From positions 1,317,035 through 1,381,034 of the forward strand of contig CBDANJ010000008.1 in NCBI GenBank assembly GCA_965197545.1: a DNA stretch of 64,000 bases. Reading direction: 5' to 3'. The notes beneath the pieces were generated by a model. The model was not told the DNA's origin. It saw only the letters and a list, made by a program, of their open reading frames with translations, and ran no database searches. Position numbers and translations under genes: made by a program. The stretch is from Dehalococcoidia bacterium. GTDB taxonomy: Bacteria; Chloroflexota; Dehalococcoidia; Lucifugimonadales; UBA3495. Shown in pieces: positions 1-64,000 of the stretch. How positions within the stretch are numbered: position 1 is the stretch's first letter; each line of letters begins with the position of its first letter.

Positions 1-1
1 G

Positions 2-223
2 GCGGCGAACCTGCGGGGCTGCCCCCGGGTCTTCCTGGCCTTCGACAACGACAATGCGGGGAGGGAAGCCGTCCAGGGTCTGAAGGACCTCTTGGGCCGC
101 CGCGCCGCCGTGGTCAACCTGCCCCAGGGTGTCGCCGACGTGGGCGAGTTGGCGGCGCTGCCCCACGGCCAACTCCTCTTCCGCCGCCTGCTGGCACGGG
201 CGGCCCGCGCCGCCAGGCAATAG
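2..223 (+). CDS. Toprim-domain (primase-like) protein, 3' part; 5' end outside window
   Basis: Frame open from window edge to TAG 221-223; ...CPRVFLAFDNDNAGREAVQGLKDLLG... shows the acidic DxD Toprim signature. Confidence 0.55.
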   Translation, partial: AANLRGCPRVFLAFDNDNAGREAVQGLKDLLGRRAAVVNLPQGVADVGELAALPHGQLLFRRLLARAARAARQ

Positions 224-391
224 CCCCTAACGCAACCCTCTCCCCCACCACTTTCCATTCCTCTATACAGGATTCTACGCAACACCCTGGAAGACCTGCG
301 TCCAAATCACGACGGGTTTACACCCGCCCACGGCTTCCCTTTGGGAGTCCGCACACCCAAACGCCATATCACAACTTCAAGGAGATACGTC

Positions 392-1240
392 ATGTCCAAC
401 GAGAACGGCAACGGCAACCAGCGCAACGGGCACGGCAACAACAACGGCCACCAGAACGGCAATGGCAACCACTACATCCCCTCCAACGGCGTCTCCAAGA
501 ACGGGAGCAACCACAACGGCAACGGGCACCACGCCGACGACTCCATCCCTACCCACGACCTCTTGTGGGACTCCCTGCCCGCCAGCGTCAGCGAGAAGCT
601 GGCCCAGCCCCTGGACGCCAGCCTGGTCTCCCAGCGCAAGGGCCGGGGCAACCGGAGCTTCAGCTACGTCGAGGGCCGCACCGTCATCGACCAGGCCAAC
701 CGGATATTCGGATTCGGCGGCTGGGGCCACGAGGTGATGGGCGACGTGACCCTCCGGGACCTGGACCAGGTGAACACGCAGACCGGCGAGGTCAAGCGCA
801 TCCGGGCCTACTCCGCCACGGTGAAGGTCACCGTCCCCGGCGCGCCGCCCCGCACCGACGTCGGATTCCAGCCGGTATCCGACGAGACCGCCGAGGGGCA
901 TGAGACGGCGTTCAAGGGCGCGGTCACCGACGCTCTCAAGCGGGCGCTCAGGACCTTCGGCGCCCAGTTCGGCAACGCGCTCTACGGCGACGTAGCAGGC
1001 CAGCCCGGCGGCGGCGCCGGCGACACGCTGGCCCCGGCCCTGCGCAAGACCCTCCTGGACCTGGGGGTCAGCCAGGGCTTCGACGAGGAGCGGGTGCGGC
1101 AGGCGGTGCGGGGCCAGACCGGCAGGGATCTGGACGAACTGCCCGCCTCGGAACTGACGCCCCTGGTGGAGCGGGCCGCCCGCAAGGTGCAGCAGCGGCA
1201 GGACGCGGAGGCGGGTCAGAACAGCGGCGCCGAGCAGTAG
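392..1240 (+). CDS. Rad52/Rad22-type single-strand annealing protein
   Basis: AAGGAG 379-384 then ATG 392; Asn/Gly-rich N-tail, then core ...RKGRGNRSFSYVEGRTVIDQANRIFGFGGWG...AFKGAVTDALKRALRTFG... recognised as Rad52-family. Confidence 0.8.
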   Translation: MSNENGNGNQRNGHGNNNGHQNGNGNHYIPSNGVSKNGSNHNGNGHHADDSIPTHDLLWDSLPASVSEKLAQPLDASLVSQRKGRGNRSFSYVEGRTVIDQANRIFGFGGWGHEVMGDVTLRDLDQVNTQTGEVKRIRAYSATVKVTVPGAPPRTDVGFQPVSDETAEGHETAFKGAVTDALKRALRTFGAQFGNALYGDVAGQPGGGAGDTLAPALRKTLLDLGVSQGFDEERVRQAVRGQTGRDLDELPASELTPLVERAARKVQQRQDAEAGQNSGAEQ

Positions 1241-1272
1241 ACCTTCCGGCTAACTGGCAACCACCCAGGCAA

Positions 1273-1305
1273 CGGGGCCGTTCCCTGACAACCGGGGCGG
1301 CCCCG
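1273..1305 (+). terminator. GC hairpin (CGGGGCCG..CGGCCCCG) after Rad52 gene; member of a repeated hairpin family
   Basis: 8-bp perfect stem 1273-1280/1298-1305, 30 nt downstream of stop; near-identical copy at 3850-3882. Confidence 0.5.
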
Positions 1306-1346
1306 CTTCTCATCTACCGGACCAAACAACACAAGGAGGAAACGGC

Positions 1347-1667
1347 ATGACCGGAACCAGAATGCACACGCCCTGGGGCTATCCTCAGGACATCGAGGAA
1401 CTGGCCGAAGGGGTCTGGCGGGTCTCCACCGCCAGCCACGGCGGGTTGAAGCTCAGCCGGGAGCGGTGGGAGGAACTCCCCGACCTGGTCAGGGACTCCT
1501 TCCTTACCCCGGCCTACGCGGAAGGGGACTGCGAGGAACCCATCGCCAGGACCCTGCTGGGTATCGGCGACGAAAGGGATAGGGGGTTCGCCCTGAAGGT
1601 GGCGGGCTGTTTCGACCGCTACGCCCCGGCGCTGCCCTACCTGCGAGACCAGAGGGGACAGCCATGA
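1347..1667 (+). CDS. hypothetical protein
   Basis: AAGGAGG 1334-1340 before ATG 1347; ATGA overlap with next gene; no family recognised. Confidence 0.55.
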   Translation: MTGTRMHTPWGYPQDIEELAEGVWRVSTASHGGLKLSRERWEELPDLVRDSFLTPAYAEGDCEEPIARTLLGIGDERDRGFALKVAGCFDRYAPALPYLRDQRGQP

Positions 1668-2059
1668 CCGCCACCAGGAGCAGGCCGCGCAGCCTGCCCA
1701 GCGTGACGACCAAGCTGGCGACGGAACTGGGCAACCTCTACGTCACCGTCTGCCTGGACGAGGACGGAAACCCCTTTGAGGTCTTCGGCTCCCTGGGCAA
1801 GGCCGGCAGCCTCCAGCACGGGGTCACCGAGTTGGCCTGCCGGCTGGTGTCCCTGCACTTGCGGCGCGGCACGCCGCTGGACGAAATCGTTGACCAACGC
1901 CAGGGCATTTCGGAGATGCAGCCCTGGCCCAACGTGATGGAGGACGGCAGCACGGTGTACGTGCGCGGCCTCGGCGACGGCATCGCCCTGATCCTGCGGG
2001 GCCACCTGGCGGCCCAAGCTGAAGTGGGAATGGAGGAACTCAGGCTGGCTGCCGACTGA
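1664..2059 (+). CDS. TSCPD-domain protein (ribonucleotide-reductase C-terminal-like domain)
   Basis: ...GNPFEVFGSLGKAGSLQHGVTELACRLVSLHLRRGTPLDEIVDQRQGI... resembles the TSCPD domain; translationally coupled to upstream ORF. Confidence 0.55.
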   Translation: MTATRSRPRSLPSVTTKLATELGNLYVTVCLDEDGNPFEVFGSLGKAGSLQHGVTELACRLVSLHLRRGTPLDEIVDQRQGISEMQPWPNVMEDGSTVYVRGLGDGIALILRGHLAAQAEVGMEELRLAAD

Positions 2060-2092
2060 AAGAACTGCGCTGACCAGACCTGCCAAGGCACA

Positions 2093-2122
2093 CGGGGCCG
2101 TCTCCTACGGGGAGCGGCCCCG
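2093..2122 (+). terminator. GC hairpin of the same CGGGGCCG/CGGCCCCG family
   Basis: Stem 2093-2100/2115-2122 directly after the TSCPD gene stop. Confidence 0.5.
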
Positions 2123-2164
2123 CTCAAATTTCCCCGACACAGCAATTACGGAGGAAAGACAACC

Positions 2165-3223
2165 ATGACGACGACCATTGACAGCAAGACGGACGTCTAC
2201 TCGCGGCCCAACGCCCGCTTCGGCGACGACGGGACCCTGGAGATCCGGGCCTCGGCGGTGGGCAACTGCCGCCGCGCCCTCTGGTACGAGGCCAACGAGT
2301 ACCCGGTCACCAACGCGCGTACCGAGGAGTCCCTGACCGTCCTGGAGGCGGGCAACGCCCTGGAGCCGGTGGTGCTCAAGGCCATGCGGCGGGCCGGTTG
2401 GGACATCACCCCTACCGACCGGGACAACCCTGAAATGATGTCCCTGCGCCTCGGCCCCGCCCTGGTGGTCACGGGCCACGTGGACGCCACCGGAATCGTC
2501 CCCATCTTCGGTGACGAACCCAGCGTCATCGAGATCAAGACCCGGGGGCCGGAAGCCTACAAGCGGTGGTGGAAGTTGGGGGCGGAGCGCAGCCACCCGG
2601 AGTCGGTGGCCCAGGCCGCCTTCTACTCCTACGGGACCTTCGGGGAGGCGCGGGACGTGGTGATCGCCACGATGGACACCGGCAGTCGCCAGTGGGACTT
2701 CGAGGTGATTCCGGCGGAGCGGGTCGCCACAGCTTTCCACCGGGCCTGCGAGCGGCTGGGTGCCATCGGCGCCCACCACCTGCTGCACGGGCGGGACTCT
2801 CAGGCCCTGCCGGAGCGGGACTTCACCGCCGACGACTGGCAGTGCCAGCGCTGCCCCTTCCTGAACACCTGCCTGCCGGGGTCAGCGGCGCCTGAACCCG
2901 AACCCGATGGAGGGGAAGAGAACGCCGAGCCGGTGAACGACGAAGAGGCGCAGGCGGCGCTCCGGGAGTACGAGAACGCCCAGGAGATGCTGAAGGCGAT
3001 TGAAGAGGACAAGCAGTGGGCCTTGGGGATGCTGCGGACCTGGCTCAAGCAGCAGGGCAAGGACAAGGCCCGGTTGGAGGGGAGGGAGAAGACCCGAACC
3101 GTGGGGATGGTGAAGTCCACCCGCTACAACGTCGATCACAAGAGGCTGAACGCCCTGCTGGAGCCGGAGACCAGGGCGGGCATCGTCACCGAGAACGTCT
3201 CCGAGTACCTGCGGGTCAGCTAG
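2165..3223 (+). CDS. PD-(D/E)XK nuclease, Cas4-like (four-Cys cluster)
   Basis: GHVDATG ... VIEIKTRG (D...ExK) plus Cys in GNCRRALWYE and C-terminal CQRCPFLNTC (CxxCx5C) as in Cas4/RecB-type phage exonucleases. Confidence 0.7.
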   Translation: MTTTIDSKTDVYSRPNARFGDDGTLEIRASAVGNCRRALWYEANEYPVTNARTEESLTVLEAGNALEPVVLKAMRRAGWDITPTDRDNPEMMSLRLGPALVVTGHVDATGIVPIFGDEPSVIEIKTRGPEAYKRWWKLGAERSHPESVAQAAFYSYGTFGEARDVVIATMDTGSRQWDFEVIPAERVATAFHRACERLGAIGAHHLLHGRDSQALPERDFTADDWQCQRCPFLNTCLPGSAAPEPEPDGGEENAEPVNDEEAQAALREYENAQEMLKAIEEDKQWALGMLRTWLKQQGKDKARLEGREKTRTVGMVKSTRYNVDHKRLNALLEPETRAGIVTENVSEYLRVS

Positions 3224-3255
3224 ACGCACCTTGACGCACCGAAGCGGAGCGCCAA

Positions 3256-3291
3256 CGGGGCCGCTCGTTCCCACGGAGATTGTCGGCCCCG
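3256..3291 (+). terminator. GC hairpin of the CGGGGCCG/CGGCCCCG family
   Basis: Stem 3256-3263/3284-3291 after the nuclease gene stop (3223). Confidence 0.45.
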
Positions 3292-3343
3292 CAATCCATA
3301 TGGGCAACCATCAATCACAACCTAACGTAACGGAGGAACCATC

Positions 3344-3808
3344 ATGGCGAAGAGCATCAACAAGGTAGAACTCCTGGGCCGGGTCGGAAGCGACCCGGAG
3401 ATGAAGTACACGGCGTCGGGCATCGCCGTCACCCAGCTGCGCCTGGCCACCGACCGGGTGCGCAAGGGCGGCGAGTCCGAGACCGACTGGCACCAGATCG
3501 TGGTGTGGGACAAGCTGGCTGAAGCTGTCGCGCAGTACGTGGAAAAGGGGCAGAGGCTGTACGTCTCGGGCCGCCTGGCGCAGAACTCCTGGACCGGCGA
3601 CGACGGGCAGCGGCGCTACCGAACCGAGATTCACGCCCAGGAGGTGGTGTTCCTGGACTCCGCCCGCAACGGCGGCGGCAACCACACGGGCAACGGCTCT
3701 GCCAACGGGGTCAACGCCGCCGCCAACCACCAGGCCAACGCCGGAAACGCCAACGGATTCAACGCTGGCGGTGGTTACCAGCCCGGCGACGAGGACTCTC
3801 CCTTCTAA
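3344..3808 (+). CDS. ssb: single-stranded DNA-binding protein
   Basis: MAKSINKVELLGRVGSDPEMKYT...WHQIVVWDKLAE...RYRTEIHAQEVVFLD, Gly/Asn-rich linker, acidic tail DEDSPF. Confidence 0.9.
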   Translation: MAKSINKVELLGRVGSDPEMKYTASGIAVTQLRLATDRVRKGGESETDWHQIVVWDKLAEAVAQYVEKGQRLYVSGRLAQNSWTGDDGQRRYRTEIHAQEVVFLDSARNGGGNHTGNGSANGVNAAANHQANAGNANGFNAGGGYQPGDEDSPF

Positions 3809-3849
3809 CTGGACATCCGCACACCGGCGCCTTCCCCAAGGCGCAACCA

Positions 3850-3882
3850 CGGGGCCGTTCCCTCACAGCAGGGGCGGCCCCG
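3850..3882 (+). terminator. GC hairpin, near-identical to 1273-1305
   Basis: ACGGGGCCGTTCCCTCACAGCAGGGGCGGCCCCGCT vs ACGGGGCCGTTCCCTGACAACCGGGGCGGCCCCGCT. Confidence 0.5.
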
Positions 3883-3917
3883 CTCCCGTTTCCAGACTAA
3901 TCGCCAAGGAGTGAACC

Positions 3918-4478
3918 ATGCCCAGGAAGAAGCAAGCCAAGCAAGAGGAAATGCTCCTGTCCATCCCCGAACCCGCCGCTCCCGCCACGCCGGAGGGCCA
4001 CGCCGTGCTGGAGGCCCTGCGCTCCAACCTGGCCCTGCTGGGGGAACTGGCGGCCCGCTACGAGGTCGCCTTCCAGCCGGAACGCCCCGCCGAGATGCCC
4101 ACCATCAACTGCCCGCAGGACGTTCACAACCTGCTGGGGCCGGAGATGTCCGCCCTGGCCCAGGAGCAGCTGCGGGTGCTGCTGCTCAACACCCGCAACC
4201 AGGTGCGGGGGCAGCGGGTGGTCTACATGGGCAACGTCAACTCGTCGGTGATTCGCCCCGCCGAGGTGCTGCGCGCTGCGGTCATCGAGTCCGCCCCCAG
4301 CATCATCATTTCCCACAATCACCCGTCCGGCGACCCAACCCCCAGCCCCGAGGACGTGTCCATCACCCGCGAGTTGGTGCAGGCGGGGAAGCTCCTCGGC
4401 ATCGACCTCCTGGACCACGTGGTCATCGGCGGCGACCGCTGGGTCAGCCTCAAGGAACGGAAGCTGATGGACGTTTAG
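3918..4478 (+). CDS. radC: RadC-like JAB/MPN domain protein
   Basis: JAMM motif ...IIISHNHPSGDPTPSPEDVSITRELVQAGKLLGIDLLDHVVIG. Confidence 0.85.
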   Translation: MPRKKQAKQEEMLLSIPEPAAPATPEGHAVLEALRSNLALLGELAARYEVAFQPERPAEMPTINCPQDVHNLLGPEMSALAQEQLRVLLLNTRNQVRGQRVVYMGNVNSSVIRPAEVLRAAVIESAPSIIISHNHPSGDPTPSPEDVSITRELVQAGKLLGIDLLDHVVIGGDRWVSLKERKLMDV

Positions 4479-4575
4479 CTCCATGACACCGAGACCGGCG
4501 GCGGCGCGCCGGTCCTCACGCGGGGGGTTCCCTTCCCCGCGCCCTTCCCGAATCCACACCTACAGGAGGCACTCC

Positions 4576-5256
4576 ATGATTCCCACGGAACCCGTCCAGA
4601 GCGGCGAGGACCCCGCATCGAGTGCGGGGCAGGCTCTCTACACGATAAGCGCCGGAGGCTACTCGGCCACCGCCGACGCCTTCGCCCGAGACCCCGACAC
4701 CGGCGGCCTCTGGTTCCTGTCGATGGTGGGGCCGCAGACCGCCCTCAAGGCCATCTGGGCCTCCCTGCTCAAGCAGCCGCCCGACACCGCCCACCTGATC
4801 AAGGGCGTGGAGGGCATGGCCCTCTCCGGCGGATACCAGCAGTGCCAGGTCCCGTATCACACCGTCGGCACCTGGACCACCCGCATCGTGCGGCTGCCCG
4901 TAAGCCGGGGCTGGCACGCCCTCGTTTACACCCGGCTGGCGGAGTTCAGCTTCGAGCGGGACGACTTCCTGCTGCTGGCCCAAGACCAGGCCGACGCGCC
5001 GGGGCTGCACCACCGCTTCCTGGACCGGCGCGGCCCCCTGCCCCTGCACCGCTCCTGGCGGGACTGGCTCTGGCGAAGGGGGTTGGACACCGGGGAGACC
5101 GTCCCCCTGGAGTCCGCCGGGCTCCTGGCCTACACCTGCAACCCCAGGGGCGAGGAACTGAAGGCCGACCTGTCGGCGGCGGTGGCGGCGGGGACGCTGA
5201 CCCTCAATGAACCGGAACCCGAAACCGATGAAACGGAGGAAGACAACGATGGATAG
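4576..5256 (+). CDS. hypothetical protein (carries a 24-nt micro-insertion at 4612-4635)
   Basis: AGGAGG 4564-4569 then ATG 4576; no family recognised. Confidence 0.5.
   Translation: MIPTEPVQSGEDPASSAGQALYTISAGGYSATADAFARDPDTGGLWFLSMVGPQTALKAIWASLLKQPPDTAHLIKGVEGMALSGGYQQCQVPYHTVGTWTTRIVRLPVSRGWHALVYTRLAEFSFERDDFLLLAQDQADAPGLHHRFLDRRGPLPLHRSWRDWLWRRGLDTGETVPLESAGLLAYTCNPRGEELKADLSAAVAAGTLTLNEPEPETDETEEDNDG
4612..4635 (-). repeat. AGCCTGCCC-hairpin micro-insertion, copy 5 (24 nt, in frame)
   Basis: Minus strand reads AG|AGCCTGCCCCGCACTCGATGCGGG|GTC; stem CCCCGCA/TGCGGGG. Confidence 0.7.
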
Positions 5257-5656
5257 GACTCTGAACCCGGTGAAGCGGGGCAACAAGCGCCGCCGCTCCC
5301 GCAACTGGAAGGCCTGGCAGCTCTTCTCCCCGGACGGTGACACCTGCCGTTTCTGCCCCCACGGGGCTTCCGACCACCTGACGTCAAGCGGTCAGCCCCA
5401 TTTCTACCGGCCCGCCGCCGAGCAGGACTGGCGGAACTCCAACGAGAAGCTCTACCGCCACGAACTGGCCGACGGCTCCGAGGTGCTGGTCAAGCGCATC
5501 ACCGTCGCCAGCCGCGCCGAGCTGCTGACGGCCTTCTGCACCGCCTGCGCCAAGGACAAGCAGACCGGCCAGGTTCTCTGCTTCCAGCGCACGCTGGCCA
5601 AGGGCGAGGTGGTGGGCCTGACGAACCTGAACGGAAACCACAACGACGGGAGGTAG
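5249..5656 (+). CDS. hypothetical Cys-containing protein
   Basis: GGAGGA before ATG 5249; CRFCPHG and CTACAKD pairs suggest metal binding; start uncertain (ORF opens at 5207). Confidence 0.4.
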   Translation: MDRTLNPVKRGNKRRRSRNWKAWQLFSPDGDTCRFCPHGASDHLTSSGQPHFYRPAAEQDWRNSNEKLYRHELADGSEVLVKRITVASRAELLTAFCTACAKDKQTGQVLCFQRTLAKGEVVGLTNLNGNHNDGR

Positions 5657-5660
5657 CACG

Positions 5661-5930
5661 ATGGCGGACAAGCAGACCCTGTACTTTCCCTGCCCCGGCT
5701 GCGGGGCGCGGTTTGCCCGGGTGGAGGAGACCGGCGAGGACATCCACGCCGGGGAGACCTACACCTGCAACGAGTGCGGCGCGGCGGTGGTGCTCGTCGC
5801 CCTGAGCATGGAGATGCTGGCCGATCCCGCATCCATCCGCTGGAACTGCCACTTCTGCCAGCCCGGCCCCTGCCGGTTGGCCCCGTCCAGCGGCGCCTCC
5901 GGCGACTCCGACAACACCGATTCCAAGTAA
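5661..5930 (+). CDS. hypothetical zinc-ribbon protein
   Basis: CPGCG...CNECG spaced as a zinc ribbon; 4 nt after the upstream stop. Confidence 0.4.
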   Translation: MADKQTLYFPCPGCGARFARVEETGEDIHAGETYTCNECGAAVVLVALSMEMLADPASIRWNCHFCQPGPCRLAPSSGASGDSDNTDSK

Positions 5931-5959
5931 CCCTTTCCACACAACAAAGGAGGACAGAT

Positions 5960-6993
5960 ATGAGACTCGCTGCCCAAGCCAAGGGAGGCTTCTATCCCAC
6001 GCCGCCCCGGGTGGTTGACCTGGCTGCCCAACTGCTCTACGGGGCCAGGGGCCGCTCCCGCAGCGCGGACACCCTGCGCATCCTGGACCCCTGCTGCGGG
6101 GCCGGGGATGCCCTGGCCCAGTTCGCCGGCCTGCTGCGCGACCGCGGCACCGTACCCGTGGAGACCTGCGGGGTAGAGCTGCATAGGGACCGGGCGGAGC
6201 AGGCGGCCCACGTCCTGGACCGCGCCCTGGCCTGCGACCTCTTCGCCACGTCGATAGCCAACAACGCCTTCGGCGTGCTTCTCTTGAACCCCCCTATGAC
6301 TTCGATGCCGAAGACAAGCGCACCGAACACGCCTTCCTCACGCACACCACGCGCTACCTGACCGACGGCGGGCTGCTGCTGTTCATAGTCCCCAAGCAAA
6401 GGCTCTCCGTTTCCGCCCGCTACCTCTCCTCCCACTACCGGGACATCCGGTGCTGGGCGTTCCCCAGCCCGGAACGGGAGGTCTTCGACCAGGTGGTGCT
6501 GGTGGGCCGGCGCAAGGCGGAACCCAGCCCCGACCCCTACGCCGAGGAGCAGGTGCGGGACTGGGCCGAGGGGGAGCCGGAGGAGTTCTCGCCCCGCCCC
6601 TACCCGGTCTACGACCCTCCGGTGGTTGCCGCCGGGGACATCCTCTTCGCCACCCGCACCGTTGACCCCCTGGCGGCGGTGACCGAGGCTCGGAAGACCG
6701 GCCTGTGGGCCAGCCAGGAGGTCAGGGACTCCCTCTGGCCCGCCCAGGACCAGCGCACCCGCCCGTTGATGCCGCTCCGCCGGGGCCACATGGCCATGCT
6801 GGTGGCGGCGGGTTTCCTCGACAACCTGGTGCTGGAGGCCGAGGGAAGGCGCATCCTGGTCAAGGGGCGCACCACCAAGGAGCTGGTGCTGGCCGAGGAG
6901 ACGGAGAACACCGAGGTCTACCGGGAACGGCTCAAGACCACCGTCGTGGCCCTGGACCTGGACGACGGGGAGATCACCGACATCGCCGCCTGA
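5960..6993 (+). pseudogene. SAM-dependent N6-adenine DNA methyltransferase, frame broken in a C6 run
   Basis: AGGAGG then ATG 5960; motif I ILDPCCGAGDAL; LLLNPP then frame slips at CCCCCC 6289-6294; the next frame continues YDFDAEDKRTEHAFL... to 6993 (restores NPPY). Confidence 0.7.
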
Positions 6994-7044
6994 CCCCGCC
7001 CAACGACAACTACTCTGACGGCTGCAACGCCAGCCGCGACACGA

Positions 7045-7080
7045 AGGCCCCGCTTGTTCCACCAGGGACGGGCGGGGCCT
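7045..7080 (+). terminator. intrinsic-terminator-like hairpin
   Basis: AGGCCCCGC/GCGGGGCCT stem followed by CGCTTTTCC. Confidence 0.55.
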
Positions 7081-7121
7081 CGCTTTTCCGAAAGGCAACA
7101 CTCAAGGCAAGGAGATTACCC

Positions 7122-7347
7122 ATGAACCTGTCAGGATTCATCGACCAGTTCAAGGAGGCCATCGCCAGGCGGGTGGTGGAGTCCTACCCGCCCCTCTACC
7201 GGCCTTCGGAGAACGGCCAGAAGCTGCCCCGGCTGCTGCGCACCCCGATGGGCGGCCAGGAGGACGCCATCAAGGGCACAGCCCTGTCCCTCCAGGCCCA
7301 CCGGGGCACCACGGTGGTGGGCGAGATGGGCACGGGCAAGACCTTCA
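7122..7347 (+). CDS. DEVH-box (SF2) helicase, exon 1, ending inside the Walker A region
   Basis: GGAG then ATG 7122; ...TTVVGEMGTGKTF then GTGCG intron 5' end at 7348. Confidence 0.8.
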
Positions 7348-8525
7348 GTGCGCCGCGTCACGCGGCATAGGATACCCGGCTCAGTCGGGAAGAACCCGGA
7401 GAAAGTTCTTGGGCCAACCGACCCACCTCGAAGCAAAAGCTTAGGGGGACAACAGCATGTCGGTAAAGCGGCTACAGTCCCAAAGCGTTGTAGGACTGGT
7501 TCCGCAAGGCCCGCGCGATACGGTGAAAGCTTGATTGCCTGAACCCCAGTTTCCAATTGGTGTTCTTGCCACCCGCCGGTAGAACGCTTGTAACCCGGCG
7601 CCGCTCATTGCACTGGTCTGATGAAGGAACAATGCAACTCCGATGAGCGGACGATGACCAGTGTGGTCATTCAAGGGAACGAACGGGGCACCTACAGTCG
7701 CGCTAGAACGTCCTATGTCAATGGAACGCGGGATGGCCTACGGGGGGAGACCCCTATGGTCACGGAGCCCTCGTAGTAGTCCGAGGACGGGAAAGCCGTC
7801 CACATGGCGAAGGAGGGCAGGTGTCAACGACGAACAAACACAGAGAGGTATGCACAATGCAAGACGCCGAAACTGTATTGAACGTCATACGCGAACGCGG
7901 AGAACGAGGATTGCCGCTGGAGAACATCTATCGGCTGCTTTACAACCGGAACTTGTACCTGCGGGCCTACGGTCGCATCTACTCAAACCAGGGAGCTACG
8001 ACCAAGGGCGTCACCGCAGAGACCGTGGACGGTATGTCACTGGCGAAAATCGACCGCATCATCGAAGCCTTGCGCTACGAGCGGTTCAGGTGGACGCCGG
8101 TGCGACGGGTCAACATTCCCAAGCCTAACGGCAAGACCCGCGCCTTGGGCATACCGACGTGGACGGACAAGCTGCTGCAAGAGGTCATCCGGATGATTCT
8201 GGAAGCCTACTACGAGCCGCAGTTTTCCGACCGCTCCCACGGCTTTCGGCCCAACCGGGGGTGCCACACCGCCTTGAGCAACGTGACCACCCACTGGACT
8301 GGTGTCCGCTGGTTCGTCGAGGGCGACATCAAAGGGTGCTTTGACAACATCGACCACGATGTCCTGTTGTCGGTGCTCGGCGAGAAGCTCCACGACAACC
8401 GATTCCTACGCCTGCTCAAGTACCTACTAAAGGCAGGCTACGTTGAGGATTGGAAGTATGGCGGCACGCTGAGCGGTACACCGCAAGGCGGAATAGTCAG
8501 TCCCATCCTCGCCAACATCTACCTA

Positions 8526-9750
8526 AACCAAAGCCAAGGTGAAACGTGCAGGAGCGTCCGGTAGAATCGGGGGAGTCGCAGGTGCGACGCGGGAAGCAGG
8601 AGTGGGATGGTGCTGGGCATGGGAGAGATCGACCGGTTCCTGGAACAGTGGGAAATGGACGCGCCGGGTGTGCACCAGCGGCTGATTCTGGCGCCGACAC
8701 CCCGGGAGCGATGGCACGCCATCTGGCTCCTGTCCCAGGGCTGGAGTGCCGCGGACACTGCCGTGGCCCTGCGTAGGGATTCTCATACCATAGGGAAGTG
8801 GCTTGCCGCCTTCGGCCAGGGCGGCCCGGCGGCTTTGATTTTCGAGCAGTCCGGAGGGTCCCCCCGCCCTTGGCCAGGCGCAGCGGGAGGAGTTGAAGGC
8901 GGCGGTGCAGGAACCTCCTGGCGCATCGGGCATTGGCTTGGCCAACTGGAACTGGAGGGCGGTGTGTCAGTTTGTCCTGGAGTGCTTCGGCGTCAGCTTG
9001 AGCCGCAGCAGTTGCCTGAACTACCTGCACCGCTTGGGATTCGCCTTCAAGCGGCCCAAGAAACGCCTGCTCAAGGCTGATGTGGAAAGGCGGGAGGCCT
9101 TTGTGGCAGAGTACGCTTCCTTGGTGGAGGAGGCGCAGGAGAACGGGGAGAAGATATTCTTCGCCGACGAGGCCCACTTCCGGGCGGACGCCGAGTTGCG
9201 GGGCAAGTGGGTGCTGAGGGGAGAGCCGGCCTTGGTAGACTCGACCAGCCCGAGGTACGGCGAGAAGGCTAGCTACTATTCGGCGGTGTGCTTGGAGACG
9301 GGGAAAGTGGAGTGGATGGAGTTGGAGGGAAACAGCAACAGCGAAACGTCGGCAGCCTTCCTGGAGCAATTGCGGGAGAAGCACGGAGGTCGGCTGAACG
9401 TGATCTGGGACAACGCGCCAGCGCATCGCGGCGAGGCGGTGAGGGAACTCCTGAAAAGGCCCGGACTGAACCTGCGGCTGGTGAATCTGCCGGGGTACAG
9501 TCCGGACTTCAATGCCGATGAGGCCATCTGGGGCTGGGCGAGAGAGGAGGCGACCGGCAACCTGTGCCTGGGAAGCAAGGGGCTGGTGCAGGAGAGAGTC
9601 GGCAGCTTCCTCGCCGGGCTGGTCAGCCGGAAGGACGAGGTGAAACGCCGTTGCCGAACCGTCCTGCAATCACGGACCGCAGGATTACTGCGCTCCACCC
9701 AGCCTGATTCCCAACATCCAGCAAATGCACATCCCACCTTGGCTTTAGTT
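8526..9750 (+). mobile_element. IS630-family insertion sequence with TA target duplication
   Basis: Inverted repeats AACCAAAGCCAAGGTG (8526-8541) and CACCTTGGCTTTAGTT (9735-9750) flanked by TA (8524-8525, 9751-9752). Confidence 0.8.
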
Positions 9751-9753
9751 TAG
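8607..9753 (+). pseudogene. IS630-family DDE transposase in two frames (shift at C6 run 8860-8865)
   Basis: HTH part ...WLLSQGWSAADTAVALRRDSHTIGKWL..., then ...IFFADEAHF...VIWDNAPAHRG...LPGYSPDFNADEAIW...; frames join at ...SGGSPP/ALGQAQREEL. Programmed frameshift versus indel not resolvable. Confidence 0.7.
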
Positions 9754-9792
9754 ACCGGTTGGACAAGGCTTTAGTTTAGACCGGTTGGACAA
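9741..9792 (+). repeat. 26-bp perfect tandem duplication spanning the IS630 right end/target junction
   Basis: GGCTTTAGTTTAGACCGGTTGGACAA x2 (9741-9766, 9767-9792). Confidence 0.9.
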
Positions 9793-10995
9793 GTTTGTCG
9801 AGAACGTGCTGATACCAGCCCACACCCGTGGCTCAGACCGGAGAGACAACCGCGAGTACACACGTTTGCTGAACCAAGCGGCCCGCCAGAGGAAGCGGGG
9901 GAACCACGCCAAGGCACTGCAACTGCGCAAGCAAATGCAACAACTGCCATCGCGTGACCCCTACGACCCCGGCTACCGCCGGTTACGGTACGTGCGCTAC
10001 GCGGACGACTTCGTGCTGGGTTTCATCGGGCCAAAGGTCGAAGCCCAACAGGTGAAAGAGTCCTTGGAGACGTTCCTGCGCGACTCGCTCAAGCTGGAGC
10101 TATCCAAGGAGAAAACTCTCATAACCCACGCCACCAGCCAGGCGGCGCGGTTCCTCGGCTACGAACTCGTGAACCAACAGGCCAACGACCAGTTTGACCG
10201 CAATGGTCGGCGCAGGGTCAACGGCCAAATCGGATTGCGGGTCCCCGCCGACGTCATCGAACAACACTGCCAAGCCTACATGCGCAAAGGCAAACCGGCA
10301 CACCGCAGTTACCTACTCCACGATGAAGATTACTCCATCGTGGCACAGTACCAGTCGGAGTTCCGGGGCGTCGTCAACTACTACCTTCTGGCCTACAACG
10401 TCTCCCATTTCGGGCGACTGCAATCGGTCATGGAGATGTCTTTGGCACGGACCCTTGCGGCAAAGCACAAGTCCACCGCACGGAAGATGCGACGCCAGTA
10501 CAAGAGCGTCGTGGAAACCGAGCACAGGCCGCGTGTCTGTCTCAAGGTCGTCAAGCAACGGGACAACGGCAAGCCACCTCGCGTGGCATATTTCGGTGGC
10601 ATCCCCCTGAAACGGCAACGGCAGGCCGTCCTAGTAGACCAACAGCCTCAACGGTACAGGAGCGGCCGCAACGAGCTTATCAAACGGCTCGAAGCGGACG
10701 AGTGCGAGGTGTGCCACTCAACGGTGAAAGTAGAAATTCATCACATCCGCGCACTTCGCGACCTGAACGTGAAAGGCCAACGGGAAAAGCCCAAGTGGGT
10801 ACAAATCATGGCGGCGCGAAAACGCAAGACCCTCGCGGTCTGCCGGACGTGTCACATGGACATCCACCACGGGCGCAAGTAATCCGCAATCGCAGCGGTA
10901 GTTAGTGTCCTCGGCTTAGGCAAAAACCAAAGTCGGGCCAGAGCCTTTCCTCCAACAATGTATTGGGCTACGGTATCCGGCAGAGGTGATAAAGC

Positions 10996-11196
10996 ATGAG
11001 CAAAGATATGCAGACCCGTATAGGCATAGGAATCGCGCTCGGAACCGGGGTAGGCGCGGCCATAGGCGTAGCCATCGGCGTGTCACTCGGCGATATCTTC
11101 CTGGCGATCGGCGTGGCAATCGGTGGGGGGACCGGCGCGGTGATAGGAATTGCCGTGGCGGTGGCGCTTGGGCGCAGAAATGGTGACACTTCCTAG
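10996..11196 (+). CDS. small glycine-zipper membrane protein (66 aa) inside intron domain IV
   Basis: GAGGTGA 7 nt before ATG; ...IGIGIALGTGVGAAIGVAIGVSLGDIFLAIGVAIGGGTGAVIGIAVAVALG...; two predicted helices of GxxxG repeats. Coding status unproven. Confidence 0.4.
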   Translation: MSKDMQTRIGIGIALGTGVGAAIGVAIGVSLGDIFLAIGVAIGGGTGAVIGIAVAVALGRRNGDTS

Positions 11197-11223
11197 ACAC
11201 TACCGCTTTGTAAAGACACTGGA

Positions 11224-11257
11224 GAGCCGGATGCGGTGAAAGCCGCACGTCCGGTTC
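11224..11257 (+). ncRNA. group II intron domain V
   Basis: GAGCCGGATGCGGTGAAAGCCGCACGTCCGGTTC, canonical 34-nt DV with GAAA loop and AGC triad. Confidence 0.9.
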
Positions 11258-11320
11258 GGAGGGGGGCCGACGGAAAAGTGCCCTGAGCAATCAGGGTAAC
11301 TCGCCGGCGGCCTACCCTAC

Positions 11321-12860
11321 TCGGCGCCGCCGCCGCCCACGCCGCCGGCTTCCGGCGCATGTTGATCCTCTGCCCGCCTCACCTCACCCGAAAGTGGAAG
11401 CGGGAGGTGGAGGACACGGTGCCCGGCGCCCGGGCTGCCATCGTCGCCTCCATCACCGACCTGGAACGGCTGCGGCTGTCCGTGGGTCCCGCTCCCCTCT
11501 TCGCCATCATGTCCCGGGAGCGGGCCAAGCTGTCCTACCGCTGGCAGCCCGCCGTGATCCAGCGCTGGGCCGCCGCCGGGGGCCGGCTGGTGCGGGACGA
11601 GCAGACCGGCGAACCCTTCCAGGTGCCCTGCTGCCCCCGCTGCTACGCCCAGGTGGTGGACAAGGACGGCGTGCCCCTGACCAACGAGGAGTTGTCCCGC
11701 AAGCGTCGCAACTGCGACCTGTGCAGGTCCGCCCTCTGGCAGGCCGACGGCTCCGGTCCCCGGCGTTATCCCCTTGCCGACTACGTGAAGCACCGGATGA
11801 AGGGCTTCTTCGACCTGCTGATTGGCGACGAGGTCCATGAGTACAAGGGCCGCGGCTCCGCCCAGGGCATCGCCGCCGGGGTCCTGGCCGACTCCTGCGG
11901 CAAGTCCCTCACCCTTACCGGCACCCTCACGGGCGGCTATTCCTCAACCCTGTTCCACCTGCTCTACCGCTTCTCGCCGGAGATTCGGACCGAGTTCGCT
12001 CGCTCCGAGGAGGGCCGCTGGATACAGCGGTACGGCTTCCTGGAGCAGACGGTGCGCCACTCCGACGACGGCGACTCCTTCGAGGACGGGCGCAACAGCC
12101 GCCGCAAGGGATACCGCAAGACGGTCAGGGAAAGGCCCGGCCTGGCTCCCTCGGCCCTCTTCCACCTGATCGGCAACAGCGTGTTCCTGCGCCTCTCCGA
12201 CGTGGCCTCGGGGCTGCCGTCCTACGAGGAGCAGGTGCTGCTGTCGGGCATGGACCGGGAGACGGACTTTACCGGCTTCTCCCAGCGCAAGGCCTACGAC
12301 CTGGTGTTCGACACCCTGCGGCAGGCCCTGGCCGAAGCGTTGGCCAAGGGTTCCAAGCGGCTCCTTGCTACGTACCTGCAAACCCTGCTGGCCTACCCCG
12401 ACGGCTGCACCGGGGGGAGACGGTCTTCGACCCCCAGACCGGAAACATCCTGGTGCAGATGCCGCCCCTGTCCGAGGACAAGCTCTACCCGAAAGAGCAG
12501 GCCCTGGTGGACCTGGTGGCGGCGGAAAGGCTGGCGGGCCGGAAGGTGCTGGTCTACGCCACCCACACGGGAACGCGGGACATCACCGAGCGGATGGAGC
12601 AGTTCCTGACTACGCACGGGTTCAGGGTGGCGGTGCTCAAGGCCGACTCGGTGGCCCCGGACCGCCGGGAGTCCTGGGTGGAGGAACGGGTCAAGCAGGG
12701 GGTGGACGTGGTCATCTGCCATCCCCGCCTGGTGCAGACCGGGCTGGACCTGATCGACTTCCCGACCCTCTGTTGGTTCGAGACGGAGTTCTTCGTCTTT
12801 CAATCAACAGAAAAAAGTACGGTTCTCATGGGCAGTCGATATGGATGCGGTTGGGGTTGA
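11321..12860 (+). pseudogene. DEVH-box helicase, exon 2; frame broken at a G6 run and 3' end replaced
   Basis: Joins exon 1 as ...GTGKTF|IGAAAAHAAGFRRMLILCPPHL...; DEVH at 11827-11838; frame slips at GGGGGG 12412-12417. Helicase-C block ...VLVYATHTGTRDITERM...ICHPRLVQTGLDLIDFPTLCWFETE follows, then composition changes near 12795 and a stop occurs at 12858-12860. Confidence 0.75.
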
Positions 12861-13288
12861 ATAGGTGGCAGCGGGCTGGGGAGAACACCGACCTCCGACC
12901 TTTGTCCGATAGAAAGGCAAGTCTGTCCGCCGCTCTATGGGTTCAAGTCTTCTTAGGTGGGCCTGCACATACCGAATTGCGAACTTTTCGGTGGGAAGTC
13001 CTGATATAAGGAGTCGCCTTGCCTACATCGGCTTAGCCTACACCGACCTCCAGACTACGATGAAGGTGCATAGTCATACCAATGCCGATGGCCGCGCCTA
13101 GCCCCTCCCCAACATTGCGCTTGTCCAGTCTACATTTCGTCTTAGACGCTTAGCTTCTGTGAAAATAATAGATTTCATGCTTGGGCCACGGTTTTTTCGC
13201 TATGTACCTCCCTAACACCCGTCTAACCGCTGATGGTCGGGTCTAAGTGTGCCCGCGGGGTTGTTTGGCTCCTCGCCTATGAGGCTGA

Positions 13289-14371
13289 CTAATCGTCCCT
13301 GAATAGATTTAGCTGTCGCGGATTCGGCAAGTCTAGGATTGGGGTGTTTGCCCTGTTTAGCCGCGACGATACCCATTCGGGTGTACCGATAGCTACTCCA
13401 GTTTCAGCCGAGATCATCTCCAATATTGCGGTACGACGTTTGTCTCCTATGCCGTCCCACCAATCGGGGTTCACGACTAGAGCGTCGGCGAAGCGTAGGA
13501 TACATTGCGAGACCATTTCCTCCTGCTTCTTTCCCTGTGCCCTTCTTTGTAGCGCTATGCGCTGTTCCATGACTCCCCGTTGCCCGCCAAAGTAATGCCA
13601 TATTACGTCGTGACCGGTACCGTCAGCCCGAGGGACCACGTTCAGACCCCAATTCTCGTGACCTCGTAAGCCCAGTGAAAACGTAGAAGCTGCTAGTTTG
13701 GGCTTCCCTTTCAGGGGAATCACTGTATGAGTTACGAAACTGCACTGGATCCCGTTGCATTCCGCACAATTCTCGGGTTCCAAGCAATTCTGAAGGTTCT
13801 GTTCATAATAATTTAGACTTTCAAGACTTTCGTTGAGAATGGAAAAAACGCCGGTTTTGAGGCCATCAGCTCTTGGAACATTGTGAAGGGAGGAGCCAAT
13901 AGCCTCAGACTCTTTCAATGCGTATCTGCGAGACTCCACCCTCCATTGCTGTGCTAAGACTGACCTGTAAACTGCCCAGTTTAGGTTCCTAAGGCTATAG
14001 TCCTGTGTTTCAGTTAAGTTGTCTACATTGTTGAAGCATACGTCGTGAGCGCGGCATAGGAACTTGTAACGTTGAGCTTTCTCTGTGTCACACTGCTTGG
14101 GGTCAATTGGTATGGGCCTTCGTCCGCGCGGAGTGTCGGAAAATCTCAAATCCCTCAGCAAGTAATTCCAGGCTGAAGGGTAAAATTCAATTACCCTTTT
14201 GTCAGTTTCTATTGCCCTCATCCAGAAACTCGCTAAGGCATGTGCCCTGATCGCAGTACCGTCGCAATTGGGCCATAGGCAACCCCTGTCGTATGAGAGT
14301 CCGGCAGTAAGTTGAGCCAAGCGTTGGAGCTTTGGCTTTTGACTATCCGGTACGAAGTCCTTGAATTTCAT
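13289..14371 (-). CDS. hypothetical Cys/His-rich protein (possible HNH-like nuclease), last gene of a low-GC operon
   Basis: ORF opens at TTG 14449; first ATG at 14371 (MKFKDF...). GCLWPNCDGTAIRAHALA and YKFLCRAHDVCFNN loosely resemble His-Me finger elements; no family recognised. Confidence 0.45.
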   Translation of the reverse strand: MKFKDFVPDSQKPKLQRLAQLTAGLSYDRGCLWPNCDGTAIRAHALASFWMRAIETDKRVIEFYPSAWNYLLRDLRFSDTPRGRRPIPIDPKQCDTEKAQRYKFLCRAHDVCFNNVDNLTETQDYSLRNLNWAVYRSVLAQQWRVESRRYALKESEAIGSSLHNVPRADGLKTGVFSILNESLESLNYYEQNLQNCLEPENCAECNGIQCSFVTHTVIPLKGKPKLAASTFSLGLRGHENWGLNVVPRADGTGHDVIWHYFGGQRGVMEQRIALQRRAQGKKQEEMVSQCILRFADALVVNPDWWDGIGDKRRTAILEMISAETGVAIGTPEWVSSRLNRANTPILDLPNPRQLNLFRDD

Positions 14372-14463
14372 CTCTGCCCCGGAGTGCGCCTGTGTAAACG
14401 CGTGGAGTCGGCCAGTGGGACTCAGTCTGGTATAAGGACGGTGGTACAAAGTTCAGTCTGTTA

Positions 14464-14724
14464 TCAACTCAGTCCCGCAAGGCCGAAAAAAGTGGGCTTA
14501 AGGGGACTGTTCACAGTACCACCTTTGAGTTGGTAGTGGGCCTGTAGATCCCTTAAGCGGACAGCGTGATTGTTAAGCTCCTCCGTTATATATGGCAACG
14601 TGAACTCGTCAACACTGCCTTTGCCCCAAGGATGTGCATCTGGAGCCGACTGTCGAGTTCGCCTCTCACATTCCCTTGCATATGAAGGTGCCACAAGTAA
14701 TTGTACTAGGTGGGCAGTTGTCAA
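14464..14724 (-). CDS. hypothetical protein (86 aa)
   Basis: ATGA overlap with the upstream gene (14721-14724); same AT-richer composition. Confidence 0.4.
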   Translation of the reverse strand: MTTAHLVQLLVAPSYARECERRTRQSAPDAHPWGKGSVDEFTLPYITEELNNHAVRLRDLQAHYQLKGGTVNSPLKPTFFGLAGLS

Positions 14725-15518
14725 ACATCTAGCTCAGCAACGGCGAATGACTGCAATGCGGCCGCGACATGGATCGCTAGCTCCGCTCGTGGTCCCGTGG
14801 GTTCATTGCCACCTATGGAAGCGTGCCTAGCACCGACAGTTCCGCTGCCTTGGCTGTAGAGCGCACCGAATAGTCGCTTGATTCCACCGGGCAAGTCGGG
14901 CCGCAAATTTTCACTGACTATGGTGGGAAGTGCCACGCTTGGACGGTCGAAGATAACCTGCAGTACCCCCTCGACGGAATTAACGGCCTCCTTGATGGCA
15001 TTGGGCCAATCGGGAGGCAATCTGTTTCTGAACTCGTAAGCACGTTCGAACTGTCGGCGAGGCTCGTCAAATTTCTCATCCTCCAGGGCGGTCCTAGCAT
15101 CATTGACCGCACCATGGAATTCTTCCGTGCCTACACGGACCAGATTCCCCGAGTCAAAACGGTACCCGATTCCTTCGTCTGCAAGAATTCCATTAGTTGC
15201 TTCGTAGTATGGCTCAACTTCCTGCTCGGGCAAGAACCTAGGAATTCGCTCCAACGCATCGAAGAACTTATACCAAGGCCCTGTCTGAATCAGTTGTGAT
15301 ACCTCAAAATCAACATTTGGATAATCACTCCAGTTATTTTGGTCTGGAGTGATTCTGAGTGCGCTACATAGGATTTGTCGCTGTGCTGTCGGCCTTTGGT
15401 AACCCAGAACATGCAGCACCTCACGAATTCCAATGCGGATGGCATCGGGAGCGTCGTCATACACCAAGTTGGTTCCATTCCTAAAGCCTTCACGCAAAGA
15501 GAATGGTTGATTTGTCAT
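14721..15518 (-). CDS. AbiJ-N-terminal-domain / Abi_C-like protein (putative abortive-infection component)
   Basis: N-terminus MTNQPFSLREGFRNG...DDAPDAIRIGIREVL fits my memory of the AbiJ NTD pattern (FSxRxG...LRxxLW). C-terminus ...LFGALYSQGSGTVGARHASIGG... resembles the Abi_C/HEPN-like conserved GxRH region. From memory only. Confidence 0.4.
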   Translation of the reverse strand: MTNQPFSLREGFRNGTNLVYDDAPDAIRIGIREVLHVLGYQRPTAQRQILCSALRITPDQNNWSDYPNVDFEVSQLIQTGPWYKFFDALERIPRFLPEQEVEPYYEATNGILADEGIGYRFDSGNLVRVGTEEFHGAVNDARTALEDEKFDEPRRQFERAYEFRNRLPPDWPNAIKEAVNSVEGVLQVIFDRPSVALPTIVSENLRPDLPGGIKRLFGALYSQGSGTVGARHASIGGNEPTGPRAELAIHVAAALQSFAVAELDV

Positions 15519-15520
15519 TG

Positions 15521-15742
15521 TCAGCCCCCTCGCAAGCTAATCAGAGCCGATGATAGCACAGGCACGAAGTTTGAATATGAGATATTTCCCGTCCCCTTTA
15601 ACTCATACTTGGGGATGGCAGGTTCGTTGAATATGCACTCGAGGAAAATCACCGCAAATGCCATCCCACTGAGGCGTAGGCTGGGAGAATCCTCGGCTGT
15701 AGCGGTCTTTTCCATGACCGCTACAGCGTTTAGGGAACCCAA
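15521..15742 (-). CDS. hypothetical protein (73 aa)
   Basis: Stop 2 nt before the next start; 6 nt after the upstream stop. Confidence 0.35.
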   Translation of the reverse strand: MGSLNAVAVMEKTATAEDSPSLRLSGMAFAVIFLECIFNEPAIPKYELKGTGNISYSNFVPVLSSALISLRGG

Positions 15743-15748
15743 GACGGG

Positions 15749-15970
15749 TTACCGCCTCAGGAATAAAGGCGACAAAACACCTCCAGCGGCTCCCAAGGCG
15801 AAAACATAGACGGTGAGCGATTCGTAACCCGTCCACACTTGCCCTGGCCAAATCCGCGGGACACCGTGTTCCCACCCGACAATCCAAATCCCTGCGGCGA
15901 AGATTCCGCCAATTAATATCCTATCGACTAACTCTCGCGGCGCACCCACGCCAGTTAGTCCCCTCTGCAC
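15749..15970 (-). CDS. small two-helix membrane protein (73 aa)
   Basis: ...ILIGGIFAAGIWIVGW...LTVYVFALGAAGGVLSPLFL; first ORF of the tight five-gene set. Confidence 0.4.
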   Translation of the reverse strand: MQRGLTGVGAPRELVDRILIGGIFAAGIWIVGWEHGVPRIWPGQVWTGYESLTVYVFALGAAGGVLSPLFLRR

Positions 15971-16389
15971 GGCCCGGATACGGGCATAGACATGCTGAAT
16001 ACAAAGTCCTGGAAGCTCACTCGAACTCTCCTTGCCTCCGGCAGTGATGTTCCGGAGGCCTTCATTAATCTCGACGTGTTACCAACGCGCCGTTTCAAGG
16101 AGAGCTTTAGATCATTCCAGTTGAGGCATTTCGCCTGCGCTGAATCCCGCCCGCGAGACTCCGACTTGCTGGGGCCGGACGACTTGAGCTTGTCTTCCGG
16201 CTAGAAAGTACAATCGTGTGGGAGCGTCCCACCCCATCTTCCTCCAAAGCCGAACTAATGCCGGCAACTTCCCGAGGAGGCAAGCGGCCATAGAAAGGGT
16301 GGCTATCCTCAGCCAGTCCAAACTGCTGAGAAGACAGAAGATGCCAAGGATAGCTAAGGTCAGCAACACATGGGACTGGACAAATACCA

Positions 16390-18202
16390 CTAGAAACTGG
16401 GCCGGAAAGTCCTGGTTGGGTAGGGGAATTTGGGCAGTAAAGCCGATGTGAGCAGAATCACGGACCACAGTTGTCCGAGCCGGACCTCGCAGAAATTGGC
16501 CGCAGCATGGGCGACAACAAAGGGGACAATATTGAAGACGACGCTGCGGCCTGTTGCGCCGCCGCCGGTACGGCCCGACCACCCGAGTTTCCCGGCCGCC
16601 AGGGTCAGGTTGGCTACTGTGGCAGCCAGATACAGCTGGAACCTGGTCTTGACCCTGCCGAAATATCGGGACTGGCGAATGCCCAACTGGACCAGTCGGG
16701 CCAACCGGTGTTCCACCACCACCCGGCGCACTCGATATTCGTCATAGTGAGTGCTTTGCTGCAACGCTCGGGCCTGCTGCAGCAGGGCTTCCTGGGGATG
16801 GAGCAGCACCCGCCGCCCCCTGCTCCCCTTGGCTGCGATGCACTGGGACCGCAGTGGACATGTCCGACATTCGGCCCCGTCGAACTGGAAGGCCTGCAAG
16901 CGGTGGACCCGCCCCGTGCGACCCGTCCGCTTTCCCGCCGGCACGATGGTGTGGGTAACCTGTCCCGCCGGACAGGTGCAACTGCCCGCGGCCAGGTCGA
17001 TGACAAAGTCATCCTTGGGAAAGTGCTTCCGGTCGGGCCTTCCCGGCACTCTGGCCACCAAACAGCGTCCCGCATCGGCGAAGGCCTGCCTGGTATCGCC
17101 GTCCCCATAAGCGGCATCGCCCATGGCTTCCTCCACCGGCACACCGGTGTTGGCCTCGCTCTGCTCCACCAATTCCAGCGCCCCCAGGTTGTCCGGAGCG
17201 TTGCCGGGCAATACCTCCACCGCGGTGATCAGCTGGGAGTCGGTGTCCACCACAATCGCCGCCTTGTGGCCGTCAAACCGTCTACTGCTGCTCTTGCGGC
17301 CGTGGCGCATCTCCGGGTCATGCACCGACATCATCCGGTCCCGGCTCACCCCGTCCTTGAGATTCACTCCGTCATCGGCCCGCTCCACGTCCTGGAGCAG
17401 CAACTGCCCCAGCAGTTCCGCTGCGGCCACTATCTGCTGCCGCTCAGCGCTGTCATCCCCCAACTCCCCCTGCGCCCGCCGCGACAACTCCAGCAACCGG
17501 TCCGCGTCAGCTACTATCAAGGACAGCAGCGCCGTCCGGTCCCGTTTGTTGCTCCAGTCGATGGCGGCCTCGCCCTTGATGCTGGAGGCAAGGTACCGCC
17601 CATATCCCCGGGCCTTGGCCCATTTCCCGACGCTGATTCCCTCAACCTGCGACAGCGCCCGCAGCAGTTTGACGATCCCGTCCGCCAACAGGTTGTAGGT
17701 GTCCTTCACCGCGCCCCGCCCCAGGATGTTGGTCGTGTCCAATGCCACCCGCATCCCGCGCCCTTTCAGATACCCCGACTCCCGGGCCAGTCTCAGACTG
17801 GACTCGAACACCTCCCGCACCTTGCCGTGCAGGATCAGCTGGGCGCGGAACACCTGCAGCGTGCTCTTGGCGAAGGGCCGGTCTTCCGCCTCAATTCCCA
17901 ACGCCACCCCCGGTCGTGGCCGGGGGCAGGCTCTTCCAGCGGAGGTCAAAGTCGGCCCGGGCCTTGGCCTCGGCGTCGCTCACCTTGTCGTGGGACTGCA
18001 ACAGCAGCGCCGTCGCCAGCAGGCTGGGCGGCACGCTGTCCCGGCCGTTGTCGGGGCAGTAGAACTCGGCGAAATCCGCGTCTCGGAACAGCCGGCCCCG
18101 CAGCGACGCCAGAAGACCGTAGAAGCTTTCCCGCCCCACATGGTCCAGATACAACCGATCCGCTTCCCAGAACCCTCTCTGGTCCGAACGCTCTCCCAGC
18201 AT
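16390..18202 (-). pseudogene. IS1182-family transposase, frame broken only by a 25-nt micro-insertion
   Basis: N-terminal part ...SVPPSLLATALLLQSHDKVSDAEAKARADFDLRWK then 25 nt (17908-17932) then VALGIEAEDRPFAKSTLQVFRAQL...; CTCPAGQ...CRTCPLRSQC block; stop lies in the IR. Confidence 0.8.
17908..17932 (-). repeat. AGCCTGCCC-hairpin micro-insertion, copy 1 (25 nt)
   Basis: Minus strand: ..TGGAAG|AGCCTGCCCCCGGCCACGACCGGGG|GTGGCG..; stem CCCCCGG/CCGGGGG. Confidence 0.8.
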
Positions 18203-18305
18203 TCTCAGCCCTCGCTATGCTTGTTGACCCCAAGTATAGCCAATTGCCCGGCTACCGCCACTTTCCGGCCAGATTTCTAGGGCCTCCCGCGGGATGCGAC
18301 GGCGT

Positions 18306-26768: not shown

Positions 26769-28049
26769 ATGTCTACCAATAAAGACTTCGAGGTTTTCGA
26801 TAGCGACTCCCATGTAGTGGAACCGCGAGAGGTGTGGGAGACCTATCTGGAGCCAGAGTACCGAGTCCTGGGCAAACATGCCCTCTGGCGGGAAGAAGGC
26901 GAGTTCGACTCGTACCTGAAGGTCAATGGCCAGGTCTTCCGGGACAGCGCGAACCCGAACATTCCCCGCCACGCAATCTGGAAGCCGGGGATGACATGGG
27001 ACACCATCGGGGAGCTGGACCCGGACACGCGGCACCCGATGAGCGAAGGGGCGTTCGATCCGCAGGCACGGTTGCGGGACATGGATGCTATGGGCGTCGA
27101 CAGGTCTTTCATGTATCCCACCTGGTTCGCTGAGGGTTTCCACCTGGTGGAAGACCCGGACATCTCTTACGCGCTGGCCCGGGCCTACAACAACTGGGCG
27201 GCCGACTTCTGCCAGGTGGCGCCGGACCGCCTTTTCGCCGCCGCGATGGTCCCGCTGAGGAACATGGATTTCGCTATAGCCGAGTTGCGCCGGGCCGCCG
27301 GAATCCGTTGTTTCCGCGGAGCGTTCATCCGCCCCATGTTCATGGAGGGGCGGTATCTGACCCATCCCTACTACAATCCTCTCTGGGCGGAACTAGAGAG
27401 GCTGGGTATGACGGCCGCCGTGCATCCCACCGCGGGCTTATGGAACCCTGAATGGACATCCCATGGACCGTTCTTCGAAAAGGTCAGCGGCCGCCTCACG
27501 CAGACCGCCGGCCTGGGCGGAGGCGGGGGAGGTCCCCACGCGGGGGGCAGCACCAGCGACCGCAACCGGGTATCTCCCGCTTCGGGCTTGGTCCCCCTTG
27601 GTCACCCCGTTGCGCCGATTCTTGCCCCGTGGCTGGACAACCACATGTTCGTGGCTTCCGCGTTGCTTGGCTACACCGTGATGGAGCGGTATCCCGAGAT
27701 GAAGGTGGTCATGGCCCACGGCAAGGCGTCTTGGATGGAAGAAGTCCTGGAGAAGATGGAGGCTTCCACGCGGGTTATCCCCCTTCAGCATTACTACCCC
27801 GTGAGCACCGGGCCGGAGGAGACCTGGGAAGAGGGACGTGTGATGCTCGGGTTCGACGCCGAGGAACGGCTGATCCAGGAACTTCCGCATTCCTTCGCCG
27901 AAAAGATCGTCTGGGGCTCCCGCTATCCCCACCATGACACGTCAAGCGCGTGGAACGCTATCGAAGCGCTTACCTTAGCGGACGTTCCCAGGCCTATGAT
28001 TTCGCGGATGATGGGCGCGAATGCCAAGGAGCAGTTCGGGCTGGGCTAG
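26769..28049 (+). CDS. amidohydrolase-2 family metal-dependent hydrolase (paralogue)
   Basis: MSTNKDFEVFDSDSHVVEPREVWETYLEP...; contains a Gly-rich insert GLGGGGGGPHAGG. Confidence 0.8.
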   Translation: MSTNKDFEVFDSDSHVVEPREVWETYLEPEYRVLGKHALWREEGEFDSYLKVNGQVFRDSANPNIPRHAIWKPGMTWDTIGELDPDTRHPMSEGAFDPQARLRDMDAMGVDRSFMYPTWFAEGFHLVEDPDISYALARAYNNWAADFCQVAPDRLFAAAMVPLRNMDFAIAELRRAAGIRCFRGAFIRPMFMEGRYLTHPYYNPLWAELERLGMTAAVHPTAGLWNPEWTSHGPFFEKVSGRLTQTAGLGGGGGGPHAGGSTSDRNRVSPASGLVPLGHPVAPILAPWLDNHMFVASALLGYTVMERYPEMKVVMAHGKASWMEEVLEKMEASTRVIPLQHYYPVSTGPEETWEEGRVMLGFDAEERLIQELPHSFAEKIVWGSRYPHHDTSSAWNAIEALTLADVPRPMISRMMGANAKEQFGLG

Positions 28050-28406
28050 GGTCTCTCACTTGTCGGCGAGGACTGATGCGTCGCGGTGTTGTGACCGGAG
28101 ATCGAGGGGCCTGCTGCGCAGGGACGAACAGAGGGCAGAGGCGCATCTGAACATGTTGGACGGACAAGACCTTTCCGGGTGCGGGCGTTGTTTACCGTGC
28201 GGGAGCAAGTCTCTCCGAGAGGCTTGAGGTCCGAACACTAACCCAAGGGTTTCCAACACGCGCTCTCAGGTGAGCCATGTGTATAGATGTCAGTAGCTGG
28301 CATCCACTCGGCTAGCCTTTCGCCGGGACCATGCCGCCCTAATTCACTGTCCGGGTTGAAATTCGGCGAAGGCAGCGAGTACCAGGTAGAGAGGGGTCCA
28401 CCCTAG

Positions 28407-29050
28407 TTGCAAGCCCGTCTTACCCGAACTTCCACCCTTGTGACAATGGCTCATCGGGTCGGATTAGCAGGGATGCTCTGTTTGATTTCCGCTGCCCGTA
28501 TTTGGGCATGTGGCTATGGGCCTGACCCGACTCTTCCCTCCTCCCAGGAACCCACGGCTCCGGTTACGCCCGCCTTGACCGATATGCCTCCGCCAACATC
28601 CACATTGGCGCCAACGCTGGCTCCCACATCCGCTCCCAACCCGGTGCTGACGGTCATTCTCACACCCACTCACGTGGAGCGGTCCACGCCGGTACCTCGC
28701 CCGGTAGTGGGATTCTGTCCTGTGAATCCTGATTCGGTCGGACTGGGCTAGAATCCCGGCCTCGAGGAAGATTGTAGGATTTTACTGGAGTCGAGAGGCA
28801 CCCTCATTGGACCCACCACATCATCACACCTGAATTGGGATACCGCTATTCCCATCGCCGAGTGGGTGGGTGTCGGCCTGGATGGCTCACCATTGAGGGT
28901 GCAGAGTTTGGACCTCTATGGCAAGGGACTGACTGGACAGATTCCGCCTGCACTGGGCGATCTGGCTGAATTACGTAGGTTGGATGCTCGCAACAACCAG
29001 TTAACCGGCGGCATCCCACCAGAATTGGGCAAGCTATCGAACCGCGAATA
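28407..29050 (+). pseudogene. secreted leucine-rich-repeat protein: in-frame TAG (28749-28751) and IS-truncated 3' end
   Basis: Signal/lipobox-like ...LISAARIWACG, Pro/Thr linker, then NPGLEEDCRILLESRGTL...WVGVGLDGSPLRVQSLDLYGKGLTGQIPPALGDLAELRRLDARNNQLTGGIPPELGKLSN in the same frame. Confidence 0.65.
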
Positions 29051-29157
29051 CTAAGCTGGACTTTGTACAAAAACTAGACAAAATATAAAGACAGGGCAAG
29101 CTGGCTTGGTCTACCCCTTGTGAAAGGACAAGTCATGCTCACCCTGCCCGATGCCAT

Positions 29158-29184
29158 TGTATCTCTTGTATCTCTTGTATCTCT
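29158..29184 (+). repeat. 9-bp x3 tandem repeat (TGTATCTCT)
   Basis: Direct reading; encodes VSLVSLVSL. Confidence 0.9.
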
Positions 29185-29440
29185 GCTCACGCCCTTTTCG
29201 GCGCTGTTTCAACGCAGGACCTGGCTGAAACCCCAGCTGCTTCCGGCCGGCGCCATTCTGTCCCCTGGCAAGCGGACCGTGACCTCCGCGTTGCGTGTGA
29301 TGGGCCTGAGCGATGAACGAGGCTTTGCCCAATACCATCACGTCCTCCACGTCCTCAACCGGGCGGCGTGGCCGCCCCTCCGGTTGGGCCGGACCCTGCT
29401 GCGGCTTTTGCTCCAACACTTGGACCAAGGGTGCGGTCCC

Positions 29441-29477
29441 TGGTGTTCGGGCCTGGTGTTCGGGCTTGGTGTTCGGG
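29441..29477 (+). repeat. 13-bp-period x3 tandem repeat (TGGTGTTCGGG + 2 nt)
   Basis: Copies at 29441, 29454, 29467; removing one unit joins the two transposase frames at ...LVFGIDET. Confidence 0.85.
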
Positions 29478-29708
29478 ATAGACGAGACCCTGGAGCGGCG
29501 GCGGGGCCGGCGGATCAATGCCAAGGGAATCCACCGGGACGGAGTGCGCTCCAGCGGGAGTCATTTCGTCAAGGCCAGCGGCCTGCGCCGGACCAGCTTG
29601 ATGTGGCTGACTGCTACTGCTATACCCTGGGCCGGCCGGACTTGGGCGTTGCCTTTTCTGACGGCCCTGGCCCCTTCGGAACGATATTACCGGAGAAAGG
29701 GAAGGACT

Positions 29709-29730
29709 CCCAAGAAGCTCCCAAGAAGCT
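29709..29730 (+). repeat. 11-bp x2 tandem duplication (CCCAAGAAGCT)
   Basis: Direct reading; frameshifting. Confidence 0.9.
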
Positions 29731-30434
29731 CAAGAACCGGAAGCTCACCGACCGGGCGCGTCAGATTATCCGCCAGCAGCTACGCCGTCCTGGAATTGCT
29801 CCACTTCTGCCAGTCGTTGGCTCAACCGGTTACGGTCATCACCAGATTGCGGCTGGATGCTGCGCTCTATGAGCCGGCGCCGCCCCGCCGGCCGGGCCGG
29901 AATGGGCGCCCCAGGGTCAAGGGCAAGCGTCTGCCCAAGCTGAGGGAACTCCCGGACTCTCCGGATACATGTTGGGCCGAGGCGCCGGCGGCTTGGTATG
30001 ACGGCGCTGCCCGGACTGTGGAATTCGCTTCTCAAACCGCCCTCCGGCGCCACTCGGGGAAGCCGCCCGCACCCATTCGATGGGCGCTGATTCGAGACCC
30101 CTTGGGGCAATTCCGTCCCCAGGCGCTGCTGTCCACCGGCCTTGCCGCCACCCGGATCCGGATCGTGGAGTGGTTCGTGTTGCGCCGGCAACTGGAGGCG
30201 GCTTTCCAAGAGGTGCGCGCTCATTTGGGAGTGGAGACGCAGCGCCGGTGGTCTGACCGCGCCATTGCCCGCACCACGCCGGTATTGATGGGGCTCTTTT
30301 CCCGGATTACCCTGGCGTCCCGCCTGCGGCAAAAACAACGGCCCATGATCCGGCGCACTGCGGCGTGGTGCGCCAAACCAGCGCCCACCTTCGTCGATGC
30401 CATAGCCCGGGTGCGCCGCCATTTGTGGCCGGCG

Positions 30435-30458
30435 TCAGAGAGTTTTTCAGAGAGTTTT
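30435..30458 (+). repeat. 12-bp x2 tandem duplication (TCAGAGAGTTTT)
   Basis: Direct reading; encodes SESFSESF. Confidence 0.9.
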
Positions 30459-31551
30459 TCGATGTCGGCGCCGCAGCTGGACAGTGAAAAAGTCCCCACC
30501 GCATTTTACGCCCGACTCATAGACTCGCTGGCTACGCTGCCTAAATGTACAAAGTCCAGCTTAGAGACCCTGCCCTCTCACCCAGTGTCTTTCAATTCTC
30601 CCATACCTGCGCCATTCGCCCTTCCTCAGAATCCAAAACCTCGGCAATCGTCCTAAGCCATAGGCGTGAGGTCTCCCGCCCGGTGCCTCCCAACTTACAT
30701 TTCCCTCTTCCCGTTCCGTGTTCCACCTCTCTACCATCCATATCACTCAACATCTCCGAACACTAGCCCGGACCCAAACCCCCATCCCCCAAGGAGGCGC
30801 ATGTCCCAAAATGTCCCAGTCTGACTCAAAACAAAAACTCCGACCTCTCCGCCAGGCGCCGAACAGCCGTTCCGCCATGCCCGCCGCCGCACGGCGGCTT
30901 GCTTCCCCATGTCGGCGACGGTCCCGGAATGCGTCGTTGGCGACCGATGCAGGGTCAATTTGAGTTGTGCAATTTGCCTCAACACCTTCAAGGGTGTCCT
31001 TCAGGAGGTTGGAGTGCCACGTTAACGAGGACGCCCGCTACGGAGGTATGAACGGCGTTCCCGGATGCAGGTCCGTTGGTTCCCCTGCTGAATCGGGATC
31101 CAAATGAGTCCCGATGTTCTTATTCCGAGCGTTCCAATGTTTGCGGATTCACCGGGGGCGGTGCATTGGGTAAAATCGTTTCATGTGACCCGTGGCCGTG
31201 GAGACCTGGAACACCCGGTCGAGTAAGATCTTAGTACAATCCCTTTCAACCGGCGATGGATATCTCCAGTGCGGGGAGCGGCCGAATAGTTTTCCGAAGG
31301 CTTTCACTTCCCCGCTTACGGTATCAACAAAGGATCGAGAAGGTATGACTGTCCTACTATCTCACCACTGCTCGCATTAATCGCAGCGATGGCGTAATCA
31401 TAATTGAAAGTCTCCCATCCTTCAGGTCTCACAGACTTTGACCTGCCTTTTACTTGAATGACCCATATAGGCATACCTGGGGGATACAGGTCAGGATTAG
31501 GAAACCTCTGAACAAGTCGCCCGCACGACCATTTCCCCTATCTGACGAGGC

Positions 31552-31911
31552 TCAATTCAAGGACTTATTCAGAGTATCCTTAGATACTGTTTTCCCTTTC
31601 AGGAGATCCCGTTCAAACCATCTGAGTGTCGTAAGACAGGCTGCGTCAACGTTTCGTATCTCGACTGCGGATACTCCCGGTGAAGCAGAATTCAATGCTT
31701 GTACCGCTATTCTCTCGGCTTCGAATCTGTCGAGGAGGTCCGGCCCCTCTAGTCGCGGATCAATTTTCTCGCAGTCCGATTCATGTAGTTGGTGGGTTGC
31801 ATTCTGACACGCAATAGTTGTACTGAATAGCCAGGCACACACGACGATGGACATAATGGCCCGTGAAGCCAGATTCACGGTTTGCGAACGCTCCATGGGC
31901 GTGCCCCGCAT
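31552..31911 (-). CDS. hypothetical secreted protein (possibly the 5' part of a decayed PepSY-like gene)
   Basis: Signal-like AIMSIVVCAWLFSTTIAC. Downstream out-of-frame stretch ...PIWVIQVKG...INASSGEIVGQSYLLDP looks like a continuation. Confidence 0.35.
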   Translation of the reverse strand: MRGTPMERSQTVNLASRAIMSIVVCAWLFSTTIACQNATHQLHESDCEKIDPRLEGPDLLDRFEAERIAVQALNSASPGVSAVEIRNVDAACLTTLRWFERDLLKGKTVSKDTLNKSLN

Positions 31912-31967
31912 GGCAAGACTCGGATCACCCCTTACGTTACTTTATTGCCTTTGTTCCTCGTTAAAGG

Positions 31968-32249
31968 CTACAAGTCTTCAAAAGTTATCTCCCGGATTGC
32001 TTGGTCAGGACTGATCATGAAGTAAGAGGGGGTTTCCATAGTTTCAATCACACCGCTAGGGAGAACGCCGAACGTGGTGCCCTGTGGCCCCAACACCCAA
32101 TAGCCACCGTGGAGCAAGTGAACGGCCTCAGGGTCAGGATGGGTCATGAAGCTGATACCTCCCTCGACTGTTCCTGGTGTTTGATCCTCTACCACATCAA
32201 TCGACAGGTCATTCTGCTTATTATTGGCGTCGAACCCTGCCACATTCAT
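31968..32249 (-). CDS. hypothetical protein
   Basis: ATGA overlap with the upstream ORF; low-GC patch. Confidence 0.35.
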   Translation of the reverse strand: MNVAGFDANNKQNDLSIDVVEDQTPGTVEGGISFMTHPDPEAVHLLHGGYWVLGPQGTTFGVLPSGVIETMETPSYFMISPDQAIREITFEDL

Positions 32250-32785
32250 GCCATACGTTCTTCCGCCGGGAATTGGCTCCCCAGACTGGCAATTCGCACG
32301 GCTGACTTATCGTCGTCCGTGGCTACCATGTAATCTGTTGTAGAATCAGTAACTTTGGTCCCGTCTATTATGGGTTTGGTTACAATGTCAGAACTTAATC
32401 GGCCGTTGGGCGCGTCCATAGTTATGGAATACACAACGTGGACGCCGTAGTCACTTGCAATCACATGATGCACAGTGATGGAAGCGTCGTTTCCGCTCTT
32501 TCCTTGATTGAGTAAGTTCCATCCAGCCGATCCGGGATGGCCGTATTGATCACCAACGCTGAGTGTAAGGTAGCCTGTAAATATGGCTGTTACGGTCGCT
32601 ATGAGCGCAACAGCCGTGAGCATCACAGCTGCCAATCGTGTTCTTTGATCGCCTAATAGTGACATTATTCCGCCTCTCCTATGTACGCTTGAGGGATGGT
32701 GCATTCGGGATCTTCTTCGCAGGATAATAAAGTGGAGGTCATGGGTTGTTTCCATAGTTCTGGAAGTCGTCGTAACTGCCGCCAA
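32246..32785 (-). CDS. hypothetical membrane-anchored protein
   Basis: TM anchor RLAAVMLTAVALIATVTAIFTGYL followed by a beta-rich domain; start uncertain. Confidence 0.4.
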   Translation of the reverse strand: MAAVTTTSRTMETTHDLHFIILRRRSRMHHPSSVHRRGGIMSLLGDQRTRLAAVMLTAVALIATVTAIFTGYLTLSVGDQYGHPGSAGWNLLNQGKSGNDASITVHHVIASDYGVHVVYSITMDAPNGRLSSDIVTKPIIDGTKVTDSTTDYMVATDDDKSAVRIASLGSQFPAEERMA

Positions 32786-33140
32786 TTTGAACGAGTGTGT
32801 AACCGTCTGAAGTATCTACATGCGTGTTGTGCCACGTGTTCCACGCGTACCAGAGATTGTTCACCCTCTTGTACTTCATGTCGTGGATACCTGAAATACC
32901 CATTGCGTTGTTCGTCGCTGAACTAAACTTCGTCACCTCACCGCCAGCTTGAACAACACTACCGACCGTCATACCGGAGTTATACGACCGCCTCCCGGTC
33001 CCGGCGATACTGACGGTCCACGTCCCACTGGAGTTTTTTTCAATCACGTATGCGTACCTGCTGCCAACAGTCGCAGAGCCCTCCCAGTTCTCCCAACGGG
33101 AATCGACCCTGGAAGATGCATTGGCGTTATTGGATGACAC
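32739..33140 (-). CDS. hypothetical protein (Trp/Asn/Gly-rich, beta-rich)
   Basis: ORF only; overlaps the next ORF by 47 nt, so boundaries are uncertain. Confidence 0.3.
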   Translation of the reverse strand: MSSNNANASSRVDSRWENWEGSATVGSRYAYVIEKNSSGTWTVSIAGTGRRSYNSGMTVGSVVQAGGEVTKFSSATNNAMGISGIHDMKYKRVNNLWYAWNTWHNTHVDTSDGYTLVQIGGSYDDFQNYGNNP

Positions 33141-33233
33141 CTATATCGTCAAGAACAGGTACGGACTACCTAGACCAGATACCGGCTGCCTTGATCCAGT
33201 GCGGACAATCCTGATATGGAAGGGATGTAAATC

Positions 33234-33752
33234 ATGGACCCGAGGGCTGATTCGCTGGGCTCAGACCGGTGGTTGACCGATTCCCGCGTTTACAACCTGG
33301 TGTGGCTTGGCCGCTGGATCGAGCGGGCGCAAAATGTGGCGCGAGTCCTATTGTGGGCCGTCCGCGGATATCCGGGTAGTAGCGATGGGGCTCTGAGCTT
33401 GGAAGAAGTCCTGGGAATGGCCGCGTCCATTCGCGGTGTTGCCGTTGGGCCGGACGTCTCAAACCTGGATGCCTTGCTCACCAGGGACACGGGCGCTTCC
33501 CTGCGGGGTTGCCTCGTGGCTGCCCGCTACAACGCGACCCATGTGGCCCCGGTGGAGGTGATCCAGACCATCGGCGCGGCCATAGAAACATTGGTCAGTT
33601 TGCTGCCCACGTCTACCCAGGAAGCCGGGGTTTTGGTGGAGGGTATCCTGGGTATCCTGGACGATCTACATAGGGCGATTGAAGAGGCCTGGTTCCCTTC
33701 CGAAACGTTGTCGGAGGAAGAGGTCTATCGCCGGTTCGTCCAGCAGCAGTAG
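33234..33752 (+). CDS. alpha-E domain protein (short form)
   Basis: ...VWLGRWIERAQNVARVLL... matches the conserved LGRxIERAxNxAR helix; contains a 9-bp x2 duplication (GILGIL). Confidence 0.55.
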   Translation: MDPRADSLGSDRWLTDSRVYNLVWLGRWIERAQNVARVLLWAVRGYPGSSDGALSLEEVLGMAASIRGVAVGPDVSNLDALLTRDTGASLRGCLVAARYNATHVAPVEVIQTIGAAIETLVSLLPTSTQEAGVLVEGILGILDDLHRAIEEAWFPSETLSEEEVYRRFVQQQ

Positions 33753-33766
33753 GCTCCGCCGGGGTC

Positions 33767-34054
33767 TTAACCGGCCACTTCGAACCGTTCCGACTCAGGG
33801 GCCTGAGACCAGAGTTCTTCGGCTCCCGCCATTGCGACCGCCCTTTCCGGGCTGGCCCTCCAGGCGTCGTAGATTTCGTTGCTGTCCCAGGTAACTAGAG
33901 TGGTTATCTTGGCAGGGTCGGACAGGGAGTACAGGGTCTCCCTCGACCCGAAGCCGGGGGCTTTGCTCTGTGCCAGCCCGTTGCCGTCCAGGAGCTTCCG
34001 GGCGTCTTCGATCTTATCGGACTTGGCCCAGTGGTGCGTTAGCACTCCGATCAT
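33767..34054 (-). CDS. antibiotic-biosynthesis-monooxygenase (ABM/Dabb) fold protein
   Basis: 95 aa, ...LTHHWAKSDKIEDARKLL...LVTWDSNEIYDAWRASPE... Confidence 0.55.
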   Translation of the reverse strand: MIGVLTHHWAKSDKIEDARKLLDGNGLAQSKAPGFGSRETLYSLSDPAKITTLVTWDSNEIYDAWRASPERAVAMAGAEELWSQAPESERFEVAG

Positions 34055-34218
34055 TGCGGTCCCTCCGGGGTTTCAATCTTGAGTGGCTTCTCCGCGCTTG
34101 GGAGGCAGGTGAGCCCGTGGTGTGGGTGGGTTCGACCTATGGATTATATCGGCGCGCGGGGCTTTCCGGCCACCGCGCATCCGCCGGAACGTCGGCGGTG
34201 CGCTGAGTTGTTCCGGCC

Positions 34219-35559
34219 TCACTCTTGAGGCGCGCTCCCCCCGTCCTTCACCCTCAGCAAGGCCCCAGCTCCCAACGCCAGAAAGGCGACAAGCCCGCTG
34301 AGCACCGCCCCCATCTTCGCGGGCTCCTGGAAGGGAGGACCTGGAAAAGCCTTGCCCGCCACGAACAGGGCGACAGTTAGCCCTATTCCCGCGATGAGCC
34401 CCGCCACTGCCAGATGCCTTACCCCCATGCCGTTGGGCAAAGGGAATCCGACCCACGTCCCGGCTATGGAGAACAGGGCTATCCCCACTGTCTTGCCCAC
34501 GATCAGGGATGCCAGCACTATCACGGTAACCGTGTTGATCGCTCCGAAGGTCACTCCAGCGTTTACAAAGGCGAAGAAAAACAGGCCAAGGTCCACGAAC
34601 AGCTTGAGATGGTGCTCGAATTGCTCTAGAGGACTATGCGGGTGCGAGGCCATGTGCTCGGGCATTCCGCCGGCGTCAAGAGCGGGAACTTCCTCTTCGT
34701 CCCTGGCGCGCCCGGCGGGCAAGAAAGGCACCACGGGGACCAACGCCAGGGCGGGTTCGATAGACGCTTGCAACAGCCCCACCCAACTCATCAGTCCCGC
34801 CACCGCGATGTAAGGCGCCCATGACCGGACGTTTAGCCTCCGCATCCCCCACGCGGTGGCCATGGCGCCAACCACCAATAGGAGCCACAGCGGCCTGACT
34901 GGCAATTCCGGGTCGGAATAGAACACGGCGATGATCCCCAGTCCAATTCCGTCGTCGGCCACCGCCAAGAGCAGGAGGAAATTGACTGCGGGATGGCCGT
35001 TGCCAAAGACCAACCTTGCCACCAACCAGGCCAGCGCGATGTCGGTGGCGGTGGGTATTCCCCATCCGTTGGCCACCTCGGCGAAGTTGCCTGATTGCCC
35101 GTAGAAGATGTACGTCAGCAGGAGGTATAGGAGCGCTGGTCCAATCACACCTCCCAGGGTGCCCATAAGTGGGTTGATGGCGGTCCTGATGGGGTTCAAC
35201 ACGCCGCCAGGTAGAACGGAGTCGGTTATCTCCTTGGCGGCGATCCCGAAGAAAAAGACCATGAAGACGCCGTTGATGAGGAAGTGGGCCGTGACCGGAT
35301 GACCCAACACCGAGGTATGGAAACCGAGGGGGTGAAAATCGACCAACCGCTCGTACAGCTGATGGTCGAGGTTGGCGACCAGGAGTCCGGCGAAAACTCC
35401 GAGGATGAGCGGAAGGGAATATTCTTGGGTGAGCGCAACCACGCGCCGGGCGAAGTCCAACGTGTCTCCTGTTCTGAAGAAGTACCTGGGCGGGCGGCGT
35501 GATCCCTTGGGACCGCACCGAAGGGCACAATATAGGACCGCCCCGACGGCTGGAGCCAC
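34219..35559 (-). CDS. nhaA: Na+/H+ antiporter NhaA
   Basis: ...FFFGIAAKEI...GWGIPTATDIALAW...LLLLAVADDGIGLGIIAVFY...; start codon uncertain. Confidence 0.85.
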   Translation of the reverse strand: MAPAVGAVLYCALRCGPKGSRRPPRYFFRTGDTLDFARRVVALTQEYSLPLILGVFAGLLVANLDHQLYERLVDFHPLGFHTSVLGHPVTAHFLINGVFMVFFFGIAAKEITDSVLPGGVLNPIRTAINPLMGTLGGVIGPALLYLLLTYIFYGQSGNFAEVANGWGIPTATDIALAWLVARLVFGNGHPAVNFLLLLAVADDGIGLGIIAVFYSDPELPVRPLWLLLVVGAMATAWGMRRLNVRSWAPYIAVAGLMSWVGLLQASIEPALALVPVVPFLPAGRARDEEEVPALDAGGMPEHMASHPHSPLEQFEHHLKLFVDLGLFFFAFVNAGVTFGAINTVTVIVLASLIVGKTVGIALFSIAGTWVGFPLPNGMGVRHLAVAGLIAGIGLTVALFVAGKAFPGPPFQEPAKMGAVLSGLVAFLALGAGALLRVKDGGSAPQE

Positions 35560-35672
35560 CGCTCCCAGCCCAAAGGCAGCCTTCCCTCAAATTATAGCAC
35601 CCGTTACACTCCCGGACGCGATTGGGTAGAGGGGGCCGTATGCGAGTACAATGGCGCTACTCTGAAGCGGAG

Positions 35673-37136
35673 ATGCCCACCATGCCAGTTAAGACAGGGG
35701 CGCAATACATCGAGGGACTGAAGCAAAGGCCTTCGGAGGTTTGGGTCCGTGGAGAGCGCGTACAGGACGTCACGACCCATGCCGGTCTCCAGGGGGGAGT
35801 GCGGTCGGTTGCCGCTCTTTACGACATGCAACATGAGGGCGGGACCAAGGAGCGAATGACCTTTACTTCTCCCTCGTCCGGTGAACCGGTCGGCCTGTCC
35901 TTCATAATCCCCAGGACGATCGAAGACCTGGAACGGCGGCGGGATATGATGACCAACTGGGCATGGGAAGGTTGCGGGATGATGGCCAGGACCCCGGACT
36001 TCTTAAACGCGGCCATTAGCGGCTGGGCCGGAGCCTCCGCCTATTTCTCCCAGAACCGGGATGGTTTCGACAAGAATGTGCTCGACTATCATGAGTATAT
36101 CCGGGAGAACGATGTCACCCTGACCCACACTTTGGTCAATTTGCAGCGCAGCCGTAGACCCTCGGTGGTGGACAATATCGACGAGCAGGTCGCGCTAACC
36201 GTGATCAAGGAAACGGACGCCGGAATCGTCGTCCGCGGGAGCCGGATCCTTGCTACCCTGGGACCTATTTCAGATGAAATCGCCGTCTACCCCACGCGCA
36301 CCCACCTTATTGGACCGGACGCCTGGCGTCAGGCATTTTCCTTTGCCATCCCCAACGACACCCCTGGAGTGAAGTTCCTTTGCCGGGAGAGCTTCGACCT
36401 CGGGCGGTCCACCTTCGATCATCCCCTGGGGGCGCGGTTCGAAGAGATGGACGCAGTCGTCTTTTTCGACGACGTACTGGTACCCTGGGAAAGGGTCTTT
36501 CTGCTTGGCGACGTGGAGATGTGCAACAATTATTCCGCTGCCACTCAGTCCACGACCCATGCGGGCTACCAGGTGGCCAATCGCTGCGCGGTGAAGACCG
36601 AGTTCATTCTGGGATTGGCGTCGCTGATGGTGGACACCCTTGGTTCGGGCGACATCCCCCACGTACAGGAGCGGATAGCGGAAATCATCGTTTACTTGGA
36701 GGCCCTTAAGGCCTGTCTCAGGGCTGCGGAAGCCGACGCCAGTCTCAACCAGTGGGGGGTGATGTGTCCTGCGCCCGGACCTGTCAGCGCGGCCCGCGCC
36801 CTTTACCCGACGACCATCTACCCGAGGCTGGCGGAGATAGTACAGCAGTTGGGTTCAAGTAGTCTGATGGCCCTGCCGGCGGAAGACGACTTCCGCGCCG
36901 CCATTGGCCCGGACGTGGAGAAATACCTCGCCACGGATAGCGCATCGGCGTGGGAGCGGGCGCGGGTCTTCCACCTGGCCTGGGATGTAGCCTGTAGCGC
37001 TTTCGGAGGACGCCAGGTGCTGTACGAACGCTTCTTCGGCGGCGATCCGGTGCGAAACGCCATGATGACCTACCACTCGTACAACAGGGATGCCGCAGTC
37101 AAGCGGGTGCGGGACTTCCTGGACCGGGACCATTAG
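35673..37136 (+). CDS. 4-hydroxyphenylacetate 3-monooxygenase oxygenase-component family (HpaB-like)
   Basis: MPTMPVKTGAQYIEGLKQRPSEVWVRGERVQDVTTH...; family-typical length and blocks. Confidence 0.75.
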   Translation: MPTMPVKTGAQYIEGLKQRPSEVWVRGERVQDVTTHAGLQGGVRSVAALYDMQHEGGTKERMTFTSPSSGEPVGLSFIIPRTIEDLERRRDMMTNWAWEGCGMMARTPDFLNAAISGWAGASAYFSQNRDGFDKNVLDYHEYIRENDVTLTHTLVNLQRSRRPSVVDNIDEQVALTVIKETDAGIVVRGSRILATLGPISDEIAVYPTRTHLIGPDAWRQAFSFAIPNDTPGVKFLCRESFDLGRSTFDHPLGARFEEMDAVVFFDDVLVPWERVFLLGDVEMCNNYSAATQSTTHAGYQVANRCAVKTEFILGLASLMVDTLGSGDIPHVQERIAEIIVYLEALKACLRAAEADASLNQWGVMCPAPGPVSAARALYPTTIYPRLAEIVQQLGSSSLMALPAEDDFRAAIGPDVEKYLATDSASAWERARVFHLAWDVACSAFGGRQVLYERFFGGDPVRNAMMTYHSYNRDAAVKRVRDFLDRDH

Positions 37137-37626
37137 AGCCGCTCAACATGAGCCGGAGCTATAGGGTCTTTCGACCACGACGGCGGTGGCGATAGGTCCG
37201 TAACGCAATCTCCGCACCATGCCCTCGCGACCCTGCCCCCGTCACCTCGACCTCCTCATCCAGGACCCTTCCCCGCTCGGTGCGGTTAGCCCGAAGGCCC
37301 CGCCTCTTATCGGCTCCGGATAGCCCTTCACGCCGCTCTTCGTCTCGCCACTCCCCGGTAACGGTCGTTTTCAGGCAACATTACCCCCGCCGGTGACAAA
37401 CTTTATGAGTAAAATCCACCTATTGACATGTCAAACGGCGATAGACTACATTGCGCTGGCTTCCCATCTGAATATTTTATGTCCTGATGCGAATGTTCGG
37501 ACAAAAATTGCTGCTATCGTGAAATATATTGACGATGCGGTTAATAATGACCTGGATATTGAGTCGCATTCGTCGCTGACATGCACAGGTATAGGTCCTG
37601 GCTTTCGAAATTTAGGAGGTGTTTTC

Positions 37627-39447
37627 ATGGGCTACCGCTGGTTCCGGAACTCCAGACTACTACTATTGTCTCCCCTGTTCATGCTGCTGATATTCGTCAT
37701 CGGCTGTGGTGGTCAGCCGGCGGCAACGGCCCCAGCGGCCACTACGGCTCCCGCCGCCGCCGCGGTGGCCGCCACACCGGCTCCTGTATCCACTTCCCAG
37801 AGCCCAGCCTCCAGTGCGGCGGCTACGGACGCACCCGTCCCTGCGGCTACAACCGCACCGCAGCCGATCGTTGCCGACACCGGTAAAGTTGGCGGCGTAC
37901 TCCGAACGCAGGTCTTTGGATTCCCAGCCCAGACTTTCACCCCTCACGTGAACTGGCAGGCCTTCGTTTTTGCCGGTGGAGCTTGGAGCTTGCTTGTCGA
38001 GTTTGACCCCACGACCCCGGACCCCTTCGACATAAGGCCAGACTTGGCCAAAAGCTGGGAGATTAGCGAGGACGGCCTGACCTACACCTTCGCCCTCCAT
38101 GACAACGTTAAGTACCATGATGGCACCCCCGTGACTGCTGACGACGTGGTTTACAGCATGGACAGGATGACACGCCTCCGAGGTTCGACTAGATCACCCC
38201 TGAAGACCTATTACGAGGAGGGGAACACCCAGGCTATAGACCAGAACACCGTGGCGATCACGACGAAGTTCCCCACTCAGGACCTTCTAGCCGTCCTTGG
38301 GATGAATTCATCCTACATTGTCTCTGAAGCCTGGCAGACGTCGGTGGAGGAGGGCCAGACAGACGAGCAGTTGGGGCAACCGTTTGACAAGGTTATGGGC
38401 TCTGGCCCGTTCAAGTCAGGCGAGACCGTCAGAGACGTTTCTATAGAAGTGGTGAGGAATGAGGACTACTTCAAGGATGGGTTCCCACTTCTTGACGCCG
38501 TAAAGCATGTTGTGATCATCGAAAAGGGCACCATAATCGCGGCCTACAAGACCGGACAGGTGCTGATGAGCTCATACCCTCTCACTAATCTGACCACTCG
38601 GGAAGCATTGACGCTGGACCAAGAAACTCCGGATGTTACGGCCTATTTCACTCCACCCAATAACACATTCCCGATTCGGTTCAACCATAGGCGTGCTCCC
38701 TTCGATGACCCTCGAGTCAGACAGGCCTTTAATCTAGCATTCCACCGTCAGGCAATTCGAGATGTGGTGGGTCACCCAGATGTAGGCGCCGTCGCCCCTC
38801 CCATAACGGGGATCATGGCAGCCGGGCCGTGGGGCAGGACCGAGGAAGAGATAAGTCAGCTACCTGGATACAGGGAGCTTAACGGTGAGAAACACCCAGA
38901 TGACATAGCTGCCGCCAAAAAGCTTTTGGCCGACGCAGGCTACCCTAATGGTTTCGAGACGACCTTCTTGGCTACCCCCATAGAGAGGCCTGGTGTGGTC
39001 CCGCTATTCACAGACCAGCTAAAGGAGTTCCTGAACGTCACTCTGGTGACTGAAACAGTTGACCTCGCCACGATGGCCAGACGCATTGATGCACGTGATA
39101 TGGACATATGGGTGGACACCAGCCCCCCTCTAATCGTCGCGCCGGATAACTGGTTGTGGCAGGCATATATGCCGTTGACCGGTACGGTGAGGGCCAGTGG
39201 CTGGGATGTGCCTCAAGCGTTCCAGGATGCGGTCCAGGCGCAGGCACAGGAGCAGGACCCGGAAAAACGTTTGGTCATGATTCGGGAGATCGAGAACTTC
39301 CTCATGACCGAGGACCCTGGCCCATGGATAGTGATGTTCTGGGAAGCGAGACAGGTCATTGTGAACGACAGGGTAAAGGGATTCAACATGCCAGCTCTCG
39401 CAATTTCCCAGCTAAAGTTTGAGCACATTTGGTGTGATCCCTGTTAA
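37627..39447 (+). CDS. ABC transporter substrate-binding protein, family 5 (peptide/nickel type), lipoprotein
   Basis: AGGAGG then ATG 37627; lipobox LLIFVIGCGG; Ala/Thr/Pro linker; long SBP-5 core. Confidence 0.85.
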   Translation: MGYRWFRNSRLLLLSPLFMLLIFVIGCGGQPAATAPAATTAPAAAAVAATPAPVSTSQSPASSAAATDAPVPAATTAPQPIVADTGKVGGVLRTQVFGFPAQTFTPHVNWQAFVFAGGAWSLLVEFDPTTPDPFDIRPDLAKSWEISEDGLTYTFALHDNVKYHDGTPVTADDVVYSMDRMTRLRGSTRSPLKTYYEEGNTQAIDQNTVAITTKFPTQDLLAVLGMNSSYIVSEAWQTSVEEGQTDEQLGQPFDKVMGSGPFKSGETVRDVSIEVVRNEDYFKDGFPLLDAVKHVVIIEKGTIIAAYKTGQVLMSSYPLTNLTTREALTLDQETPDVTAYFTPPNNTFPIRFNHRRAPFDDPRVRQAFNLAFHRQAIRDVVGHPDVGAVAPPITGIMAAGPWGRTEEEISQLPGYRELNGEKHPDDIAAAKKLLADAGYPNGFETTFLATPIERPGVVPLFTDQLKEFLNVTLVTETVDLATMARRIDARDMDIWVDTSPPLIVAPDNWLWQAYMPLTGTVRASGWDVPQAFQDAVQAQAQEQDPEKRLVMIREIENFLMTEDPGPWIVMFWEARQVIVNDRVKGFNMPALAISQLKFEHIWCDPC

Positions 39448-39518
39448 TGGCCGGTCTCTGCAACGGAGGGCAGGTTCCTTGCTCCAAGGGCCTGTCCTCC
39501 GCACTCTAGGGGTAGTAA

Positions 39519-40478
39519 GTGCAGGCTTATATAGTCAAAAGAGTTCTCCTGTTTATCCCCACGGTAATACTGCTTACCGCGTTAGTATTCGTTCTCATGC
39601 GCCTTATCCCGGGAGACCCCGCCCTCAATATCTTGGTCGGACCAGAAAGGGAGTACGACTACACTCAAGAAGAACTGGACAGGCTTAGGGCGGAACTGGG
39701 AACAGACAAGCCGATCTACGAGCAGTACGTCAGATGGATATGGGGTCTTCTTCACTGGGATTTCGGTATCACGTTCTACAGCAAAACCCCAGTCGCGGAC
39801 GACATCGCTCGCACCTTTCCGATTACCCTGGAACTCGCCGTCATAGCGGTACTTGTATCCAGTGCAATCGCCATACCTCTGGGAATGATATCCGCCGTAA
39901 GACAGGACACAGTAGTCGACTACGCGACCCGAATTCTAACCATAGTCGGTATTTCCGTTCCGAACTTCTGGTTAGCCATCCTCCTCATCTTCTTTCTGGT
40001 GTCGACGTTTAACTGGATCGCTCCCCTGGAATACGTCAATCTGTGGGACGATCCGTTGACAAACTTACAGCAGATGGCCTTCCCTGCCATCGCGTTAGGA
40101 GCCACGAACGTGGCCTTCGTGGGCCGAGTGACCCGCTCGACAATGCTGGAGGTGCTCCGGGAGGACTACATCCGCACCGCTAGGTCCAAGGGCCTGGCAG
40201 AGTGGATGGTCATCTACCGGCACGCGCTTAAGAACGCTCTTTTGCCCGTTATAACCGTGTCTGGCTATCAGTTTGGTAGCTTGCTAGGCGGCACCATAAT
40301 CATCGAGAACATATTTCTGATACCCGGGATGGGCAGGATAACCATCGTTGCCCTCCAGCAGCGGGACTACGTCGTGATCCAGTCTGTAGTGATACTCATA
40401 GTAATATTGGTGCTGGTCTTGAACCTGGTGCTGGACATACTCTACGCGTGGCTGAATCCAAGGATCCGGTACACTTGA
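39519..40478 (+). CDS. ABC transporter permease (DppB/OppB type)
   Basis: MQAYIVKRVLLFIPTVILLTALVFVLMRLIPGDP...; EAA-like ...RTARSKGL... Confidence 0.9.
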   Translation: MQAYIVKRVLLFIPTVILLTALVFVLMRLIPGDPALNILVGPEREYDYTQEELDRLRAELGTDKPIYEQYVRWIWGLLHWDFGITFYSKTPVADDIARTFPITLELAVIAVLVSSAIAIPLGMISAVRQDTVVDYATRILTIVGISVPNFWLAILLIFFLVSTFNWIAPLEYVNLWDDPLTNLQQMAFPAIALGATNVAFVGRVTRSTMLEVLREDYIRTARSKGLAEWMVIYRHALKNALLPVITVSGYQFGSLLGGTIIIENIFLIPGMGRITIVALQQRDYVVIQSVVILIVILVLVLNLVLDILYAWLNPRIRYT

Positions 40479-40503
40479 TCCACGTTCGACTCAAGGGGGA
40501 ACA

Positions 40504-41409
40504 ATGAGGCAACAGGGCGCGGCGACAGAATCGCTGCCTGGGCGGTCCCTTCGGGGATTGCTCACTGCCTGGAAGCCCGCGGCTGATTTTGCGAGCCGTA
40601 AGCCATTGGGCGCTTTCGGCGCGGCGGTCGCCATTATTCTGATAGCTGTCGCTATTCTTGCCCCCGTGATTGCAACTGCGGACCCTTACAAGACTGATTA
40701 CAGAAACCTCTTTGCCCCGCCGAACTCAGAGGCGTGGTTCGGGACCGACGATGTAGGCCGTGATGTGTACAGCAGGGTCATCTATGGCTCGAGGATTTCT
40801 CTGTATGTGGGCTTAGTCAGTTCGTTAATCGGCTGTACCATAGGCCTGCTGTTGGGGATTACTAGCGTCCATTTCGGAGGAGTAACTGACCTACTAGTCC
40901 AGAGGATCGTGGATGCTATGATGGCCTTCCCCCTTCTCATCCTGGCCATTGGCATCATGTCTACTCTAGGCGCATCCCTTGAGAACGTGATTATCGCCTT
41001 GAGCGTAGCGTTTATCCCTAGCACCGCCCGGATCCTGCGTTCCCAGGCCCTGGCTGTTAAAGAGATGGATTATGTACTGGCTGCGAGAGCGGTGGGGGCG
41101 GGCAACTGGCGCATAATATTCCGCCACATGATTCCTAATTGTATGGCGGTATACATAGTCATCACGACCTACCTGTTGGGAGCAGCTATTATCTCCGAAG
41201 CGGGACTCAGTTTCCTGGGGGTGGGCGCTCCTCCCGAAGTGCCTTCGTGGGGAGGCATGTTGCAGGTAGCTTCCCAGAACTATGTCTCAGTATCGCCCTG
41301 GTTGGGGGTTTTTCCGGGGCTTGCGATAGCCATCGTAGTGTTCTCCTGGAACATGCTGGGTGATTCGCTCAGAGATGTTCTGGACCCACGCCTGCGTGGA
41401 GTCGGTTAA
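40504..41409 (+). CDS. ABC transporter permease (DppC/OppC type)
   Basis: ...WFGTDDVGRDVYSRVIYGSRISL...YVLAARAVGAGNWRIIFRHMIPN... Confidence 0.9.
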   Translation: MRQQGAATESLPGRSLRGLLTAWKPAADFASRKPLGAFGAAVAIILIAVAILAPVIATADPYKTDYRNLFAPPNSEAWFGTDDVGRDVYSRVIYGSRISLYVGLVSSLIGCTIGLLLGITSVHFGGVTDLLVQRIVDAMMAFPLLILAIGIMSTLGASLENVIIALSVAFIPSTARILRSQALAVKEMDYVLAARAVGAGNWRIIFRHMIPNCMAVYIVITTYLLGAAIISEAGLSFLGVGAPPEVPSWGGMLQVASQNYVSVSPWLGVFPGLAIAIVVFSWNMLGDSLRDVLDPRLRGVG

Positions 41410-41448
41410 GGCTACACTTCCCAAGAACCTCACTCAACCGTCTCCAGC

Positions 41449-41478
41449 TTGACAAGGGTTGGGGGCCTTTGCTAGTAT
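41449..41478 (+). promoter_or_regulatory. sigma70-like promoter upstream of thrC
   Basis: TTGACA (41449-41454), 18 nt, TAGTAT (41473-41478). Confidence 0.4.
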
Positions 41479-41529
41479 CGCGCTTACGCCTCCAGACCCG
41501 TGCTGGGGGTATCATGCTATGTAATCGGG

Positions 41530-42837
41530 ATGGAGGTCGCGGCTCGCGTGTCTTTCGTTAGTGGGCTCAAATGCCGGGAGTGCGGCCGGGAGTTCCCAGC
41601 CGAACCCCTCAATGTGTGTGACTTCTGCTTCGGCCCGTTGGAAGTGGTCTATGATTACGCGACCATTTCCGAGGTCATCAGCCGGGACCGGATCACTCAG
41701 GGTCCCCTAAGTATCTGGCGTTACCAGGACTTGCTTCCCGCCAGTGGGGAGGACCCGGTTGACATAATGGCAGGGTTCACTCCCTTGATGAAAGCGCGGA
41801 ACCTGGGGGAACGCCTGGGGCTCCGCAACCTCTACATAAAAAACGACAGCGTAAACCCTTCGTTCTCTTTCAAAGACAGGGTAGTTTCCGTCGCTTCCAC
41901 CAAGGCTGTGGAATTCGGGTTCGATACCCTCGCCTGCGCTTCTACCGGCAACCTGGCGTGCAGTGTTGCCGCCCACTCGGCGCGCGCCGGCATCCGCTCC
42001 TACGTGTTCATTCCCTGGGACCTGGAGACCGGCAAGATAATCGGGGCCGCCGTCTATGGTCCCACCCTGGTGTCGGTCGAAGGCACCTACGATGAGGTAA
42101 ACCGGCTCTGCAGCGAGTTGGCGGACAACTACCCCTGGGCGTTCGTCAATATCAATATGCGCCCCTACTACGCCGAAGGCAGCAAGACCCTGGGGTACGA
42201 AGTGGCGGAACAGTTGGGTTGGCGGCTACCGGACCACGTGGTCATTCCCAGCGCGTCCGGCGCCATGTTCACCAAGATTTGGAAGGGATTCAATGAACTG
42301 GCGTGCCTGGGTCTGCTGGAGGGGGTGGATGCAAGCTCTTTCGGCCCGGACCAGAACACCGTCCACCATCCCGCCGTGACCACCAAGATGCACATGGCCC
42401 AGGCCGAGGGCTGCTCCCCCATAGTATCCGCTTGGGCAAACGGCCAGGCCCATGTCATCCCGGTGAGGCCCAATACCGTGGCCAAATCGCTGGCTATCGG
42501 AAACCCCGCCGATGGCATATACGCCATCCGGGTGTTGAACGAGTCTCAGGGCACGGCCAACTCGGTGCCTGAGCCCGAGGTTGTAGAAGGCATCAAGTTG
42601 CTGGCGGAAACGGAAGGGATATTTACCGAGACGGCCGGCGGCGTCACGGTTTCCGCATTGAAGACTCTGGCGGAGAGCGGCGCTATCAAACCCGACGAAT
42701 TGACGGTGGTGTACATCACCGGGAATGGGCTAAAGACGATGGAGGCGGTGGAGAGCGTGGTCAATCCTCTCTCCATTAAACCGACCATCAGCTCTTTCGA
42801 AGGCGCTCTTAGTGAGCGCATCGCTGTGGGGGGGTGA
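41530..42837 (+). CDS. thrC: threonine synthase-like PLP enzyme with N-terminal zinc ribbon
   Basis: CRECGREFPAEPLNVCDFCFGPLEV...SFKDRVVSVA...ACASTGNLA...; ORF opens at 41500, start uncertain. Confidence 0.8.
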   Translation: MEVAARVSFVSGLKCRECGREFPAEPLNVCDFCFGPLEVVYDYATISEVISRDRITQGPLSIWRYQDLLPASGEDPVDIMAGFTPLMKARNLGERLGLRNLYIKNDSVNPSFSFKDRVVSVASTKAVEFGFDTLACASTGNLACSVAAHSARAGIRSYVFIPWDLETGKIIGAAVYGPTLVSVEGTYDEVNRLCSELADNYPWAFVNINMRPYYAEGSKTLGYEVAEQLGWRLPDHVVIPSASGAMFTKIWKGFNELACLGLLEGVDASSFGPDQNTVHHPAVTTKMHMAQAEGCSPIVSAWANGQAHVIPVRPNTVAKSLAIGNPADGIYAIRVLNESQGTANSVPEPEVVEGIKLLAETEGIFTETAGGVTVSALKTLAESGAIKPDELTVVYITGNGLKTMEAVESVVNPLSIKPTISSFEGALSERIAVGG

Positions 42838-42843
42838 TGTCTG

Positions 42844-43086
42844 GTGGGAAAGCAGCGTGTCAAGTTCACCTTTCTCGATGACTTGGTGAAGCAGCCGGTG
42901 ATCTACCGGCTGGGCCACAGCTTCCAAATCGTGACCAACATACGGCGGGCCGACGTCCGGGAAGAGATGGGTTGGGTCGTTTTGGAATTGGATGGCGATG
43001 AATCGGAGATTAAGCGCGGTCTCGACTGGGTCAGCGCGATAGGTGTCCGGGTAGACCCTGTGAGCGGGGATGTGGTAGAGGGCTAG
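42844..43086 (+). CDS. NIL-domain protein
   Basis: 80 aa ...VIYRLGHSFQIVTNIRRADVREEMGWVVLELDGDESEIKRGLDWVSAIGVRVDP. Confidence 0.6.
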   Translation: MGKQRVKFTFLDDLVKQPVIYRLGHSFQIVTNIRRADVREEMGWVVLELDGDESEIKRGLDWVSAIGVRVDPVSGDVVEG

Positions 43087-43131
43087 ACTCGTAGTCTGAG
43101 CCTTGGTCCGATCTTAGGAGGAATTGCCCTG

Positions 43132-43410
43132 ATGAGCGTTTTGGTACGGATTCCCACTCCCCTGCGCCGCATGACCAACGGCCGGGACAAGGTGGAAATG
43201 GAGTCGTCCAACCTGAGTGAACTGGTGGAGAAGCTGGACTCGGAGTACCCTGGCTTCAAAGAGCGCCTGGTGGACGAAAACGGCGAACTGCGTTACTTCG
43301 TCAATATCTACGTGAATGGGGAAGACGTTCGCTTCTTGAAAGGACTGGAGACCGCGACATCCACCGGCGACGAGGTAAGCATCGTGCCGGCGGTCGCGGG
43401 CGGCGTGTAA
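43132..43410 (+). CDS. MoaD/ThiS-family ubiquitin-like sulfur-carrier protein (ends ...VAGGV)
   Basis: 92 aa beta-grasp pattern ...YFVNIYVNGEDVRFLKGLETATSTGDEVSIVPAVAGGV. Confidence 0.65.
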   Translation: MSVLVRIPTPLRRMTNGRDKVEMESSNLSELVEKLDSEYPGFKERLVDENGELRYFVNIYVNGEDVRFLKGLETATSTGDEVSIVPAVAGGV

Positions 43411-43414
43411 ACTT

Positions 43415-44596
43415 CTAAGCCCCTCTGGCTTTCAGCCATTTCTCCTTCTGTTGCTGCCGCGCCGCCTCATTCGTGGGGCGGTAGGAATTCCAGAACTCCT
43501 CCCGGAACTGTTGGAATCTTCCCTCGATTATTGATTCCCGCATCTCCGACATCAGCCGGTATATGAACCTCAGGTTATGGATACTGGCTAGTCGCGGCCC
43601 CAGCATCTCCTTGGCACGGAATAGGTGCCAGAGGTAGCCAGCGGAAAACCTTTCGCACGTGTAGCAGTCGCAACCTTCTTCCACCGGCGCGCTCTGGTCT
43701 GCGAACCGTCTCCGTGTGACGTCCACCCTGCCCGTCCGGGTAAACAGAGCTCCGTTGCGGGCCACGCGGGTGGGCAGAACGCAATCGAACATGTCCACGC
43801 CCCGGGCAACCGACTCCACTAGGTCTTCCGGAGAGCCGACTCCCATCAAGTACCGGGGCTTACCTTCTGGTAACCGGCCCGAGACCTGCCCGGTGGTGGA
43901 ATACATCTGTTCCTTGCTTTCACCCACCGCGAGGCCGCCGATGGCGTATCCGTCGAATGGCAACCCGGTGATATGTGTGGTGGACTCGTCCCGCAGCTCC
44001 GGGAACGTTCCCCCCTGGACTATGCCGAAGAGGGCCTGCCGCCCGGCCGAGCCTGATTGCCGATGACCTGTAAGACACTGTTCAGCCCATCGGTGGGTGC
44101 GGTCCATCGCCCGCTGCACCTGGTCCCGCGTTTCCCCGTAGGCAATGCACTGGTCCAGGCACATAATGATGTCCGCGCCCAGCACCCGCTGATTCTCGAC
44201 CGCCTTTTCCGGGGTCATCATGTGTTCGCTGCCGTCGATGTGGGAGCGGAAGCGGATTCCCCCGTCGTCGACCTTGCGCAACGCCCCCATGCTGAACGCC
44301 TGGAACCCTCCGCTATCAGTCAGGATGGGCCGGGTCCATCCCATAAAGCTGTGAAGCCCTCCGAACCGGTCGACGGCATCCACGCCGGGGCGAAGGTACA
44401 GATGGTAGGCGTTGGAAAGCACCATCTCCGCGCCGGTGGCAACTACTTCCTCGGGGGTCAGCCCCTTCACGCTGCCCTGGGTCGCCACGGCTGAAAACAC
44501 CGGTGTTCGGACTGCGCCGTGGGGCGTGTGCATCTCTCCCGCCCTGGCTCCGCCGTCGGAATGGAGTAGCCGGAACGAGAATCCCGTGGGGTTCAT
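43415..44596 (-). CDS. tgt: tRNA-guanine transglycosylase
   Basis: ...TPHGAVRTPVFSAVATQGSVKGL...ILTDSGGFQ...; C-terminal zinc site CDCYTC. Confidence 0.9.
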   Translation of the reverse strand: MNPTGFSFRLLHSDGGARAGEMHTPHGAVRTPVFSAVATQGSVKGLTPEEVVATGAEMVLSNAYHLYLRPGVDAVDRFGGLHSFMGWTRPILTDSGGFQAFSMGALRKVDDGGIRFRSHIDGSEHMMTPEKAVENQRVLGADIIMCLDQCIAYGETRDQVQRAMDRTHRWAEQCLTGHRQSGSAGRQALFGIVQGGTFPELRDESTTHITGLPFDGYAIGGLAVGESKEQMYSTTGQVSGRLPEGKPRYLMGVGSPEDLVESVARGVDMFDCVLPTRVARNGALFTRTGRVDVTRRRFADQSAPVEEGCDCYTCERFSAGYLWHLFRAKEMLGPRLASIHNLRFIYRLMSEMRESIIEGRFQQFREEFWNSYRPTNEAARQQQKEKWLKARGA

Positions 44597-44611
44597 CTTA
44601 GATTCCCTTAG

Positions 44612-44935
44612 TTGGGGTTAGGGCTGAAGAGCATGCGGCCAGAATTACCAGAGCCTCCGCCGTGTTATCATCTAGCATCATGCAAAGTACCTGGTCTTGT
44701 GGATTCCACCTATCCTATCGTGGGGGCGGACCGGGCGCAACAAACGGGTGGTCCCTTGTACGAGTCTTTGTCCCAGTTTCTTAGGACCTTCAGCGAAGGA
44801 TACCCTTTCCCCTGGGCTTTGTCGGTGATGGGCGTGGTTGCCGCGGCCAGCCTGACCTTTTACTTCTTTTGGGAGGTTGTCCTGCGGGTGTTGGCTGCGG
44901 GGTTCTCATCCAAAAGGAGGAGCGGAACGGGCTAA
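44612..44935 (+). CDS. possible small membrane protein upstream of TauE (start uncertain)
   Basis: Only the C-terminal helix WALSVMGVVAAASLTFYFFWEVVLRVLAAGF looks protein-like; stop 2 nt before the next start. Confidence 0.25.
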   Translation: MGLGLKSMRPELPEPPPCYHLASCKVPGLVDSTYPIVGADRAQQTGGPLYESLSQFLRTFSEGYPFPWALSVMGVVAAASLTFYFFWEVVLRVLAAGFSSKRRSGTG

Positions 44936-44937
44936 GA

Positions 44938-46032
44938 ATGCTCTTCCCCAACGCTGAAGTCGTAGTGCATCCTGGCCTGCTGCTCCTATTGGGGCTGATC
45001 CTAGGCACCCTGAGCGGCTTTTTTGGTGTGGGAGGCGGCTTCCTGATCACTGGCGGACTGCTCGTGTTCGGTGTGCCTCCGGTGTTCGCCGTGGGGACTG
45101 GCCTGACCCTAATCATGGGTTCGTCGATCATCAACACCCTAAAGCACCGGAGCCTGGGCAATGTGGATTTCAAGCTGGGCGCGTTGATGGTGTCTGGAAC
45201 TATCCCCGCGATTTTCCTGGCGGAACGGCTCAACTCTGCCCTGGAGGTTGCGGGAGTGGCAGGGCCGGTCATCCGATACATCTACGTCCTGTTCCTGGCC
45301 GCCCTTGGGTTGTTCATCGTTTACGATTATTTGCGGACCAGGCGGCGCGCGGGTCAGCCGCGAGACGGGGACGTTACGACGGCCCGATTGACCCAAAGGG
45401 TCCGTTCCCTCAGAATCCCGCCCCACCGCATCGGGATTCCCGGCGTTGGCTGGTTGCCAACGTATGTCGCCTTGCCCATTTCGGGGATAGACCGGATATC
45501 CGTGTTCATTCCCATCGGAATCGGTTTTGGGATCGGGTTTCTCGCTGGCTTGTTAGGGGCTGGCGGAGGATTCATCCTTATGCCGGTGCTGATTTACGTG
45601 CTGGGAATCCCGACCACGGTGGCCATCGGCACCGACCTGTTTCAGATCGTGATCACCGGCTCAGTGGGGACTTTTGTCTATTCCCTCTCCAACCATGTCG
45701 ACCCCGTGATGGTGGTGATAATGCTTGTGGCGGCGTCCGCTGGGACGCAGTTGGGGGCGACGGCTACCAAATTTGTCGAGGCGGCTCGTATCAGGATTCT
45801 TTACGGGTTGACCATTCTAAGCGGAAGCGTTGCCGTGGGGTTGGAACAGGCGTCCAGCGCCACGGGCCAAGAATGGCTGTCCTGGGCGGCGTCCATCCTG
45901 CTGTTGGGCGTGGCGGGGCTGATGGGCCTGGTAATCCTGGGCTTTCTGATTGCCGCGAAGCGGAATGGCCGCCGCGGAGAGGGTCCCCAGACCGCCGTGG
46001 GCAGCGGGCACGGTGCCTCGCCCGGAGATTAG
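44938..46032 (+). CDS. TauE/SafE-family sulfite/anion exporter
   Basis: ...LILGTLSGFFGVGGGFLITGGLLVFGVP... repeated as ...AGLLGAGGGFILMPVLIYVLGIP... Confidence 0.8.
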   Translation: MLFPNAEVVVHPGLLLLLGLILGTLSGFFGVGGGFLITGGLLVFGVPPVFAVGTGLTLIMGSSIINTLKHRSLGNVDFKLGALMVSGTIPAIFLAERLNSALEVAGVAGPVIRYIYVLFLAALGLFIVYDYLRTRRRAGQPRDGDVTTARLTQRVRSLRIPPHRIGIPGVGWLPTYVALPISGIDRISVFIPIGIGFGIGFLAGLLGAGGGFILMPVLIYVLGIPTTVAIGTDLFQIVITGSVGTFVYSLSNHVDPVMVVIMLVAASAGTQLGATATKFVEAARIRILYGLTILSGSVAVGLEQASSATGQEWLSWAASILLLGVAGLMGLVILGFLIAAKRNGRRGEGPQTAVGSGHGASPGD

Positions 46033-47129
46033 CTCACAAGCTCGCGTACGGTCCTCTCAACGAGTTCCGCTGGTACGTCGCTGCGGACCACGGCTTTCCC
46101 CACCTCTTCCAACATCACCCAGCGGTTGGAACCGCTTTCCGTCTTCTTGTCCAGCGACATGGCGCGCAGCACGTCGGCTGGCGAGACGCCCGAAGCGCGG
46201 GTGGGCAGATTGAACCGGTCCAACAACTGGAAGTGCCGGTCGACCACGTCCTGGGAGATCATGCCCAACTCCCGGGCCATCTGCGCCACGCCGATCATCC
46301 CCACCGAAACGCCTTCGCCGTGGAAAAAGCGCCCATATTCGGTGGAGGACTCCAGGGCGTGCCCGATGGTGTGGCCGTAGTTCAGGAGAATGCGAATTCC
46401 CAGGGTCTCCCGTTCGTCCTGGCTGACGATTTCAGCCTTGATCGCCATACTGCGGCGGATGACCTCGGTTGAAATCTCCGGTTCGACGTCCATCAAGTTC
46501 TCGGCGTGCTCCTCGAACACGTCGACCAGGTCTGAGTCCAATATGAACCCGTGCTTGATCGCCTCGGCCCAACCTTCGGACAACTCGCGCTTGGGCAGAG
46601 AGGAGAGGGACTGAACGTCGGCAAAGACGCCCTTGGGCTGGTAGAAAGCGCCGACCAGGTTCTTGGCCTGAGGGAGGTTTACCGCGACCTTGCCGCCAAT
46701 GGACGCGTCGACCATTGCCGCCATGCTGGTTGGAACTTGGACGAAGGGCATACCGCGTAGATAGGTTGCGGCTACGAAGCCCGCCAGGTCTCCGACGACA
46801 CCGCCTCCAACGGCGACTATGACGTGTCGGCGTTCCGCGCGGCGTTCCACAAGCCAGTCGTATACGGCTTGGGCAAGCTCGAAACTCTTGCTCGTCTCTC
46901 CCGCGGGGATGATGAAGCAATGGGCCGCGATTCCAGCCGACTGCAAGGACCGCTGCACGGTCCGCCCATAGGGGTTCATCACGTTGCTATCGGTAATCAC
47001 GTAGGCGGGTCCGTTCAGCCCCAGGTCCAGGAACCTGCGGCCCAGGTCTTCCATCACCCCCCATCCGGCTATCACGGGATAGCTGCCCCCGGAGTGGGTC
47101 ACGGTTGCGGCGAGGTCGGGGTCTGGCAT
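46029..47129 (-). CDS. aroB: 3-dehydroquinate synthase
   Basis: ...VAVGGGVVGDLAGFVAATYLRGMPFVQVPTS...DASIGGKVAVN...GHTIGHALE...HGEGVSVGM. Confidence 0.9.
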   Translation of the reverse strand: MPDPDLAATVTHSGGSYPVIAGWGVMEDLGRRFLDLGLNGPAYVITDSNVMNPYGRTVQRSLQSAGIAAHCFIIPAGETSKSFELAQAVYDWLVERRAERRHVIVAVGGGVVGDLAGFVAATYLRGMPFVQVPTSMAAMVDASIGGKVAVNLPQAKNLVGAFYQPKGVFADVQSLSSLPKRELSEGWAEAIKHGFILDSDLVDVFEEHAENLMDVEPEISTEVIRRSMAIKAEIVSQDERETLGIRILLNYGHTIGHALESSTEYGRFFHGEGVSVGMIGVAQMARELGMISQDVVDRHFQLLDRFNLPTRASGVSPADVLRAMSLDKKTESGSNRWVMLEEVGKAVVRSDVPAELVERTVRELVS

Positions 47130-47184
47130 ATTAGCTCCTCCAAATCTATATCATTGGCCCGCTACGGCACAAACCGGGGTTGAG

Positions 47185-48696
47185 CTATGAAATATATTCG
47201 CTCCAATGTCGCAAGGACACGCCCAAGGACTCTTCTACCCAAGCGATGAATCGCGGCAAAACCGCGTCGGCCTTATCTTCCCAAGTAAGAGTGAACAAAT
47301 TTACAGTGCAGTCCCGGAAGTCTCGTTCCACCGGACCTTCCGCCAAATCCGAATCCGACCCGGAATGACTCTCGATCCTGGCAAATGCCGTTGCCGCCAT
47401 TACACCTGTGAGCTGCCGCCCAACGTGGTGGAGTGAGACCACAAAGACTAGGCGCGGCGCCCGATTGCGGTCCTCTGGATCAAAAGAGAGCTTTACCCAG
47501 AATCTCGGTTCATTTCGATTAACCCAGTGTGGGGCGTTGTTCGCAGTCTGTACTACCTCGGCGGCGTACCAATGCTCTCGGTCGTTGGGTCCCCCGCGAT
47601 CGACAAAGAAACGGACAGGGAAGTTTTCATCCAGAAACCTACCGTGAATCTGCTGTGCTTGATCTTCCAGGAATGTTGCTGCGTGGTCTCTCAGGTCAGA
47701 CGACGTATCGCTAACCGATCTAAGTTCCCTGAGTCTGTTTTGGTTTTGCCGTCTGATTTGACTGACGATATGATCAACGACTTGATCTACTAATCCGAAG
47801 TCAGCAACCGGTTCTGGTTCGCCAAGAGCCTCCAACATCGTCTGCTTTTCGATCTGTAATATCAAGTCAACGAACGGAGCAAGACTTTCCGAATCTGCTG
47901 ATTCCAAGCTCTCAATATACTGAGTCCTTTCGTCCCGAGAAATAACCACCGGCAAGAATTCTTCCTTGGCCAAATGCCATGTAAGCAACGCGCGCGCAAC
48001 ACGACCGTTCCCGTCTTGGAAGGGGTGAATTTGAGTGAACCTGTGGTGAAGCCACGCTCCCACCAAGAGTGGGTGATATTCGGTGTCTGGCTGTTGAAGC
48101 TCGTTGTACCAATTGACGAGATTATCAAGTTCGCTGTCGACTTGAATTGGCGGGCAGTACTCGTGAATCAGTCCGTCGGATCTGGTGGGATTGTTGGGTT
48201 GCGTTTTGAAGCCACCGTGGTCAAGAGGAGTTTCGAACCTCGTACCGAACTGGTTAATGGCGGTATACGTAGGCTGATTGCGGGTCAAGATTTGGTGCAA
48301 CTGCTGAATATAGAATTTGGAGAAGGGATGTTGCCTCCGGATGTGTTCAATTACAAATTCCGCTGCACTCTGATGGTCCCGCAGGACTCGCACGAGGTCC
48401 TGCGGGTCGCGGTTTGTTGATCCGCGATCGATCAAATCAGCAACCAATCCATTCTCAACCAGGGTCTGCGTTAGGCTCCTGTCGATGTCGTATATGCCCT
48501 CGATTATCCCTGTTTCAATGGCCCAACGGCGTTCCAATCGATCCATGAAGGCGTCATAGGCTTGTGGATTGGAATCTTCGCGTTGTTTTCTGATACTTAC
48601 CCATTGCTGATGAAGTGAATTGACTTCACTGAAGTCATAGGATTCACCGAAGGGCCCCGGAGGGCTGATTGGTAGCCAGTTATGTGCTCTGACCAT
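47185..48696 (-). CDS. Fic-family protein with N-terminal TxxxEG inhibitory-type motif and an about 170-aa uncharacterised C-terminal domain
   Basis: HPFQDGNGRVARAL Fic motif; AIETGIIEGI upstream; AT-richer than its neighbours. Confidence 0.85.
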   Translation of the reverse strand: MVRAHNWLPISPPGPFGESYDFSEVNSLHQQWVSIRKQREDSNPQAYDAFMDRLERRWAIETGIIEGIYDIDRSLTQTLVENGLVADLIDRGSTNRDPQDLVRVLRDHQSAAEFVIEHIRRQHPFSKFYIQQLHQILTRNQPTYTAINQFGTRFETPLDHGGFKTQPNNPTRSDGLIHEYCPPIQVDSELDNLVNWYNELQQPDTEYHPLLVGAWLHHRFTQIHPFQDGNGRVARALLTWHLAKEEFLPVVISRDERTQYIESLESADSESLAPFVDLILQIEKQTMLEALGEPEPVADFGLVDQVVDHIVSQIRRQNQNRLRELRSVSDTSSDLRDHAATFLEDQAQQIHGRFLDENFPVRFFVDRGGPNDREHWYAAEVVQTANNAPHWVNRNEPRFWVKLSFDPEDRNRAPRLVFVVSLHHVGRQLTGVMAATAFARIESHSGSDSDLAEGPVERDFRDCTVNLFTLTWEDKADAVLPRFIAWVEESLGVSLRHWSEYIS

Positions 48697-49247
48697 AAGA
48701 ATGCACTCCGCCCAATCCCGACTATTAAGGATACTCTGAACAAGCCCTGTCCGCGGCCTGATTGGGATTGCCGGCAGGGCAATCGCGTTTTAATTCGTAA
48801 CGGTATGCTGGCTCACCTTTTGCGCGTTTTGTTGGCTTGGAAACCCTCGAATCACCATTCAGGGATCCCAATGTGGCCCGCTCAATGGGAGAGGGGATGT
48901 CGAGAAAACCAGGTTTTGAGGCAAATTGCCCTATCCTTAACAGTTATTGTGGTGGCAATCAAGAACAATTTTGGCCTACGGTTTATAACGCGATTGCCCT
49001 GGGGTTGCCGGGTCAGTTTTGCGGAAATATCCGGCCTGCGGCTCGTTTTCTGCAATGTCCGGCCCCCTCACCTGCTCCCACAGGAGCCTTTGCGGGCCTT
49101 GATCGGTCCCAGCGGCGGTTCGGGGGAGAATTTGGGCCCACTGCTCCCCCATCACCCGGCCAGGCGGCCCTCCACCGTCAGCAGGTTGCCCAGTCCCAAA
49201 AGCAGCGTCAGCCGCTGCGTGTTCTTCGCCAAGCCCCGGTAGCGCAC

Positions 49248-49270
49248 CCCCGCTTTCGCGAGGGCAGGCT
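49248..49270 (-). repeat. AGCCTGCCC-hairpin micro-insertion, copy 3 (23 nt, GAAA loop)
   Basis: Minus strand: ..GCCAAG|AGCCTGCCCTCGCGAAAGCGGGG|GTGCGC.. Confidence 0.8.
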
Positions 49271-49318
49271 CTTGGCGTACCCGAACACCCGCTTCGCTTT
49301 CAGGAAGGGGTGCTCCAC

Positions 49319-49343
49319 CCCCGATCGCCGTCGAGGGCAGGCT
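49319..49343 (-). repeat. AGCCTGCCC-hairpin micro-insertion, copy 2 (25 nt, imperfect stem)
   Basis: Minus strand: ..GCGAAG|AGCCTGCCCTCGACGGCGATCGGGG|GTGGAG.. Confidence 0.8.
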
Positions 49344-49916
49344 CTTCGCCCGTATCGATGCCTTGTTTCGCTCCGCCAATGCTTCCCCGCTGCCCGGGTC
49401 CGGTTTCCGCCGCTGCCCCGGCCGCATCGCCACCTGCCAATTCACCTCCCGTCCCCGGTTCTCCTCCCGTTTCCCGGCTCCCCGATACCCGGCATCCCCC
49501 CGCACTTGGGACTCTCCGCCGTGGAGCAGCCGGTGCGCCTCGCTCACGTCATGCACGTTGGCCGCCGTGGTGGTCATGCTGTGCATCACCCCCGTCTCCG
49601 AGTCCACCTCGATGTGCAGCTTCATCCCAAAATGCCATTGATTCCCCTTCTTCGTCTGGTGCATCTCCGGGTCCCGCTCCCCAGTCCGGTTCTTGGTGGA
49701 CGACGGGGCTTCGATGATGCTAGCATCCACGATGGTTCCCTCCCTGAGCCGCAGCCCCTGGGCCTCCAGATCACGGTTAATCTCCTGGAACAGACCCTGG
49801 CCCAGCTCGTGTTGTTCCAGCAGATGGCGGAAGTTGAGGATGGTGGTCTCGTCGGGCAGGGCATCTGGCAGCTTCAGACCCACGAACCGCCTGACCGACT
49901 CGGCCTCGTACAGCAG

Positions 49917-49939
49917 AGCCTGCCCCCGTGAAAACGGGG
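49917..49939 (+). repeat. AGCCTGCCC-hairpin micro-insertion, copy 4 (23 nt, GAAA loop, antisense to the gene)
   Basis: Plus strand: ..CAGCAG|AGCCTGCCCCCGTGAAAACGGGG|GTCCTC.. Confidence 0.8.
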
Positions 49940-50251
49940 GTCCTCCATGCCGGGGTCACTGAGGTTGTAGAACAACTGGACGCAGTGGACCCGCAGCATT
50001 ACCGGCAAAGGATAGGGCCGGCGGCCGTTTCCAGGCTTGGGATAGCAGGGCCGGATGCGGTCTTCCAATCGCTGCCAGGGAATCAGGCCATCCATGCGTT
50101 CCAGAAACAGTTCGCGGCGGGTCCGGCGTTTCTTGCCCTGGTATTCCAGGTCGGCAAAGGTGGGGCTGGTCCATCTGCTCTTGTCCCTCCGGCGGCATCA
50201 ACTCTTTCAGCCTCAGTATGCCATAACCTGCTGGACTTGTTCAGAGTATCC

Positions 50252-50366
50252 CTAGGATGGCGCCCCGGTCGTATGCGTCTCGGAGCCAATTTCTCGAAGC
50301 CGGACCATGTCGAGGGTCGCCGAGAAATAGGGCTAGCAACACATTGGTGTCGACGGCTGTGATCAT
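50252..50366 (-). pseudogene. vapC: PIN-domain VapC toxin, 5' fragment truncated by IS5
   Basis: MITAVDTNVLLALFLGDPRHG... overlaps the antitoxin stop (ATGA) and ends at the IS5 inverted repeat. Confidence 0.65.
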
Positions 50367-50578
50367 CTACCTCGGATCTCTTCAAGATACTCATCTGTGT
50401 CCCCGCCTTCGCCCAATACTGCGTAGGCGCGGTCCACCGGATGTATCATGGCGGACCGTTTGCGGACCAACAGTCCTTCTGGCGTCGCGGTGATCCCTAC
50501 TTCCGCATCAGCGTCCAGTCCGAAGCGTTCTCGAAGGTACTTGGGAATCGTAATCTGACTCCTATGGGAAATCTTCAT
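50363..50578 (-). CDS. vapB: AbrB/MazE/SpoVT-family antitoxin
   Basis: MKISHRSQITIPKYLRERFGLDADAEVGI... Confidence 0.75.
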   Translation of the reverse strand: MKISHRSQITIPKYLRERFGLDADAEVGITATPEGLLVRKRSAMIHPVDRAYAVLGEGGDTDEYLEEIRGR

Positions 50579-50677
50579 GTCTCACTACTCTGTAAATTTG
50601 GAATATAACCGTCATACCCCAGTCCGAAGCCTGGTTTCCTGTATGCTGCTAAATTCCAAGCAAGGGAGATTAGCGGG

Positions 50678-50797
50678 CTAAGTAACTATCTCGAAACTGA
50701 ACGAACAGGCTTAGGCAGAGGCGAAATCCCCCTTAATCCCCCTTTTGCGAAAGGGGGAGACATTTGGGAAGTCTCGTTTTGAGATAGTTTCTAAGCA
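50678..50797. repeat. MITE-like palindromic element with central GGGGGA hairpin
   Basis: Arms ...CTAAGTAACTATCTCGAAAC... / ...GTTTTGAGATAGTTTCTAAG...; centre TCCCCCTTTTGCGAAAGGGGGA. Confidence 0.5.
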
Positions 50798-50914
50798 TCT
50801 CGGGTCGAGGCTGGCACACGCCCTGACGCTTGACAAGGCCACCGCCGGAGCCTAACTTAGGCCGAAATGCCAGACCATACCGGTTGGCGAATATTTGACA
50901 CAGAGGTAAGACCT

Positions 50915-52102
50915 ATGCCCAGGCTAGAACTGCTCAGCGAAGTACAACGCAGTATGCTCCAGATGTTTCCCTGTATGGAGCACGACGACACTCCTTGGAC
51001 TCCCATGCGGAAGCCCCTGTCGGAGAGCAAGGTGGCGCTCGTTACATCGGCCGGGCTGCACTTGAGAGACGACAAGCCCTTCATCATGGGAGGGGACTCC
51101 TCCTACCGTGTGCTTCCGAGCTCGACCCCGGTCGCTGATATCCTTCAGAGCCACGCCAGCATCGGATTCGACCACACGGGCATCTACCGTGATATCAACG
51201 TCACCTACCCGGTAGACCGCCTCCAAGAGTTGGCAGACCAGGGAGTAATAGGTTCCCTGGGGGAAAACAACTACTCCTTCATGGGCGCGCTCCGCGACAC
51301 ATCGGAAGTCGTGGAGCAGACCGGGCCGGAAGTTGCCCGGAAGCTGGTTAACGAAGGTGTGGAAGTAGCGTTCCTGACCCCCACTTGACCCCTGTGTTCG
51401 CACGCGGTCAGCGTGCTTGCCAGGTGCTTCGAAGAGGCGGGGATTTCCACCACCGGGACCGTGTTCGTGAAGGAACACGCCGAAAGGGTGAAGCCCCCGC
51501 GCATGTTGTGGGTCCCCTTCACCTTTGGCAACGCCATGGGAGAGGCGGGAGACACCAAGCAACAACACCAGGTCTTAAAGGCCGCGTTGGAACTGCTGGA
51601 CCGGAAACAGGGCCCGGTCCTGGAGGAATTCCCCGGCGATACGGCCCCGGAAGCACTGCTTCAGGCTTCGGCGGCAGGCCGGTCCAACGGCGCTCCAAGC
51701 CTCAGCCCCGCGGACGAATTGACCTCCCTCCGTTCCTACTACGAGCGTTGGGTGGAAAAGCACGATGGCCGCAGCAACGTGGGCCTGTGCGGAGTGCCCC
51801 AACGCCGTTTACGAGGTGTGGTCCGGTTCCTGGAAGGCTACATCAGCGGTGAGCAACAGGATTCTCCGGGCCGCCCCGGGGGCGTGGGCCTGCCCCAGTA
51901 CATTCGCTACTGCGTGGACGACCTGAAAGCCTTCTATTACGAGGCCAGGATGGAGCAACGCCCCGATGCCGCCGCCGACGGGATACACGAGTGGTTCTGG
52001 GGCGAGACGGCCATGGGCGAGCTGATAGTCAGCCTGGCCGCCAAGATGGGAGAGTCCGAGGACCCGGAGGTTAAAGCCATCCCCTACGGGCTGGCGCGGT
52101 AG
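50915..52102 (+). CDS. selenoprotein B-like (glycine/sarcosine/betaine/proline reductase GrdB family) protein, Sec at 51386-51388
   Basis: GAGG then ATG 50915; ORFs 50867-51388 and 51413-52102 share one frame, joined by ...VAFLTPT-TGA-PLCSHAVSVLARCFEEAGIST... (UxxC); hairpin 11 nt after the TGA. Family call from memory. Confidence 0.65.
51400..51416 (+). promoter_or_regulatory. putative bacterial SECIS hairpin
   Basis: GCACGC-GGTCA-GCGTGC. Confidence 0.5.
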
Positions 52103-52145
52103 AGGGTCATTGGGGGGCGAGACCACCTGGGAGAGGGGCCCCTTA

Positions 52146-52496
52146 TTAGAACAGCGGCTCCAGCTTGTCCAGCAATCGTCCTACGTCCTGAAGCCCATTT
52201 CTGACCATTTGGCCGGGAAACCCATCCTCGTAGAAGTTGGTATGCAGGCCGCTCGCGGCGAGAAAAAGGGTGGAAATCTCCCGGTCACCAGTCTCGTTTA
52301 CAATTCTGCCCATAATTTGGTAGAGCAATCGGTGATTGTTGTGCTGCCAGCCCCGTTGCTCCGCCAAGGCCTTGACCATCTGGGCCGCCGCCCCCCAGCC
52401 CTTTTCGGATGCTTGACGCAAATCCCCTGATTCCCACTCTCCCATGGCCTGCGCCAAGAGCGGCCTGCTGGCCTCCCTGTATAATTGCCCTTGCAT
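52146..52496 (-). CDS. PaREP1-like four-helix protein
   Basis: ...RQASEKGWGAAAQMVKALAE...LHTNFYEDGF...LLDKLEPLF; paralogue at 58448-58798. Confidence 0.55.
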   Translation of the reverse strand: MQGQLYREASRPLLAQAMGEWESGDLRQASEKGWGAAAQMVKALAEQRGWQHNNHRLLYQIMGRIVNETGDREISTLFLAASGLHTNFYEDGFPGQMVRNGLQDVGRLLDKLEPLF

Positions 52497-52567
52497 TTGG
52501 CCTTCTCGCTCCGTCCTCTAGCGGGACTTCCGTCACGACCTGACGCAAACTACACCTGAGTGCCCTT

Positions 52568-55274
52568 CTATGATATAGCCCTTTCCAGGTTCAGGGCCAA
52601 CAACCGCTCCAGTATTTCAGGACCAGTCAGGTCGTGAGGCCAGCCGTAGGCGTCCAAAACCGCTTTGTCCAACCGCTGGTGGACCATCTGTAGCCACGTG
52701 GGGCGGGCGTTGTAGAGGTTGGTCAACGTCCGCTTCTTCAGTTCCGGCTCTGAGGCATCCGGCGGGTTGAGCCAGCCTTCTCGCAGCCGGTTTAGCTCTT
52801 CCGCTTCCTTGCCTATGGCCGCGCGTTGCTGTTCTGTTGGTCTTGGAAAGGGGAACGTCTCAAAGCAAGTGGTGGGCGTGTAGGTTCCTCCGCTATGAGA
52901 TTCGCGCAATTGGCTGCCCAATCTTCTGGCCCAGGATTCGTGGATCGACGACGACAATATTCCGAGCATGTAATCCTCATCGCTGGCTATTGCGATGACC
53001 AGGTTGGAGGCCAGCATTTCCTGCGTCAACCAAACGAAGAAACGATGCTTAGAAACCTTCGGAGTCCCAATATATCGTGATTTATGTGATAAGGCGCGAC
53101 GCATCGAAATCGCTGGATAACCATGCAACCACCAATTCTGTGCACGCCAGGGCATATTATTGGTGATTCGCTTTGGCTTCACCCACTTCTTGACATATTC
53201 GAAGGGCGCCTCGTAGAGAGCGGCCTCGGCCTCTGGCATATCGACACCAAAGTCAACGACCCAAACGTTGCGCGCACGACGTGCAATATCAATCCCATTA
53301 ATCCACCGCTTGAGCACGTCTCCGTTGGGCTTTCCGTGGGGGTTTGGGTCAATAAGCATGTTTGACGCGGTGGCCTCGGGCATATCGAAATCGCCTACTT
53401 TGCCCACACCTTGGAATGCTAGGTTCTGGTTCTTTTCAAGTGCTCTTGCCTGTGTGAGATCGAGACCGGCTGTTAAGTCTGCGTTGATGCCGGTTACCGT
53501 TTCCCCGTCAAGGATTCGATCAGTTGCACTCCCGTCGTCGAAGCAGATGATCGAGATGTGTACCGTGGCACCATCTAAAACCCAATTCTGATCGGACGTA
53601 GCCTCGAAGATGTCCCCTGAATCCTTGATTCGTGAAAGGACCGCCCGATTGGACTGGAAGCGAATAGCTTGGGTTCCCAGCAGGCCGGCGCGTTTAGAGC
53701 TTCCGCCTTCGATCTGGCCACGAGCCTTTTCAAACCAATAGCAGCACAGGTCACTGGCATGCGGGATGCGATCGCCATAAAGCGAGTACAGGGCCTCCAC
53801 ATAGGCGTCGCCGAGTTGCTCTCTGAAGGGGAAGTGGCCCAAGAACGGCGGGTTGCCGATGATAAATTCCGCTTCCGGCCATTCCGGCTCCTTGGGATTC
53901 GCTTCGTCCGAAAGGTCTAAAATCGCGTCGGTCTTCCTAATGGAGACTAGAGGCGTGAGGACCGGGCTGTGGTCGTAGGGGAAGCCGTTGTTCTGGTGCC
54001 ATTGGATGTAACCGATCCATAACGCGGTGCGGGCCAATTCCGCGGCGTAGGGGTTGATCTCAAGCCCTAGCATTTGGTCGGGCTTCACCGTGGGCGCCAG
54101 GCCGGGCCACCCATGGGCCGCCGCGAAGTCGATGACCTGCTTCTCCAGGTCCAGCAGGCACCGCAGCGCCAGATACAGGAAGTTCCCGCTCCCGCAGGCC
54201 GGGTCCAGCACTTCAACCTCGAAGAGCCGCTGCTGAAATGCGCCGAGTCTCACCCGCGCCGCGTCTACTTCATCTTCGATAAGAAGGTTGCCCGCCTCCT
54301 GTTGAACCGCCTCCCATTCGGCTCTCAACGGGGCCATCACCACCGGCTCCACCACCAGCATGATATTCCTCGGCGCTGGTGTAGTGGGCGCCCAGATGCG
54401 CGCGTTTGGACGCATCCAGCGCCCGTTCAAACAGGGTGCCGAAAATCGAGGGTTCGATGTTCCGCCAGTTCTTCTTGGTAGCTTCGCCCAGCCGGAACAA
54501 CGCCGACTCGCTTAATTCAACCGTGTCCGCATCGCTGAACAGGTCGCCGTTGAAATATGCGATCTGAGTGGCGCCGAACATGCCTCCCTGTGCCATCTGC
54601 TCAAACAAGTTTCGAACAGCCTGGTCGAAATGCGCGGGGTCTCGAAAGTAGGTGCGCACGATCTCGGAAAACGGGGAGCCGGAGAGCAACCCGGCATCTT
54701 CGGCGTAGAGACAAAACACGATTTGATTTAGGTACCTGGCAAGTTTTTCCGGGTCTTGCGTATGCTGCTCCATGTCTTCGACGATGGCCTGGAAGAGGTC
54801 GGCGGTCTCCTTGGTCACCGTGTCCACCGAGCGGTCTGGACGCAATTCCGCCGGCGAAAAGAAAGCGTACCGGAGCTTGTCCAGGTTTGCGGGTTGGTCT
54901 AACTCGACGACCGCAAACTCGTGCCGCACCGTCTCCATGCCCGGAAAGTTGGTCTGTATCCAGATTGTCTTAAACGAAGACACGATGAGCAACGGAGGCG
55001 TCTTCAAATGCACCTGGTAACGGAGCAATTGGAGCAGGGCGCCGGGAAGTTCGGCATCGCTGCCCTTGAATTCCCAGCCGAATGAGCCTTCCAAATAGGC
55101 GTCGGCGAAGCCGCCGGGCACCTGCTTTTCAAAAGTGAATACCTCTTTGTCCCCGTAGTCGACCGGGGTGGGATGCCCGGCCAAAGCGCAGATATCCAGG
55201 AACATCTCCTGGGACGCCTGCTTCTCGCCAAATTCGACGCCGCGCCACTTGGCGACGAACTGTTCCGAGGACAT
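52568..55274 (-). pseudogene. MmeI-like type IIL/IIG restriction-modification enzyme, one frameshift near 54363-54368
   Basis: N-terminus MSSEQFVAKWRG...GFADAYLEGSFGWEFKG (D..ExK); ...LGAHYTSAEE / NIMLVVEPVV... joins the two frames; LDPACGSGNFLY and IIGNPPFLG methylase motifs. Confidence 0.75.
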
Positions 55275-55341
55275 TCGGGGCAGCCCGGGGGATATGTTGA
55301 GGCTGGACCCTGACGTTCTCATCTCTTGAGCGCTTCTGTTC

Positions 55342-58254
55342 CTATCCGTCGTCGGCGACACCAACGGCTTGCCTCTCCGCGCGAGTGCCGTTGAGGAGGT
55401 CTTGGATATAGCGTCCGGTGATCGATTCGGCCATCCCGGCCAACTCCTCCGGCGTGCCCGTGGCGATGAGTTCGCCTCCCAGGTCTCCTGCCCCCGGTCC
55501 AAGGTCGATGATCCAGTCGGCGTTCCTGATTACGTCCAGGTTGTGCTCGATCAGGATCACGGTGTTTCCCGCATCAACCAGCCGGTGCAGCACGCGCAGC
55601 AAGGCGGCGCAGTCTTCGAAAGACAGGCCCGTGGTTGGCTCGTCCAGCAGGTAGAGGGTCTTGCCCGTGGCGCGGCGGGAAAGCTCCGTGGACAGCTTCA
55701 CCCGTTGCGCCTCGCCGCCCGACAGCGTGGTCGCGGGCTGGCCCAACCGGATGTAGCCTAGCCCGACGTCCCGTAGGGTTTCCAGCTTGGGCCGGATGCG
55801 CGGGAAGTTCTCGAAGAACTCCAGAGCCTGGGCAACCGTCATGTTCAAGACATCGGCGATGCTCTGACCCCGGAGCGTGACTTCCAGCGCCTCCCGGTTG
55901 TACCGGCTGCCGTGGCATATTTCGCAGGGAACGGTGACATCCGGGAGGAACTGCATCTCGATCTGGTTGTAGCCTTCGCCGCGGCACGCCTCGCAGCGGC
56001 CTCCCTTGACGTTGAAGGAGAACCGGCCAGGCTTATAGCCCCTAACCCTGGCTTCGGGTAGGTTGGAAAACAGCTCCCGAATCGGCGTAAAGGCCCCGGT
56101 GTAGGTCGCGGGATTGCTGCGGGGCGTCCGCCCGATGGGAGATTGGTCGATGTTCACCACCTTGTCGACGTTCTCGATTCCAACGACCTCGTCATGCTTT
56201 CCGGGTAAATCTCTGGCGCGGTAGAGAATCTGGGCCAACCTCTTAAAGAGGATGTCGTAGATCAAGGTGCTCTTGCCAGAACCGGACACCCCGGTGACGC
56301 ATACGAGTTGGCCCAGGGGAAACTCGACGTCTATACCCTTCAGGTTGTTCTCCCGCCCGCCGCGGATGGCCATAAACTTGCCGTTGCCTGGCCGCCGCTC
56401 ATCCGGAACAGACACCTTCTTCCGGCCGCTTAGGTATGCGCCGGTGAGGGACTCCGGGGCGTCCATTACGTCCTGGAGCGTGCCTGCCACCACCACCTTC
56501 CCGCCGTGCTCTCCCGCTCCTGGGCCGAGGTCGGCGATGAAGTCGGCGGCGCGCATCATCGCTTCGTCGTGCTCCACCACGACCACCGTGTTGCCCATGT
56601 CCCGCAGGCTGCTCAACGTGCCAATGAGCCGGTAGTCGTCTGCTGGGTGCAACCCAACCGTCGGCTCGTCGCAGACATAGAGCACTCCGGTAAGCCCCGA
56701 GCCAATCTGTGTAGCCAGGCGGACCCGTTGGGCCTCGCCGCCTGAGAGGGTGCGGGCCGTGCGGTCCAGGGTCACATAGTCCAGGCCAATGTTCTCGAGG
56801 AACCGCAGCCGACCTTCGATCTCTTTGAGTATCTGGTTGCCGATGGTCTTCTGGCGGACGGTCAATGTGGAGCCGAAATGTTTGACCGGGGCGTCGGGAT
56901 CGATGTCTTGTACCCAGTCCAGGGCTTGCCCAATGTTCCTGGCGCAAACATCCATGATTCCCGACTCGCAGACCTTTACGGCCAGCGCTTCGGGACGCAG
57001 ACGCTTGCCTTCGCATGCACGGCAATTCCGAGCCGCCATGTAACGCTCGATGTCCTGGCGGGTATGGTCCGACTCGGTCTGCTTGTAACGCCGCTCTAGG
57101 TTGGGAATCACACCCTCGAAGGATGTGTCCCAACTGTAGGTACGCCCCCGGTGGGTGCGGTGGCGAACCGTTACTTTCTTCGTTCCGTTGCCGTAGAGGA
57201 CCAGGTCAAGCTGCTCTTTGGTCAGGTCCTTGACCGGCGACTTGGCGGAGAAGCCGTTGGCGGTGGCGATGGACTCCAGCACACTTACATACCAACTACT
57301 GGCGGGGCCGCTCCGAGACCAGGGGGCGATGGCTCCCTCGGTCAACGACAGGTTTTTGTTGTGGACCACCAGTTCAGGGTCTATCTCCAGCTTGTAGCCC
57401 AGACCGGTGCAATCGCTACAGGCCCCGTGGGGGCTGTTGAAACTGAAGGTCCTGGGCTCGATTTCCGGCAGGCTGGTCCCGCAGCGCACGCAGGCGAATT
57501 GTTCCGAGAATACCAACTCCTCGCCGTCTTCCACGTGGACCTGCAAAACGCCATCGCCCTCTCTGAGGGCGGTTTCCACCGACTCGGCGACCCTGGTCAT
57601 CTCGGTGTCTTCCCGCACGATCAGCCGGTCCACCACGATCTCTATGTAATGCCATTTCTGCCGGTTGAGGTTGAGGTCGCCCATCTCGTCCAGCACGTGG
57701 ACTTCGCCGTTGACCCGGACCCGGACGAATCCGCCGCTGCGGGCGGTCTCGAAGACGTCCTTGTGTTCCCCCTTCTTGCGCCGGATCTTCGGGGCAAGAA
57801 GCAGCAGGCGGCTGCCTTCAGGCAGCGACATTATGGCGTCGACAATCTGTTGGATGGTCTGCCGCTCCACCGGCCGGCCGCATTTGGGGCAGTGCGGGGT
57901 CCCGACGCGGGCAAAGAGCAAGCGCAGGTAGTCGTAGATCTCGGTGACGGTGCCCACAGTGGAACGGGGGTTGTGGGAGACGCCTTTCTGGTCGATGGAG
58001 ATGGCGGGGGACAGGCCTTCGATGTAGTCAACGTCCGGCTTATCCATCCTGCCGAGAAACTGCCGGGCATAGGCCGAGAGGGATTCCACGTAGCGGCGTT
58101 GCCCTTCTGCGTAGATGGTGTCGAAGGCCAGCGAACTCTTACCCGACCCGGAAACGCCGGTAATGACCACCAGCTTCTCCCTGGGGATGGTCACGTCGAC
58201 GTTTTTAAGGTTGTGCTCGCGCGCGCCCTTGACGTGAATGAATTCCTGGGGCAT
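55342..58254 (-). CDS. uvrA: excinuclease ABC subunit A
   Basis: [60 protein letters not shown]...; two ABC modules and zinc fingers. Confidence 0.95.
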
Positions 58255-58447
58255 ACAAACCCACCTGCCACACAATGATTCTTGGCCCATTTTAGCACTC
58301 TTGCTCAACCGCTCGCTCCACTATCTGAGATAAAATACGCGAGGTCTATGCGTTGGAAAGAGACATTTCAGCCCGCCTAACGCAGCAGATATGCACCGAG
58401 TGTTTCGGTTAAACAGGCGGGGACGCACCTTGCACCGGGAGGCCAGG

Positions 58448-58798
58448 ATGCAAACTTTCAAATATAGGTCCGCCAGTCGAGATTTACTGGGTCAAGCGAT
58501 TCGGGAACTAGCGGATGGAGACACTCGCCAGGCATCAGAGAAGGGGTGGGGAGCGGCGGCGCAGATGGCGAAAGCCGTTGCGGAGGATAGAGGCTTGCCG
58601 CACAACGCCCACGCATTGCTCTACGAAGCAATCAGGAGCATGGCGGAGGACGTCGGCGACCGGCAAATGTCGACTCTTTTTCACGTGGCCGGAAACCTGC
58701 ACACCAACTTCTACGAGGACTGGTTTTCGCCCGAAGTAGTAGCGTCAGGGTTGCGGGATGTGGAATCATTGCTGGACAAGTTGGAACCCCTCCTTTAG
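58448..58798 (+). CDS. PaREP1-like four-helix protein (paralogue)
   Basis: GGGAGG then ATG 58448; ...TRQASEKGWGAAAQMAKAVAE...LHTNFYEDWF...LLDKLEPLL. Confidence 0.55.
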   Translation: MQTFKYRSASRDLLGQAIRELADGDTRQASEKGWGAAAQMAKAVAEDRGLPHNAHALLYEAIRSMAEDVGDRQMSTLFHVAGNLHTNFYEDWFSPEVVASGLRDVESLLDKLEPLL

Positions 58799-58973
58799 CC
58801 GGACCATTCAGGTTTGTATCGACCGGCGCGTGACCATGCCGTCGTAAGAACCTCATAGCGCCTCTGGCGGTCCGTGCACCTCTGATGAAAGTCCGTGATG
58901 GAACCTCGAGAATAGTCTAAAGTATAATTGAAACTATCTTCTGCCAACCCCGGGCTCCGCAGGTGATTTCTAT

Positions 58974-59290
58974 ATGCGTAACGCACTCTACTACGGTGAC
59001 GATCTCCAAGTCTTGCGGGACCACATCCCAGACGGGTCGGTGGACCTCCTCTACCTGGACCCGCCGTTCAACTCCAACGCCTCTTACAACGTCCTGTTCA
59101 AGGAGAAGACCGGCGAAGAGTCCCCTGCCCAGATCAAGGCCTTCACGGACACCTGGGAGTGGACGTCCGAGGCAGAATACACCTTCGGCGTGGACCTAAT
59201 TCAGAACCCGAACGTTCCGTCAGCGGTCAAAGAGATGATCGGCGCGTTCCGCCAGTTCATCGGCCAAAATGCCATGATGGCCTACCTGAG
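58974..59290 (+). pseudogene. N4/N6 DNA methyltransferase, 5' fragment fused to an ISAs1 remnant
   Basis: MRNALYYGDDLQVLRDHIPDGSVDLLYLDPPFNSNASYNVLFKEK...NAMMAYL then the sequence switches to the transposase frame. Confidence 0.7.
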
Positions 59291-59962
59291 TTGCTGAAGC
59301 TGCTGGACGTGTCGGGTTGCATCGTGACCATTGACGCCATGGGTTGCCGGAAGAAGATAGCCCGGCAGATTGTGAGCCAGGAAGCCGATTACGTTCTGGA
59401 GGTGAAGGAAAACCGGCGGAAGTTGCTGGAGGATGTGGCAGACCTGTTTTCCTGCGGACAGAGGACCGGATTCGCGGATATGGAGCACGATTTCCGCCAG
59501 ACCGTGGGCAGCGGGCACGGACGCATTGAAATCCGGCGCTGTTGGACCATTGACGACCCGGAGCAGTTATCCTACCTGGATACCCGAGGTGATTGGCCTG
59601 GGTTGCGGAGCATCGGGATGGTCACGGCGGAACGATGTCAAGCGGAACGATGTCAAGCGGACCAAGTGTCGGTGGAAACCCGCTATTACATCTCCAGTCT
59701 GGAGTCGGATGCCCAGCGGTTCTTGCAGGCGACTCGAAACCATTGGGGTATCGACAATCACCTCCATTGGGTGCTGGACGTGTCCTTCAGGGAAGACGAA
59801 AGCCGGGTAAGAACCGGGAACGCACCGGAAAACCTGGCGATAGTCCGGCACATGGCCCTTAACCTGCTGCGCCAAGACCGGACCTCCAAAGCCTCTATCA
59901 AAGCCAAACGCAAGTTGGCAGGCTGGGACAATAACTACCTGCTATCCATCCTCTCCAATTAG
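59284..59962 (+). mobile_element. ISAs1-family transposase, 3' remnant (5'-truncated)
   Basis: ...PELLKLLDVSGCIVTIDAMGCRKKIARQIV...ETRYYISSL...NHWGIDNHLHWVLDVSFREDESR...; contains a 15-bp x2 duplication. Confidence 0.7.
59629..59658 (+). repeat. 15-bp x2 tandem duplication (GGAACGATGTCAAGC)
   Basis: Direct reading; encodes AERCQAERCQA. Confidence 0.9.
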
Positions 59963-60036
59963 AATGCGTTTGCCCTGGGTCAGGAGTGTTGGTTTTGTCT
60001 CCATGATATGCTCCTATTTACAATTACTCTATCGTC

Positions 60037-60570
60037 TTACTCATTCTGGCTGCTGTGTTTGGCTATCGGAGGCATTAGACCAAAGAATCGTTCCGCTTTT
60101 TTAACTACCTCGTCAACGTTATCCGTTCGGAACACTTCGGTGTGAAGTTGTTCGCAGTCTTGCGTGATACACTCAATCCCAGTTTTCTCCCATAGGAGCT
60201 TGCAAGGCTATTTCCTGATGATCTTGGAAAAAGGCGCAGATGTTCGGTGGCTCCTCAATCGTTCACCGATGTCTGTTGTAAATCCAACTTTGAAGCGCCC
60301 TGGGTCATACTGTGGCTCCAATTGGACTATGTAGAAAACTCCAGAACCCTCGGAGGGTGCCTCGCTATCAGAGTTATCCATGCCATTCAATAGCCCCCTC
60401 AGTTCTTCGTAATCATCGGCCGTGATGTACGAAATGGCTTGCCCTCGTGCTTGGTCGCTTTTCCTTTTGATAGTCTTGATCCCTAACCGGTTCACAAGTT
60501 TGTGTATAGACTGTCGCCGCCTGCCGTGAGCATCAGCAATTTCAATTATCGAAATTAGATGCTGATCCAT
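60037..60570 (-). pseudogene. HTH + T5orf172/GIY-YIG-like protein with an in-frame TAG (60208-60210)
   Basis: ...GVFYIVQLEPQYDPGRFKVGFTTDIGERLRSHRTSAPFSKIIRK-TAG-PCKLLWEKTGIECITQDCEQLHTEVFRTD... stays in one frame; the TAG sits where Trp is expected. Confidence 0.5.
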
Positions 60571-60647
60571 GTTGTCCCCCTTGGTCCCTTTGCAACGTGT
60601 GCCGGAGATAGGCGTCCAGTCTTTCATTACAGCAGGGAGAAACCGAT

Positions 60648-60835
60648 TTGCGCAACACCCTCTACTACGGCGACAATCTCCAGGTACTGCGGGACTACAT
60701 ACCCGCCCAGTCGGTGGACCTGGTCTACGTGGACCCTCCGTTCAACTCCAACGCCTCTTACAACGTGCTTTTCAAGGAAAAGACTGGCGAGGAGTCTCCG
60801 GCCCGACTCTGCCTACCGCTCTCTACCTTCACGGA
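60648..60835 (+). pseudogene. second N4/N6 DNA methyltransferase 5' fragment
   Basis: (TTG)RNTLYYGDNLQVLRDYIPAQSVDLVYVDPPFNSNASYNVLFKEKTGEESPA..., then runs antisense into the Phd gene. Confidence 0.65.
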
Positions 60836-61031
60836 CAATGTCGACTATTTCCCTACTGGTGAAGCTGAGGTCTACCGCTTCAACGTCCATCGGAGACCCT
60901 GCGGATGGCTCGGGTCTCAACACGTACACCCGGCCGTCTCTGCGGCGAATTTTTACCGCACCGTCACGATGGGCAGTGTCCAACAGGGCTGCCAGGTTCT
61001 GCCTAGCTTCCGAATACGTATAGACTTTCAC
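60813..61031 (-). CDS. Phd/YefM-family antitoxin
   Basis: MKVYTYSEARQNLAALLDTAHRDGAVKIRRRDGRVYVLRPE... Confidence 0.75.
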   Translation of the reverse strand: MKVYTYSEARQNLAALLDTAHRDGAVKIRRRDGRVYVLRPEPSAGSPMDVEAVDLSFTSREIVDIVREGRER

Positions 61032-61441
61032 GATTCGATCTCCAAGACTTGCACGCCGATCAGTGGCGCTGTATCCGTGAGCCTTAAGTCCAAGGTCAGA
61101 AGTGGAGAGCGCATATTTAGCGCGCAGGCTAATACGTACGCATCGTAAGCGTATATGCCTAACCGATCAGAGATTTCCAACGCTTGACCAAGGTCAACGT
61201 CTATGAACCGGAATGTCATTTGTTCGTAGCTCCGGACTGCCCGCTTTGCTTGGTCTAAAGAGACCCTTCGACGGCGGAACATCGCGGAGAAAGCGTTTCC
61301 GACCTCCCAGTGAATCGATGGGGGAGCGACCAAACTGGCGCCGGTAGTAAGTTCCAAAATAACCGGGCGCTCGGGCTCGTTTGCTATGACAGCTATGATT
61401 GCTGACGTGTCGACGACTACATCCACAGGGCAATTGTACAA
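61028..61441 (-). CDS. vapC: PIN-domain (VapC-like) toxin
   Basis: ...VVVDTSAIIAVIANEPE...IYAYDAYVLACAL...; ATGA overlap with the downstream antitoxin. Confidence 0.75.
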   Translation of the reverse strand: MYNCPVDVVVDTSAIIAVIANEPERPVILELTTGASLVAPPSIHWEVGNAFSAMFRRRRVSLDQAKRAVRSYEQMTFRFIDVDLGQALEISDRLGIYAYDAYVLACALNMRSPLLTLDLRLTDTAPLIGVQVLEIES

Positions 61442-61545
61442 TTGTCCCGAATCGCGGTCAACCGACGTGCAAAAGAACAGCCCCGGTACCCAGGGTTAGG
61501 CGCCACGCGACGCAAGGTGTATCAATCGACCAGAAGCCGCGACCC

Positions 61546-62925
61546 CTACTCCATCCCCAACTCGTGAGCGGCGGCTCCGATGACCCGGTCCAGGGCCGAT
61601 ACTATGTCGTCGATCTCTCCCGCCGTTACGCACAGGGGCGGGGCTATGTTGGTGATCTCGCCGCCCCGGAGCAGAATCCCGTTTTCAGACAGGGCCTGGG
61701 TGATGCGGGAGCCTAGCTCAGCTTCCGGCGGGAACTGCTCCTTCGTCTCCCGGTCCTTGACCAGCTCAAGGGCGCAGAAGAGGCCCAACCCGCGGGCGTC
61801 GCCGATGATGGAGTGCTTCTCCTTCAGTTCGTTCAGGCCGTCCAAAAGGTATGTGCCCATGCGGGCCGAGTTCTCCACCAGCCCTTCATCCTCCATGATC
61901 TGGATGTTTCTCAACGACGCAGCGGCGGCGACGGGATGGCCTCCGAAGGTGATTACGTGGCGGAACGCGGCCCGCTGGCTGCCGATGAAGGCGTCGGAGA
62001 TGGGCTTGCGGGTGATCGCCGCGCCCATGGGGATGTAACCGCTGGTGATCCCCTTGGCCACAGTCATGATGTCCGGCGTTACGCCCCAATGCTCACAGGC
62101 GAACATCTTGCCCGTGCGTCCAAACCCGGTAATGACCTCGTCGGCGATGAGCAGACAGCCGTGGCGGTCGCACACCTCCCTCAGCATGGGCCAGTAGTTG
62201 TCTCCGGGCACCACCGCCCCATAGGGGCTGGCTATGGGTTCGGCGACTACAGCGGCAACCGAGTCAGGTCCCTGGAACTTGATGATGTCTTCAATGGCGT
62301 TGACGCACTTCTCAGCGCATTCCTCGGGAGTCGTGCCGCCGTATTCGCAGCGGTATGGGTTGGGCTGCGGCCCGTGGAATACCCCACCCAGCAGAGGCTC
62401 GTAGTCTGTTTTGGGGAAGAGGGGCGTGCCGCCCAGGGAGAGAGTGGCGAAAGTTGCTCCGTGATAAGAGCCCCTGCGGCTAATAAACTTGTACCTTCCC
62501 GGCTCCCCCACCCGCTTGAAATAGGCGCGGGCCAGTTTCATCGCCGTCTCTACCGACTCCGACCCTCCGCTGGTAAAGAAGGAGCGGGACAGGTCTCCGG
62601 GAGTGATGGAGGCGATCTTTTCGGCCAGCTTGATTGCGGGTTCGGTGGTGGTGCCAGCAGGCATGTATGTTAGCTTCAGCATCTGTTCGTATGCGGCGTC
62701 AGCGATCTCGGTGCGGCCGTAGCCAACATTCTTGAGCCACAGCCCGGACATGGCGTCGATGTAGCTGTTACCCAGGGCGTCGGTTACATGGACACCCTTC
62801 CCGCCGGTGAATATCTGGGGCTCTCCCTTCTCCGCCATGTCGCTGGGCTCTCTCATATATACCCATAGGTGCTCCAGCGCCGACTCTTGAAGTTGTTGGA
62901 CTTCGGTAGCTGTGTGGGTGACCAT
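61546..62925 (-). CDS. class III (omega-type) PLP aminotransferase
   Basis: GAAGGAG then ATG 62925; ...GKGVHVTDALGNSYIDAMSGLW...FFTSGGSESVE...LLIADEVITGFGRTG...MTVAKGITSGY. Confidence 0.9.
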   Translation of the reverse strand: MVTHTATEVQQLQESALEHLWVYMREPSDMAEKGEPQIFTGGKGVHVTDALGNSYIDAMSGLWLKNVGYGRTEIADAAYEQMLKLTYMPAGTTTEPAIKLAEKIASITPGDLSRSFFTSGGSESVETAMKLARAYFKRVGEPGRYKFISRRGSYHGATFATLSLGGTPLFPKTDYEPLLGGVFHGPQPNPYRCEYGGTTPEECAEKCVNAIEDIIKFQGPDSVAAVVAEPIASPYGAVVPGDNYWPMLREVCDRHGCLLIADEVITGFGRTGKMFACEHWGVTPDIMTVAKGITSGYIPMGAAITRKPISDAFIGSQRAAFRHVITFGGHPVAAAASLRNIQIMEDEGLVENSARMGTYLLDGLNELKEKHSIIGDARGLGLFCALELVKDRETKEQFPPEAELGSRITQALSENGILLRGGEITNIAPPLCVTAGEIDDIVSALDRVIGAAAHELGME

Positions 62926-62979
62926 GATTACTCCTTCGTGATTCGGAATGGATCGTTCACACGCACTTAACATTAAGTC

Positions 62980-63000
62980 CCCTCTCCCACGGGGAGAGGG
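62980..63000. repeat. CCCTCTCCC/GGGAGAGGG hairpin repeat
   Basis: 9-bp stem downstream of the LLM gene stop. Confidence 0.6.
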
Positions 63001-63065
63001 ATAGGGTGAGGGCAGTCCCCACTGTGTGCCAACTTGGCTTTCGCCGGACGCTCCCCTCATCCTAG

Positions 63066-63087
63066 CCTTCTCCCTCAAGGGAGAAGG
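63066..63087. repeat. CCTTCTCCC/GGGAGAAGG hairpin repeat
   Basis: 9-bp stem, TCAA loop, 17 nt from the LLM gene stop. Confidence 0.6.
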
Positions 63088-63103
63088 GACTCCTAACACG
63101 CTC

Positions 63104-63985
63104 CTAACGAAACTCAGGTAAGACCTCACTCGCCAGCATCTCCATCGCGGGCAACATTTCGGCGGCGTCTCGGGTGTTGGGAGAAACGACAATGCGCCGG
63201 ACGCCAATGTCCTCGAAAGCGCGGGCTTTCTGCAGGATTTCCGCTGCCTTGTTTCCCAACGAAAATCTTCCTTCCCGGCCCTCTCCCATCGGGATGCTGA
63301 CCGACACCGGGACCGCCGACGGGTCCCTCCCAGCGGCTTCGGTACGTTCCCGCAGGTAACGCATGGCCTGGCTCAGTTCCTCGGGTGGCAACGCGGTAGG
63401 ATGCCAGCCATCTCCCACCCGTCCGGCCCGCCGTATCGCCGCCCGGCTGGTCCCGCCAATAATCAGCGGGACGCCGGACCGCTGCGCTGGTTTTGGCGAG
63501 AACTTCATCCCGGAAAAGCTGCTGAAGCGGCCCTCGAAGCTGGGGTCTTCCTGGGTCCACAGTTCCCGCATTACCGCGATAGCTTCGTCGGTGTATGCCC
63601 CTCTTTCGGCGAAGGGGACACCCATGGCCTCCATCTCCTGCTCGATGACCCCCACGCCGATACCCAGCATCAACCTGCCACCGGACATGGCGTCCAGGGT
63701 AGCCGCGGTCTTGGCCAGCCTGATGGGGTTGTGGTATGGGATAACCAGTACGCTGGTGCCAAGCAGAATTTTGGAGGTCGTAGCCGCGACGTAGCTCAAG
63801 ATGGCCAACGGCTCGTAGTAGGGCCGGTCGCCGATCCTATCGTAGACGTAGCTGGCGTTGAAAACATGCTCGCTGGCCCAGACCGAATCGAAGCCAAATT
63901 CCTCGGCCTGTTTGGCCAGGGTCAAGACGTCCTGCACGTCCTCCATGCCCTGATTGTTGGAGAGGGAGAACCCAAAATCCATCAC
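63104..63985 (-). CDS. LLM-class (luciferase-like) flavin/F420-dependent oxidoreductase
   Basis: MMDFGFSLSNNQGMEDVQDVLTLAKQAEEFGFDSVWASEHV...LDAMSGGRLMLGIGVG... Confidence 0.85.
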   Translation of the reverse strand: MMDFGFSLSNNQGMEDVQDVLTLAKQAEEFGFDSVWASEHVFNASYVYDRIGDRPYYEPLAILSYVAATTSKILLGTSVLVIPYHNPIRLAKTAATLDAMSGGRLMLGIGVGVIEQEMEAMGVPFAERGAYTDEAIAVMRELWTQEDPSFEGRFSSFSGMKFSPKPAQRSGVPLIIGGTSRAAIRRAGRVGDGWHPTALPPEELSQAMRYLRERTEAAGRDPSAVPVSVSIPMGEGREGRFSLGNKAAEILQKARAFEDIGVRRIVVSPNTRDAAEMLPAMEMLASEVLPEFR

Positions 63986-64000
63986 TGGACCTCGTTAGGT

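Follow-up and report, generated by a model that had tools for sequence, protein, structure and literature searches.

A probable 24-nucleotide REP-like mobile element, inserted in frame at a recurrently used codon junction of a conjugative-element gene in a Dehalococcoidia bacterium

The window analysed is a 64,000-nucleotide stretch of contig CBDANJ010000008.1 of a Dehalococcoidia bacterium, in which bases 4612-4635 lie near the 5′ end of a gene for a conserved hypothetical protein. This gene sits in a conjugative-element module with the order ssb – radC – host gene – ... – DUF6094 methyltransferase (Table 1). Its start, ATG 4576, is common to more than 100 homologues with N-termini of the form MIPTEP... 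or MLATH..., and since the Shine-Dalgarno sequence AGGAGG fixes the start at this ATG, the 24 bases are located within the coding region. The N-terminal tryptic peptide expected of the host protein with the insert is (M)IPTEPVQSGEDPASSAGQALYTISAGGYSATADAFAR. An AlphaFold model of mediocre quality (mean pLDDT 66) predicts residues 1-19 to be disordered (pLDDT 34-51), with the first strand starting from about residue 20-21. The protein had no family in Pfam and no relatives in IMG/VR, and its model matched no PDB fold at E ≤ 0.001; because of these results and the mediocre model, the host is called here an ICE gene of no assigned function. An earlier note on this DNA had spoken of a phage/ICE gene, of which the phage origin is the less likely.

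Table 1. Coordinates of the host locus and of the five element copies in the window
Feature	Position	Strand	Remarks
SSB gene	3344..3808	+	Called from ORF sequence and PF00436 calls on syntenic genes at homologous loci
RadC-like JAB gene	3918..4478	+	Directly upstream of host gene
Shine-Dalgarno AGGAGG	4564..4569	+	6 nt before ATG 4576
Host gene, 226 aa, conserved hypothetical protein	4576..5256	+	Conjugative-element module
Left flank GAGGAC (gene strand)	4606..4611	+	Contiguous with right flank in empty orthologue L004
Micro-element, 24 nt	4612..4635	-	- strand: AGCCTG tag + CCCCGCA CTCGA TGCGGG
Right flank CTCTAC (gene strand)	4636..4641	+	Leu-Tyr, first beta-strand begins
Frame-breaking sister copy of 25 nt with 6-nt loop	17908..17932	-	Transposase gene
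Sister copy, 23 nt, GAAA loop	49248..49270	-	IS5-type transposase gene
Sister copy, 25 nt	49319..49343	-	IS5-type gene, same as 49248..49270 copy
Sister copy, 23 nt, right flank GTCCTC	49917..49939	+	IS5-type gene, same as 49248..49270 copy

Direct reading of the window gave GAGGAC-CCCGCATCGAGTGCGGGGCAGGCT-CTCTAC for plus-strand positions 4606-4641, with the stem CCCCGCA/TGCGGGG, just as the earlier note had described it. The element is antisense to the host gene; in its own orientation the filled site reads 5′-GTAGAG-AGCCTGCCCCGCACTCGATGCGGG-GTCCTC-3′, and the target is GTAGAG^GTCCTC, an xAG^G site (the caret marks the insertion point). The target G at 4611 (C on the plus strand) completes the seventh stem pair, and folding of stem and loop (CTCGA) as single-stranded DNA gave -9.1 kcal/mol. 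The insert starts 36 nt past the A of the ATG and is thus codon-aligned, at the junction of codons 12 (GAC) and 13 (CTC), and the flanks share a direct repeat of at most 1 nt. The proposed in-frame addition of eight residues to the N-terminus was borne out: codons 13-20 of ORF 4576-5256 are the insert and the frame stays open, the element being presumably translated as PASSAGQA. The 24-mer occurs once in the window, where none is expected by chance. Searching Rfam at the locus returned only a sub-threshold CRISPR-DR20 match (4489-4524, E = 0.67), taken as chance, and a literature search for the string AGCCTGCCCC found matches in unrelated primer lists only.

An empty site is found in orthologue L004 (91% amino acid identity), which reads GAGGAC^CTCTAC seamlessly and matches the window without a difference in the 24 nt before and the 6 nt after the site; it was compared likewise with the filled homologue L003. 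A copy of PASSAGQA or PVSSTGQA type was present at the junction in 47 of 111 homologues and absent from the other 64, among them the closest relatives P0003, P0020 and P0022. The earlier note had proposed this comparison, and would have given up the idea of an insertion had all homologues carried an equivalent segment of unrelated nucleotide sequence. Instead, the filled homologues share the nucleotide motif itself, beyond any likeness of the peptide, and the others lack it. Among homologues of 68-74% identity the element was identical at 18-23 of its 24 positions, versus 45-59% for synonymous third positions. As in the in-frame insertions of Rickettsia type, the insert is of 24 nt without a stop, the ORF is open and the filled homologues are intact.

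The position, number and orientation of copies also varied. The element of L068 lies two codons away (23/24 identical), L085 carries two tandem copies, L084 a forward and a reverse copy, and decayed copies were seen in L027, L073 and L084; forward-oriented copies in some homologues are read as LPRTGYG. On the homologue tree the filled state changed by at least 20 gains or losses, with sister proteins differing in state, a count that may be too high if ICE variants have recombined, and also because of the weak resolution of the tree, which is unrooted, was built by a quick method and has 46 of 108 inner branches unsupported. The Asp-Leu junction (GAC^CTN; on the opposite strand, NAG^GTC) is conserved across the gene family and, as the homologue sequences indicate, is a recurrent landing site whose state has changed many times. 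We conclude that bases 4612-4635 are very probably a copy of a REP-like mobile DNA element of very small size, inserted in frame and recurrently at this junction.

This copy had been counted as the fifth of its kind, which is correct for the window, where it is the only one of 24 nt, but the genome holds hundreds. The genome-wide motif census, likewise suggested in the earlier note, found about 340 copies, or 346 under a strict definition (24 nt long in 143 cases, 23 nt in 101 and 25 nt in 100). The unit consists of an unpaired 6-nt tag, AGCCTG, a 7-bp GC stem and a loop of 4, 5 or 6 nt, and the insert is 23, 24 or 25 nt long because of these loop lengths. The tag was present in 340 of about 400 occurrences of the hairpin core, with AGCTTG and GGCCTG as variants, and the loops read GAAA/GAAG, CTNGA or CYNCGA. 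Stem pairs 1-4 are C:G and the distal three covary (Watson-Crick pairing holds in 86-94% for pairs 5-7, where as many as four pair types occur); a function of the hairpin is not proven by this covariation, because template-switch 'quasipalindrome correction' yields covariation without selection. Adjacent pairs of copies occur occasionally, as do a few 'double-headed' variants, AGCCTG-hairpin-CAGGCT. The two strands carry nearly equal numbers (116/112 on contig C8, 53/48 on contig C7); as to a bias by replication strand, the GC skew of this assembly is too flat to locate an origin or terminus.

The copies reside in transposase genes, in repeats (including intergenic palindromes) and in three ICE genes, and by crude gene calls of our own 180 of 341 lie inside ORFs that are restored when the element is removed in silico. 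Transposase genes contain all three length classes, the 23- and 25-nt copies being the majority, whereas all three copies in ICE genes, the only non-transposase gene hosts in the genome, are of 24 nt. The claim that the element extends beyond IS genes stands for these three genes, with the limit that every non-IS gene host here is an ICE gene holding an in-frame 24-nt copy. Only the class with the 5-nt loop is frame-neutral, because its insert of 24 nt equals eight codons. A preference for insertion into hairpin loops (20% versus 0.7%) was also noted; repeat families with paralogous members inflate this figure.

Among paralogues of the genome there are dozens of filled/empty pairs in which the difference is exactly 23, 24 or 25 nt, with no target duplication. 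The borders were exact in all pairs examined, with no extra donor flank and no series truncated at the 5′ or 3′ end. The target is CAG^G (C, A, G or A, then G), and its G completes the stem; over 167 distinct contexts the frequencies were C.57, A.84 and G.63 before the insertion point and G 1.0 after it. The CCTG of the tag is complementary to the target CAGG, yet 12 copies with the tag AGCTTG still follow CAG, and tag variants and flanks did not covary. All five copies of the window fall between codons (phase 0 by our own crude gene calls), which the earlier note had suspected to reflect codon usage. That suspicion holds in a sharper form: of all CAG^G sites within genes, 57% in sense and 76% in antisense orientation coincide with a codon boundary in any case, and the pattern thus follows from the target together with codon usage. 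The flank GTCCTC, said to be shared with the copy at 49917-49939, is indeed shared, but as an extended target it was rejected, only 3 of 215 distinct contexts having it, and we ascribe it to chance or to a slight preference.

Across seven genomes belonging to a single genus, the exact 25-mer of the main subfamily was counted 81, 67, 8, 2, 1, 0 and 0 times, and the reversed-pattern control for this count was 0. Genome G001 had 158 pattern matches with overlaps counted, and copy number within one genus ranged from 0 to about 160 between species, G000 and G001 being rich in the element and G003 and G006 without it. The GCA/TGC variant, to which the copy 4612-4635 belongs, turned up, when a looser pattern was used, in dispersed copies on further contigs of G445 and G035; a sample of 400 genomes from the phylum yielded no match to the exact variant. 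The host gene is also present in four MAGs that are assigned to other phyla by their labels, and the main-subfamily 25-mer was found in none of the four.

Among known systems, REPs, Rickettsia RPEs and cyanobacterial SDRs come closest. The SDRs, reportedly described by Elhai et al. in 2008, are said to be mobile-looking repeats of 21-27 nt, some of them hairpins, nested in repeats and mainly in intergenic or repeat contexts, and we know of no enzyme for them. By this description the AGCCTG family resembles SDRs in size and in the evidence of insertion, but its sequences are probably unrelated and come from a different phylum. Rickettsia palindromic elements, reportedly from work of Ogata et al. 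in 2000, are said to be inserted in frame in protein genes that stay functional; RPE-1 is about 100-150 nt, and RPEs occur in an AT-rich obligate intracellular alphaproteobacterium. Both families turn palindromic selfish DNA into a peptide segment. Unlike RPEs, the AGCCTG family has a 24-nt unit in a GC-rich Chloroflexota mobilome, and the same codon junction is refilled in both orientations and in tandem.

IS200/IS605 transposition, including that of PATE derivatives, requires a Y1 TnpA as well as two hairpin ends that differ from each other. The AGCCTG family shares with this 'peel and paste' transposition borders without a seam, insertion without duplication on the 3′ side of a short, specific motif, a hairpin beside a short single-stranded recognition sequence, and asymmetric ends; it differs in having a single hairpin and no Y1 gene that tracks the copies. 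Identity as a MITE was rejected on the asymmetric ends, with the tag on one side only, and the lack of a target-site duplication. The hallmarks of REP/REPIN-RAYT systems are a GTAG or CGTC tag, a RAYT gene typically flanked by the repeats, a mainly extragenic location and REPINs as inverted dimers. The AGCCTG family has another tag, no linked RAYT and about half of its copies in ORFs, mostly transposase genes.

Tagged REPs of the GTAG and CGTC superfamilies were described by Di Nocera, De Gregorio & Rocco 2013 (PMC3733652), and REPINs by Bertels & Rainey 2011 (PMC3116915). In the searched parts of the former, tagged REPs are 20-40-nt GC-rich stem-loops, one end of which bears a short unpaired tag that is conserved, RPE-4 and RPE-6 are equated with CGTC REPs, and AGCCTG is not among the tags listed; the tag and size of the present family also differ from the RPE descriptions given there. 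The two kinds are alike in being a stem-loop with a tag, in many types with compensated stems, in lying inside small palindromes and in occasional locations in ORFs where they add amino acids, and the CGTC class, like the AGCCTG family, also occurs without a dedicated transposase. Filled/empty pairs with exact borders, the CAG^G target and the absence of duplication set the AGCCTG family apart, no comparable border evidence having been found in the searched parts of PMC3733652. What is new here is the in-frame persistence and the recurrent hotspot.

The copy landed antisense to the gene in GTAGAG^GTCCTC, at the junction of codons 12 and 13, without target duplication. It may have survived through harmlessness, being eight codons long, free of stops in frame and placed in the disordered N-terminal tail before the first beta-strand. 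The anatomy of the element suggests a trans-acting enzyme that would recognise the tag and hairpin on single-stranded or extruded DNA, and would cut and rejoin seamlessly in an HUH-type 'peel and paste' manner without being a Y1/RAYT enzyme. Such a single-strand-acting enzyme, if real, would explain why the copies in recognisable genes of this genome are only in IS and conjugative elements, DNA with single-stranded stages.

The 24 nt could instead be ancestral to the gene, the element-free homologues being deletions. The segment is present in many homologues of about 70% identity, and an unrooted tree cannot separate gains from losses, but we consider this scarcely credible: the same tag and hairpin recur at hundreds of unrelated places, all of them with an empty paralogue to match, and in genomes without the host gene, which argues against a family derived from it; within the same genes the conservation of the element far exceeds that of neutral sites, the element of L068 is at a different codon, and a direct repeat of at most 1 nt makes precise slippage deletion unlikely. 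That conservation above synonymous sites might also mean that the insert is retained for use, as a 5′-proximal mRNA or ssDNA structure tuning early leading-region expression after conjugative entry, or as a functional N-terminal peptide; the hairpin begins 36 nt past the start codon, and the gene adjoins ssb and radC, typical of the region that enters the recipient as single-stranded DNA. Recent arrival from a homogeneous family explains the conservation equally well, however, most homologues, the closest relatives included, lack the element, decayed copies are common, and opposite orientations and other positions in the tail speak for tolerance and not function, so that use appears improbable.

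As to the mechanism, the copies might have spread by replication template switching or microhomology-mediated repair with no dedicated enzyme. Junctions share 1-3 nt with typical donor flanks (CAG to the left and G to the right), the double-headed variants resemble products of quasipalindrome correction, and no transposase candidate was found. We regard this as unlikely, since the borders are exact in all pairs examined with no donor flank carried and no truncation series, only about 200 of the 63,395 CAGG sites that the two large contigs contain are occupied, and the range from 0 to about 160 copies within a genus points to a factor that is either present or absent. The unpaired tag, short GC hairpin and insertion in palindrome loops match the tagged REPs described in PMC3733652, and would suit an ordinary REP/REPIN mobilised by a RAYT, a Y1 HUH transposase. 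This is very improbable given that the tag is neither GTAG nor CGTC and about half of the copies are inside ORFs. A PF01797 profile search of the genome found a single Y1_Tnp gene, an IS200/IS605-type tnpA whose contig, C5, is free of element copies, and in 40 relatives no association was found, the element-rich G001, G002, G015 and G024 having no match.

Returning to an inserted mobile element, it is possible, and we propose it tentatively, that AGCCTG-tagged hairpins are a new class of smallest mobile DNA, moved seamlessly in and out by a putative non-RAYT enzyme acting on single-stranded or extruded DNA, with the 5-nt-loop subclass serving as an eight-codon cassette that repeatedly rebuilds the N-terminal tail of a conjugative-element protein. 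The exact empty site, the exact filled site and one codon junction hit repeatedly in a gene family make a clean natural experiment, and indicate that elements of only 23-25 nt really move. They also indicate that loop length alone decides whether a copy kills a gene or merely decorates it, and that selection filters which length subclass appears where. Eight-residue segments of selfish origin accumulate in a disordered tail, as with Rickettsia RPEs on a much larger scale. For annotation, PASSAGQA, PVSSTGQA and LPRTGYG in Chloroflexota proteins should be read as signatures of the element and not as conserved motifs. If AGCCTG hairpins are a new mobile class, they would provide a bacterial case of ongoing birth of protein segments from selfish DNA.

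The plus strand at 4606-4641 reads GAGGAC^CCCGCATCGAGTGCGGGGCAGGCT^CTCTAC (^ marks a junction), and this 24-mer occurs once in the window, with 0 expected in shuffled sequence. Its reverse complement consists of AGCCTG followed by CCCCGCA-CTCGA-TGCGGG, and with the adjoining G it forms a hairpin of a 7-bp stem and a 5-nt loop (-9.1 kcal/mol as ssDNA); sequence and fold thus bear out the CCCCGCA/TGCGGGG stem described in an earlier note. The reading frame containing the insert extends to 5256. Because AGGAGG lies 6 nt upstream of ATG 4576 and the MIPTEP.../MLATH... N-terminus is common to more than 100 homologues, this ATG was taken as the real start. The insert therefore fills exactly codons 13-20 and reads PASSAGQA, in frame and between codons of a hypothetical protein as the earlier note claimed. 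An Rfam CRISPR-DR20 match in the radC-ORF spacer (17.9 bits, gathering score 42, E = 0.67) was sub-threshold and taken as chance.

Locations of the 24-nt element, its host gene and associated features (C5, C7 and C8, contigs of the genome holding the window)
Feature	Location	Strand or orientation	Remark
24-nt element	window 4612-4635	-	
Host gene	window 4576-5256	+	226 aa
CRISPR-DR20 match	window 4489-4524		
Rad52/22-family single-strand annealing protein and DnaG-type primase (CHC2 zinc finger + Toprim)	window ~340-1240 and just before its start		upstream of ssb and radC
Copies in 531-aa membrane protein	C8:1308083-1308106; C8:1406477-1406500	antisense	24 nt; outside window
Copies in 200-aa secreted protein	C8:1401856-1401879; C8:1169396-1169419	antisense	24 nt; outside window
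Transposase with decayed copy	C7, cleaned ORF 1492190-1493354		host cluster 4
Repeat unit with two palindromes (examples)	C7:303905/303997; C8:2409158/2409250		
Double-headed variants	C7:939466; C7:989763; C8:788049; C8:1291771		genome coordinates
IS200/IS605-type tnpA	C5:32506-32865	-	
Element copy on viral contig	L093 (IMGVR_UViG_3300015373_000019), 3555-3579		exact copy

Eighty loci encoding relatives were taken from reference genomes, nearly all Dehalococcoidia/Chloroflexota MAGs, and many record titles indicated sponge symbionts. One relative with 97% identity (L003) has a filled site identical to that of the window, while another with 91% amino acid identity (L004) reads ...GAACCCGTCCAGAGCGGCGAGGAC^CTCTAC..., with the same flanks and the 24 nt absent. 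The motif AGCCTGCCC plus hairpin has hundreds of occurrences in the genome. When each copy and its flanks were compared with the genome by BLAST, paralogous sites emerged that are set apart by a clean gap of 23, 24 or 25 nt, and no target duplication was found in these filled/empty pairs. Since the motif is dispersed and such pairs occur genome-wide, the polarity is gain and not loss. An A, T or C at the end of the left flank makes the borders unambiguous. What has been inserted is AGCCTG and a hairpin lacking its final G, this G being the target base that completes the stem. By these sequence comparisons, the 24 nt are an insertion with exact borders.

Under a stricter definition the genome contains 346 copies (143 of 24 nt, 101 of 23 nt and 100 of 25 nt), among them all five that the earlier note had listed. 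The tag AGCCTG is nearly invariant. Stem pairs 1-4 are C:G, with pair 4 T·G at times, and pairs 5-7 are 86-94% Watson-Crick with up to four pair types. A 4-nt loop (GAAA or GAAG) gives a 23-nt insert, a 5-nt loop (CTNGA) one of 24 nt and a 6-nt loop (CYNCGA) one of 25 nt, and whether a copy keeps the frame depends on loop length alone. Across 167 distinct contexts the target reads C (.57) A (.84) G (.63) ^ G (1.0). An inverted repeat of >=7 bp has the context in its loop in one fifth of cases, versus 0.7% for random CAGG sites; this figure is inflated by families of paralogous repeats, for example ATTCCCGCGCAG^GCGGGAAT. This palindrome and ATTCCGGGTCAA^GCCCGGAAT, about 92 nt apart, belong to a repeat unit of more than 20 copies, perhaps a MITE or an IS end; each palindrome holds a 24-nt element in the loop, and empty versions exist too. 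In double-headed variants, AGCCTG-hairpin-CAGGCT, the palindrome reaches through the tag; these look like products of quasipalindrome (template-switch) correction, which could also be a source of compensatory stem changes without selection.

When all copies were removed in silico and genes called by a simple codon model, 180 copies fell in ORFs (90 sense, 90 antisense) and 161 between ORFs. The 110 host ORFs form 21 clusters and are nearly all transposase-like by sequence; Pfam found DDE-type or UPF0236 domains in the five host clusters scanned. About 80% of the copies in multi-copy host genes, most of them transposase genes, belong to the 23- or 25-nt classes, which break the frame. Only three hosts are not transposases, namely the gene studied here, the 531-aa membrane protein and the 200-aa secreted protein; all belong to copies of one conjugative-element (ICE) family and carry a 24-nt antisense element. 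The element is thus not confined to IS genes, in agreement with the earlier note. Small as their number is, these three events agree with a simple prediction, namely that genes that matter should retain the 8-codon class alone.

The two 531-aa paralogues hold different element variants at the same site, in frame yet within a codon (phase 2), and read ...EKKP^PHQARGRL^WYKLL.... The two 200-aa paralogues read EYPA^PVSSTGQA^LDEQP in frame, and a further paralogue, which lies some 4 kb upstream of the window, yielded no element copy. A transposase that looks ISAs1-type by sequence still holds ...LTPVSGTGQALGQ..., a decayed in-frame 24-nt copy missed by the DNA pattern, so the census undercounts old copies.

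All five window copies lie in phase 0, as do 37 of 47 distinct sense insertions and 39 of 58 antisense ones genome-wide. Among all in-gene CAG^G sites, 57% (sense) and 76% (antisense) are in phase 0, a consequence of the preference for the codons CAG (Gln) and CTG (Leu). The attribution of between-codon placement to codon usage accordingly holds in a sharper form: the CAG^G target is already biased to phase 0.

Recurrence at one site was scored in 111 homologues with a usable core. A P[AV]SS[AT]GQA-type octapeptide directly before the conserved L-Y/F-T-I-S-A-G-G is present in 47 and absent from 64. On a tree built without the N-terminal tail, at least 20 state changes are needed versus 33-40 with shuffled labels, and 26 once the filled state is split into GCA/TGC ('PASSAGQA') and GTA/TAC ('PVSSTGQA'); the tree was made by a quick method with many unsupported forks, and recombination among ICE variants could mimic some changes. 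Well-supported sisters nevertheless differ in state (P0027 versus P0029; P0102 versus P0038 and P0054). At a locus with 72% amino acid identity (L009) the junction used in the window holds a perfect GTA/TAC copy, and decayed copies occur in L027 and L073/L074. In L068 a 23/24-identical copy lies two codons upstream; L085 has two copies in tandem, and L084 combines a forward copy after His5 (reading LPRTGYG) with a reverse copy whose tag has decayed. In homologues 68-74% identical in protein, the copies match that of the window at 18-23 of 24 nt and synonymous third positions are only 45-59% identical; most copies must therefore have arisen later than the genes, or have been homogenised against the family. 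Across the host-gene family the D^L junction (GAC^CTN; NAG^GTC on the opposite strand) is conserved and thus offers a standing target. Exact matches in IMG/VR lie on three contigs, none with a taxonomy. The viral contig L093 has its copy at GATCAG^GTCGTC, where a putative 143-codon frame would read HLDD^PVSSTGQA^LIER, a D^L junction of the host-gene type.

The AlphaFold model of the host protein is modest (mean pLDDT 66); residues 1-19 have pLDDT 34-51 and no secondary structure, and the first beta-strand begins at about residue 20-21, just past the insert. The insert is presumably tolerated because it sits in this predicted disordered tail. The protein has no Pfam family, PDB fold match or IMG/VR relatives. 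Its neighbours, here and in related loci, include a DnaG-type primase, a Rad52/22 annealing protein, SSB, RadC and a DUF6094 methyltransferase, with a weak TrbL/VirB6 match farther upstream; we read the region as the establishment region of a conjugative element, a phage origin being less likely.

Seven same-genus genomes contain 81, 67, 8, 2, 1, 0 and 0 exact occurrences of the 25-mer that typifies the commonest subfamily, and in seven further genera of the order it is present 1-13 times; a reversed-pattern control never matches. A looser family pattern, which counts overlapping matches and so overstates copy number, gave 158 (G001), 11 (G035), 7 (G445), 1 (G003) and 0 (G006), with a control of 0. 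The GCA/TGC variant of the locus occurs once in its own genome and turned up in none of 400 sampled genomes of the phylum; copies of it are scattered over other contigs in G445 and G035, mostly within a GGGAGAGGG...^GGTGAGGG repeat. Four MAGs labelled as other phyla that carry the host gene lack the main-subfamily 25-mer.

In its seamless borders, its fixed short target and its lone hairpin tagged on one side, the element resembles HUH-type single-strand 'peel and paste'. Mobilisation by a RAYT is unsupported, since the sole Y1_Tnp gene of the assembly, tnpA, lies on a contig (C5; 69.7 kb, slightly lower GC of 58.7%) with zero hairpin elements, and element-rich relatives have no Y1_Tnp; C5 may be a plasmid or DNA of another organism (assembly contamination estimate, 9%). 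The tag holds CCTG, the complement of the target CAGG, and tag variants show no covariation with flanks, so such pairing remains an unsupported idea. The assembly lacks the GC skew on which a strand-bias test would be based. The closest described systems are REPINs/RAYTs (PMC3116915) and tagged REPs, together with Rickettsia RPEs, which the element resembles in its in-frame persistence, and cyanobacterial SDRs, which it resembles in size. Di Nocera et al. 2013 (PMC3733652) report tagged REPs inside ORFs, REPs within small palindromes, and a CGTC REP class without transposase; ORF location and insertion in small palindromes are shared with our element. Unlike REP/RAYT systems, it differs on the defining points of tag, RAYT linkage and extragenic location, and the family is apparently undescribed.

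The finding is real, and the earlier note interpreted it correctly. What the in-frame copy adds to knowledge of the family is small. This locus gives the clearest evidence so far that the 5-nt-loop subclass can persist inside working genes that one codon junction can be hit repeatedly, and that the 24-nt class alone is found in the three ICE genes, as a selection-imposed length filter would predict.

Follow-up and report, generated by a model that had tools for sequence, protein, structure and literature searches.

Nested mobile elements in a helicase pseudogene of a putative integrative conjugative element from a probable Dehalococcoidia genome

Ll.LtrB of Lactococcus lactis, with LtrA as its intron-encoded protein (IEP), lies in ltrB, a relaxase gene carried by conjugative elements. 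This intron accepts an IEP supplied in trans, and complementation of its ORF-less form by LtrA is established. For the IS630 family (IS630/Tc1/mariner; prototype IS630 of Shigella sonnei), insertion at CTAG with duplication of TA is the habit. PMC1874635 places Ll.LtrB in a conserved motif of a conjugative-element gene, so that element function needs splicing, and the intron studied here is placed in the same manner. Group II introns and IS630-family elements meet naturally in Sinorhizobium meliloti, where RmInt1 is found in ISRm2011-2 and its copies decay by fragmentation (PMC4496777). Nested elements are also known from twintrons and from Chaetomium thermophilum, in which a group IIA1 intron lies in the ORF of a group I intron (PMC4801052, PMC7049729).

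We analysed a window, meaning the whole stretch of 64,000 nucleotides, and the features for which coordinates in it are given below lie on its plus strand. The window contains a three-level nest, confirmed to the base, of an IS630-family element in a group II intron in a helicase gene. An earlier sequence-only reading had the nesting order right, and every sequence feature that it named is present, with small corrections to coordinates. As in twintrons and in Chaetomium thermophilum, one mobile element is layered into the ORF of another; there, however, the inner element is a spliceable intron, whereas here it is a DNA transposon, and no step at the RNA level can remove it. Compared with RmInt1, the nesting is reversed: RmInt1 homes into an IS630-family element, whereas here IS630 landed in the intron ORF. 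Our reading, to which we give a probability of roughly 85%, is that selfish elements have piled up in layers within an integrative conjugative element (ICE) that is itself decaying, in what is probably a Dehalococcoidia genome. A coupling protein, a VirB4-type ATPase, a relaxase-type protein, a pilin and a recombinase are encoded close to the locus, as expected of an ICE. Just upstream of the nest are genes for a T4SS coupling protein, a VirB4/TraC-like ATPase, Replic_Relax, a large serine recombinase and a primase, and the domains matched within 22 kb upstream are TrwB/TraG-D_C, TraG P-loop/TraC, Replic_Relax, Recombinase with a Zn ribbon, and T4SS_pilin. The Rad52, SSB, RadC and DUF6094 genes are syntenic with the related locus L001.

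The group II intron occupies 7348-11320 (3,973 nt, with about 2,405 nt of intron proper), starting with GTGCG and ending with CCTACCCTAC. Its limits and class were defined by a match to the Rfam model RF00029, end-to-end alignment with four 2,407-nt paralogues, a PDB match, and a consensus fold. RF00029, which covers domains V and VI, matches 11222-11320 over model positions 1-77 with 68.1 bits (gathering score 40), so that the covariance model bears out the earlier proposal of a group II intron, and the match stops precisely where the 3' splice site had been proposed. Domains V and VI show the catalytic AGC triad, the GAAA loop and, in the Rfam alignment, a bulged branch-point A at 11314. The best PDB match of the IEP is LtrA (5g2x, E = 3e-70), while IIC and IIB IEPs match at 1e-39 or weaker. 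The intron resembles Ll.LtrB in its size of about 2.4 kb, in the RT, X, D and HNH domains of its IEP, for which LtrA is the top solved-structure match, in the positions of EBS2 and EBS1 at about nt 217-223 and 275-280, and in a delta position beside EBS1 that pairs with the first exon 2 base (+1), which is IIA behaviour. By IEP domains, structure match and delta pairing it is an LtrA-type intron of the mitochondrial-like/IIA-like lineage. It differs from Ll.LtrB in its host, a Dehalococcoidia ICE; in its host genes, with this copy in the Walker A region of an SF2 helicase and its sisters in T4SS pilin genes; in an IEP destroyed by an IS and a 26-nt duplication; and in an extra ORF-bearing stem in domain IV.

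EBS2 (TCTTGCC, 7564-7570) and EBS1 (TGAAGG, 7622-7627; delta is the adjoining A7621) complement the last 13 bases of the exon, IBS2 (GGCAAGA) and IBS1 (CCTTCA) at 7335-7347, at 13 of 13 positions, and both lie in predicted domain I hairpin loops of an RNAalifold consensus of five copies. The four pilin-gene paralogues instead combine EBS2 GGTAGCC with IBS2 GGCTACT and EBS1 AGGTGA with IBS1 TCATCT, and their delta/+1 pair is T/A rather than A7621/T11321. L139, another occupied copy of the helicase site, co-varies too, with IBS1 CGTTCA facing EBS1 TGAATG. Because the pairing co-varies in L139 and in four paralogous introns of another gene, it is not a chance complementarity, and the EBS/IBS assignment first made from exact complementarity alone stands.

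The intron splits an SF2 helicase gene directly after the Walker A codons GKTF. Exon 1 (7122-7347) starts with ATG at 7122 and consists of 75 codons plus 1 nt; it ends in the Walker A sequence GEMGTGKT-F, followed by the first base of an Ile codon. Exon 2 (11321-12787) carries the DEVH box, a Zn-ribbon insert and the start of Helicase_C. Ligated in silico, the exons read GKTF-I-GAAAAHAAGFRRMLILCPPHL, matching uninterrupted homologues: GKTF-I-GAAAAH is identical in more than 100 of them, each of about 790 aa, and the empty DNA site in L001, L140 and L141 is GGCAAGACCTTCA|TCGGCGCC. Proteins and empty sites thus agree with the exon junction as it had been predicted.

The same intron, 92-98% identical, is found at the same site in nine other Dehalococcoidia places (L003, L018, L045, L052, L053, L055, L137, L138 and L139), where the exons are only about 76-96% identical. 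Among 200 family genomes, more than 50 contain empty copies of the helicase gene, seen as about 80 matches to the exons only. Nine occupancies of one site in divergent exons, along with many empty sites, uphold the claim that this is a cognate homing site. A search of the genome for intact copies of the intron and its ORF gave four intact sister introns, all in T4SS pilin genes, with compensating changes in EBS1, EBS2 and delta. All four sister IEP ORFs are intact (596 aa) and 85% identical to the IEP of this intron. One of these sisters interrupts the pilin gene of this ICE, 13 kb upstream of the present intron. Splicing of the present intron in trans by a sister maturase is possible; speaking against cross-recognition, the DIVa region differs at about a quarter of positions.

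The innermost layer is a 1,225-bp IS630-family insertion sequence at 8526-9750, flanked by TA at 8524-8525 and 9751-9752 in a CTAG target. Its transposase matches NF033545 with 148.6 bits (cut-off 100) and contains DDE_3 (PF13358) and HTH domains, and its 28-nt inverted repeats are imperfect, being 86% complementary. The CTAG target is uninterrupted in the paralogous introns, in line with the TA duplication noted earlier. Four other copies of the element, 99.3-99.8% identical, lie elsewhere in the genome, and all five are flanked by C-TA and TA-G. Domains, inverted repeats and CTAG/TA target are shared with the IS630 prototype; this copy departs from it by a C run that is 1 nt shorter, a split transposase and the adjoining 26-nt junction duplication. 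The split into two frames (8607-9080 and 8893-9753) falls at the C6 run 8860-8865, whereas three of the four other copies have C7 and a single 325-aa ORF; the C6 state, seen in two of the five copies, may mark a lineage or may stem from systematic error in base calling. Since the C run splits its transposase, this copy would therefore depend on the three intact ones.

Within the intron ORF, the point of insertion falls after RT4 and before the YADD motif. The N-terminal part of the IEP (7857-8525; 222 aa, RT0-RT4, ending SPILANIYL), identified by Pfam RVT_1, TIGR04416 and the ORF list, continues in frame for 13 codons into the IS, to a stop at 8562-8564. The C-terminal part (9794-10882) holds RT5 with YADD, the X/maturase, D and HNH domains (Pfam RVT_1, Intron_maturas2 and AI2M-like_HNH) and forms, together with 9753-9767, an otherwise open frame. 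Joined in silico, the two parts form a stop-free frame of 590 aa, whose product shares 85% identity with the paralogues and 90-95% with L045 and L053. The sequence-only reading was correct that the IS knocks out the IEP, but the cut lies in the RT palm and not in the maturase (X) domain. A second lesion is a perfect 26-nt tandem duplication at 9742-9793 (units 9742-9767 and 9768-9793), each unit comprising the terminal 9 nt of the IS, the TA and 15 nt from the intron ORF. It keeps the ORF out of frame even with precise excision of the IS, and is absent from every other intron copy compared. The IS insertion appears recent, to judge from an IEP that is otherwise open over 590 codons and from the near-identity of the IS to its four other copies.

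Beyond the IEP, domain IV carries a stem-closed extra segment of 317 nt (10896-11212) between the IEP stop and domain V, which is missing from the four paralogues and from L003. It contains a 66-aa glycine-zipper ORF (10996-11196) behind a GAGGTGA ribosome site. The same ORF is present in the intron fragments L134 and L135, and L045 and L053 hold different, unrelated ORFs in this slot. Domain IV tolerates large inserts, and the lineage has others in the same region, so the intron loaded with the IS could be imagined to remain mobile, with the IS as a passenger and a sister RT acting in trans. However, the genome has a single copy of the intron-IS junction, none of the nine other occupied helicase sites contains the IS (its lesions are unique to this copy), and three other GGCAAGACCTTCA 13-mers in the genome, one of them with T at +1, are unoccupied. 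We consider continued mobility of this kind scarcely credible.

The host gene is itself damaged. Exon 2 has a 1-nt deletion at 12412-12417, in a CC/G6 tract (12410-12417) where homologues read PDGCTRGETVF. Homology to full-length helicases stops at 12787 (LCWFET), before motif VI, and the end at 12860 given earlier is merely the stop codon of the frame that was read out. The missing C-terminal residues, about 225, are found nowhere else in the genome. Exactly at the truncation point begins a repeat of about 100-180 nt, whose left end (12788-12884) opens an island where GC drops from 0.64-0.68 to 0.51; copies at C8:760538 and C7:94284 have an identical left boundary, and the repeat has no Rfam or tRNA match. 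The intact homologue P0001 matches ResIII with 29.5 bits (against 22.5) and Helicase_C with 25.5 bits (against 23.5). In the window, motifs I and II of the helicase are retained; the Helicase_C fragment, however, reaches 19.1 bits where 23.5 are required, and motif VI is gone, leaving the motif set incomplete. It is a pseudogene of the SF2 (ResIII/Helicase_C) family. The helicase's upstream partner, a gene for a DUF6094-type N6 DNA methyltransferase (PF19587, 5960-6993), is frameshifted as well, at a C6 run (6289-6294) within the NPPY-motif codons; in a tblastn search, the match to the intact L001 protein (344 aa) changes frame at 6283-6295, and there is a 1-nt gap relative to L001 at 6294.

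These lesions bear on the view of the sequence-only reading that helicase expression hinges on a maturase supplied in trans, which, with the helicase otherwise intact, would amount to a switch. The undamaged ribozyme domains, the four intact sister IEPs in the genome and the precedent of LtrA acting on ORF-less Ll.LtrB speak for such a switch. Against it, exon 2 is frameshifted and, regardless of that, the gene ends at 12787 without motif VI, the lost 225 aa exist nowhere in the genome, and the neighbouring methyltransferase is broken too. A spliced mRNA would therefore still yield no working helicase, and we judge a maturase-dependent switch very improbable.

Part of the damage might instead be an artefact of long-read metagenome assembly, the true locus being only the IS in the intron in the helicase. 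A single assembly underlies the three frame breaks in homopolymers, the 26-nt duplication and the junction at 12787; it has only 8 contigs and an estimated contamination of 9%, typical of a long-read MAG, and all three 1-nt lesions fall in G/C runs of 6. However, across the genome a frame-switch signature accompanies 0.6% of G/C runs of at least 6, compared with 0.66% of random positions, so homopolymer errors are not widespread in the assembly. The four 596-aa sister ORFs are intact, and the helicase is truncated just where a repeat with copies at two other loci has its left end, as for a real insertion or deletion. An artefact is thus unlikely, though less so than the switch.

Under the preferred reading of a decaying ICE, we infer the following order of events. 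An LtrA-type intron would have retrohomed into the sense strand of the ICE SF2 helicase gene, recognising the Walker A codons GGCAAGA-CCTTCA^T through base pairing of EBS2, EBS1 and delta. While intact, it would have been removed by splicing, aided by the RT/maturase that it encoded, so that GKTF-I-GAAAAH was restored. Later, the IS630-family element would have entered the CTAG of the intron ORF by cut-and-paste, between RT4 and YADD, and the 26-nt junction duplication would have become the second frame lesion. The result would be an intron without RT/maturase, capable of neither efficient self-splicing nor mobility, in which the ribozyme domains look intact. Independently, the host module would have decayed by the helicase frameshift, loss of the 3' third to the low-GC island, and the methyltransferase frameshift. 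Splicing could then draw only on the maturase of a sister intron, and its product would still be no functional helicase.

More tentatively, and at clearly less than even odds, the LtrA-type introns of Dehalococcoidia ICEs could be a modular platform rather than plain retroelements. Co-ordinated changes in EBS1, EBS2 and delta may retarget them to motifs conserved in genes of the ICEs, such as pilin and the Walker A region of the helicase. The stem-closed stretch from IEP stop to domain V may be a sense slot for cargo, filled by the Gly-zipper ORF here and by unrelated ones in L045 and L053. A possible second, antisense slot lies in the basal stem of domain I, at its internal loop: L001, L055 and L134 have antisense membrane or lipoprotein ORFs there, L003 has a shorter homologous antisense ORF, and L137 has an insert in the same domain I region. 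Finally, the copy hit by the IS may still undergo splicing with the maturase of the sister intron that lies 13 kb off in this ICE.

The nest itself is a textbook result of mobile elements hitting one another in unselected DNA and changes no concept; its value is that of a well-resolved case. It gives the order of decay, in which host gene and intron ORF would die while the ribozyme stays intact, and it carries a warning for annotation, namely that the locus should be labelled a helicase pseudogene and not an intron-regulated gene. Within one intron family and one genome, it provides a natural pair of target specificities, pilin versus helicase Walker A, backed by co-variation. Among the relatives of this organism, the intron has homed repeatedly to the P-loop motif of the ICE helicase, about 10 copies of the site being occupied and about 80 empty.

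The window corresponds to C8:1317035-1381034 of its genome. The helicase open reading frame starts with the ATG at 7122, reads ..GEMGTGKTF and is broken between 7347 and 7348, where GTGCG begins. Joining 7347 to 11321 in silico gives ..GKTF-I-GAAAAHAAGFRRMLILCPPHL.., and a protein search with the joined, read-through sequence returned 2,470 relatives, the top ones being uninterrupted proteins of 770-811 aa with identity up to 99%. The junction proposed in the sequence-only reading matches what uninterrupted genes contain: it reads GEMGTGKTFIGAAAAH in all eight uninterrupted homologues retrieved, and the empty site, GGCAAGACCTTCA directly followed by TCGGCGCC, is present in the DNA of three loci from other genomes (L001, which is syntenic with the window, L140 and L141). 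The proposal thus withstands the check named in that reading, under which uninterrupted homologues with another sequence at the junction would have refuted it.

We examined the structure and class of the intron (7348-11320). The Rfam group II domain V-VI match (11222-11320, 68.1 bits against a gathering score of 40) stops at exactly the base proposed as the 3' splice site. The sole Rfam match to the 5' part is a sub-threshold D1-D4-1 hit (19.7 bits against 35), which gives no class assignment. The intron-encoded protein (IEP) carries RVT_1, Intron_maturas2 and AI2M-like HNH domains and matches TIGR04416. Its best relative of solved structure is LtrA of Ll.LtrB (5g2x, E = 3e-70); IIC- and IIB-type proteins score 1e-39 or weaker. 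An RNAalifold consensus of five copies folds domain I with 17 compensated pairs and displays EBS2 (TCTTGCC, 7564-7570) and EBS1 (TGAAGG, 7622-7627) in hairpin loops, which together pair all 13 terminal exon bases. The delta base A7621, directly 5' of EBS1, pairs with T11321; a delta that adjoins EBS1 and pairs with exon position +1 is the IIA arrangement of Ll.LtrB. A promoter and terminator scan gave counts no higher than those of shuffled controls.

To find other occupied sites, we scanned the junction pattern GGNAARACNTTYAGTGCGCC over a genome collection (596 Gb) and a metagenome contig collection. The 69 genome and 63 metagenome matches are about what chance would give (our own estimate is ~69 for the genome collection). 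BLAST comparison with the intron found true occupancy at six of the 69 genome matches, all in Dehalococcoidia MAGs (L003, L018, L045, L052, L053 and L055, from four MAGs), and at none of the 63 metagenome matches. Junction BLAST over 200 same-family genomes revealed three further occupied sites (L137-L139), along with ~80 places in >50 genomes where only the exon half matched. The plasmid collection gave only ~68%-identical relatives, in Rhodococcus and Streptomyces plasmids. Across the occupied sites, identity to the window copy is 92-98% for the intron; for the helicase exons it is 76-80% in most cases and up to 96% in L138. The intron is thus far more conserved than its flanks, a pattern that marks homing into divergent alleles. 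Two of these loci encode intact IEPs, L045 (598 aa, 90% identical) and L053 (590 aa, 95% identical). The helicase site is, as first suggested from the exon pairing, a cognate homing site, and it has been used recurrently.

Four more copies of the intron lie in the same genome, in T4SS pilin genes (C8:1170844-1173250, 1403340-1405746, 1308888-1311295(-) and 2576037-2578443(-)) of four related conjugation modules. These sister introns are 2,407-2,408 nt long, ~85% identical to the window intron and 96-99.7% identical to each other, and each encodes an intact 596-aa IEP. All four share one insertion site, between ..VGVGYFI and YGAYMYL.. of the pilin (PF18895, 39.6 bits against a cut-off of 26.6). 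Their exon reads GGCTACT-TCATCT^A, and they carry EBS2 GGTAGCC, EBS1 AGGTGA and delta T, indicating that all three recognition elements changed along with the target. The occupied site L139 adds a further case: its exon has the wobble variant CGTTCA, and its EBS1, TGAATG, matches this change. Every copy of the pilin-type 13-mer target in this genome is occupied (4/4). Exact GGCAAGACCTTCA 13-mers remain unoccupied in the Walker A codons of three other genes (C7:1662445(-), C7:1614720(-) and C8:1944849(-)), one of which has the matching +1 T; these empty sites fit either a dead IEP or a need for extra protein contacts. Together, the pairing, its co-variation, and the occupied and empty sites establish the retrohoming specificity of the intron.

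A related intron elsewhere (L134:7282-10153) lies directly against the DEVHE box in a helicase gene that has decayed. We rejected L134 as a second homing site, as its EBS loops do not match that exon; the intron there may have inserted ectopically or been joined to the helicase by recombination.

The IEP of the window intron is interrupted by an IS630-family element. Where uninterrupted paralogues read ..ATCTACC TA GACCGG.., the window has TA, 1,225 bp and a second TA (8524-9752). The element has terminal inverted repeats of 28 nt; its product contains HTH and DDE_3 domains and scores 148.6 bits with the NCBIfam IS630 model (cut-off 100), and four other copies in the genome are 99.3-99.8% identical. 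All five copies are flanked by C-TA and TA-G, indicating that the target of this cut-and-paste insertion is CTAG. A C run (8860-8865 in the window) has six residues in the window copy and one other, and seven in the remaining three, which encode a single 325-aa transposase; with C6 instead of C7, the transposase of the window copy is split. Its stop codon, TAG (9751-9753), is made up of the duplicated TA and the G of the CTAG target.

The insertion lies after ..SPILANIYL and upstream of YADD. The sequence-only reading had the break after ..ILANIYL, as we find, but assigned it to the maturase; it falls in the RT domain rather than the maturase domain proper. A perfect tandem duplication of 26 nt (9742-9767 and 9768-9793) takes in the right end of the element, the TA and 15 intron nucleotides; it could have arisen by slippage or aberrant repair and would leave the reading frame shifted even after precise excision of the element. 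The IEP of this copy is therefore lost. Apart from the element and the duplication it reads through 590 codons without a stop, and the alignment of the ribozyme parts with the other copies is gap-free, indicating that the insertion is recent. Both lesions are unique to the window copy, neither being present at any of the nine other occupied sites. Another Dehalococcoidia MAG has an independent nest: its copy of the intron, also at this helicase site, carries an IS256/Mutator-type transposase gene at a different position of its IEP (L003:5702-6946).

We also examined the surroundings of the helicase gene. Just upstream of the window are genes for a T4SS coupling protein, a VirB4/TraC-like ATPase, Replic_Relax, a large serine recombinase and a primase, as well as the pilin gene that carries sister intron C. 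Window positions 556-7356 are syntenic with L001 (Rad52, TSCPD, SSB, RadC, DUF6094, then the helicase). These conjugation genes and the synteny indicate that the helicase is borne on an integrative conjugative element (ICE), so that the ICE, itself lodged in the chromosome, adds a fourth level to the nest. The taxon, probably Dehalococcoidia, was assigned from the labels of the MAGs in which this intron and helicase also occur. L001 also contains part of the intron: a 5' fragment bearing a domain I insert has been joined to the upstream side of Rad52 (L001:2063-3354), which creates an RVT_1 and Rad52 hybrid open reading frame; the joint corresponds to window position 556.

The host module itself appears to have decayed. 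Helicase homologues read ..AYPDGCTRGETVFDPQ.., and the window is one base short in the CC/G6 tract at 12410-12417, which shifts the frame. Homology with full-length helicases ends at 12787 (..LCWFET); the homologues go on with DYSVYT.RQASRRSWRIGQ (motif VI) and then ~225 more residues. A genome-wide search for the missing 3' end met only pieces of other paralogues, with 53-67% identity. GC content drops from 12788, and a repeat of ~100-180 nt starts exactly at the truncation point (window 12788-12884, C8:760538-760634 and C7:94284-94453), its left boundary being common to the two other loci. This repeat is probably the end of a mobile or integrative element; the boundary has no match in Rfam or ARAGORN. 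The partner gene upstream of the helicase encodes a DUF6094 methyltransferase; it is intact in L001 (344 aa), and in the window a C6 run (6289-6294) within its NPPY codons shifts the frame. A literature search on DUF6094 yielded nothing informative. Because all three single-nucleotide lesions lie in G/C runs, we tested for systematic assembly error by comparing frame-switch signatures genome-wide, which occur at 0.6% of G/C runs of at least 6 versus 0.66% of random positions. This rate, no higher at G/C runs, and the four intact sister IEP frames make real decay likelier than assembly error.

The intron lineage also carries inserts. Between the IEP stop and domain V, the window has a stem-closed segment of 317 nt (10896-11212) with a 66-aa glycine-zipper open reading frame that is absent from the four sister copies. 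The same segment is kept in intron fragments at L134 (4860-5200, with a 45-nt in-frame deletion) and L135 (5800-6290). Unrelated open reading frames with strong ribosome sites fill this slot in L045 (7110-7563, an 82-aa protein) and L053 (2387-3139, a 165-aa lipoprotein), and it is empty in L003 and the four pilin-gene copies. A possible second slot is the internal loop on the 3' strand of the basal stem of domain I (7722-7724, empty in the window). Inserts of ~260-780 nt occur there in L001 (2436-2729), L003 (3808-4168), L055 (minus strand), L134 (8430-8935) and L137 (1954-2210). Three of these inserts contain antisense open reading frames of 71-216 aa: L001 encodes a membrane protein of 71 aa, L055 a lipoprotein of 216 aa whose ribosome site reads GAGGTGG, and L134 a membrane protein of 141 aa. 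L003 has only a shorter antisense frame, homologous to that of L134. Our literature search on natural cargo or extra open reading frames in bacterial group II introns found only engineered targetrons, with natural cargo not described.

With its own IEP lost, the window intron would now depend on a sister maturase for splicing, and such splicing would still give no functional helicase. Ll.LtrB without its open reading frame, with LtrA supplied, is a precedent for action in trans. A published account of Ll.LtrB biology places that intron in conjugative relaxase genes (PMC1874635). RmInt1 naturally resides inside an IS630-family element (PMC4496777), whereas in the window the nesting is reversed, with the IS630 element inside the intron. 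Nested introns are also known already (PMC4801052, PMC7049729). Given these precedents, the nest described here is clear and well documented, yet not surprising.

Follow-up and report, generated by a model that had tools for sequence, protein, structure and literature searches.

Closest Described Systems

The AbiJ-NTD4 domain has been defined as a domain fused to an AbiJ-type HEPN domain (PMC3710099). The prototype of the resulting family is CBY_0614 from Clostridium butyricum, and in PADLOC the family is represented by the model PDC-S32. RNase activity is on record for an Abi_C protein, and among Abi_C-type proteins the AbiJ-NTD4 subtype is rare, accounting for 3 of 2,815 (PMC13590631). An experimental test of a member of this subtype is contained in none of the three papers PMC3710099, PMC13064643, and PMC13590631, and a literature search on PDC-S32 yielded no paper. 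For the second gene treated here, the closest described systems are the His-Me finger (HNH-type) restriction endonucleases of Type II and Type IV and the Type II Bub operons, in the description of which a fourth gene of this kind is not named as a component (bioRxiv 10.1101/2024.11.21.623953).

The locus of interest occupies about 13.3 to 16.0 kb of the window, by which we mean the whole stretch of 64,000 nucleotides from a Dehalococcoidia bacterium that was analysed. The original prediction had taken five open reading frames of this region, called A to E here, for one tight operon and a candidate defence module not yet characterised. According to our analysis the region is likely to be a mosaic, part of a low-GC, horizontally acquired island rich in mobile elements, and to hold two independent single-gene modules, C and E, rather than a five-gene system.

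The Five Reading Frames and the Surrounding Island

All five reading frames were found on the minus strand at the coordinates first given for them. C (14721–15518) encodes 265 amino acids from an ATG codon. The others are frames as called mechanically, namely, A (15749–15970, 73 amino acids, GTG start), B (15521–15742, 73 amino acids, TTG start), D (14464–14724, 86 amino acids, TTG start), and E, which in its longest version (13289–14449) starts with TTG and has 386 amino acids. Full-length homologues of E, with intact frames of 347–374 amino acids in 18 clusters, begin with MKF, MQF, or MTF, which corresponds to the ATG at 14371 and yields a revised gene E of 360 amino acids (13289–14371, minus strand). 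Because the homologues place the start there, the gap from D to E is 92 nucleotides, and the tight spacing of −4 to +14 nucleotides initially described is partly an artefact of taking the longest mechanical frames. The stop codon of C overlaps the TTG of D (TTGA).

The AT-rich composition noted at the outset was borne out, with a GC content of 0.47–0.55 across 12750–16500 versus 0.65–0.72 in the neighbouring helicase gene and insertion sequence. The cluster had also been described as wedged between a truncated helicase and an IS1182 copy, and this applies in part. The insertion sequence is real. It is an IS1182-family element on the minus strand (16390–18280; NCBIfam transpos_IS1182, 1e-71; Pfam DDE_Tnp_1_6) with terminal inverted repeats of 21 nucleotides at 16390–16410 and 18260–18280, it carries a frameshifted transposase, and it lies 870 nucleotides upstream of C. 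It does not bound the island, however, but was inserted into it, because the low-GC tract runs past the element to about 19300. The helicase gene, for its part, is split by an intron and frameshifted. Its 3′ exon (11321–12860, plus strand) is convergent with E and contains a Helicase_C domain together with an SNF2/DrmD-like motif, the matches to Pfam Helicase_C and to PADLOC BrxH/DrmD being weak. The split occurs after motif I (GTGKT, around 7329–7350) and is due to a group II intron, which has its 3′ end at 11222–11320 according to Rfam and is in turn interrupted by an IS630-like insertion; the frameshift lies near the 3′ end of the gene at about 12453–12609. The exon is syntenic with E in two related loci (L005 and L006), where nucleotide identity is 80% over window positions 14342–11729, and it does not form a module with C. 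Between this exon and the end of E there is a low-GC spacer (12861–13288, no strand assigned) which is 72% identical to L005 and L006 and travels with E in some relatives; the homology of the window to a further locus, L012, runs from 14386 to 12956.

Gene C, a Divergent AbiJ-Like Protein

The proposal that the protein of 265 amino acids is AbiJ-like proved right. Residues 5–141 match Pfam AbiJ_NTD4 (PF18863) over model positions 2–149 of 152 with 64.2 bits, the cut-off being 34 (E 2.4e-17), and PADLOC PDC-S32 (PDLC04997) is matched over its full length with an E-value of 1.7e-23, residues 6–262 of C aligning to model positions 10–280 of 285. C further resembles the AbiJ-NTD4 family in its length of about 265 amino acids, in a helical HEPN-like C-terminal domain with an R-x5-H motif, and in being a single gene found in variable contexts, often defence islands. 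RefSeq names its relatives “AbiJ-NTD4 domain-containing protein.” Within this type it is divergent, being only 28–30% identical to annotated AbiJ-NTD4 examples from plasmids and reaching 28.9 bits with the NCBIfam model STM4504/CBY_0614, far under the cut-off of 150 bits. More than 113 clusters of homologues were collected, a scan of metagenomes for relatives returned two loci only, a number insufficient for statistics on co-occurrence, and dN/dS is 0.19 or lower.

A GxRH region at the C-terminus had been likened to Abi_C/HEPN-type proteins, and the HEPN half of this comparison stands. The AF2 model of C has a pLDDT of 89.5, and its top Foldseek matches in the PDB are the HEPN proteins 1ufb (probability 0.97), 1wol, 2hsb, and 4nqf, with weak E-values of 0.2–5. 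Located at the start of the last helix of the model (residues 242–263) is R244-AELAI-H250, an R-x5-H arrangement in which the arginine and the histidine are each at least 90% conserved among C homologues, and R164, N165, D170, R231, and H232 are invariant. Pfam Abi_C (PF14355), on the other hand, was not detected in residues 140–265 of C or in three homologues, even at E ≤ 10. By analogy with AbiJ and Abi_C proteins, the N-terminal domain may sense a phage component or restrain the RNase, and the four-helix HEPN domain with R244-x5-H250 would cleave RNA on infection and thereby abort it. Judged from its sequence, C is a candidate abortive-infection gene of the known AbiJ-like type, intact and standing alone.

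Reading Frames A, B, and D

A concatenated A+B+D query retrieved no homologue of any of the three frames from 5.8 billion proteins, and searches of Pfam, NCBIfam, PADLOC, and PHROGs with them returned nothing. A and B are contained in the leader upstream of C (15519–16389, minus strand), a segment for which no homologues of either frame were found. It carries a perfect 12-bp hairpin at 15696–15727 and probably includes the promoter of C. At the loci compared, the DNA upstream of other C homologues shows no conservation of A and B. D is contained in the segment which joins C to E (14372–14720, minus strand) and which has no relative anywhere, neither within the window nor at the other loci. Small reading frames are frequent in all frames here, with 80 of at least 40 amino acids in 10 kb, and an alternative one of 94 amino acids (15603–15887) spans the junction of A and B in another frame. 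Most likely, A, B, and D are not genes but the non-coding leader of C and junction DNA.

It is very unlikely that the five frames are a true lineage-specific operon in which A, B, and D encode orphan small proteins, A for example being a membrane partner with two transmembrane segments. Such an operon would agree with five open frames closely packed on one strand, with two hydrophobic segments in A, and with the in-frame score of D, which resembles that of real genes in a codon-usage likelihood test of A, B, and D with too small a training set. It would also agree with the occurrence of A, B, and C in a second locus, L010, for which gene calling did not include B. This locus is, however, a strain variant with 99.3% DNA identity to the window, and because the DNA is so similar the sharing of A-B-C is uninformative on selection. 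Only two differences exist, an indel of one nucleotide that shifts the frame of A and, within B, a hairpin loop that is flipped, and neither falls in C. The operon is further opposed by the lack of homologues of A, B, and D in the protein collection searched, by the non-ATG starts of all three, by the competing frame across A and B, and by the breakpoints which mark the region as a mosaic.

Independence of C and E

All loci were scanned with tblastn and HMMs for the co-occurrence of C and E. Homologues of C occur without A, B, D, and E at L008, L009, L019, and L020, and at these four loci as well as at L011, L021, and L022 they are solitary amid differing neighbours. Homologues of E occur without A to D at L001–L007 and L012; for close homologues, A to D are lacking in four further contexts, each independent. 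The borders of homology fall between the two genes. On the side of C, homology to L008 stops at 14697, and on the side of E, homology to L001–L004 and L012 begins at 14386, with a breakpoint at about 14386–14389. Since homology to the E loci breaks only 15–18 nucleotides upstream of the ATG of E, a local rearrangement would have put C and E side by side. The five genes were not found together elsewhere, an outcome which the original prediction had itself named as a refutation, the only exceptions to their separation being L010, which shares A-B-C, and L011. The original idea of a five-gene operon acting as one defence system is thus not supported, as no relatives of A, B, and D were found, C and E are separate elsewhere, and the homology breaks off between them.

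At L011 the distance between a C homologue and a distant relative of E is 2 kb. The two do not form one operon, as two further genes lie between them, of which one is encoded on the opposite strand. Such proximity would not be expected of a rare family, and a functional connection between C and E therefore retains a small probability. One could picture C and E, possibly with D, as a genuine defence unit of two or three genes, an AbiJ-like sensor and RNase with a nuclease effector, co-transcribed from the promoter of C. The three frames share one strand, the stop of C overlaps the start of D, and 92 nucleotides separate D from E. The native upstream region of E has been replaced to within 18 nucleotides of its ATG, so that E must here be transcribed from upstream sequence, and C, D, and E could be co-transcribed. 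We nevertheless consider such a unit quite improbable. C is missing from four other, independent contexts in which close E homologues occur, E is missing from four other C loci, the E-like gene of L011 is tied to a Bub operon and stands two genes away from C, PADLOC treats the C protein type as a single-gene candidate, and D is without relatives.

Gene E, a Putative Nuclease of an Undescribed Family

Close homologues of E form 25 clusters, 59–92% identical and without a Pfam match, and the broader superfamily comprises 88 representative clusters (about 88 at 50% identity) in 1.84 billion proteins. It has so far been seen almost only in metagenomes; a genome scan with the close family yielded one Dehalococcoidia metagenome-assembled genome. 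When the collections of plasmids and phages were searched by tblastn with E and with a methyltransferase-linked relative, neither had a match, and profile scans of IMG/VR with E-family alignments gave no match. One relative, P0142, is encoded on a contig of 1.5 kb without gene context. E itself has no match in Pfam, NCBIfam, PADLOC, PHROGs, or PDB sequences, the only match being a non-significant one to PADLOC REase_II (0.058), and scans of 60 superfamily members with Pfam and PADLOC revealed no shared family. E is a stand-alone gene, and its family is covered by no domain library searched.

A degenerate His-Me finger had been suggested for E on account of Cx4C..AH and LCxxHD elements. These elements are indeed the most conserved positions of the superfamily. 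Across 60 diverse relatives, H44, C106, H109, D/E110, and D/E117 are found in 60 of 60, C31 in 59, and C/H36 in 57. The resulting pattern, C-x4-C-x7-H...C-x2-H-D/E-x2-F-x3-D/E, is one which we take to resemble a zinc-stabilised beta-beta-alpha-metal site, with a distance of 65 residues from the first histidine to the CxxH that is presumably longer than in typical HNH domains. A link to HNH proteins by profile, PDB sequence, or fold was not obtained. In its length of about 360 amino acids E is like the HNH restriction endonucleases, but it differs from them in matching no HNH model of Pfam, NCBIfam, or PADLOC, which applies also to the 60 diverse members and their profile. Searches of PDB sequences with E profiles gave nothing relevant, and a comparison by hhalign between the E profile and the HNH domain of the window's own intron showed no similarity (probability 0.1). 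The AF2 model of E, built from 18 close homologues, is poor (pLDDT 50.5), and its Foldseek result is meaningless for this reason. H44 follows a strand (residues 41–43) in this model and H109/D110 open a helix (107–117), the local pLDDT being 33–52. Because of the poor model, the term nuclease is based on motif pattern and gene context. On these grounds E is a probable metal-dependent nuclease, in which C31, C or H36, C106, and H109 would bind zinc and H44, D/E110, and D/E117 might form a His-Me-finger-like nuclease site dependent on a metal.

With dN/dS of 0.20–0.35 over dS values of up to 1.4, E has been under long-term purifying selection. This bears on the reading of E as a decaying or domesticated remnant with no role in defence here, for example an orphaned restriction endonuclease whose methyltransferase has been lost, or a selfish homing-type gene. 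No methyltransferase stands beside E in the window and in the four other independent close contexts, the surroundings of E in the window and at L001, L005, and L012 are rich in transposases and insertion sequence fragments, and the homology block ends sharply near the gene, which in the window has had its promoter region replaced. In view of the selection, of the intact frames in the 18 clusters, and of the presence of every residue conserved in the superfamily, we find a remnant rather unlikely.

Methyltransferase and Bub Contexts of E Relatives

In two lineages (L015/L016 and L017), distant relatives of E are located directly downstream of N6_N4 DNA methyltransferases, on the same strand and with gaps of 10–195 nucleotides, as in Type II restriction-modification pairs. 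The methyltransferases of the two lineages are 41–43% identical and the E-like proteins 30%, that is, the pairing is conserved across this divergence. A methyltransferase is present in only two of about ten independent contexts of the superfamily, and an adjacent one was found neither in the window nor at L001, L005, L007, and L012. Weak methyltransferase-like tblastn matches at about 59.0 and 60.7 kb of the window were discarded, one being located by the reading frame of a DDE transposase and the other having frames without a Pfam match. Since the subfamily of the window has no linked methyltransferase, E may act here as a stand-alone DNA nuclease, perhaps modification-dependent (Type IV-like) or otherwise self-limited.

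A further context is provided by L011, where a full-length E relative (hhalign probability 99.9) follows BubA (Multi_ubiq), BubBD (ThiF), and BubE (PF20137) at a distance of 47 nucleotides from BubE, in a defence island with CapH/CapP-like regulator genes upstream of the Bub genes. A gene of the E superfamily is thus appended here to a Type II Bub operon (bioRxiv 10.1101/2024.11.21.623953). The window differs in that the neighbourhood of E contains no genes for Ubl, E1, E2, or BubE. In P0178, another E relative, the tail of an E2 model is matched at the N-terminus, so that the Bub association consists of one locus and one hint.

Implications

Shared strand, low GC content, and tight spacing can mimic an operon in a patchwork of mobile single genes and non-coding filler, and C and E would be two such single genes. 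What the analysis shows are the domain assignments, the conservation, the independent contexts, the breakpoints, and the purifying selection; the RNase and DNase activities and any role in defence are inferences. We tentatively hold it possible, without expecting it, that E represents a new superfamily of zinc-stabilised nucleases which serves as the cutter in several defence architectures: in methyltransferase-linked restriction-modification pairs, as a stand-alone and possibly modification-dependent enzyme, and as a Bub effector. If E is a nuclease, it would be a new variant of a restriction enzyme fold and a possible handle on Bub function. Should the wider proposal be true, the E superfamily would supply the first candidate effector for Bub systems.

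Arrangement of the five reading frames

The five minus-strand open reading frames of the original prediction were confirmed as A (15749–15970, 73 aa, GTG start), B (15521–15742, 73 aa, TTG start), C (14721–15518, 265 aa, ATG start), D (14464–14724, 86 aa, TTG start), and E (13289–14449, 386 aa when counted from a TTG), the three small frames A, B, and D each having a non-ATG start. Their AT-rich composition was also borne out, the GC content being 0.47–0.55 from 12750 to 16500 as compared to 0.65–0.72 in the adjoining helicase and insertion sequence. The tight spacing held only in part. The TTG of D overlaps the TGA of C in the sequence TTGA, but E has to be shortened to 360 aa, 92 nt from D, because the starts of its full-length homologues, all 347–374 aa long, align with the ATG at 14371. 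A 94-aa reading frame in a different frame (15603–15887) crosses the A/B junction. Counted over all frames, 80 open reading frames of 40 aa or more are present in the 10-kb neighbourhood. The close packing is partly an artefact of selecting the longest mechanical frames.

The claim that the five frames form one gene module was not supported. A concatenated query of A, B, and D found no match among 5.8 billion proteins. None of A to D occurs near close homologues of E in four other independent contexts (L001–L004, L005/L006, L007, and L012), and none of A, B, D, and E occurs at four loci with homologues of C (L008, L009, L019, and L020). One contig of a strain variant (L010) is 99.3% identical to window positions 15956–14895, sharing A, B, and C as far as codon 208 before it diverges; it differs only in a flipped 8-nt hairpin loop within B and a 1-nt indel within A, the latter being weak evidence at the 4x coverage of this contig. 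Nucleotide homology to the other C loci stops at 14697, and homology to the E loci L001–L004 and L012 begins at 14386, which is 15–18 nt before the ATG of E. Beyond this break these E loci have additional upstream sequence in common among themselves. The alignment to L005/L006, which are 80% identical in DNA to E and the 3' part of the helicase, begins at 14342. The 310-nt segment between the breakpoints, containing D, matches nothing. From these nucleotide alignments the arrangement is a local mosaic. A, B, and D most likely do not code for proteins.

The hairpin lies in the leader of C (15696–15727, minus strand) and has a perfect 12-bp stem and an 8-nt loop, GCTGTAGCGGTC ATGGAAAA GACCGCTACAGC. 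The same hairpin is found at 229–260 of L010 with the loop exactly inverted, a difference that may have arisen by template switching or by flipping of the loop through the hairpin.

Mobile elements around the locus

An IS1182 element (16390–18280; 21-nt inverted repeats, frameshifted transposase) was correctly recognised in the original prediction, but it has inserted into the low-GC island and does not mark its edge, because low GC resumes beyond it. There, a 111-aa hydrophobic frame (18306–18641, minus strand) adjoins a gene for a 596-aa protein (18983–20773, plus strand) without a match in Pfam. By eye this protein seems to fall into two halves that resemble each other, and in either half there are hydrophobic segments and a Cys-rich stretch that ends in ...AYLTLT. 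The products of both frames are uncharacterised. On the other side, the helicase gene convergent with E (7130–12860, plus strand) is indeed disrupted, though not by simple truncation: a group II intron splits it directly after motif I (GEMGTGKT, about 7329–7350). The intron ends at 11320 (Rfam RF00029, domain V/VI match at 11222–11320), and with LILCPPHL, at about 11321, the helicase frame continues; this 3' part is also frameshifted at about 12453–12609. The reverse transcriptase/maturase/HNH frame of the intron is itself cut into two halves (7821–8564 and 9785–10882) by an IS630-like element, whose transposase (DDE_3 and HTH_33) is encoded at 8893–9753. Elsewhere in the window an MmeI-like Type IIL restriction-modification gene (52568–55502, minus strand) adjoins uvrA (55342–58308). 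Its domains are distributed over two frames that overlap, one with MmeI_N and MmeI_hel (54270–55502) and one with MmeI_Mtase and TRD (52568–54430), so that the gene is split and probably frameshifted.

Gene C, an AbiJ-NTD4 protein

Profile searches confirmed the AbiJ-like N-terminus proposed for the 265-aa protein. C matches Pfam AbiJ_NTD4 with 64 bits (cut-off 34, E 2.4e-17) and covers the whole model of the PADLOC single-gene candidate PDC-S32 (1.7e-23). A weak match was obtained to NCBIfam STM4504/CBY_0614; CBY_0614 is the AbiJ-NTD4 prototype (Anantharaman et al. 2013, PMC3710099). More than 113 clusters of homologues were found, plasmid proteins 28–30% identical to C are named "AbiJ-NTD4 domain-containing protein" in RefSeq, and dN/dS is at most 0.19. 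Of the Abi_C/HEPN-like C-terminus, the HEPN part stood: the AF2 model, computed with 33 homologues, is confident (pLDDT 89.5), and in the PDB it comes closest to HEPN proteins (1ufb with probability 0.97, 1wol, 2hsb, and 4nqf), the E-values being weak. A search at E≤10, by contrast, gave no match of Pfam Abi_C to the C-terminal half. Invariant in the family alignment are R164-N165...D170 and R231-H232; R244-x5-H250, where the last helix begins, is nearly invariant and is the HEPN Rx4-6H signature. For AbiJ the action as a HEPN RNase toxin is a standing prediction (PMC13064643), and RNase activity has recently been demonstrated for SadR, an Abi_C protein (PMC13590631). C adds a new and divergent member to a candidate defence family that is already known.

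Gene E, a putative nuclease

E was recognised by none of Pfam, NCBIfam, PADLOC, and PHROGs, and searches of plasmid, phage, and IMG/VR collections did not find it. Its close homologues form 25 clusters (59–92% identity), all from metagenome assemblies and all devoid of Pfam domains; among 185,579 species genomes a single one, a Dehalococcoidia MAG, encodes a close homologue (88% identity). With a profile, 88 clusters were detected among 1.84 billion representatives. In 60 diverse members H44, C106, H109, D/E110, D/E117, and R/K136 are conserved throughout, C31 in 59 and C/H36 in 57, with the consensus CLxxxxCxxxxIxAHxI ... FxCxxHDxxFxxID and a C-terminal NLF. This Cys/His/acidic pattern appears to resemble the zinc-stabilised His-Me finger of HNH enzymes. 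The degenerate His-Me finger suggested earlier is plausible, the CxxxxC..AH and LCxxHD positions being conserved, but Pfam and PADLOC scans yielded no family common to the 60 members and PDB searches with E profiles were empty. The AF2 model of E was poor (pLDDT 50.5) and its Foldseek matches were noise. Purifying selection acts on E, dN/dS being 0.20–0.35 with dS reaching 1.4. E belongs, as a solitary gene, to a hitherto undescribed family, which is probably one of nucleases.

Neighbourhoods of E relatives

N6_N4 methyltransferase genes lie directly upstream, on the same strand, of the E-superfamily genes P0141 (L015/L016) and P0153 (L017), with gaps of 195, 122, and 10 nt. The methyltransferases are 41–43% and the E-like proteins 30% identical, so the pair is conserved across divergence, as expected for a restriction-modification pair, and these distant relatives look like restriction-modification endonucleases. 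In the window no methyltransferase is close to E. The pairs of L015 and L016 belong to a compact island (4313–8950 of L015, 583–5384 of L016) with housekeeping genes on either side, in L015 miaA and dapF. They are followed there by an AAA_15/AAA_21 ATPase and a DUF3226 protein, a second pair that may constitute a two-gene defence system of its own.

In L011 a full-length E relative (338 aa, hhalign probability 99.9) follows, at a distance of 47 nt, a Type II Bub operon (bioRxiv 10.1101/2024.11.21.623953) of Multi_ubiq, ThiF, and BubE. HTH and M78-peptidase genes (CapH/CapP-like; Peptidase_M78) precede the operon, and an AbiJ-NTD4 gene homologous to C lies 2 kb beyond the E-like gene, which may be a Bub-associated effector added to the operon. 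Next come two uncharacterised genes, for proteins of 787 aa and 321 aa, and another HTH_3+M78 gene, and the whole region (1–12798 of the 4.09-Mb circular contig ctg160191_93x_c) is a defence island.

Among other superfamily members, P0140 lies at the edge of a prophage, directly after a phage portal gene, and P0158 overlaps a DUF4058 gene. The first 41 residues of P0178 match the C-terminal end of the PADLOC E2 and E1-E2 models (1.7e-6), possibly the trace of a fusion to an E2 gene upstream or of read-through out of it. Next to members of the close family lie transposases, a giant helicase of DEAD and UvrD type, and an SNF2/PLD helicase accompanied by an MmeI-like methyltransferase. In the Dehalococcoidia MAG contig OZ250180.1 (L012) a 1719-aa protein with fused DEAD/Helicase_C and UvrD-helicase modules (17–5176, minus strand) is encoded divergently from the closest E homologue known in a genome, at a distance of 0.8 kb on its upstream side, with an IS21 IstB fragment downstream.

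The five reading frames observed are real, but taking them for one system finds no support. The significance of the locus is modest, and its source is the E family rather than the proposed operon.

Follow-up and report, generated by a model that had tools for sequence, protein, structure and literature searches.

The 25 nucleotides that interrupt an otherwise intact transposase gene of the IS1182 family, located in a 64,000-nt stretch of Dehalococcoidia DNA (contig CBDANJ010000008.1, hereafter the window), were confirmed to be a DNA-level insertion and not a trait of the protein family, and to represent one copy of a dispersed family of elements, 21–28 nt overall, each of which combines an unpaired AGCCTG tag with a GC-rich hairpin of 6–9 bp. 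That the interruption arose by insertion of a member of this family can be regarded as close to certain. Comparison of the available copies established that they occur in either orientation relative to host genes with lengths that need not be divisible by three, that they can be removed precisely and thereby restore transposase open reading frames (ORFs) from many insertion sequence (IS) families, and that frameshifting copies break the host gene while those with a length that is a multiple of three are translated. Insertion takes place at the level of DNA, in either orientation and without visible duplication, and exhibits a preference for AG^G, where the caret marks the point of entry.

The relevant features of the host element, which is bounded by 21-nt terminal inverted repeats at 16390–16410 and 18260–18280, are as follows.

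16390..18280, minus strand: complete IS1182-family insertion sequence with terminal inverted repeats, its transposase gene interrupted by 25 nt only
18202 to 16390, minus strand: IS1182 transposase gene, interrupted by the same 25 nt only
17891..18202, minus strand: ORF for the N-terminal transposase fragment, 103 aa
17908..17932, minus strand: 25-nt micro-insertion, AGCCTG tag plus hairpin (CCCCCGG, loop CCACGA, CCGGGG)
16390–17949, minus strand: ORF for the downstream part of the transposase, 519 aa

Read on the minus strand from 17932 to 17908, the 25-nt insertion is AGCCTGCCCCCGGCCACGACCGGGG, flanked on its 5' side by GAC CTC CGC TGG AAG and on its 3' side by GTG GCG TTG GGA; both the sequence and the coordinates given for it in a preliminary description of this DNA, which had placed it between TGG AAG and GTG GCG, proved to be exact. 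The stem proposed at that time, CCCCCGG/CCGGGGG, was reproduced by a computed single-stranded DNA (ssDNA) fold with a predicted energy of −8.7 kcal/mol, in which the AGCCTG tag is unpaired and the last G of the stem is borrowed from the flank, being the first base of the host GTG codon. The insertion shifts the reading frame and splits the transposase into ORFs of 103 and 503–519 aa. The upstream frame meets a stop 14 codons further on, the last 13 residues of the 103-aa fragment (SLPPATTGGGVGN) being encoded by the insertion and the shifted frame, while the downstream frame is open through the whole 25 nt, and the two frames overlap by approximately 58 nt within which homopolymer runs occur.

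Deletion of exactly these 25 nt fused the ORF at 17891–18202 with the 519-aa ORF into a single ORF of 595 aa, as had been claimed. The restored product scored 305 bits against the NCBIfam IS1182 equivalog (cut-off 270), contained the Pfam domains DUF772, DDE_Tnp_1 and DDE_Tnp_1_6, and matched an intact protein of 595 aa (P0001) with 93% identity along 100% of its length; the equivalog score and the terminal inverted repeats both identify the host element as a member of IS1182. Since the deletion yields an intact 595-aa IS1182 ORF and the terminal inverted repeats have been kept, the 25 nt constitute the sole visible lesion, a conclusion in accord with the preliminary description. The effect of that lesion is ordinary, in that the IS copy is dead, or at best crippled.

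The preliminary description had also entertained an alternative, namely that a natural peptide loop of 8–9 residues was present at this junction and that the frame had been lost through a 1-nt change in the G run, a proposal compatible with the openness of the downstream frame through the 25 nt and with the translation of an in-frame 24-nt sibling in another gene (vide infra). However, all 17 of the homologues inspected, drawn from more than 100 full-length matches of 83–93% identity, read DFD[LI]RWKVALGIE, with RWKVALG uninterrupted and no residues resembling SLPPATTG, and DNA alignment to related copies (L002, L005 and L001) revealed a clean gap of 25 nt at TGGAA(G/A)^GTGGC. These two results excluded the alternative and, with the same tag and hairpin also present in unrelated genes and intergenic DNA across phyla, its probability is negligible.

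An artefact of sequencing or assembly (an adapter remnant, for instance, or an error in long reads) might be suspected from the fact that many matches to the family derive from long-read metagenome-assembled genome (MAG) projects. Against this, the exact 103-aa N-terminal fragment, complete with its insertion-encoded tail, was recovered from at least 20 contigs in three ENA samples, and one contig carrying the interrupted ORF was 100% identical to the window across 2.1 kb. Moreover, hairpin sequences differ between copies, and the family is present both in Illumina assemblies of cultured isolates and in a complete Sphingomonas plasmid, so that an artefact of this kind is scarcely credible. When an uninterrupted IS1182 was sought at the same genomic locus in other strains, the insertion was found in all of those sampled.

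The window itself contains further members of the family. The sequence AGCCTGCCC occurs six times where 1.0 occurrence is expected, a recurrence which was reached in none of 100 shuffles and which therefore is not due to chance, and five of the six occurrences are directly followed by a 7-bp hairpin. A census conducted with a regular-expression and hairpin scan gave a stable count of five copies, four of them siblings of the IS1182 insertion with the following locations.

48999..50258, minus strand: IS5-family element with three sibling copies, otherwise uninterrupted
49319..49343, minus strand: sibling of 25 nt, AGCCTGCCCTCGACGGCGATCGGGG, at GCG AAG^GTG GAG (RAK^VEHPF) in the IS5 transposase, sense
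49248..49270, minus strand: sibling of 23 nt, AGCCTGCCCTCGCGAAAGCGGGG, at GCC AAG^GTG CGC (YAK^VRYRGL) in the same IS5 transposase, sense
49917..49939, plus strand: sibling of 23 nt, AGCCTGCCCCCGTGAAAACGGGG, at CAG^GTC, antisense to the IS5 transposase (MED^LLYE)
4612..4635, minus strand: sibling of 24 nt, at GAG^GTC, in frame and antisense within the ORF at 4483–5256

Deletion of all three siblings from the IS5 element restored an uninterrupted transposase ORF, and in related IS5 copies the three empty sites appear as clean gaps of 25, 23 and 23 nt. The empty site of the copy at 49319..49343, the stem of which includes a T.G wobble, was observed at loci L006, L007 and L107, and an IS5 of 75% identity in another Dehalococcoidia MAG (L107) carries, at the same site, the identical 23 nt found at 49917..49939. 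All five window copies have AG upstream and G-T downstream, and no target duplication was visible at their filled/empty pairs beyond a 1-nt ambiguity. As the hairpins differ among all five, the copies did not stem from a single recent master. In the window's relatives, no copies were detected in 138 kb. Four of the five copies are located in the two ISs, which between them hold 12 of the approximately 200 [AC]AGGT[GC] sites in the window (p ~ 1e-5, hypergeometric, from arithmetic undertaken for this purpose), and this biased placement must in part reflect the purging of frameshifts from essential genes.

The remaining copy, at 4612..4635, is translated as PASSAGQA in a conserved hypothetical prophage gene that adjoins radC. 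Homologues of this ORF which contain no insert (P0121, P0122, P0125, P0127 and P0147) read GED^LYTISAGGY, and those with an insert are progressively diverged, with PASSAGQA in P0123 and P0124, PVSSTGQT in P0130 and PVSNTEQE in P0137; the copy is an insertion of some age, which is translated and has begun to decay in the way that coding sequence does. For the purposes of annotation, the 21–28-nt signature serves to distinguish frameshifted transposases and small in-frame peptide inserts caused by a recurrent element from random decay or sequencing error, and its recognition allows the original gene to be reconstructed exactly.

A size of 23–26 nt, a hairpin and an AG^G(T) junction bear a superficial resemblance to sequences removed at the level of RNA, either as a mini-intron of the XBP1/HAC1 type or by translational bypass of the T4 gene 60 or 'byp' type. 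By contrast with programmed systems of this nature, approximately half of the copies are antisense, as frequent as the sense copies, the flanking AAG and GTG are unmatched as take-off and landing codons, many copies are intergenic, and the in-frame copy is translated and decays as coding sequence. Orientation and lengths together led to the rejection of RNA-level removal as highly improbable. A further parallel exists with Rickettsia palindromic elements (RPEs) and with the GC clusters or byps of yeast mitochondria, which are likewise small palindromic sequences that land in coding genes and are there tolerated or translated; however, RPEs are longer (100–150 bp), GC clusters and byps are organellar, and byps are skipped by the ribosome whereas frameshifting AGCCTG copies break the gene.

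Beyond the window, an exact-pattern scan with one genome per species identified at least 118 loci in genome contigs, while pattern scans recorded at least 120 loci in metagenome contigs and at least 120 in viral contigs. Among the matches listed, the hosts were Dehalococcoidia, Anaerolineae, many Alphaproteobacteria, Gammaproteobacteria (Xanthomonadales), Nitrospirota, Planctomycetota, Binatia, Myxococcota and others, with cultured isolates represented, and nearly every listed match was a perfect hairpin behind the AGCCTG tag. Joining of the flanks restored ORFs of IS630, ISAs1, IS3, IS256, IS110 and IS5, plus one unclassified transposase-like ORF, and these results, together with the three IS5 siblings in the window, bear out the earlier proposal that the micro-insertion belongs to a shared family and is not peculiar to one IS lineage. 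Two of the accompanying statements require qualification. IS1182 and IS5, which had been termed unrelated, are indeed different families, but the domains DUF772 and DDE_Tnp_1 are common to both, families that are truly unrelated being represented instead by the copies in IS630, IS3, IS256, IS110 and ISAs1 of other genomes; and the context AAG^GTG, although seen here, gives way in the wider family to entry after AG and before G, with AG present at 30–45% of sites and the 3' base weakly biased.

Copies within transposase genes were divided about equally between sense and antisense orientations (roughly 9 to 7). Approximately one fifth of the sampled sites restored transposase ORFs and approximately four fifths restored no long ORF, from which it follows that the element is not restricted to insertion sequences. 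On the complete Sphingomonas plasmid, which is from a cultured isolate, an IS256-type pseudogene contains a copy at CAG^GTC; this copy was one of nine weak matches returned by a BLAST search of plasmids with a 35-nt consensus, a query too short for the purpose. Rfam, applied to the window at the gathering score, matched a group II intron domain and nothing else, and an Rfam E-value search of three element-bearing loci produced nothing relevant. A link to group II introns, suggested by flanks that often read GTGCG and by the intron in the window, received no support.

With regard to anatomy, the tag AGCCTG is present in essentially all copies, and the stem starts CCC(C/T)CG and ends CG(G/A)GGG with an interior that co-varies. 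Two classes of loop occur, one a G-N-R-R tetraloop and the other C-N2–4-GA, and 23 nt is the commonest length, followed by 26, 24, 25 and 27 nt. In the stem alignment 99% of cells were paired, and 12 cells were compensatory compared with 2.6 in shuffles, values obtained with sequences pre-selected for pairing; ssDNA folds of the copies ranged from −4.4 to −9.1 kcal/mol. Against an expectation of 1 in 16, AG was located directly upstream of 49 of 109 unique genome sites and 33 of 110 metagenome sites among the matches listed. The position that follows the stem showed a weak bias (T 34%, C 27%, A 21%, G 18%). Filled/empty pairs indicated that insertion is precise.

The composition of stem pair 4, determined among the matches listed with a pattern symmetric in Y/R, was T.G in 40 cases, C-G in 38, T-A in 25 and C.A in 7, several of the C.A cases being unconvincing as hairpins when inspected by eye. 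T-containing copies gave a better fold on the tag strand than on the complement, and the fact that T.G on the tag strand is far commoner than C.A indicates that one defined strand folds.

In common with the REP/REPIN-RAYT system, the AGCCTG family consists of GC-rich stem-loops in the range of 20–40 nt with a short conserved unpaired tag at the 5' foot, is present as many dispersed copies, has G.T pairs on one strand, and includes occasional in-gene or in-frame translated copies; the 7-bp stems, compensatory changes and ssDNA folds all conform to the stem-loop of a REP, a system in which the tag is thought to guide the choice of cleavage site (PMC3733652, PMC6006769, PMC8266576). By way of difference, the tag is AGCCTG, whereas in REPs it is GT[AG]G (PMC6006769, PMC3733652). 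The AGCCTG copies are mostly singletons, with one cluster of five within 1.5 kb, whereas REPs, which are mainly extragenic and high in copy number, are often arranged as inverted doublets or BIME clusters; insertion occurs precisely after AG, as evidenced by filled/empty pairs, whereas the REP cleavage site is CT; and while a REPtron comprises a RAYT flanked by repeats, no RAYT flanked by AGCCTG copies was found in DNA near the sampled copies. The REP literature examined yielded no description of recurrent disruption of IS transposases by REPs. Clean filled/empty pairs are direct evidence of mobility for a REP-like element, and such evidence is difficult to come by where repeats are extragenic.

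CGTC-tagged REPs (Di Nocera et al. 2013), an orphan superfamily of Alphaproteobacteria and others for which likewise no associated transposase is known, resemble the present elements in combining a tag with an 8–9-bp stem and a 4–5-nt loop and in their overlapping taxa, and CCCGCGAAGGCGGG, the innermost 14 nt of one common CGTC REP, is identical to the core of the commonest AGCCTG element. They are, however, defined by a CGTC (or TGTC/CCTC) tag, a stem starting with A-T pairs and a CCA-like tail (PMC3733652), whereas the elements described here have the AGCCTG tag, a stem that starts CCC and not AT, and no CCA tail. Many AGCCTG copies are nested in other small palindromes, notably the GAAG loop or stem of CGTC-tagged REPs, and at one locus a CGTC-tagged REP was found in both filled and empty versions; insertion inside CGTC REPs, with filled and empty versions, marks the AGCCTG elements as distinct from them. 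The literature accessible without subscription, searched by sequence on both strands and by keyword, contained no description of the element that could be found, and the AGCCTG tag is absent from the supplements of the paper on GTAG and CGTC REPs; the AGCCTG-tagged hairpins are apparently an undescribed family of REP-like palindromic elements. A tag unlike those of the two described REP superfamilies points to another single-strand DNA enzyme as a candidate.

Insertion 3' of a short specific sequence without target duplication is a property shared with IS200/IS605 and their deletion derivatives (PATEs), and a putative dependence on the hairpin, strand specificity and a guide 5' of the hairpin foot would extend the likeness to IS200/IS605. 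Unlike IS200/IS605, in which the left and right ends have different subterminal hairpins and autonomous copies carry tnpA (Y1), the AGCCTG element consists entirely of a single tagged hairpin, measures 21–28 nt and not several hundred, carries neither tnpA nor tnpB, and has its 3' end at the hairpin foot itself. A MITE has the terminal inverted repeats of an IS and a target-site duplication, whereas here the tag lacks an inverted partner at the 3' end and a duplication is not to be seen.

Overall, the data are probably best explained by dispersed insertion of a tagged hairpin, in which a REP-like single-strand element is pasted 3' of AG; that the chemistry involves a single-strand/HUH mechanism is a more doubtful proposition. 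The element would be a REP-like, non-autonomous piece of mobile DNA, active in single-stranded form through its tag strand and inserted 3' of AG much as IS200/IS605 and REP/RAYT elements are; in both of these systems a short guide on the 5' side of the hairpin foot base-pairs with the site of cleavage or the target (PMC8266576). The CTG at the foot of the hairpin may provide the guide, since it complements the preferred CAG in full and AAG or GAG at two of the three bases. Copies would build up in ISs, where frameshifts are tolerated and where multicopy ISs may exchange the insertion by recombination.

A single-guide Y1 model predicts a 3' end that resembles the 5' target, and in this respect the observed 3' end, GGGG^G, counts against it, being unlike the 5' target AG^. 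Lagging-strand bias, which is typical of IS608, is unsupported here, the orientation of elements having shown no significant relation to local GC skew (74 versus 97 loci; p = 0.09), itself a crude proxy for the replication strand. A phmmer search for Y1 transposases with IS200/IS608/RAYT queries, confined to DNA near sampled copies, returned no match in approximately 0.95 Mb of genome loci plus the window. The metagenome loci (0.54 Mb) contained one RAYT-like ORF, which had no flanking elements, and the viral loci (1.09 Mb) one marginal match (E = 0.016), while Pfam analysis of 20 window ORFs disclosed no candidate mobilising enzyme. Y1 subclasses 2.1 and 2.3, to which no substrate has been assigned, and other HUH nucleases would be candidates.

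The failure to detect a transposase near copies would also suit an origin that needs no dedicated enzyme, namely microhomology-mediated template switching, whereby a 3' end in AG anneals at the AG before another copy, is extended across the hairpin and returns to its own template at the G run. Microhomology of AG at one junction and of G at the other, the lack of visible target duplication and the nesting of elements in GAAG loops of similar hairpins are all compatible with such a process. On the other hand, a 6-nt tag that stays constant across phyla alongside a variable hairpin interior points to sequence-specific recognition, and passive copying predicts neither the strand-specific excess of T.G nor two classes of loop; template switching is accordingly judged improbable, though it deserves more weight than any other alternative to the insertion of a mobile tagged hairpin considered here. 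Whatever the enzymology, the agent is of interest as a widespread and precisely bounded tagged micro-hairpin that recurs inside transposase genes and has no known enzyme. A bolder and rather speculative extension is that the AGCCTG hairpins may form an undescribed third REP-like superfamily beside the GTAG- and CGTC-tagged ones, mobile across phyla and phage contigs and pasted after AG without visible duplication by a predicted enzyme. They would act as parasites of parasites, repeatedly knocking out or reversibly attenuating the transposases of at least eight IS families.

Interruption of a transposase might in principle be leaky or conditional, so that the enzyme is still made through slippage or precise excision and the element serves as an attenuator or switch in place of a kill. 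The frame of the 25-nt copy would be regained by slippage of +1 at either the C5 or the G5 run (CCC_C or GGG_G), and that of the 23-nt copies by slippage of −1. The overlap of approximately 58 nt between frames, with its homopolymer runs, would permit this; interrupted IS1182 copies, none with another lesion, are present at no fewer than two contexts with a dN/dS of 0.27; and IS630, ISAs1 and IS5 copies that are intact apart from the element recur in several species. Yet no single recoding rule fits, given that approximately half of the copies are in antisense orientation and that their lengths range over 23–27 nt, no stimulatory feature (stop or rare codon, Shine-Dalgarno) was found, trans-mobilisation or gene conversion accounts for the multiplicity, and the differences underlying the low dN/dS sit in a mosaic block, as would fit recombination with intact copies. 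Leaky expression, including the specific slips outlined above, is consequently considered unlikely.

Were the preferential accumulation in ISs to prove true, the element would constitute a natural brake on IS activity and a marker of recombination between IS copies. Evidence of the latter was provided by the identical 25 nt in IS1182 copies at two genomic contexts. The 76 differences between these two copies cluster at CDS positions 407–800, with 50 of the 76 in one 400-nt block, whereas the first 400 nt, insertion included, contain 2 differences. Judged from this distribution, the mosaic shows that the insertion in all probability spreads among IS copies by homologous exchange, and the initial reading of the dN/dS as a sign of purifying selection or function was dropped, the differences being attributable to the recombination mosaic.

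Nesting of AGCCTG elements, each comprising an unpaired AGCCTG tag and a GC hairpin, within other palindromic repeats was evident in further Dehalococcoidia. At ~6500-6800 of locus L059 (OZ251457.1), a CGTC-tagged REP, CGTCATACCCGCGCTTGCCGCGG^GTATCTCGACG, was present in both empty and filled versions, the latter with an AGCCTG element sited within the 3' arm of the REP, a filled composite shared by several Dehalococcoidia species. Five AGCCTG elements were contained in 1.5 kb of locus L019 (CBDCTY010000002.1, 4488-5965), four of them inside CGTCATTCCCGCGAAG^GCGGGAAC REPs, at the GAAG loop. The inner 14 nt of this REP are identical to the core of the most frequent AGCCTG element; this common sequence hints at a kinship between the two families. 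A 421-aa ORF with internal repeats lay amid the five L019 elements.

Three ISAs1-family copies at loci L039 and L048 of another Dehalococcoidia genome (OZ240206.1) carried an identical 23-nt element at one common site, HD|TFSRVF. The copies represent two lineages with a protein identity of roughly 80%, as estimated by eye, and the common site suggests either that the element strongly prefers it or that the element was passed from copy to copy.

A tag plus CCCCCGGG..CCCGGGGG hairpin was also recorded at 4683-4709 of the viral contig L281 and in 26 related viral contigs, all of them tailed-phage or GTA-like fragments that belong to a single family. A 120-aa ORF amid tail-like genes, judged from its position to be a putative tail-assembly chaperone, has the tag and hairpin in antisense orientation at its 3' end, and GGGGGAA occurs immediately upstream of the hairpin. 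The structure may be a frameshift-stimulating hairpin of that gene rather than a mobile copy.

On L136, a 2-kb metagenome contig, a RAYT-like Y1 ORF was detected by phmmer 1.2 kb from an AGCCTG element, the query being an E. coli RAYT sequence. Since no AGCCTG elements flank this ORF on the contig, their closeness is probably coincidental.

Features of L136, L247/L251 and the window
L136, 1258-1824: RAYT-like Y1 ORF (E = 2.6e-7)
L247/L251, 3765-4646: SMODS/DncV-like (CBASS-type) nucleotidyltransferase, flanking the second IS1182 context
Window, 341-7400: prophage- or ICE-like module of high GC (0.65-0.68)
Window, 7821-11320: group II intron
Window, 7821-8564: RT ORF of the intron, first piece
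Window, ~8530-9770: IS630-family element inside the intron
Window, 9785-10882: RT ORF, second piece, with maturase and HNH parts
Window, 11222-11320: intron domain V/VI
Window, 14721-15518: AbiJ N-terminal domain protein, flanking the window IS1182

The 598-aa IS1182 homologue P0025 contains the stretch GKPWAMPPAATAIPGRPSPMRGR, an alternative-frame reading of the usual GDAAYGDGDTRQAFADAGR, which is a compensated double frameshift in an otherwise intact transposase. Both IS1182 contexts have defence-type genes alongside.

The in-frame 24-nt AGCCTG copy (4612-4635) is carried by the prophage- or ICE-like module, whose gene content includes a Rad52-type recombinase, SSB, RadC and a DNA methyltransferase. 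The RT ORF of the group II intron is in two pieces because of the IS630-family element, at one end of which the short direct repeat ctttagtttagaccggttggacaag occurs twice.

What the first reader, a model, noticed from the sequence alone, without database searches (positions are those of the whole stretch)
49248..49939. Three copies of a 23-25 nt hairpin micro-insertion (5'-AGCCTGCCC..stem-loop..GGGG) break one IS5-family transposase gene
On the coding (minus) strand the IS5-type block [32 protein letters not shown] is present but split.
- 25 nt (49319-49343) sit between AAG and GTG at AK|VE.
- 23 nt (49248-49270) sit between AAG and GTG at AK|VR.
- Because 25+23=48, the ORF stays open, but the 48 nt between them are read out of frame.
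- A third copy (49917-49939, opposite orientation) sits between GAC and CTG of ..PGMED|[11 protein letters not shown].. and shifts the frame.

All copies begin AGCCTGCCC, end in a G run and are flanked AG^GT(G/C). The exact boundary is ambiguous by 2 nt because the insert starts with AG. They fold into G/C stems whose inner pairs differ but co-vary; two have GAAA loops and one stem is imperfect. Further copies lie at 17908-17932 and 4612-4635.

A conserved tail, a compensated hairpin and a fixed target argue for a mobile or templated micro-element, not random indels. From memory, very small dispersed repeats landing inside genes and IS elements have been reported in cyanobacteria. I know of no description of this AGCCTG family or of a bias toward transposase genes. 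Mobilisation by a REP/RAYT-like ssDNA mechanism, or a host process that disables IS elements, is speculation.
Basis: partly seen in the sequence, partly recalled or inferred. Interest (0 to 1): 0.85.

Follow-up and report, generated by a model that had tools for sequence, protein, structure and literature searches.

The report
Tiny hairpin inserts splitting transposase genes
Five copies of a 23-25 base hairpin-forming DNA element have been cleanly inserted into jumping-gene (transposase) genes and one other mobile-element gene of a Chloroflexota bacterium. The same tiny element turns up in many bacterial phyla, which makes it one of the smallest apparently mobile DNA units, and I could find no description of it.

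Summary
All five copies of AGCCTG + 7-bp G/C stem + 4-6 nt loop are at the stated coordinates (0.14 expected by chance).

- **True insertions.** A ~95 % identical IS5 copy from a metagenome lacks all three IS5 inserts, with clean 23/25/23-nt gaps. Intact homologues have no extra residues. Copies 4 and 5 also have empty counterparts.
- **Host.** It is a Chloroflexota ("Dehalococcoidia") MAG lineage, not a cyanobacterium.
- **Distribution.** The identical 24-nt sequence occurs in MAGs of more than 10 phyla and in viral contigs. It is essentially absent from 72,556 sequenced plasmids.
- **Insertion anatomy.** Forty-five filled/empty site pairs show an insert of tail(6) + stem(7) + loop + stem(6), with no target duplication. 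The target is (C/A)AG^G, and its G completes the stem. The tail's CCTG is complementary to CAGG.
- **Context.** Annotatable contexts are about 20:1 transposase genes, from at least 6 IS families. Divergent IS630-like and IS5-like copies carry inserts at the same sites in a mosaic pattern, while the window's own IS630-like copy is empty.

Best reading: a new, differently tagged family of REP/SDR-like micro-elements. It is probably moved as single-stranded DNA by an unidentified trans-acting enzyme. It persists, and hitch-hikes, in dispensable mobile DNA. The mechanism is inferred, not shown.

The parts
49917..49939 (+). Copy 1: AGCCTG-CCCCCGT-GAAA-ACGGGG. A 23-nt insert, antisense to the IS5 transposase, between GAC|CTG (..PGMED|LLYE..). 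The target on the element strand is CAG^GTC.
   Evidence: There is a clean 23-nt gap against L001. The same site is empty in L270 and filled with the identical hairpin in a 77 %-identical IS5 copy in L207.
49319..49343 (-). Copy 2: AGCCTG-CCCTCGA-CGGCGA-TCGGGG. A 25-nt insert, sense to the transposase, at AAG^GTG (..RAK|VEH..).
   Evidence: There is a clean 25-nt gap against L001, with 100 % identity over the 80-nt junction.
49248..49270 (-). Copy 3: AGCCTG-CCCTCGC-GAAA-GCGGGG. A 23-nt insert, sense, at AAG^GTG (..YAK|VRY..).
   Evidence: There is a clean 23-nt gap against L001.
17908..17932 (-). Copy 4: AGCCTG-CCCCCGG-CCACGA-CCGGGG. A 25-nt insert, sense, at AAG^GTG (..DLRWK|VALGI..). It splits an IS1182-like transposase.
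   Evidence: Excision restores one DUF772 + DDE_Tnp_1_6 protein, with DUF772 matched in a single stretch across the junction. An ungapped empty site exists in L216.
4612..4635 (-). Copy 5: AGCCTG-CCCCGCA-CTCGA-TGCGGG. A 24-nt in-frame insert (adds 8 residues, PASSAGQA), antisense, at GAG^GTC. It lies in a gene of unknown function in a Rad52-SSB-RadC-DUF6094 mobile-element module.
   Evidence: Homologues P0363, P0390 and P0295 (81-89 % identity) lack exactly these 8 residues.
48726..50255 (-). Host IS5-family element carrying copies 1-3. Inverted repeats are TAAGGATACTCTGAACAAG and CTAGGGATACTCTGAACAAG. It is a decayed copy.
16390..18202 (-). Host IS1182-like transposase gene, split into two ORFs by copy 4.
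4576..5256 (+). Host gene of copy 5. It has no Pfam family. It is conserved next to RadC in a syntenic module in L274.
8650..9760 (+). IS630-like transposase copy with no hairpins. Its positions about 8827/8828, 9231/9232 and 9485/9486 correspond to three sites that are filled in related copies in other genomes.

Best explanation
**What it is.** The five sequences belong to a widespread family of very small single-hairpin dispersed DNA elements. Each has a 6-nt tag (AGCCTG), a 7-bp stem (CCC[C/T]NNN), a 4-6 nt loop and a right arm ending in GGGG.

**Shown.**
- They are precise insertions of 23, 24 or 25 nt, depending on loop length.
- They make no target-site duplication.
- They occur in either orientation relative to the host gene.
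- They go into (C/A)AG^G sites.
- The inserted piece carries only 6 of the 7 right-arm bases. The target's G supplies the seventh pair.

**Inferred mechanism.** The element moves as single-stranded DNA. A trans-acting, hairpin-recognising enzyme of the REP/RAYT or IS200/IS605 (HUH-Y1) type, not yet identified, is the likeliest mover. The tag bases CCTG, just 5' of the hairpin foot, would pair with the target CAGG as a guide.

**Inferred reason for its location.** It is found mostly in transposase genes and other mobile DNA for two reasons. First, frame-shifting 23/25-nt copies survive only in dispensable DNA, whereas 24-nt copies can survive in frame in ordinary genes. Second, copies lodged in IS elements, phages and integrative elements are multiplied and carried between hosts with them.

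**Consequence here.** The IS5 and IS1182-like transposase genes are broken. The IS5 was decaying anyway.
For: **Real insertions.** There are clean gaps against a ~95 % identical IS5 copy, and no extra residues in 316-325 aa homologues. Copies 4 and 5 also have empty counterparts.

**Family.** A second stem variant occurs in 58 viral stretches.

**Anatomy.** There are 45 filled/empty pairs. Of these, 42 have insert length = structure length minus 1, none has a duplication, and the empty sites read (C/A)AG^G. Among 33 unbiased secondary candidates (a few are chance hairpins), 21 have AG upstream and 28 have G at +1.

**Stem (n=219).** Pairs 1-3 never vary. Pair 4 is C:G or T:G and never T:A. Pairs 5-7 covary.

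**Context.** 20 of 21 Pfam-annotatable flanks are transposase domains from at least 6 IS families. An ISAs1-like case was also read directly.

**Recurrent site use.** Three sites in ~20 %-divergent IS630-like copies are filled in a mosaic pattern. Site 3 carries an identical hairpin in all filled copies. The excised ORFs have no stops over 286 codons. IS5 site 1 is filled in a 77 %-identical copy but empty in a 95 % one.

**Selection filter.** Copy 5 and most of the copies found in viral contigs are the in-frame 24-nt class.

**Hairpin stability.** CGC-GAAA-GCG type mini-hairpins are unusually stable as DNA (established knowledge, from memory). DNA folds of the five copies give the predicted hairpin.
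Against: - No mobilising enzyme was identified. tblastn with IS200 TnpA and E. coli RAYT found nothing in 1.9 Mb of fetched sequence, but both queries were recalled from memory and the sample is sparse.
- There is no GC-skew strand bias (107 vs 112). A lagging-strand ssDNA mechanism might be expected to produce one, although 8-kb skew is a weak proxy.
- The elements are singletons with one hairpin. IS200/IS605 use two ends, and REPs are usually dimers or clusters.
- GNRA-type loops and a conserved G:T(U) wobble fit an RNA intermediate equally well.
- The same hairpin variant sits at the same site in divergent IS lineages. This could reflect old insertions plus precise loss or gene conversion, rather than repeated insertion.
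- The CCTG:CAGG complementarity is an observation on a 4-nt motif, with roughly 1 % chance by my rough estimate (not a computed test). It is not a tested interaction.
- My hairpin scans required pairing, so '100 % paired' is circular. Only searches are not.
Confidence: 0.55

Rival explanations
1. RNA-mediated spread. The element is transcribed, folds as an RNA hairpin (GNRA loop, G:U wobble), and is copied back into DNA by a reverse transcriptase. Elhai et al. proposed this for cyanobacterial SDRs.
For: GAAA, GGAA and GAAG loops dominate, and pair 4 is T:G in 77 of 219 copies and never T:A. Both features are strand-specific. The window carries a group II intron reverse transcriptase/maturase. 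The proposal for SDRs is recalled from the abstract; the paper is not held.
Against: A G:T pair and GNA/GNNA loops are also stable in DNA hairpins. No reverse transcriptase is linked to the copies. Precise insertion without duplication at a 4-nt site is not what known retro-insertion gives. Copies lie in both orientations relative to host transcription, so insertion into host mRNA is excluded.
Confidence: 0.15
2. No current mobility. The copies are old passengers, and their distribution reflects only IS, phage and integrative-element proliferation, horizontal transfer and gene conversion. Empty sites arise by deletion.
For: Near-identical IS630-like copies (98-99 %) in different MAGs share the same two hairpins. 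The same variant sits at the same site in divergent IS lineages. In the window lineage all 8 copies are in mobile DNA.
Against: At least 25 different sites have exact empty counterparts. Presence/absence is mosaic and does not follow IS similarity. The element is also nested in loops of CGTC-type REPs and sits in single-copy contexts in Proteobacteria. Exact loss of 23-25 nt with only 1 nt of flanking homology is not expected from spontaneous deletion.
Confidence: 0.15
3. A host or competitor system deliberately disables transposase genes by inserting the hairpin.
For: There is a 20:1 excess of transposase over other annotatable contexts, across at least 6 mechanistically unrelated IS families. 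Seven independent events lie in IS genes against none in intergenic DNA in the window lineage.
Against: Most of the 120 contexts have no transposase annotation. Copies also lie in REP loops, an ordinary enzyme gene (ECH_1) and copy 5's gene. The window's IS630-like copy is untouched, although one of its three sites has lost the +1 G. Nothing beyond a 4-nt target could recognise unrelated transposases. Selection plus hitch-hiking explains the excess.
Confidence: 0.05
4. The inserts are removed or bypassed at RNA or translation level (micro-intron or ribosome hop), so the interrupted transposases stay functional.
For: Hairpin-bearing IS630-like ORFs have no other stops or frameshifts over 286 codons. 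Between-lineage dN/dS (0.20-0.27) matches that of empty copies (0.18).
Against: Copies lie in both orientations in the same gene (IS5), and the antisense RNA would carry an A.C mismatch. There are no matched take-off and landing codons. Within-clade dN/dS rises to 0.63-0.75. No Rfam family matches.
Confidence: 0.03
5. Chance similarity, random indels, or an assembly or adapter artefact.
For: None beyond the small size of the motif.
Against: Expectation is 0.14 per window against 5 found. The element appears in Illumina and long-read assemblies from many projects, with compensated variants.
Confidence: 0.01

Closest known systems
REPs: GTAG- and CGTC-tagged palindromic repeats (Di Nocera et al. 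2013, PMC3733652), including dRS3 and RPE-4/-6
   Same: Both are 20-40 nt units made of an unpaired conserved tag plus a G/C-rich stem-loop, with stem variants that keep pairing. Both occur in several phyla, and some copies lie inside genes and add in-frame residues. CGTC REPs likewise have no dedicated transposase.
   Different: The tag is AGCCTG (6 nt), not GTAG or CGTC. The stem is 7 bp and starts CCC. There is no 3-nt tail. Copies are mostly singletons rather than head-to-head dimers. They are predominantly inside transposase genes rather than downstream of ORFs. Here the exact insert, the target (CAG^G) and the absence of duplication are defined by 45 filled/empty pairs. In related loci the AGCCTG element sits inside the loop of CGTC-type REPs, so it is a distinct family.
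Small dispersed repeats (SDR1-8) of heterocyst-forming cyanobacteria (Elhai et al. 2008, Genome Res 18:1484; recalled from the abstract, paper not held)
   Same: They are 21-27 nt, share a hairpin supported by compensatory changes, and form nested insertions into other small repeats and mini-transposons. They were argued to be the smallest mobile elements.
   Different: SDRs are reported as confined to one cyanobacterial subgroup. This family is in Chloroflexota and more than 10 other phyla, and this window is not cyanobacterial. Sequence relatedness to any SDR could not be checked.
IS200/IS605 transposons and their non-autonomous derivatives (PATEs); RAYT/REPtron systems
   Same: Both show strand-specific hairpin recognition, insertion next to a short specific sequence without duplication, and possibly precise excision. 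A short sequence 5' of the hairpin foot (here CCTG) could recognise the target (here CAGG), as in IS200/IS605. This comparison rests on established knowledge of IS608 and ISDra2.
   Different: This element has one hairpin, not two different ends. The insertion point is inside the tetranucleotide (CAG^G), not after it. No Y1 gene was found nearby. No strand bias was detected.
Mobile G+C clusters of yeast mitochondria, and 'byp' elements
   Same: Both are short G/C-rich palindromic insertions that land within genes and other mobile elements (from memory).
   Different: They are eukaryotic organelle elements with unrelated sequence. Byps are bypassed by ribosomes, and nothing suggests that here.

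Membership tests
REP (GTAG or CGTC super-families, Di Nocera 2013) | Unpaired terminal tag fitting GTAG or CGTC | tested here: not met
   The tag is AGCCTG in all window copies and in 219 related copies. The upstream flank is mostly CAG/AAG, not GTAG.
REP (GTAG or CGTC super-families, Di Nocera 2013) | Short (20-40 nt) stem-loop repeat, many copies, stem variants that keep pairing | tested here: met
   Copy number per genome could not be measured.
REP (GTAG or CGTC super-families, Di Nocera 2013) | Mainly extragenic, often as head-to-head dimers | tested here: not met
   All 5 window copies are intragenic singletons, and copies 2 and 3 are direct repeats 48 nt apart. 20 of 21 annotatable contexts are transposase genes.
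REPtron (REP + RAYT) | A Y1 HUH transposase gene flanked by copies of the repeat | tested here: inconclusive
   There was no tblastn hit to IS200 TnpA or E. coli RAYT in the window plus 1.9 Mb of loci. The queries were recalled from memory, and RAYTs are single-copy, so a sparse sample cannot exclude one.
SDR (Elhai 2008) | 21-27 nt element with conserved ends and a hairpin supported by compensatory changes | tested here: met
   Inserts are 23-25 nt. There is covariation at pairs 5-7.
SDR (Elhai 2008) | Nested insertion into other small repeats | tested here: met
   In related loci only: copies lie inside loops of CGTC-type hairpins in L161, L199, L221, L231, L237 and L175. This is not seen in the window.
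SDR (Elhai 2008) | Confined to a coherent cyanobacterial subgroup; sequence identity to SDR1-8 | tested here: not met
   The taxon criterion is not met: the host is Chloroflexota and the family spans many phyla. Sequence identity to SDR1-8 could not be tested because the paper is not held.
IS200/IS605-type (incl. PATE) | Insertion at a specific short target without target-site duplication | tested here: met
   45 filled/empty pairs show no duplication and a (C/A)AG^G target.
IS200/IS605-type (incl. PATE) | Two different sub-terminal hairpins (left and right ends) | tested here: not met
   There is a single hairpin, and the whole insert is 23-25 nt.
IS200/IS605-type (incl. PATE) | Guide sequence 5' of the hairpin foot recognises the target; ssDNA intermediates | not testable with these tools
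   Only the CCTG/CAGG complementarity was observed. A biochemical test is needed.
MITE | Terminal inverted repeats derived from an IS, plus a target-site duplication | tested here: not met
   There is no duplication and no IS-like ends. For contrast, the 227-bp element at 48775-49001 has 15-bp terminal repeats and a ~9-bp duplication.
Known structured RNA family (Rfam 15) | Match to a curated covariance model | tested here: not met
   Only sub-threshold chance matches were found at 49200-49990. The only gathering-level hit in the window is the group II intron at 11222-11320.

The most novel reading that the evidence does not exclude
This is a pan-bacterial, roughly 23-nt mobile DNA, the smallest unit known to choose its own target. 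It would use a 4-nt guide (CCTG) next to a single hairpin to insert at, and excise precisely from, CAG^G sites. Because it lands in and can leave transposase genes without a scar, it would act as a reversible on/off switch for insertion sequences. That would explain why hairpin-bearing IS630-like genes show no other damage.
Probability: 0.12. Interest if true: 0.9.

Novelty: new variant of a known kind. Interest (0 to 1): 0.68.

Why it matters
How REP-like micro-repeats arise and move is a long-standing open question. CGTC REPs and cyanobacterial SDRs have no known mover.

This family offers unusually clean material for that question:
- an exactly defined insert;
- a defined 4-nt target;
- no duplication;
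- dozens of filled/empty allele pairs;
- a built-in candidate guide, which predicts a retargeting experiment.

Its presence in many phyla of mostly uncultured bacteria, and near-absence from sequenced plasmids of cultured ones, may explain why it has been overlooked.

There is also a practical side. These 23-25 nt inserts split transposase and other mobile-element genes into fragments. Annotation pipelines will call those fragments pseudogenes or spurious ORFs.

Tried and rejected
- **Cyanobacterial origin: rejected.** UvrA is 97-98 % identical to proteins of unnamed 'Dehalococcoidia' MAGs, and HIP1 occurs once in the window.
- **Orthologous region in relatives: uninformative.** Regions around uvrA in ~90 % identical relatives (L150-L160) were fetched to look for the same IS with or without inserts. 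The IS5 is simply absent there.
- **Six-frame ORF-span test on viral hits: abandoned.** It is too noisy in high-GC DNA.
- **Sequence-string literature searches: nothing relevant.** AGCCTGCCC, GCCTGCCC(C/T)CG and CGCGAAAGCGGGGG returned only primers and unrelated hits. Keyword searches found the REP classification paper but nothing on this tag. Elhai 2008 could not be read.
- **Rfam: no family**.
- **Plasmid database (PLSDB):** only three weak partial matches, and no close IS5 relative.
- **GC-skew strand bias: none**.
- **Y1/HUH tblastn: no hits**.
- **Serine-recombinase (IS607-like) or integron-like crossover models: rejected.** The flanks (AG...G) are not the same dinucleotide on both sides.
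- **Template-switch with microhomology: rejected.** AG is present twice at the left junction rather than shared.
- **Variable stem templated by the flanks: rejected.** No relation was visible by eye; no formal test was run.
- **Unused resources:** the metagenome-contig scan, the third protein search and structure prediction were not used. None would have identified the mover.
Full report
**1. The observation**

The pattern AGCCTGCCC-N8-20-GGGG finds five distinct loci in the window, against 0.14 expected from shuffles.

The pattern only required CCC...GGGG. Even so, each copy forms a complete 7-bp stem with a 4-6 nt loop, and the four inner pairs differ between copies while staying complementary.

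Removing the three IS5 copies joins the fragments into a single IS5-type frame. That frame matches DDE_Tnp_1 and DUF772. The 25+23=48 arithmetic and the open ORF 49152-49883 are correct.

**2. They are insertions**

- **IS5 copies.** Homologues of the reconstructed transposase are 316-325 aa long and read ..PGMEDLLYEAE.. and ..[27 protein letters not shown].. with nothing extra. A metagenome contig (L001) holds a ~95 % identical copy of the same IS. It aligns with three clean gaps of 23, 25 and 23 nt.
- **Copy 4.** It splits an IS1182-like transposase at K|V. Excision restores a protein whose DUF772 domain is matched in one stretch across the junction. An ungapped empty site exists in L216.
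- **Copy 5.** It is a 24-nt in-frame insertion adding 8 residues. Three homologues at 81-89 % identity lack exactly these 8 residues.

The IS5 host copy is decayed independently. It has an extra C after the start codon, a 12-nt deletion, W>R in a conserved motif, and a 227-bp MITE-like element in its 3' end.

**3. Whose genome**

UvrA (55342-58308, minus strand) is 97-98 % identical to unnamed proteins on contigs of up to 5.1 Mb. The nearest named relatives are Chloroflexi/Dehalococcoidia MAGs. The 5.12-Mb contig is OZ250155.1, 'MAG: Dehalococcoidia bacterium'. The cyanobacterial HIP1 octamer occurs once in 64 kb.

**4. Distribution**

- A first scan of viral contigs with flanks included gave about 27 true hairpins among 100 matches. 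Most had the stem CCCCGGA/TCCGGGG and loops CTTGA, CCTGA or CTCGA.
- A flank-free scan for that variant gave 58 viral stretches.
- The hits are in MAGs of Dehalococcoidia and other Chloroflexota, Alpha-, Gamma- and Deltaproteobacteria, Syntrophaceae, Planctomycetota, Poribacteria, Latescibacterota, Bacteroidota, Fidelibacterota, Atribacteria (a 33 % G+C contig) and a CPR bacterium.
- In 72,556 sequenced plasmids there are only three weak partial matches.

The family is therefore broad, but it lies mainly in uncultured lineages.

**5. Anatomy of insertion**

Scanning everything fetched (1.9 Mb) gave 224 distinct copies. For 45 of them, another locus holds the same flanks joined without the element.

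- In 42 of the 45, the inserted piece is one base shorter than the folded structure: 23 nt for tetraloops (25 cases), 24 nt for pentaloops (13) and 25 nt for hexaloops (4).
- The insert is therefore AGCCTG + 7 + loop + 6. The G that closes the seventh pair belongs to the target.
- Nothing is duplicated.
- Empty sites read (C/A)AG^G(T/G/A).
- Among the 120 flank-free contexts, position -2 is A in 80 and -1 is G in 72.
- Among 33 secondary candidates found near the seeds (a few are chance hairpins), 21 have AG upstream and 28 have G at +1.

I noticed that tag bases 3-6, CCTG, are the exact complement of the target CAGG. The common variant targets (AAGG, CATG, CAAG, CGGG) each differ from CAGG at one position.

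**6. The hairpin**

In 219 copies, pairs 1-3 are always C:G. Pair 4 is C:G (142) or T:G (77) and never T:A. Pairs 5-7 change on both sides. The loops are GAAA, GGAA or GAAG, or C..GA penta- and hexaloops.

On 24 distinct tetraloop sequences, three pairs show double changes in 17 cells. My scans required pairing, so the '100 % paired' figure is circular. The independent evidence is.

The wobble and the loops are strand-specific. The structure therefore matters on the AGCCTG strand, as ssDNA or as RNA.

**7. Context**

Flanking peptides of 95 genome hits were scanned against Pfam. Only 21 family matches appeared, and 20 of them were transposase domains:
- DDE_3: 8
- HTH_33: 4
- DDE_Tnp_1: 3
- DUF772: 2
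- DDE_Tnp_1_4: 1
- IS110 DEDD: 1
- IS91 Y2: 1

The one exception was an enoyl-CoA hydratase. An ISAs1-like case was read directly.

In a ~90 % identical relative of the window (L158), all three copies lie in IS630-family genes. Many other copies lie in non-coding repeats, including the loops of CGTC-type REPs.

The excess of transposases over ordinary genes is real. Part of it is what selection would leave: a 23- or 25-nt insertion destroys a gene, while a 24-nt one adds eight residues. Copy 5 and most of the copies found in viral contigs are of the 24-nt class.

In the window lineage, seven independent events are in IS genes and none is intergenic. Tolerance alone does not predict that. One explanation is that the hairpins were acquired while the IS, phage or integrative element resided in other hosts, and then travelled with it. 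This is an inference.

**8. A natural experiment in IS630-like copies**

Nine copies were compared.
- The window's copy (8650-9760) and L238 have none of three sites filled.
- L158, L165 and L245 have sites 2 and 3 filled.
- L194 has site 1 filled and L211 has site 3; the two are 98 % identical and each is truncated at the other's site.
- L241 has all three filled.

The lineages differ by ~20 %, yet the hairpin at site 3 is identical in all filled copies. With the hairpins removed, 8 of the 9 copies have no stop codon in the aligned part of the 286-codon frame; the partly aligned L164 copy has one. dN/dS between filled lineages (0.20-0.27) is like that between empty ones (0.18). Within young filled clades it is 0.63-0.75, based on few substitutions.

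Likewise, IS5 site 1 is filled with the identical hairpin in a 77 %-identical copy (L207), but empty in the 95 %-identical L001. A 57 %-identical homologue of copy 5's host gene carries the same rare stem variant, with tag GGCCTG, six bases away.

There are two readings. Either insertion recurs at the same sites, or insertions are old and can be lost precisely. Both imply a specific, scar-free reaction.

**9. Mechanism**

*Shown:* precise, duplication-free, orientation-independent insertion of a single hairpin at a 4-nt site, with the structure conserved on one strand.

*Inferred:*
- Movement is as single-stranded DNA by a trans-acting hairpin-recognising enzyme of the REP/RAYT or IS200/IS605 kind.
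- CCTG acts as a guide for CAGG.

*Against this inference:* no such gene was found (weak test). There is no GC-skew bias. There is only one hairpin.

An RNA intermediate is the main rival. A deliberate anti-IS function and RNA-level removal are unlikely, for the reasons given under the rival explanations.

**10. Comparison and novelty**

The closest described kinds are the tagged REPs (GTAG and CGTC super-families, PMC3733652) and the cyanobacterial SDRs. The element fails the defining tag of both REP super-families, and it fails the taxonomic limit of the SDRs. It behaves like them in size, hairpin covariation, nesting and intragenic copies.

I found no paper containing the tag-plus-stem sequence. 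I rate it a new variant of a known kind. Two caveats apply: much of the older literature is not searchable here, and its relation to SDR1-8 could not be checked.

Noticed in passing
window 48775-49001 (minus-strand reading): A 227-bp MITE-like element sits inside the 3' end of the IS5 copy. It has 15-bp terminal inverted repeats (CAGGGCAATCGCGTT / AACGCGATTGCCCTG) and a ~9-bp imperfect target duplication (CCGGCAAYC). It is absent from the related IS copy L001.
   Followed up: partly
window 8650-11320: An IS630-like transposase (8650-9760, +) directly abuts a group II intron remnant. That remnant comprises a reverse transcriptase/maturase/HNH ORF at 9785-10882, which lacks most of the RT domain, and Rfam Intron_gpII domains at 11222-11320. 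The intron's 5' half may have been displaced by the IS.
   Followed up: partly
window 341-6400; L274 1-5300: A Rad52 - unknown - SSB - RadC - unknown - DUF6094 methyltransferase module is syntenic with a contig of GCA_026705805.1. It looks like part of a prophage or integrative element. It hosts copy 5.
   Followed up: partly
L274 3040-3066 (minus strand): A 57 %-identical homologue of copy 5's host gene carries GGCCTG-CCCCGCA-CTTGA-TGCGGGG, the same rare stem variant as copy 5, six bases from the window's site. Closer homologues lack it. This means either an old insertion with later precise loss, or a hot spot.
   Followed up: partly
L175 3440-5500: A related Dehalococcoidia locus holds a thicket of nested micro-repeats. 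AGCCTG hairpins lie inside CGTC-type (CGTCATTCCCGCG...CGGGAATCC) hairpins. Another family is CATGTCCTCGA-CCCCGATCGGGG. There are CCTTCCCCC-GTCGA-GGGGGAAGG hairpins and 7-nt tandem repeats. All of this is read through by a 595-aa, probably spurious, ORF.
   Followed up: no
window 50170-50190 and 49440-49460: The IS5 copy has an extra C in a C-run just after the ATG (MDQP...) and a 12-nt deletion (one copy of a REENR repeat) relative to L001.
   Followed up: yes
L165 and L245 (IS630-like copies; alignment columns 334-350): A 16-nt insert, TTCGGCAGGCTCAGGA, contains the reverse complement of AGCCTGCC followed by a stump of stem. It is apparently an internally deleted copy of the same element at a fourth site.
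   Followed up: no
window 14721-15518, 47185-48696, 50241-50578, 52568-54430: Defence and addiction genes are scattered around the IS copies: a protein with an AbiJ N-terminal domain, a Fic-domain protein, a small two-ORF pair that looks like a toxin-antitoxin (not annotated here), and an MmeI-type methyltransferase/restriction protein next to uvrA.
   Followed up: no
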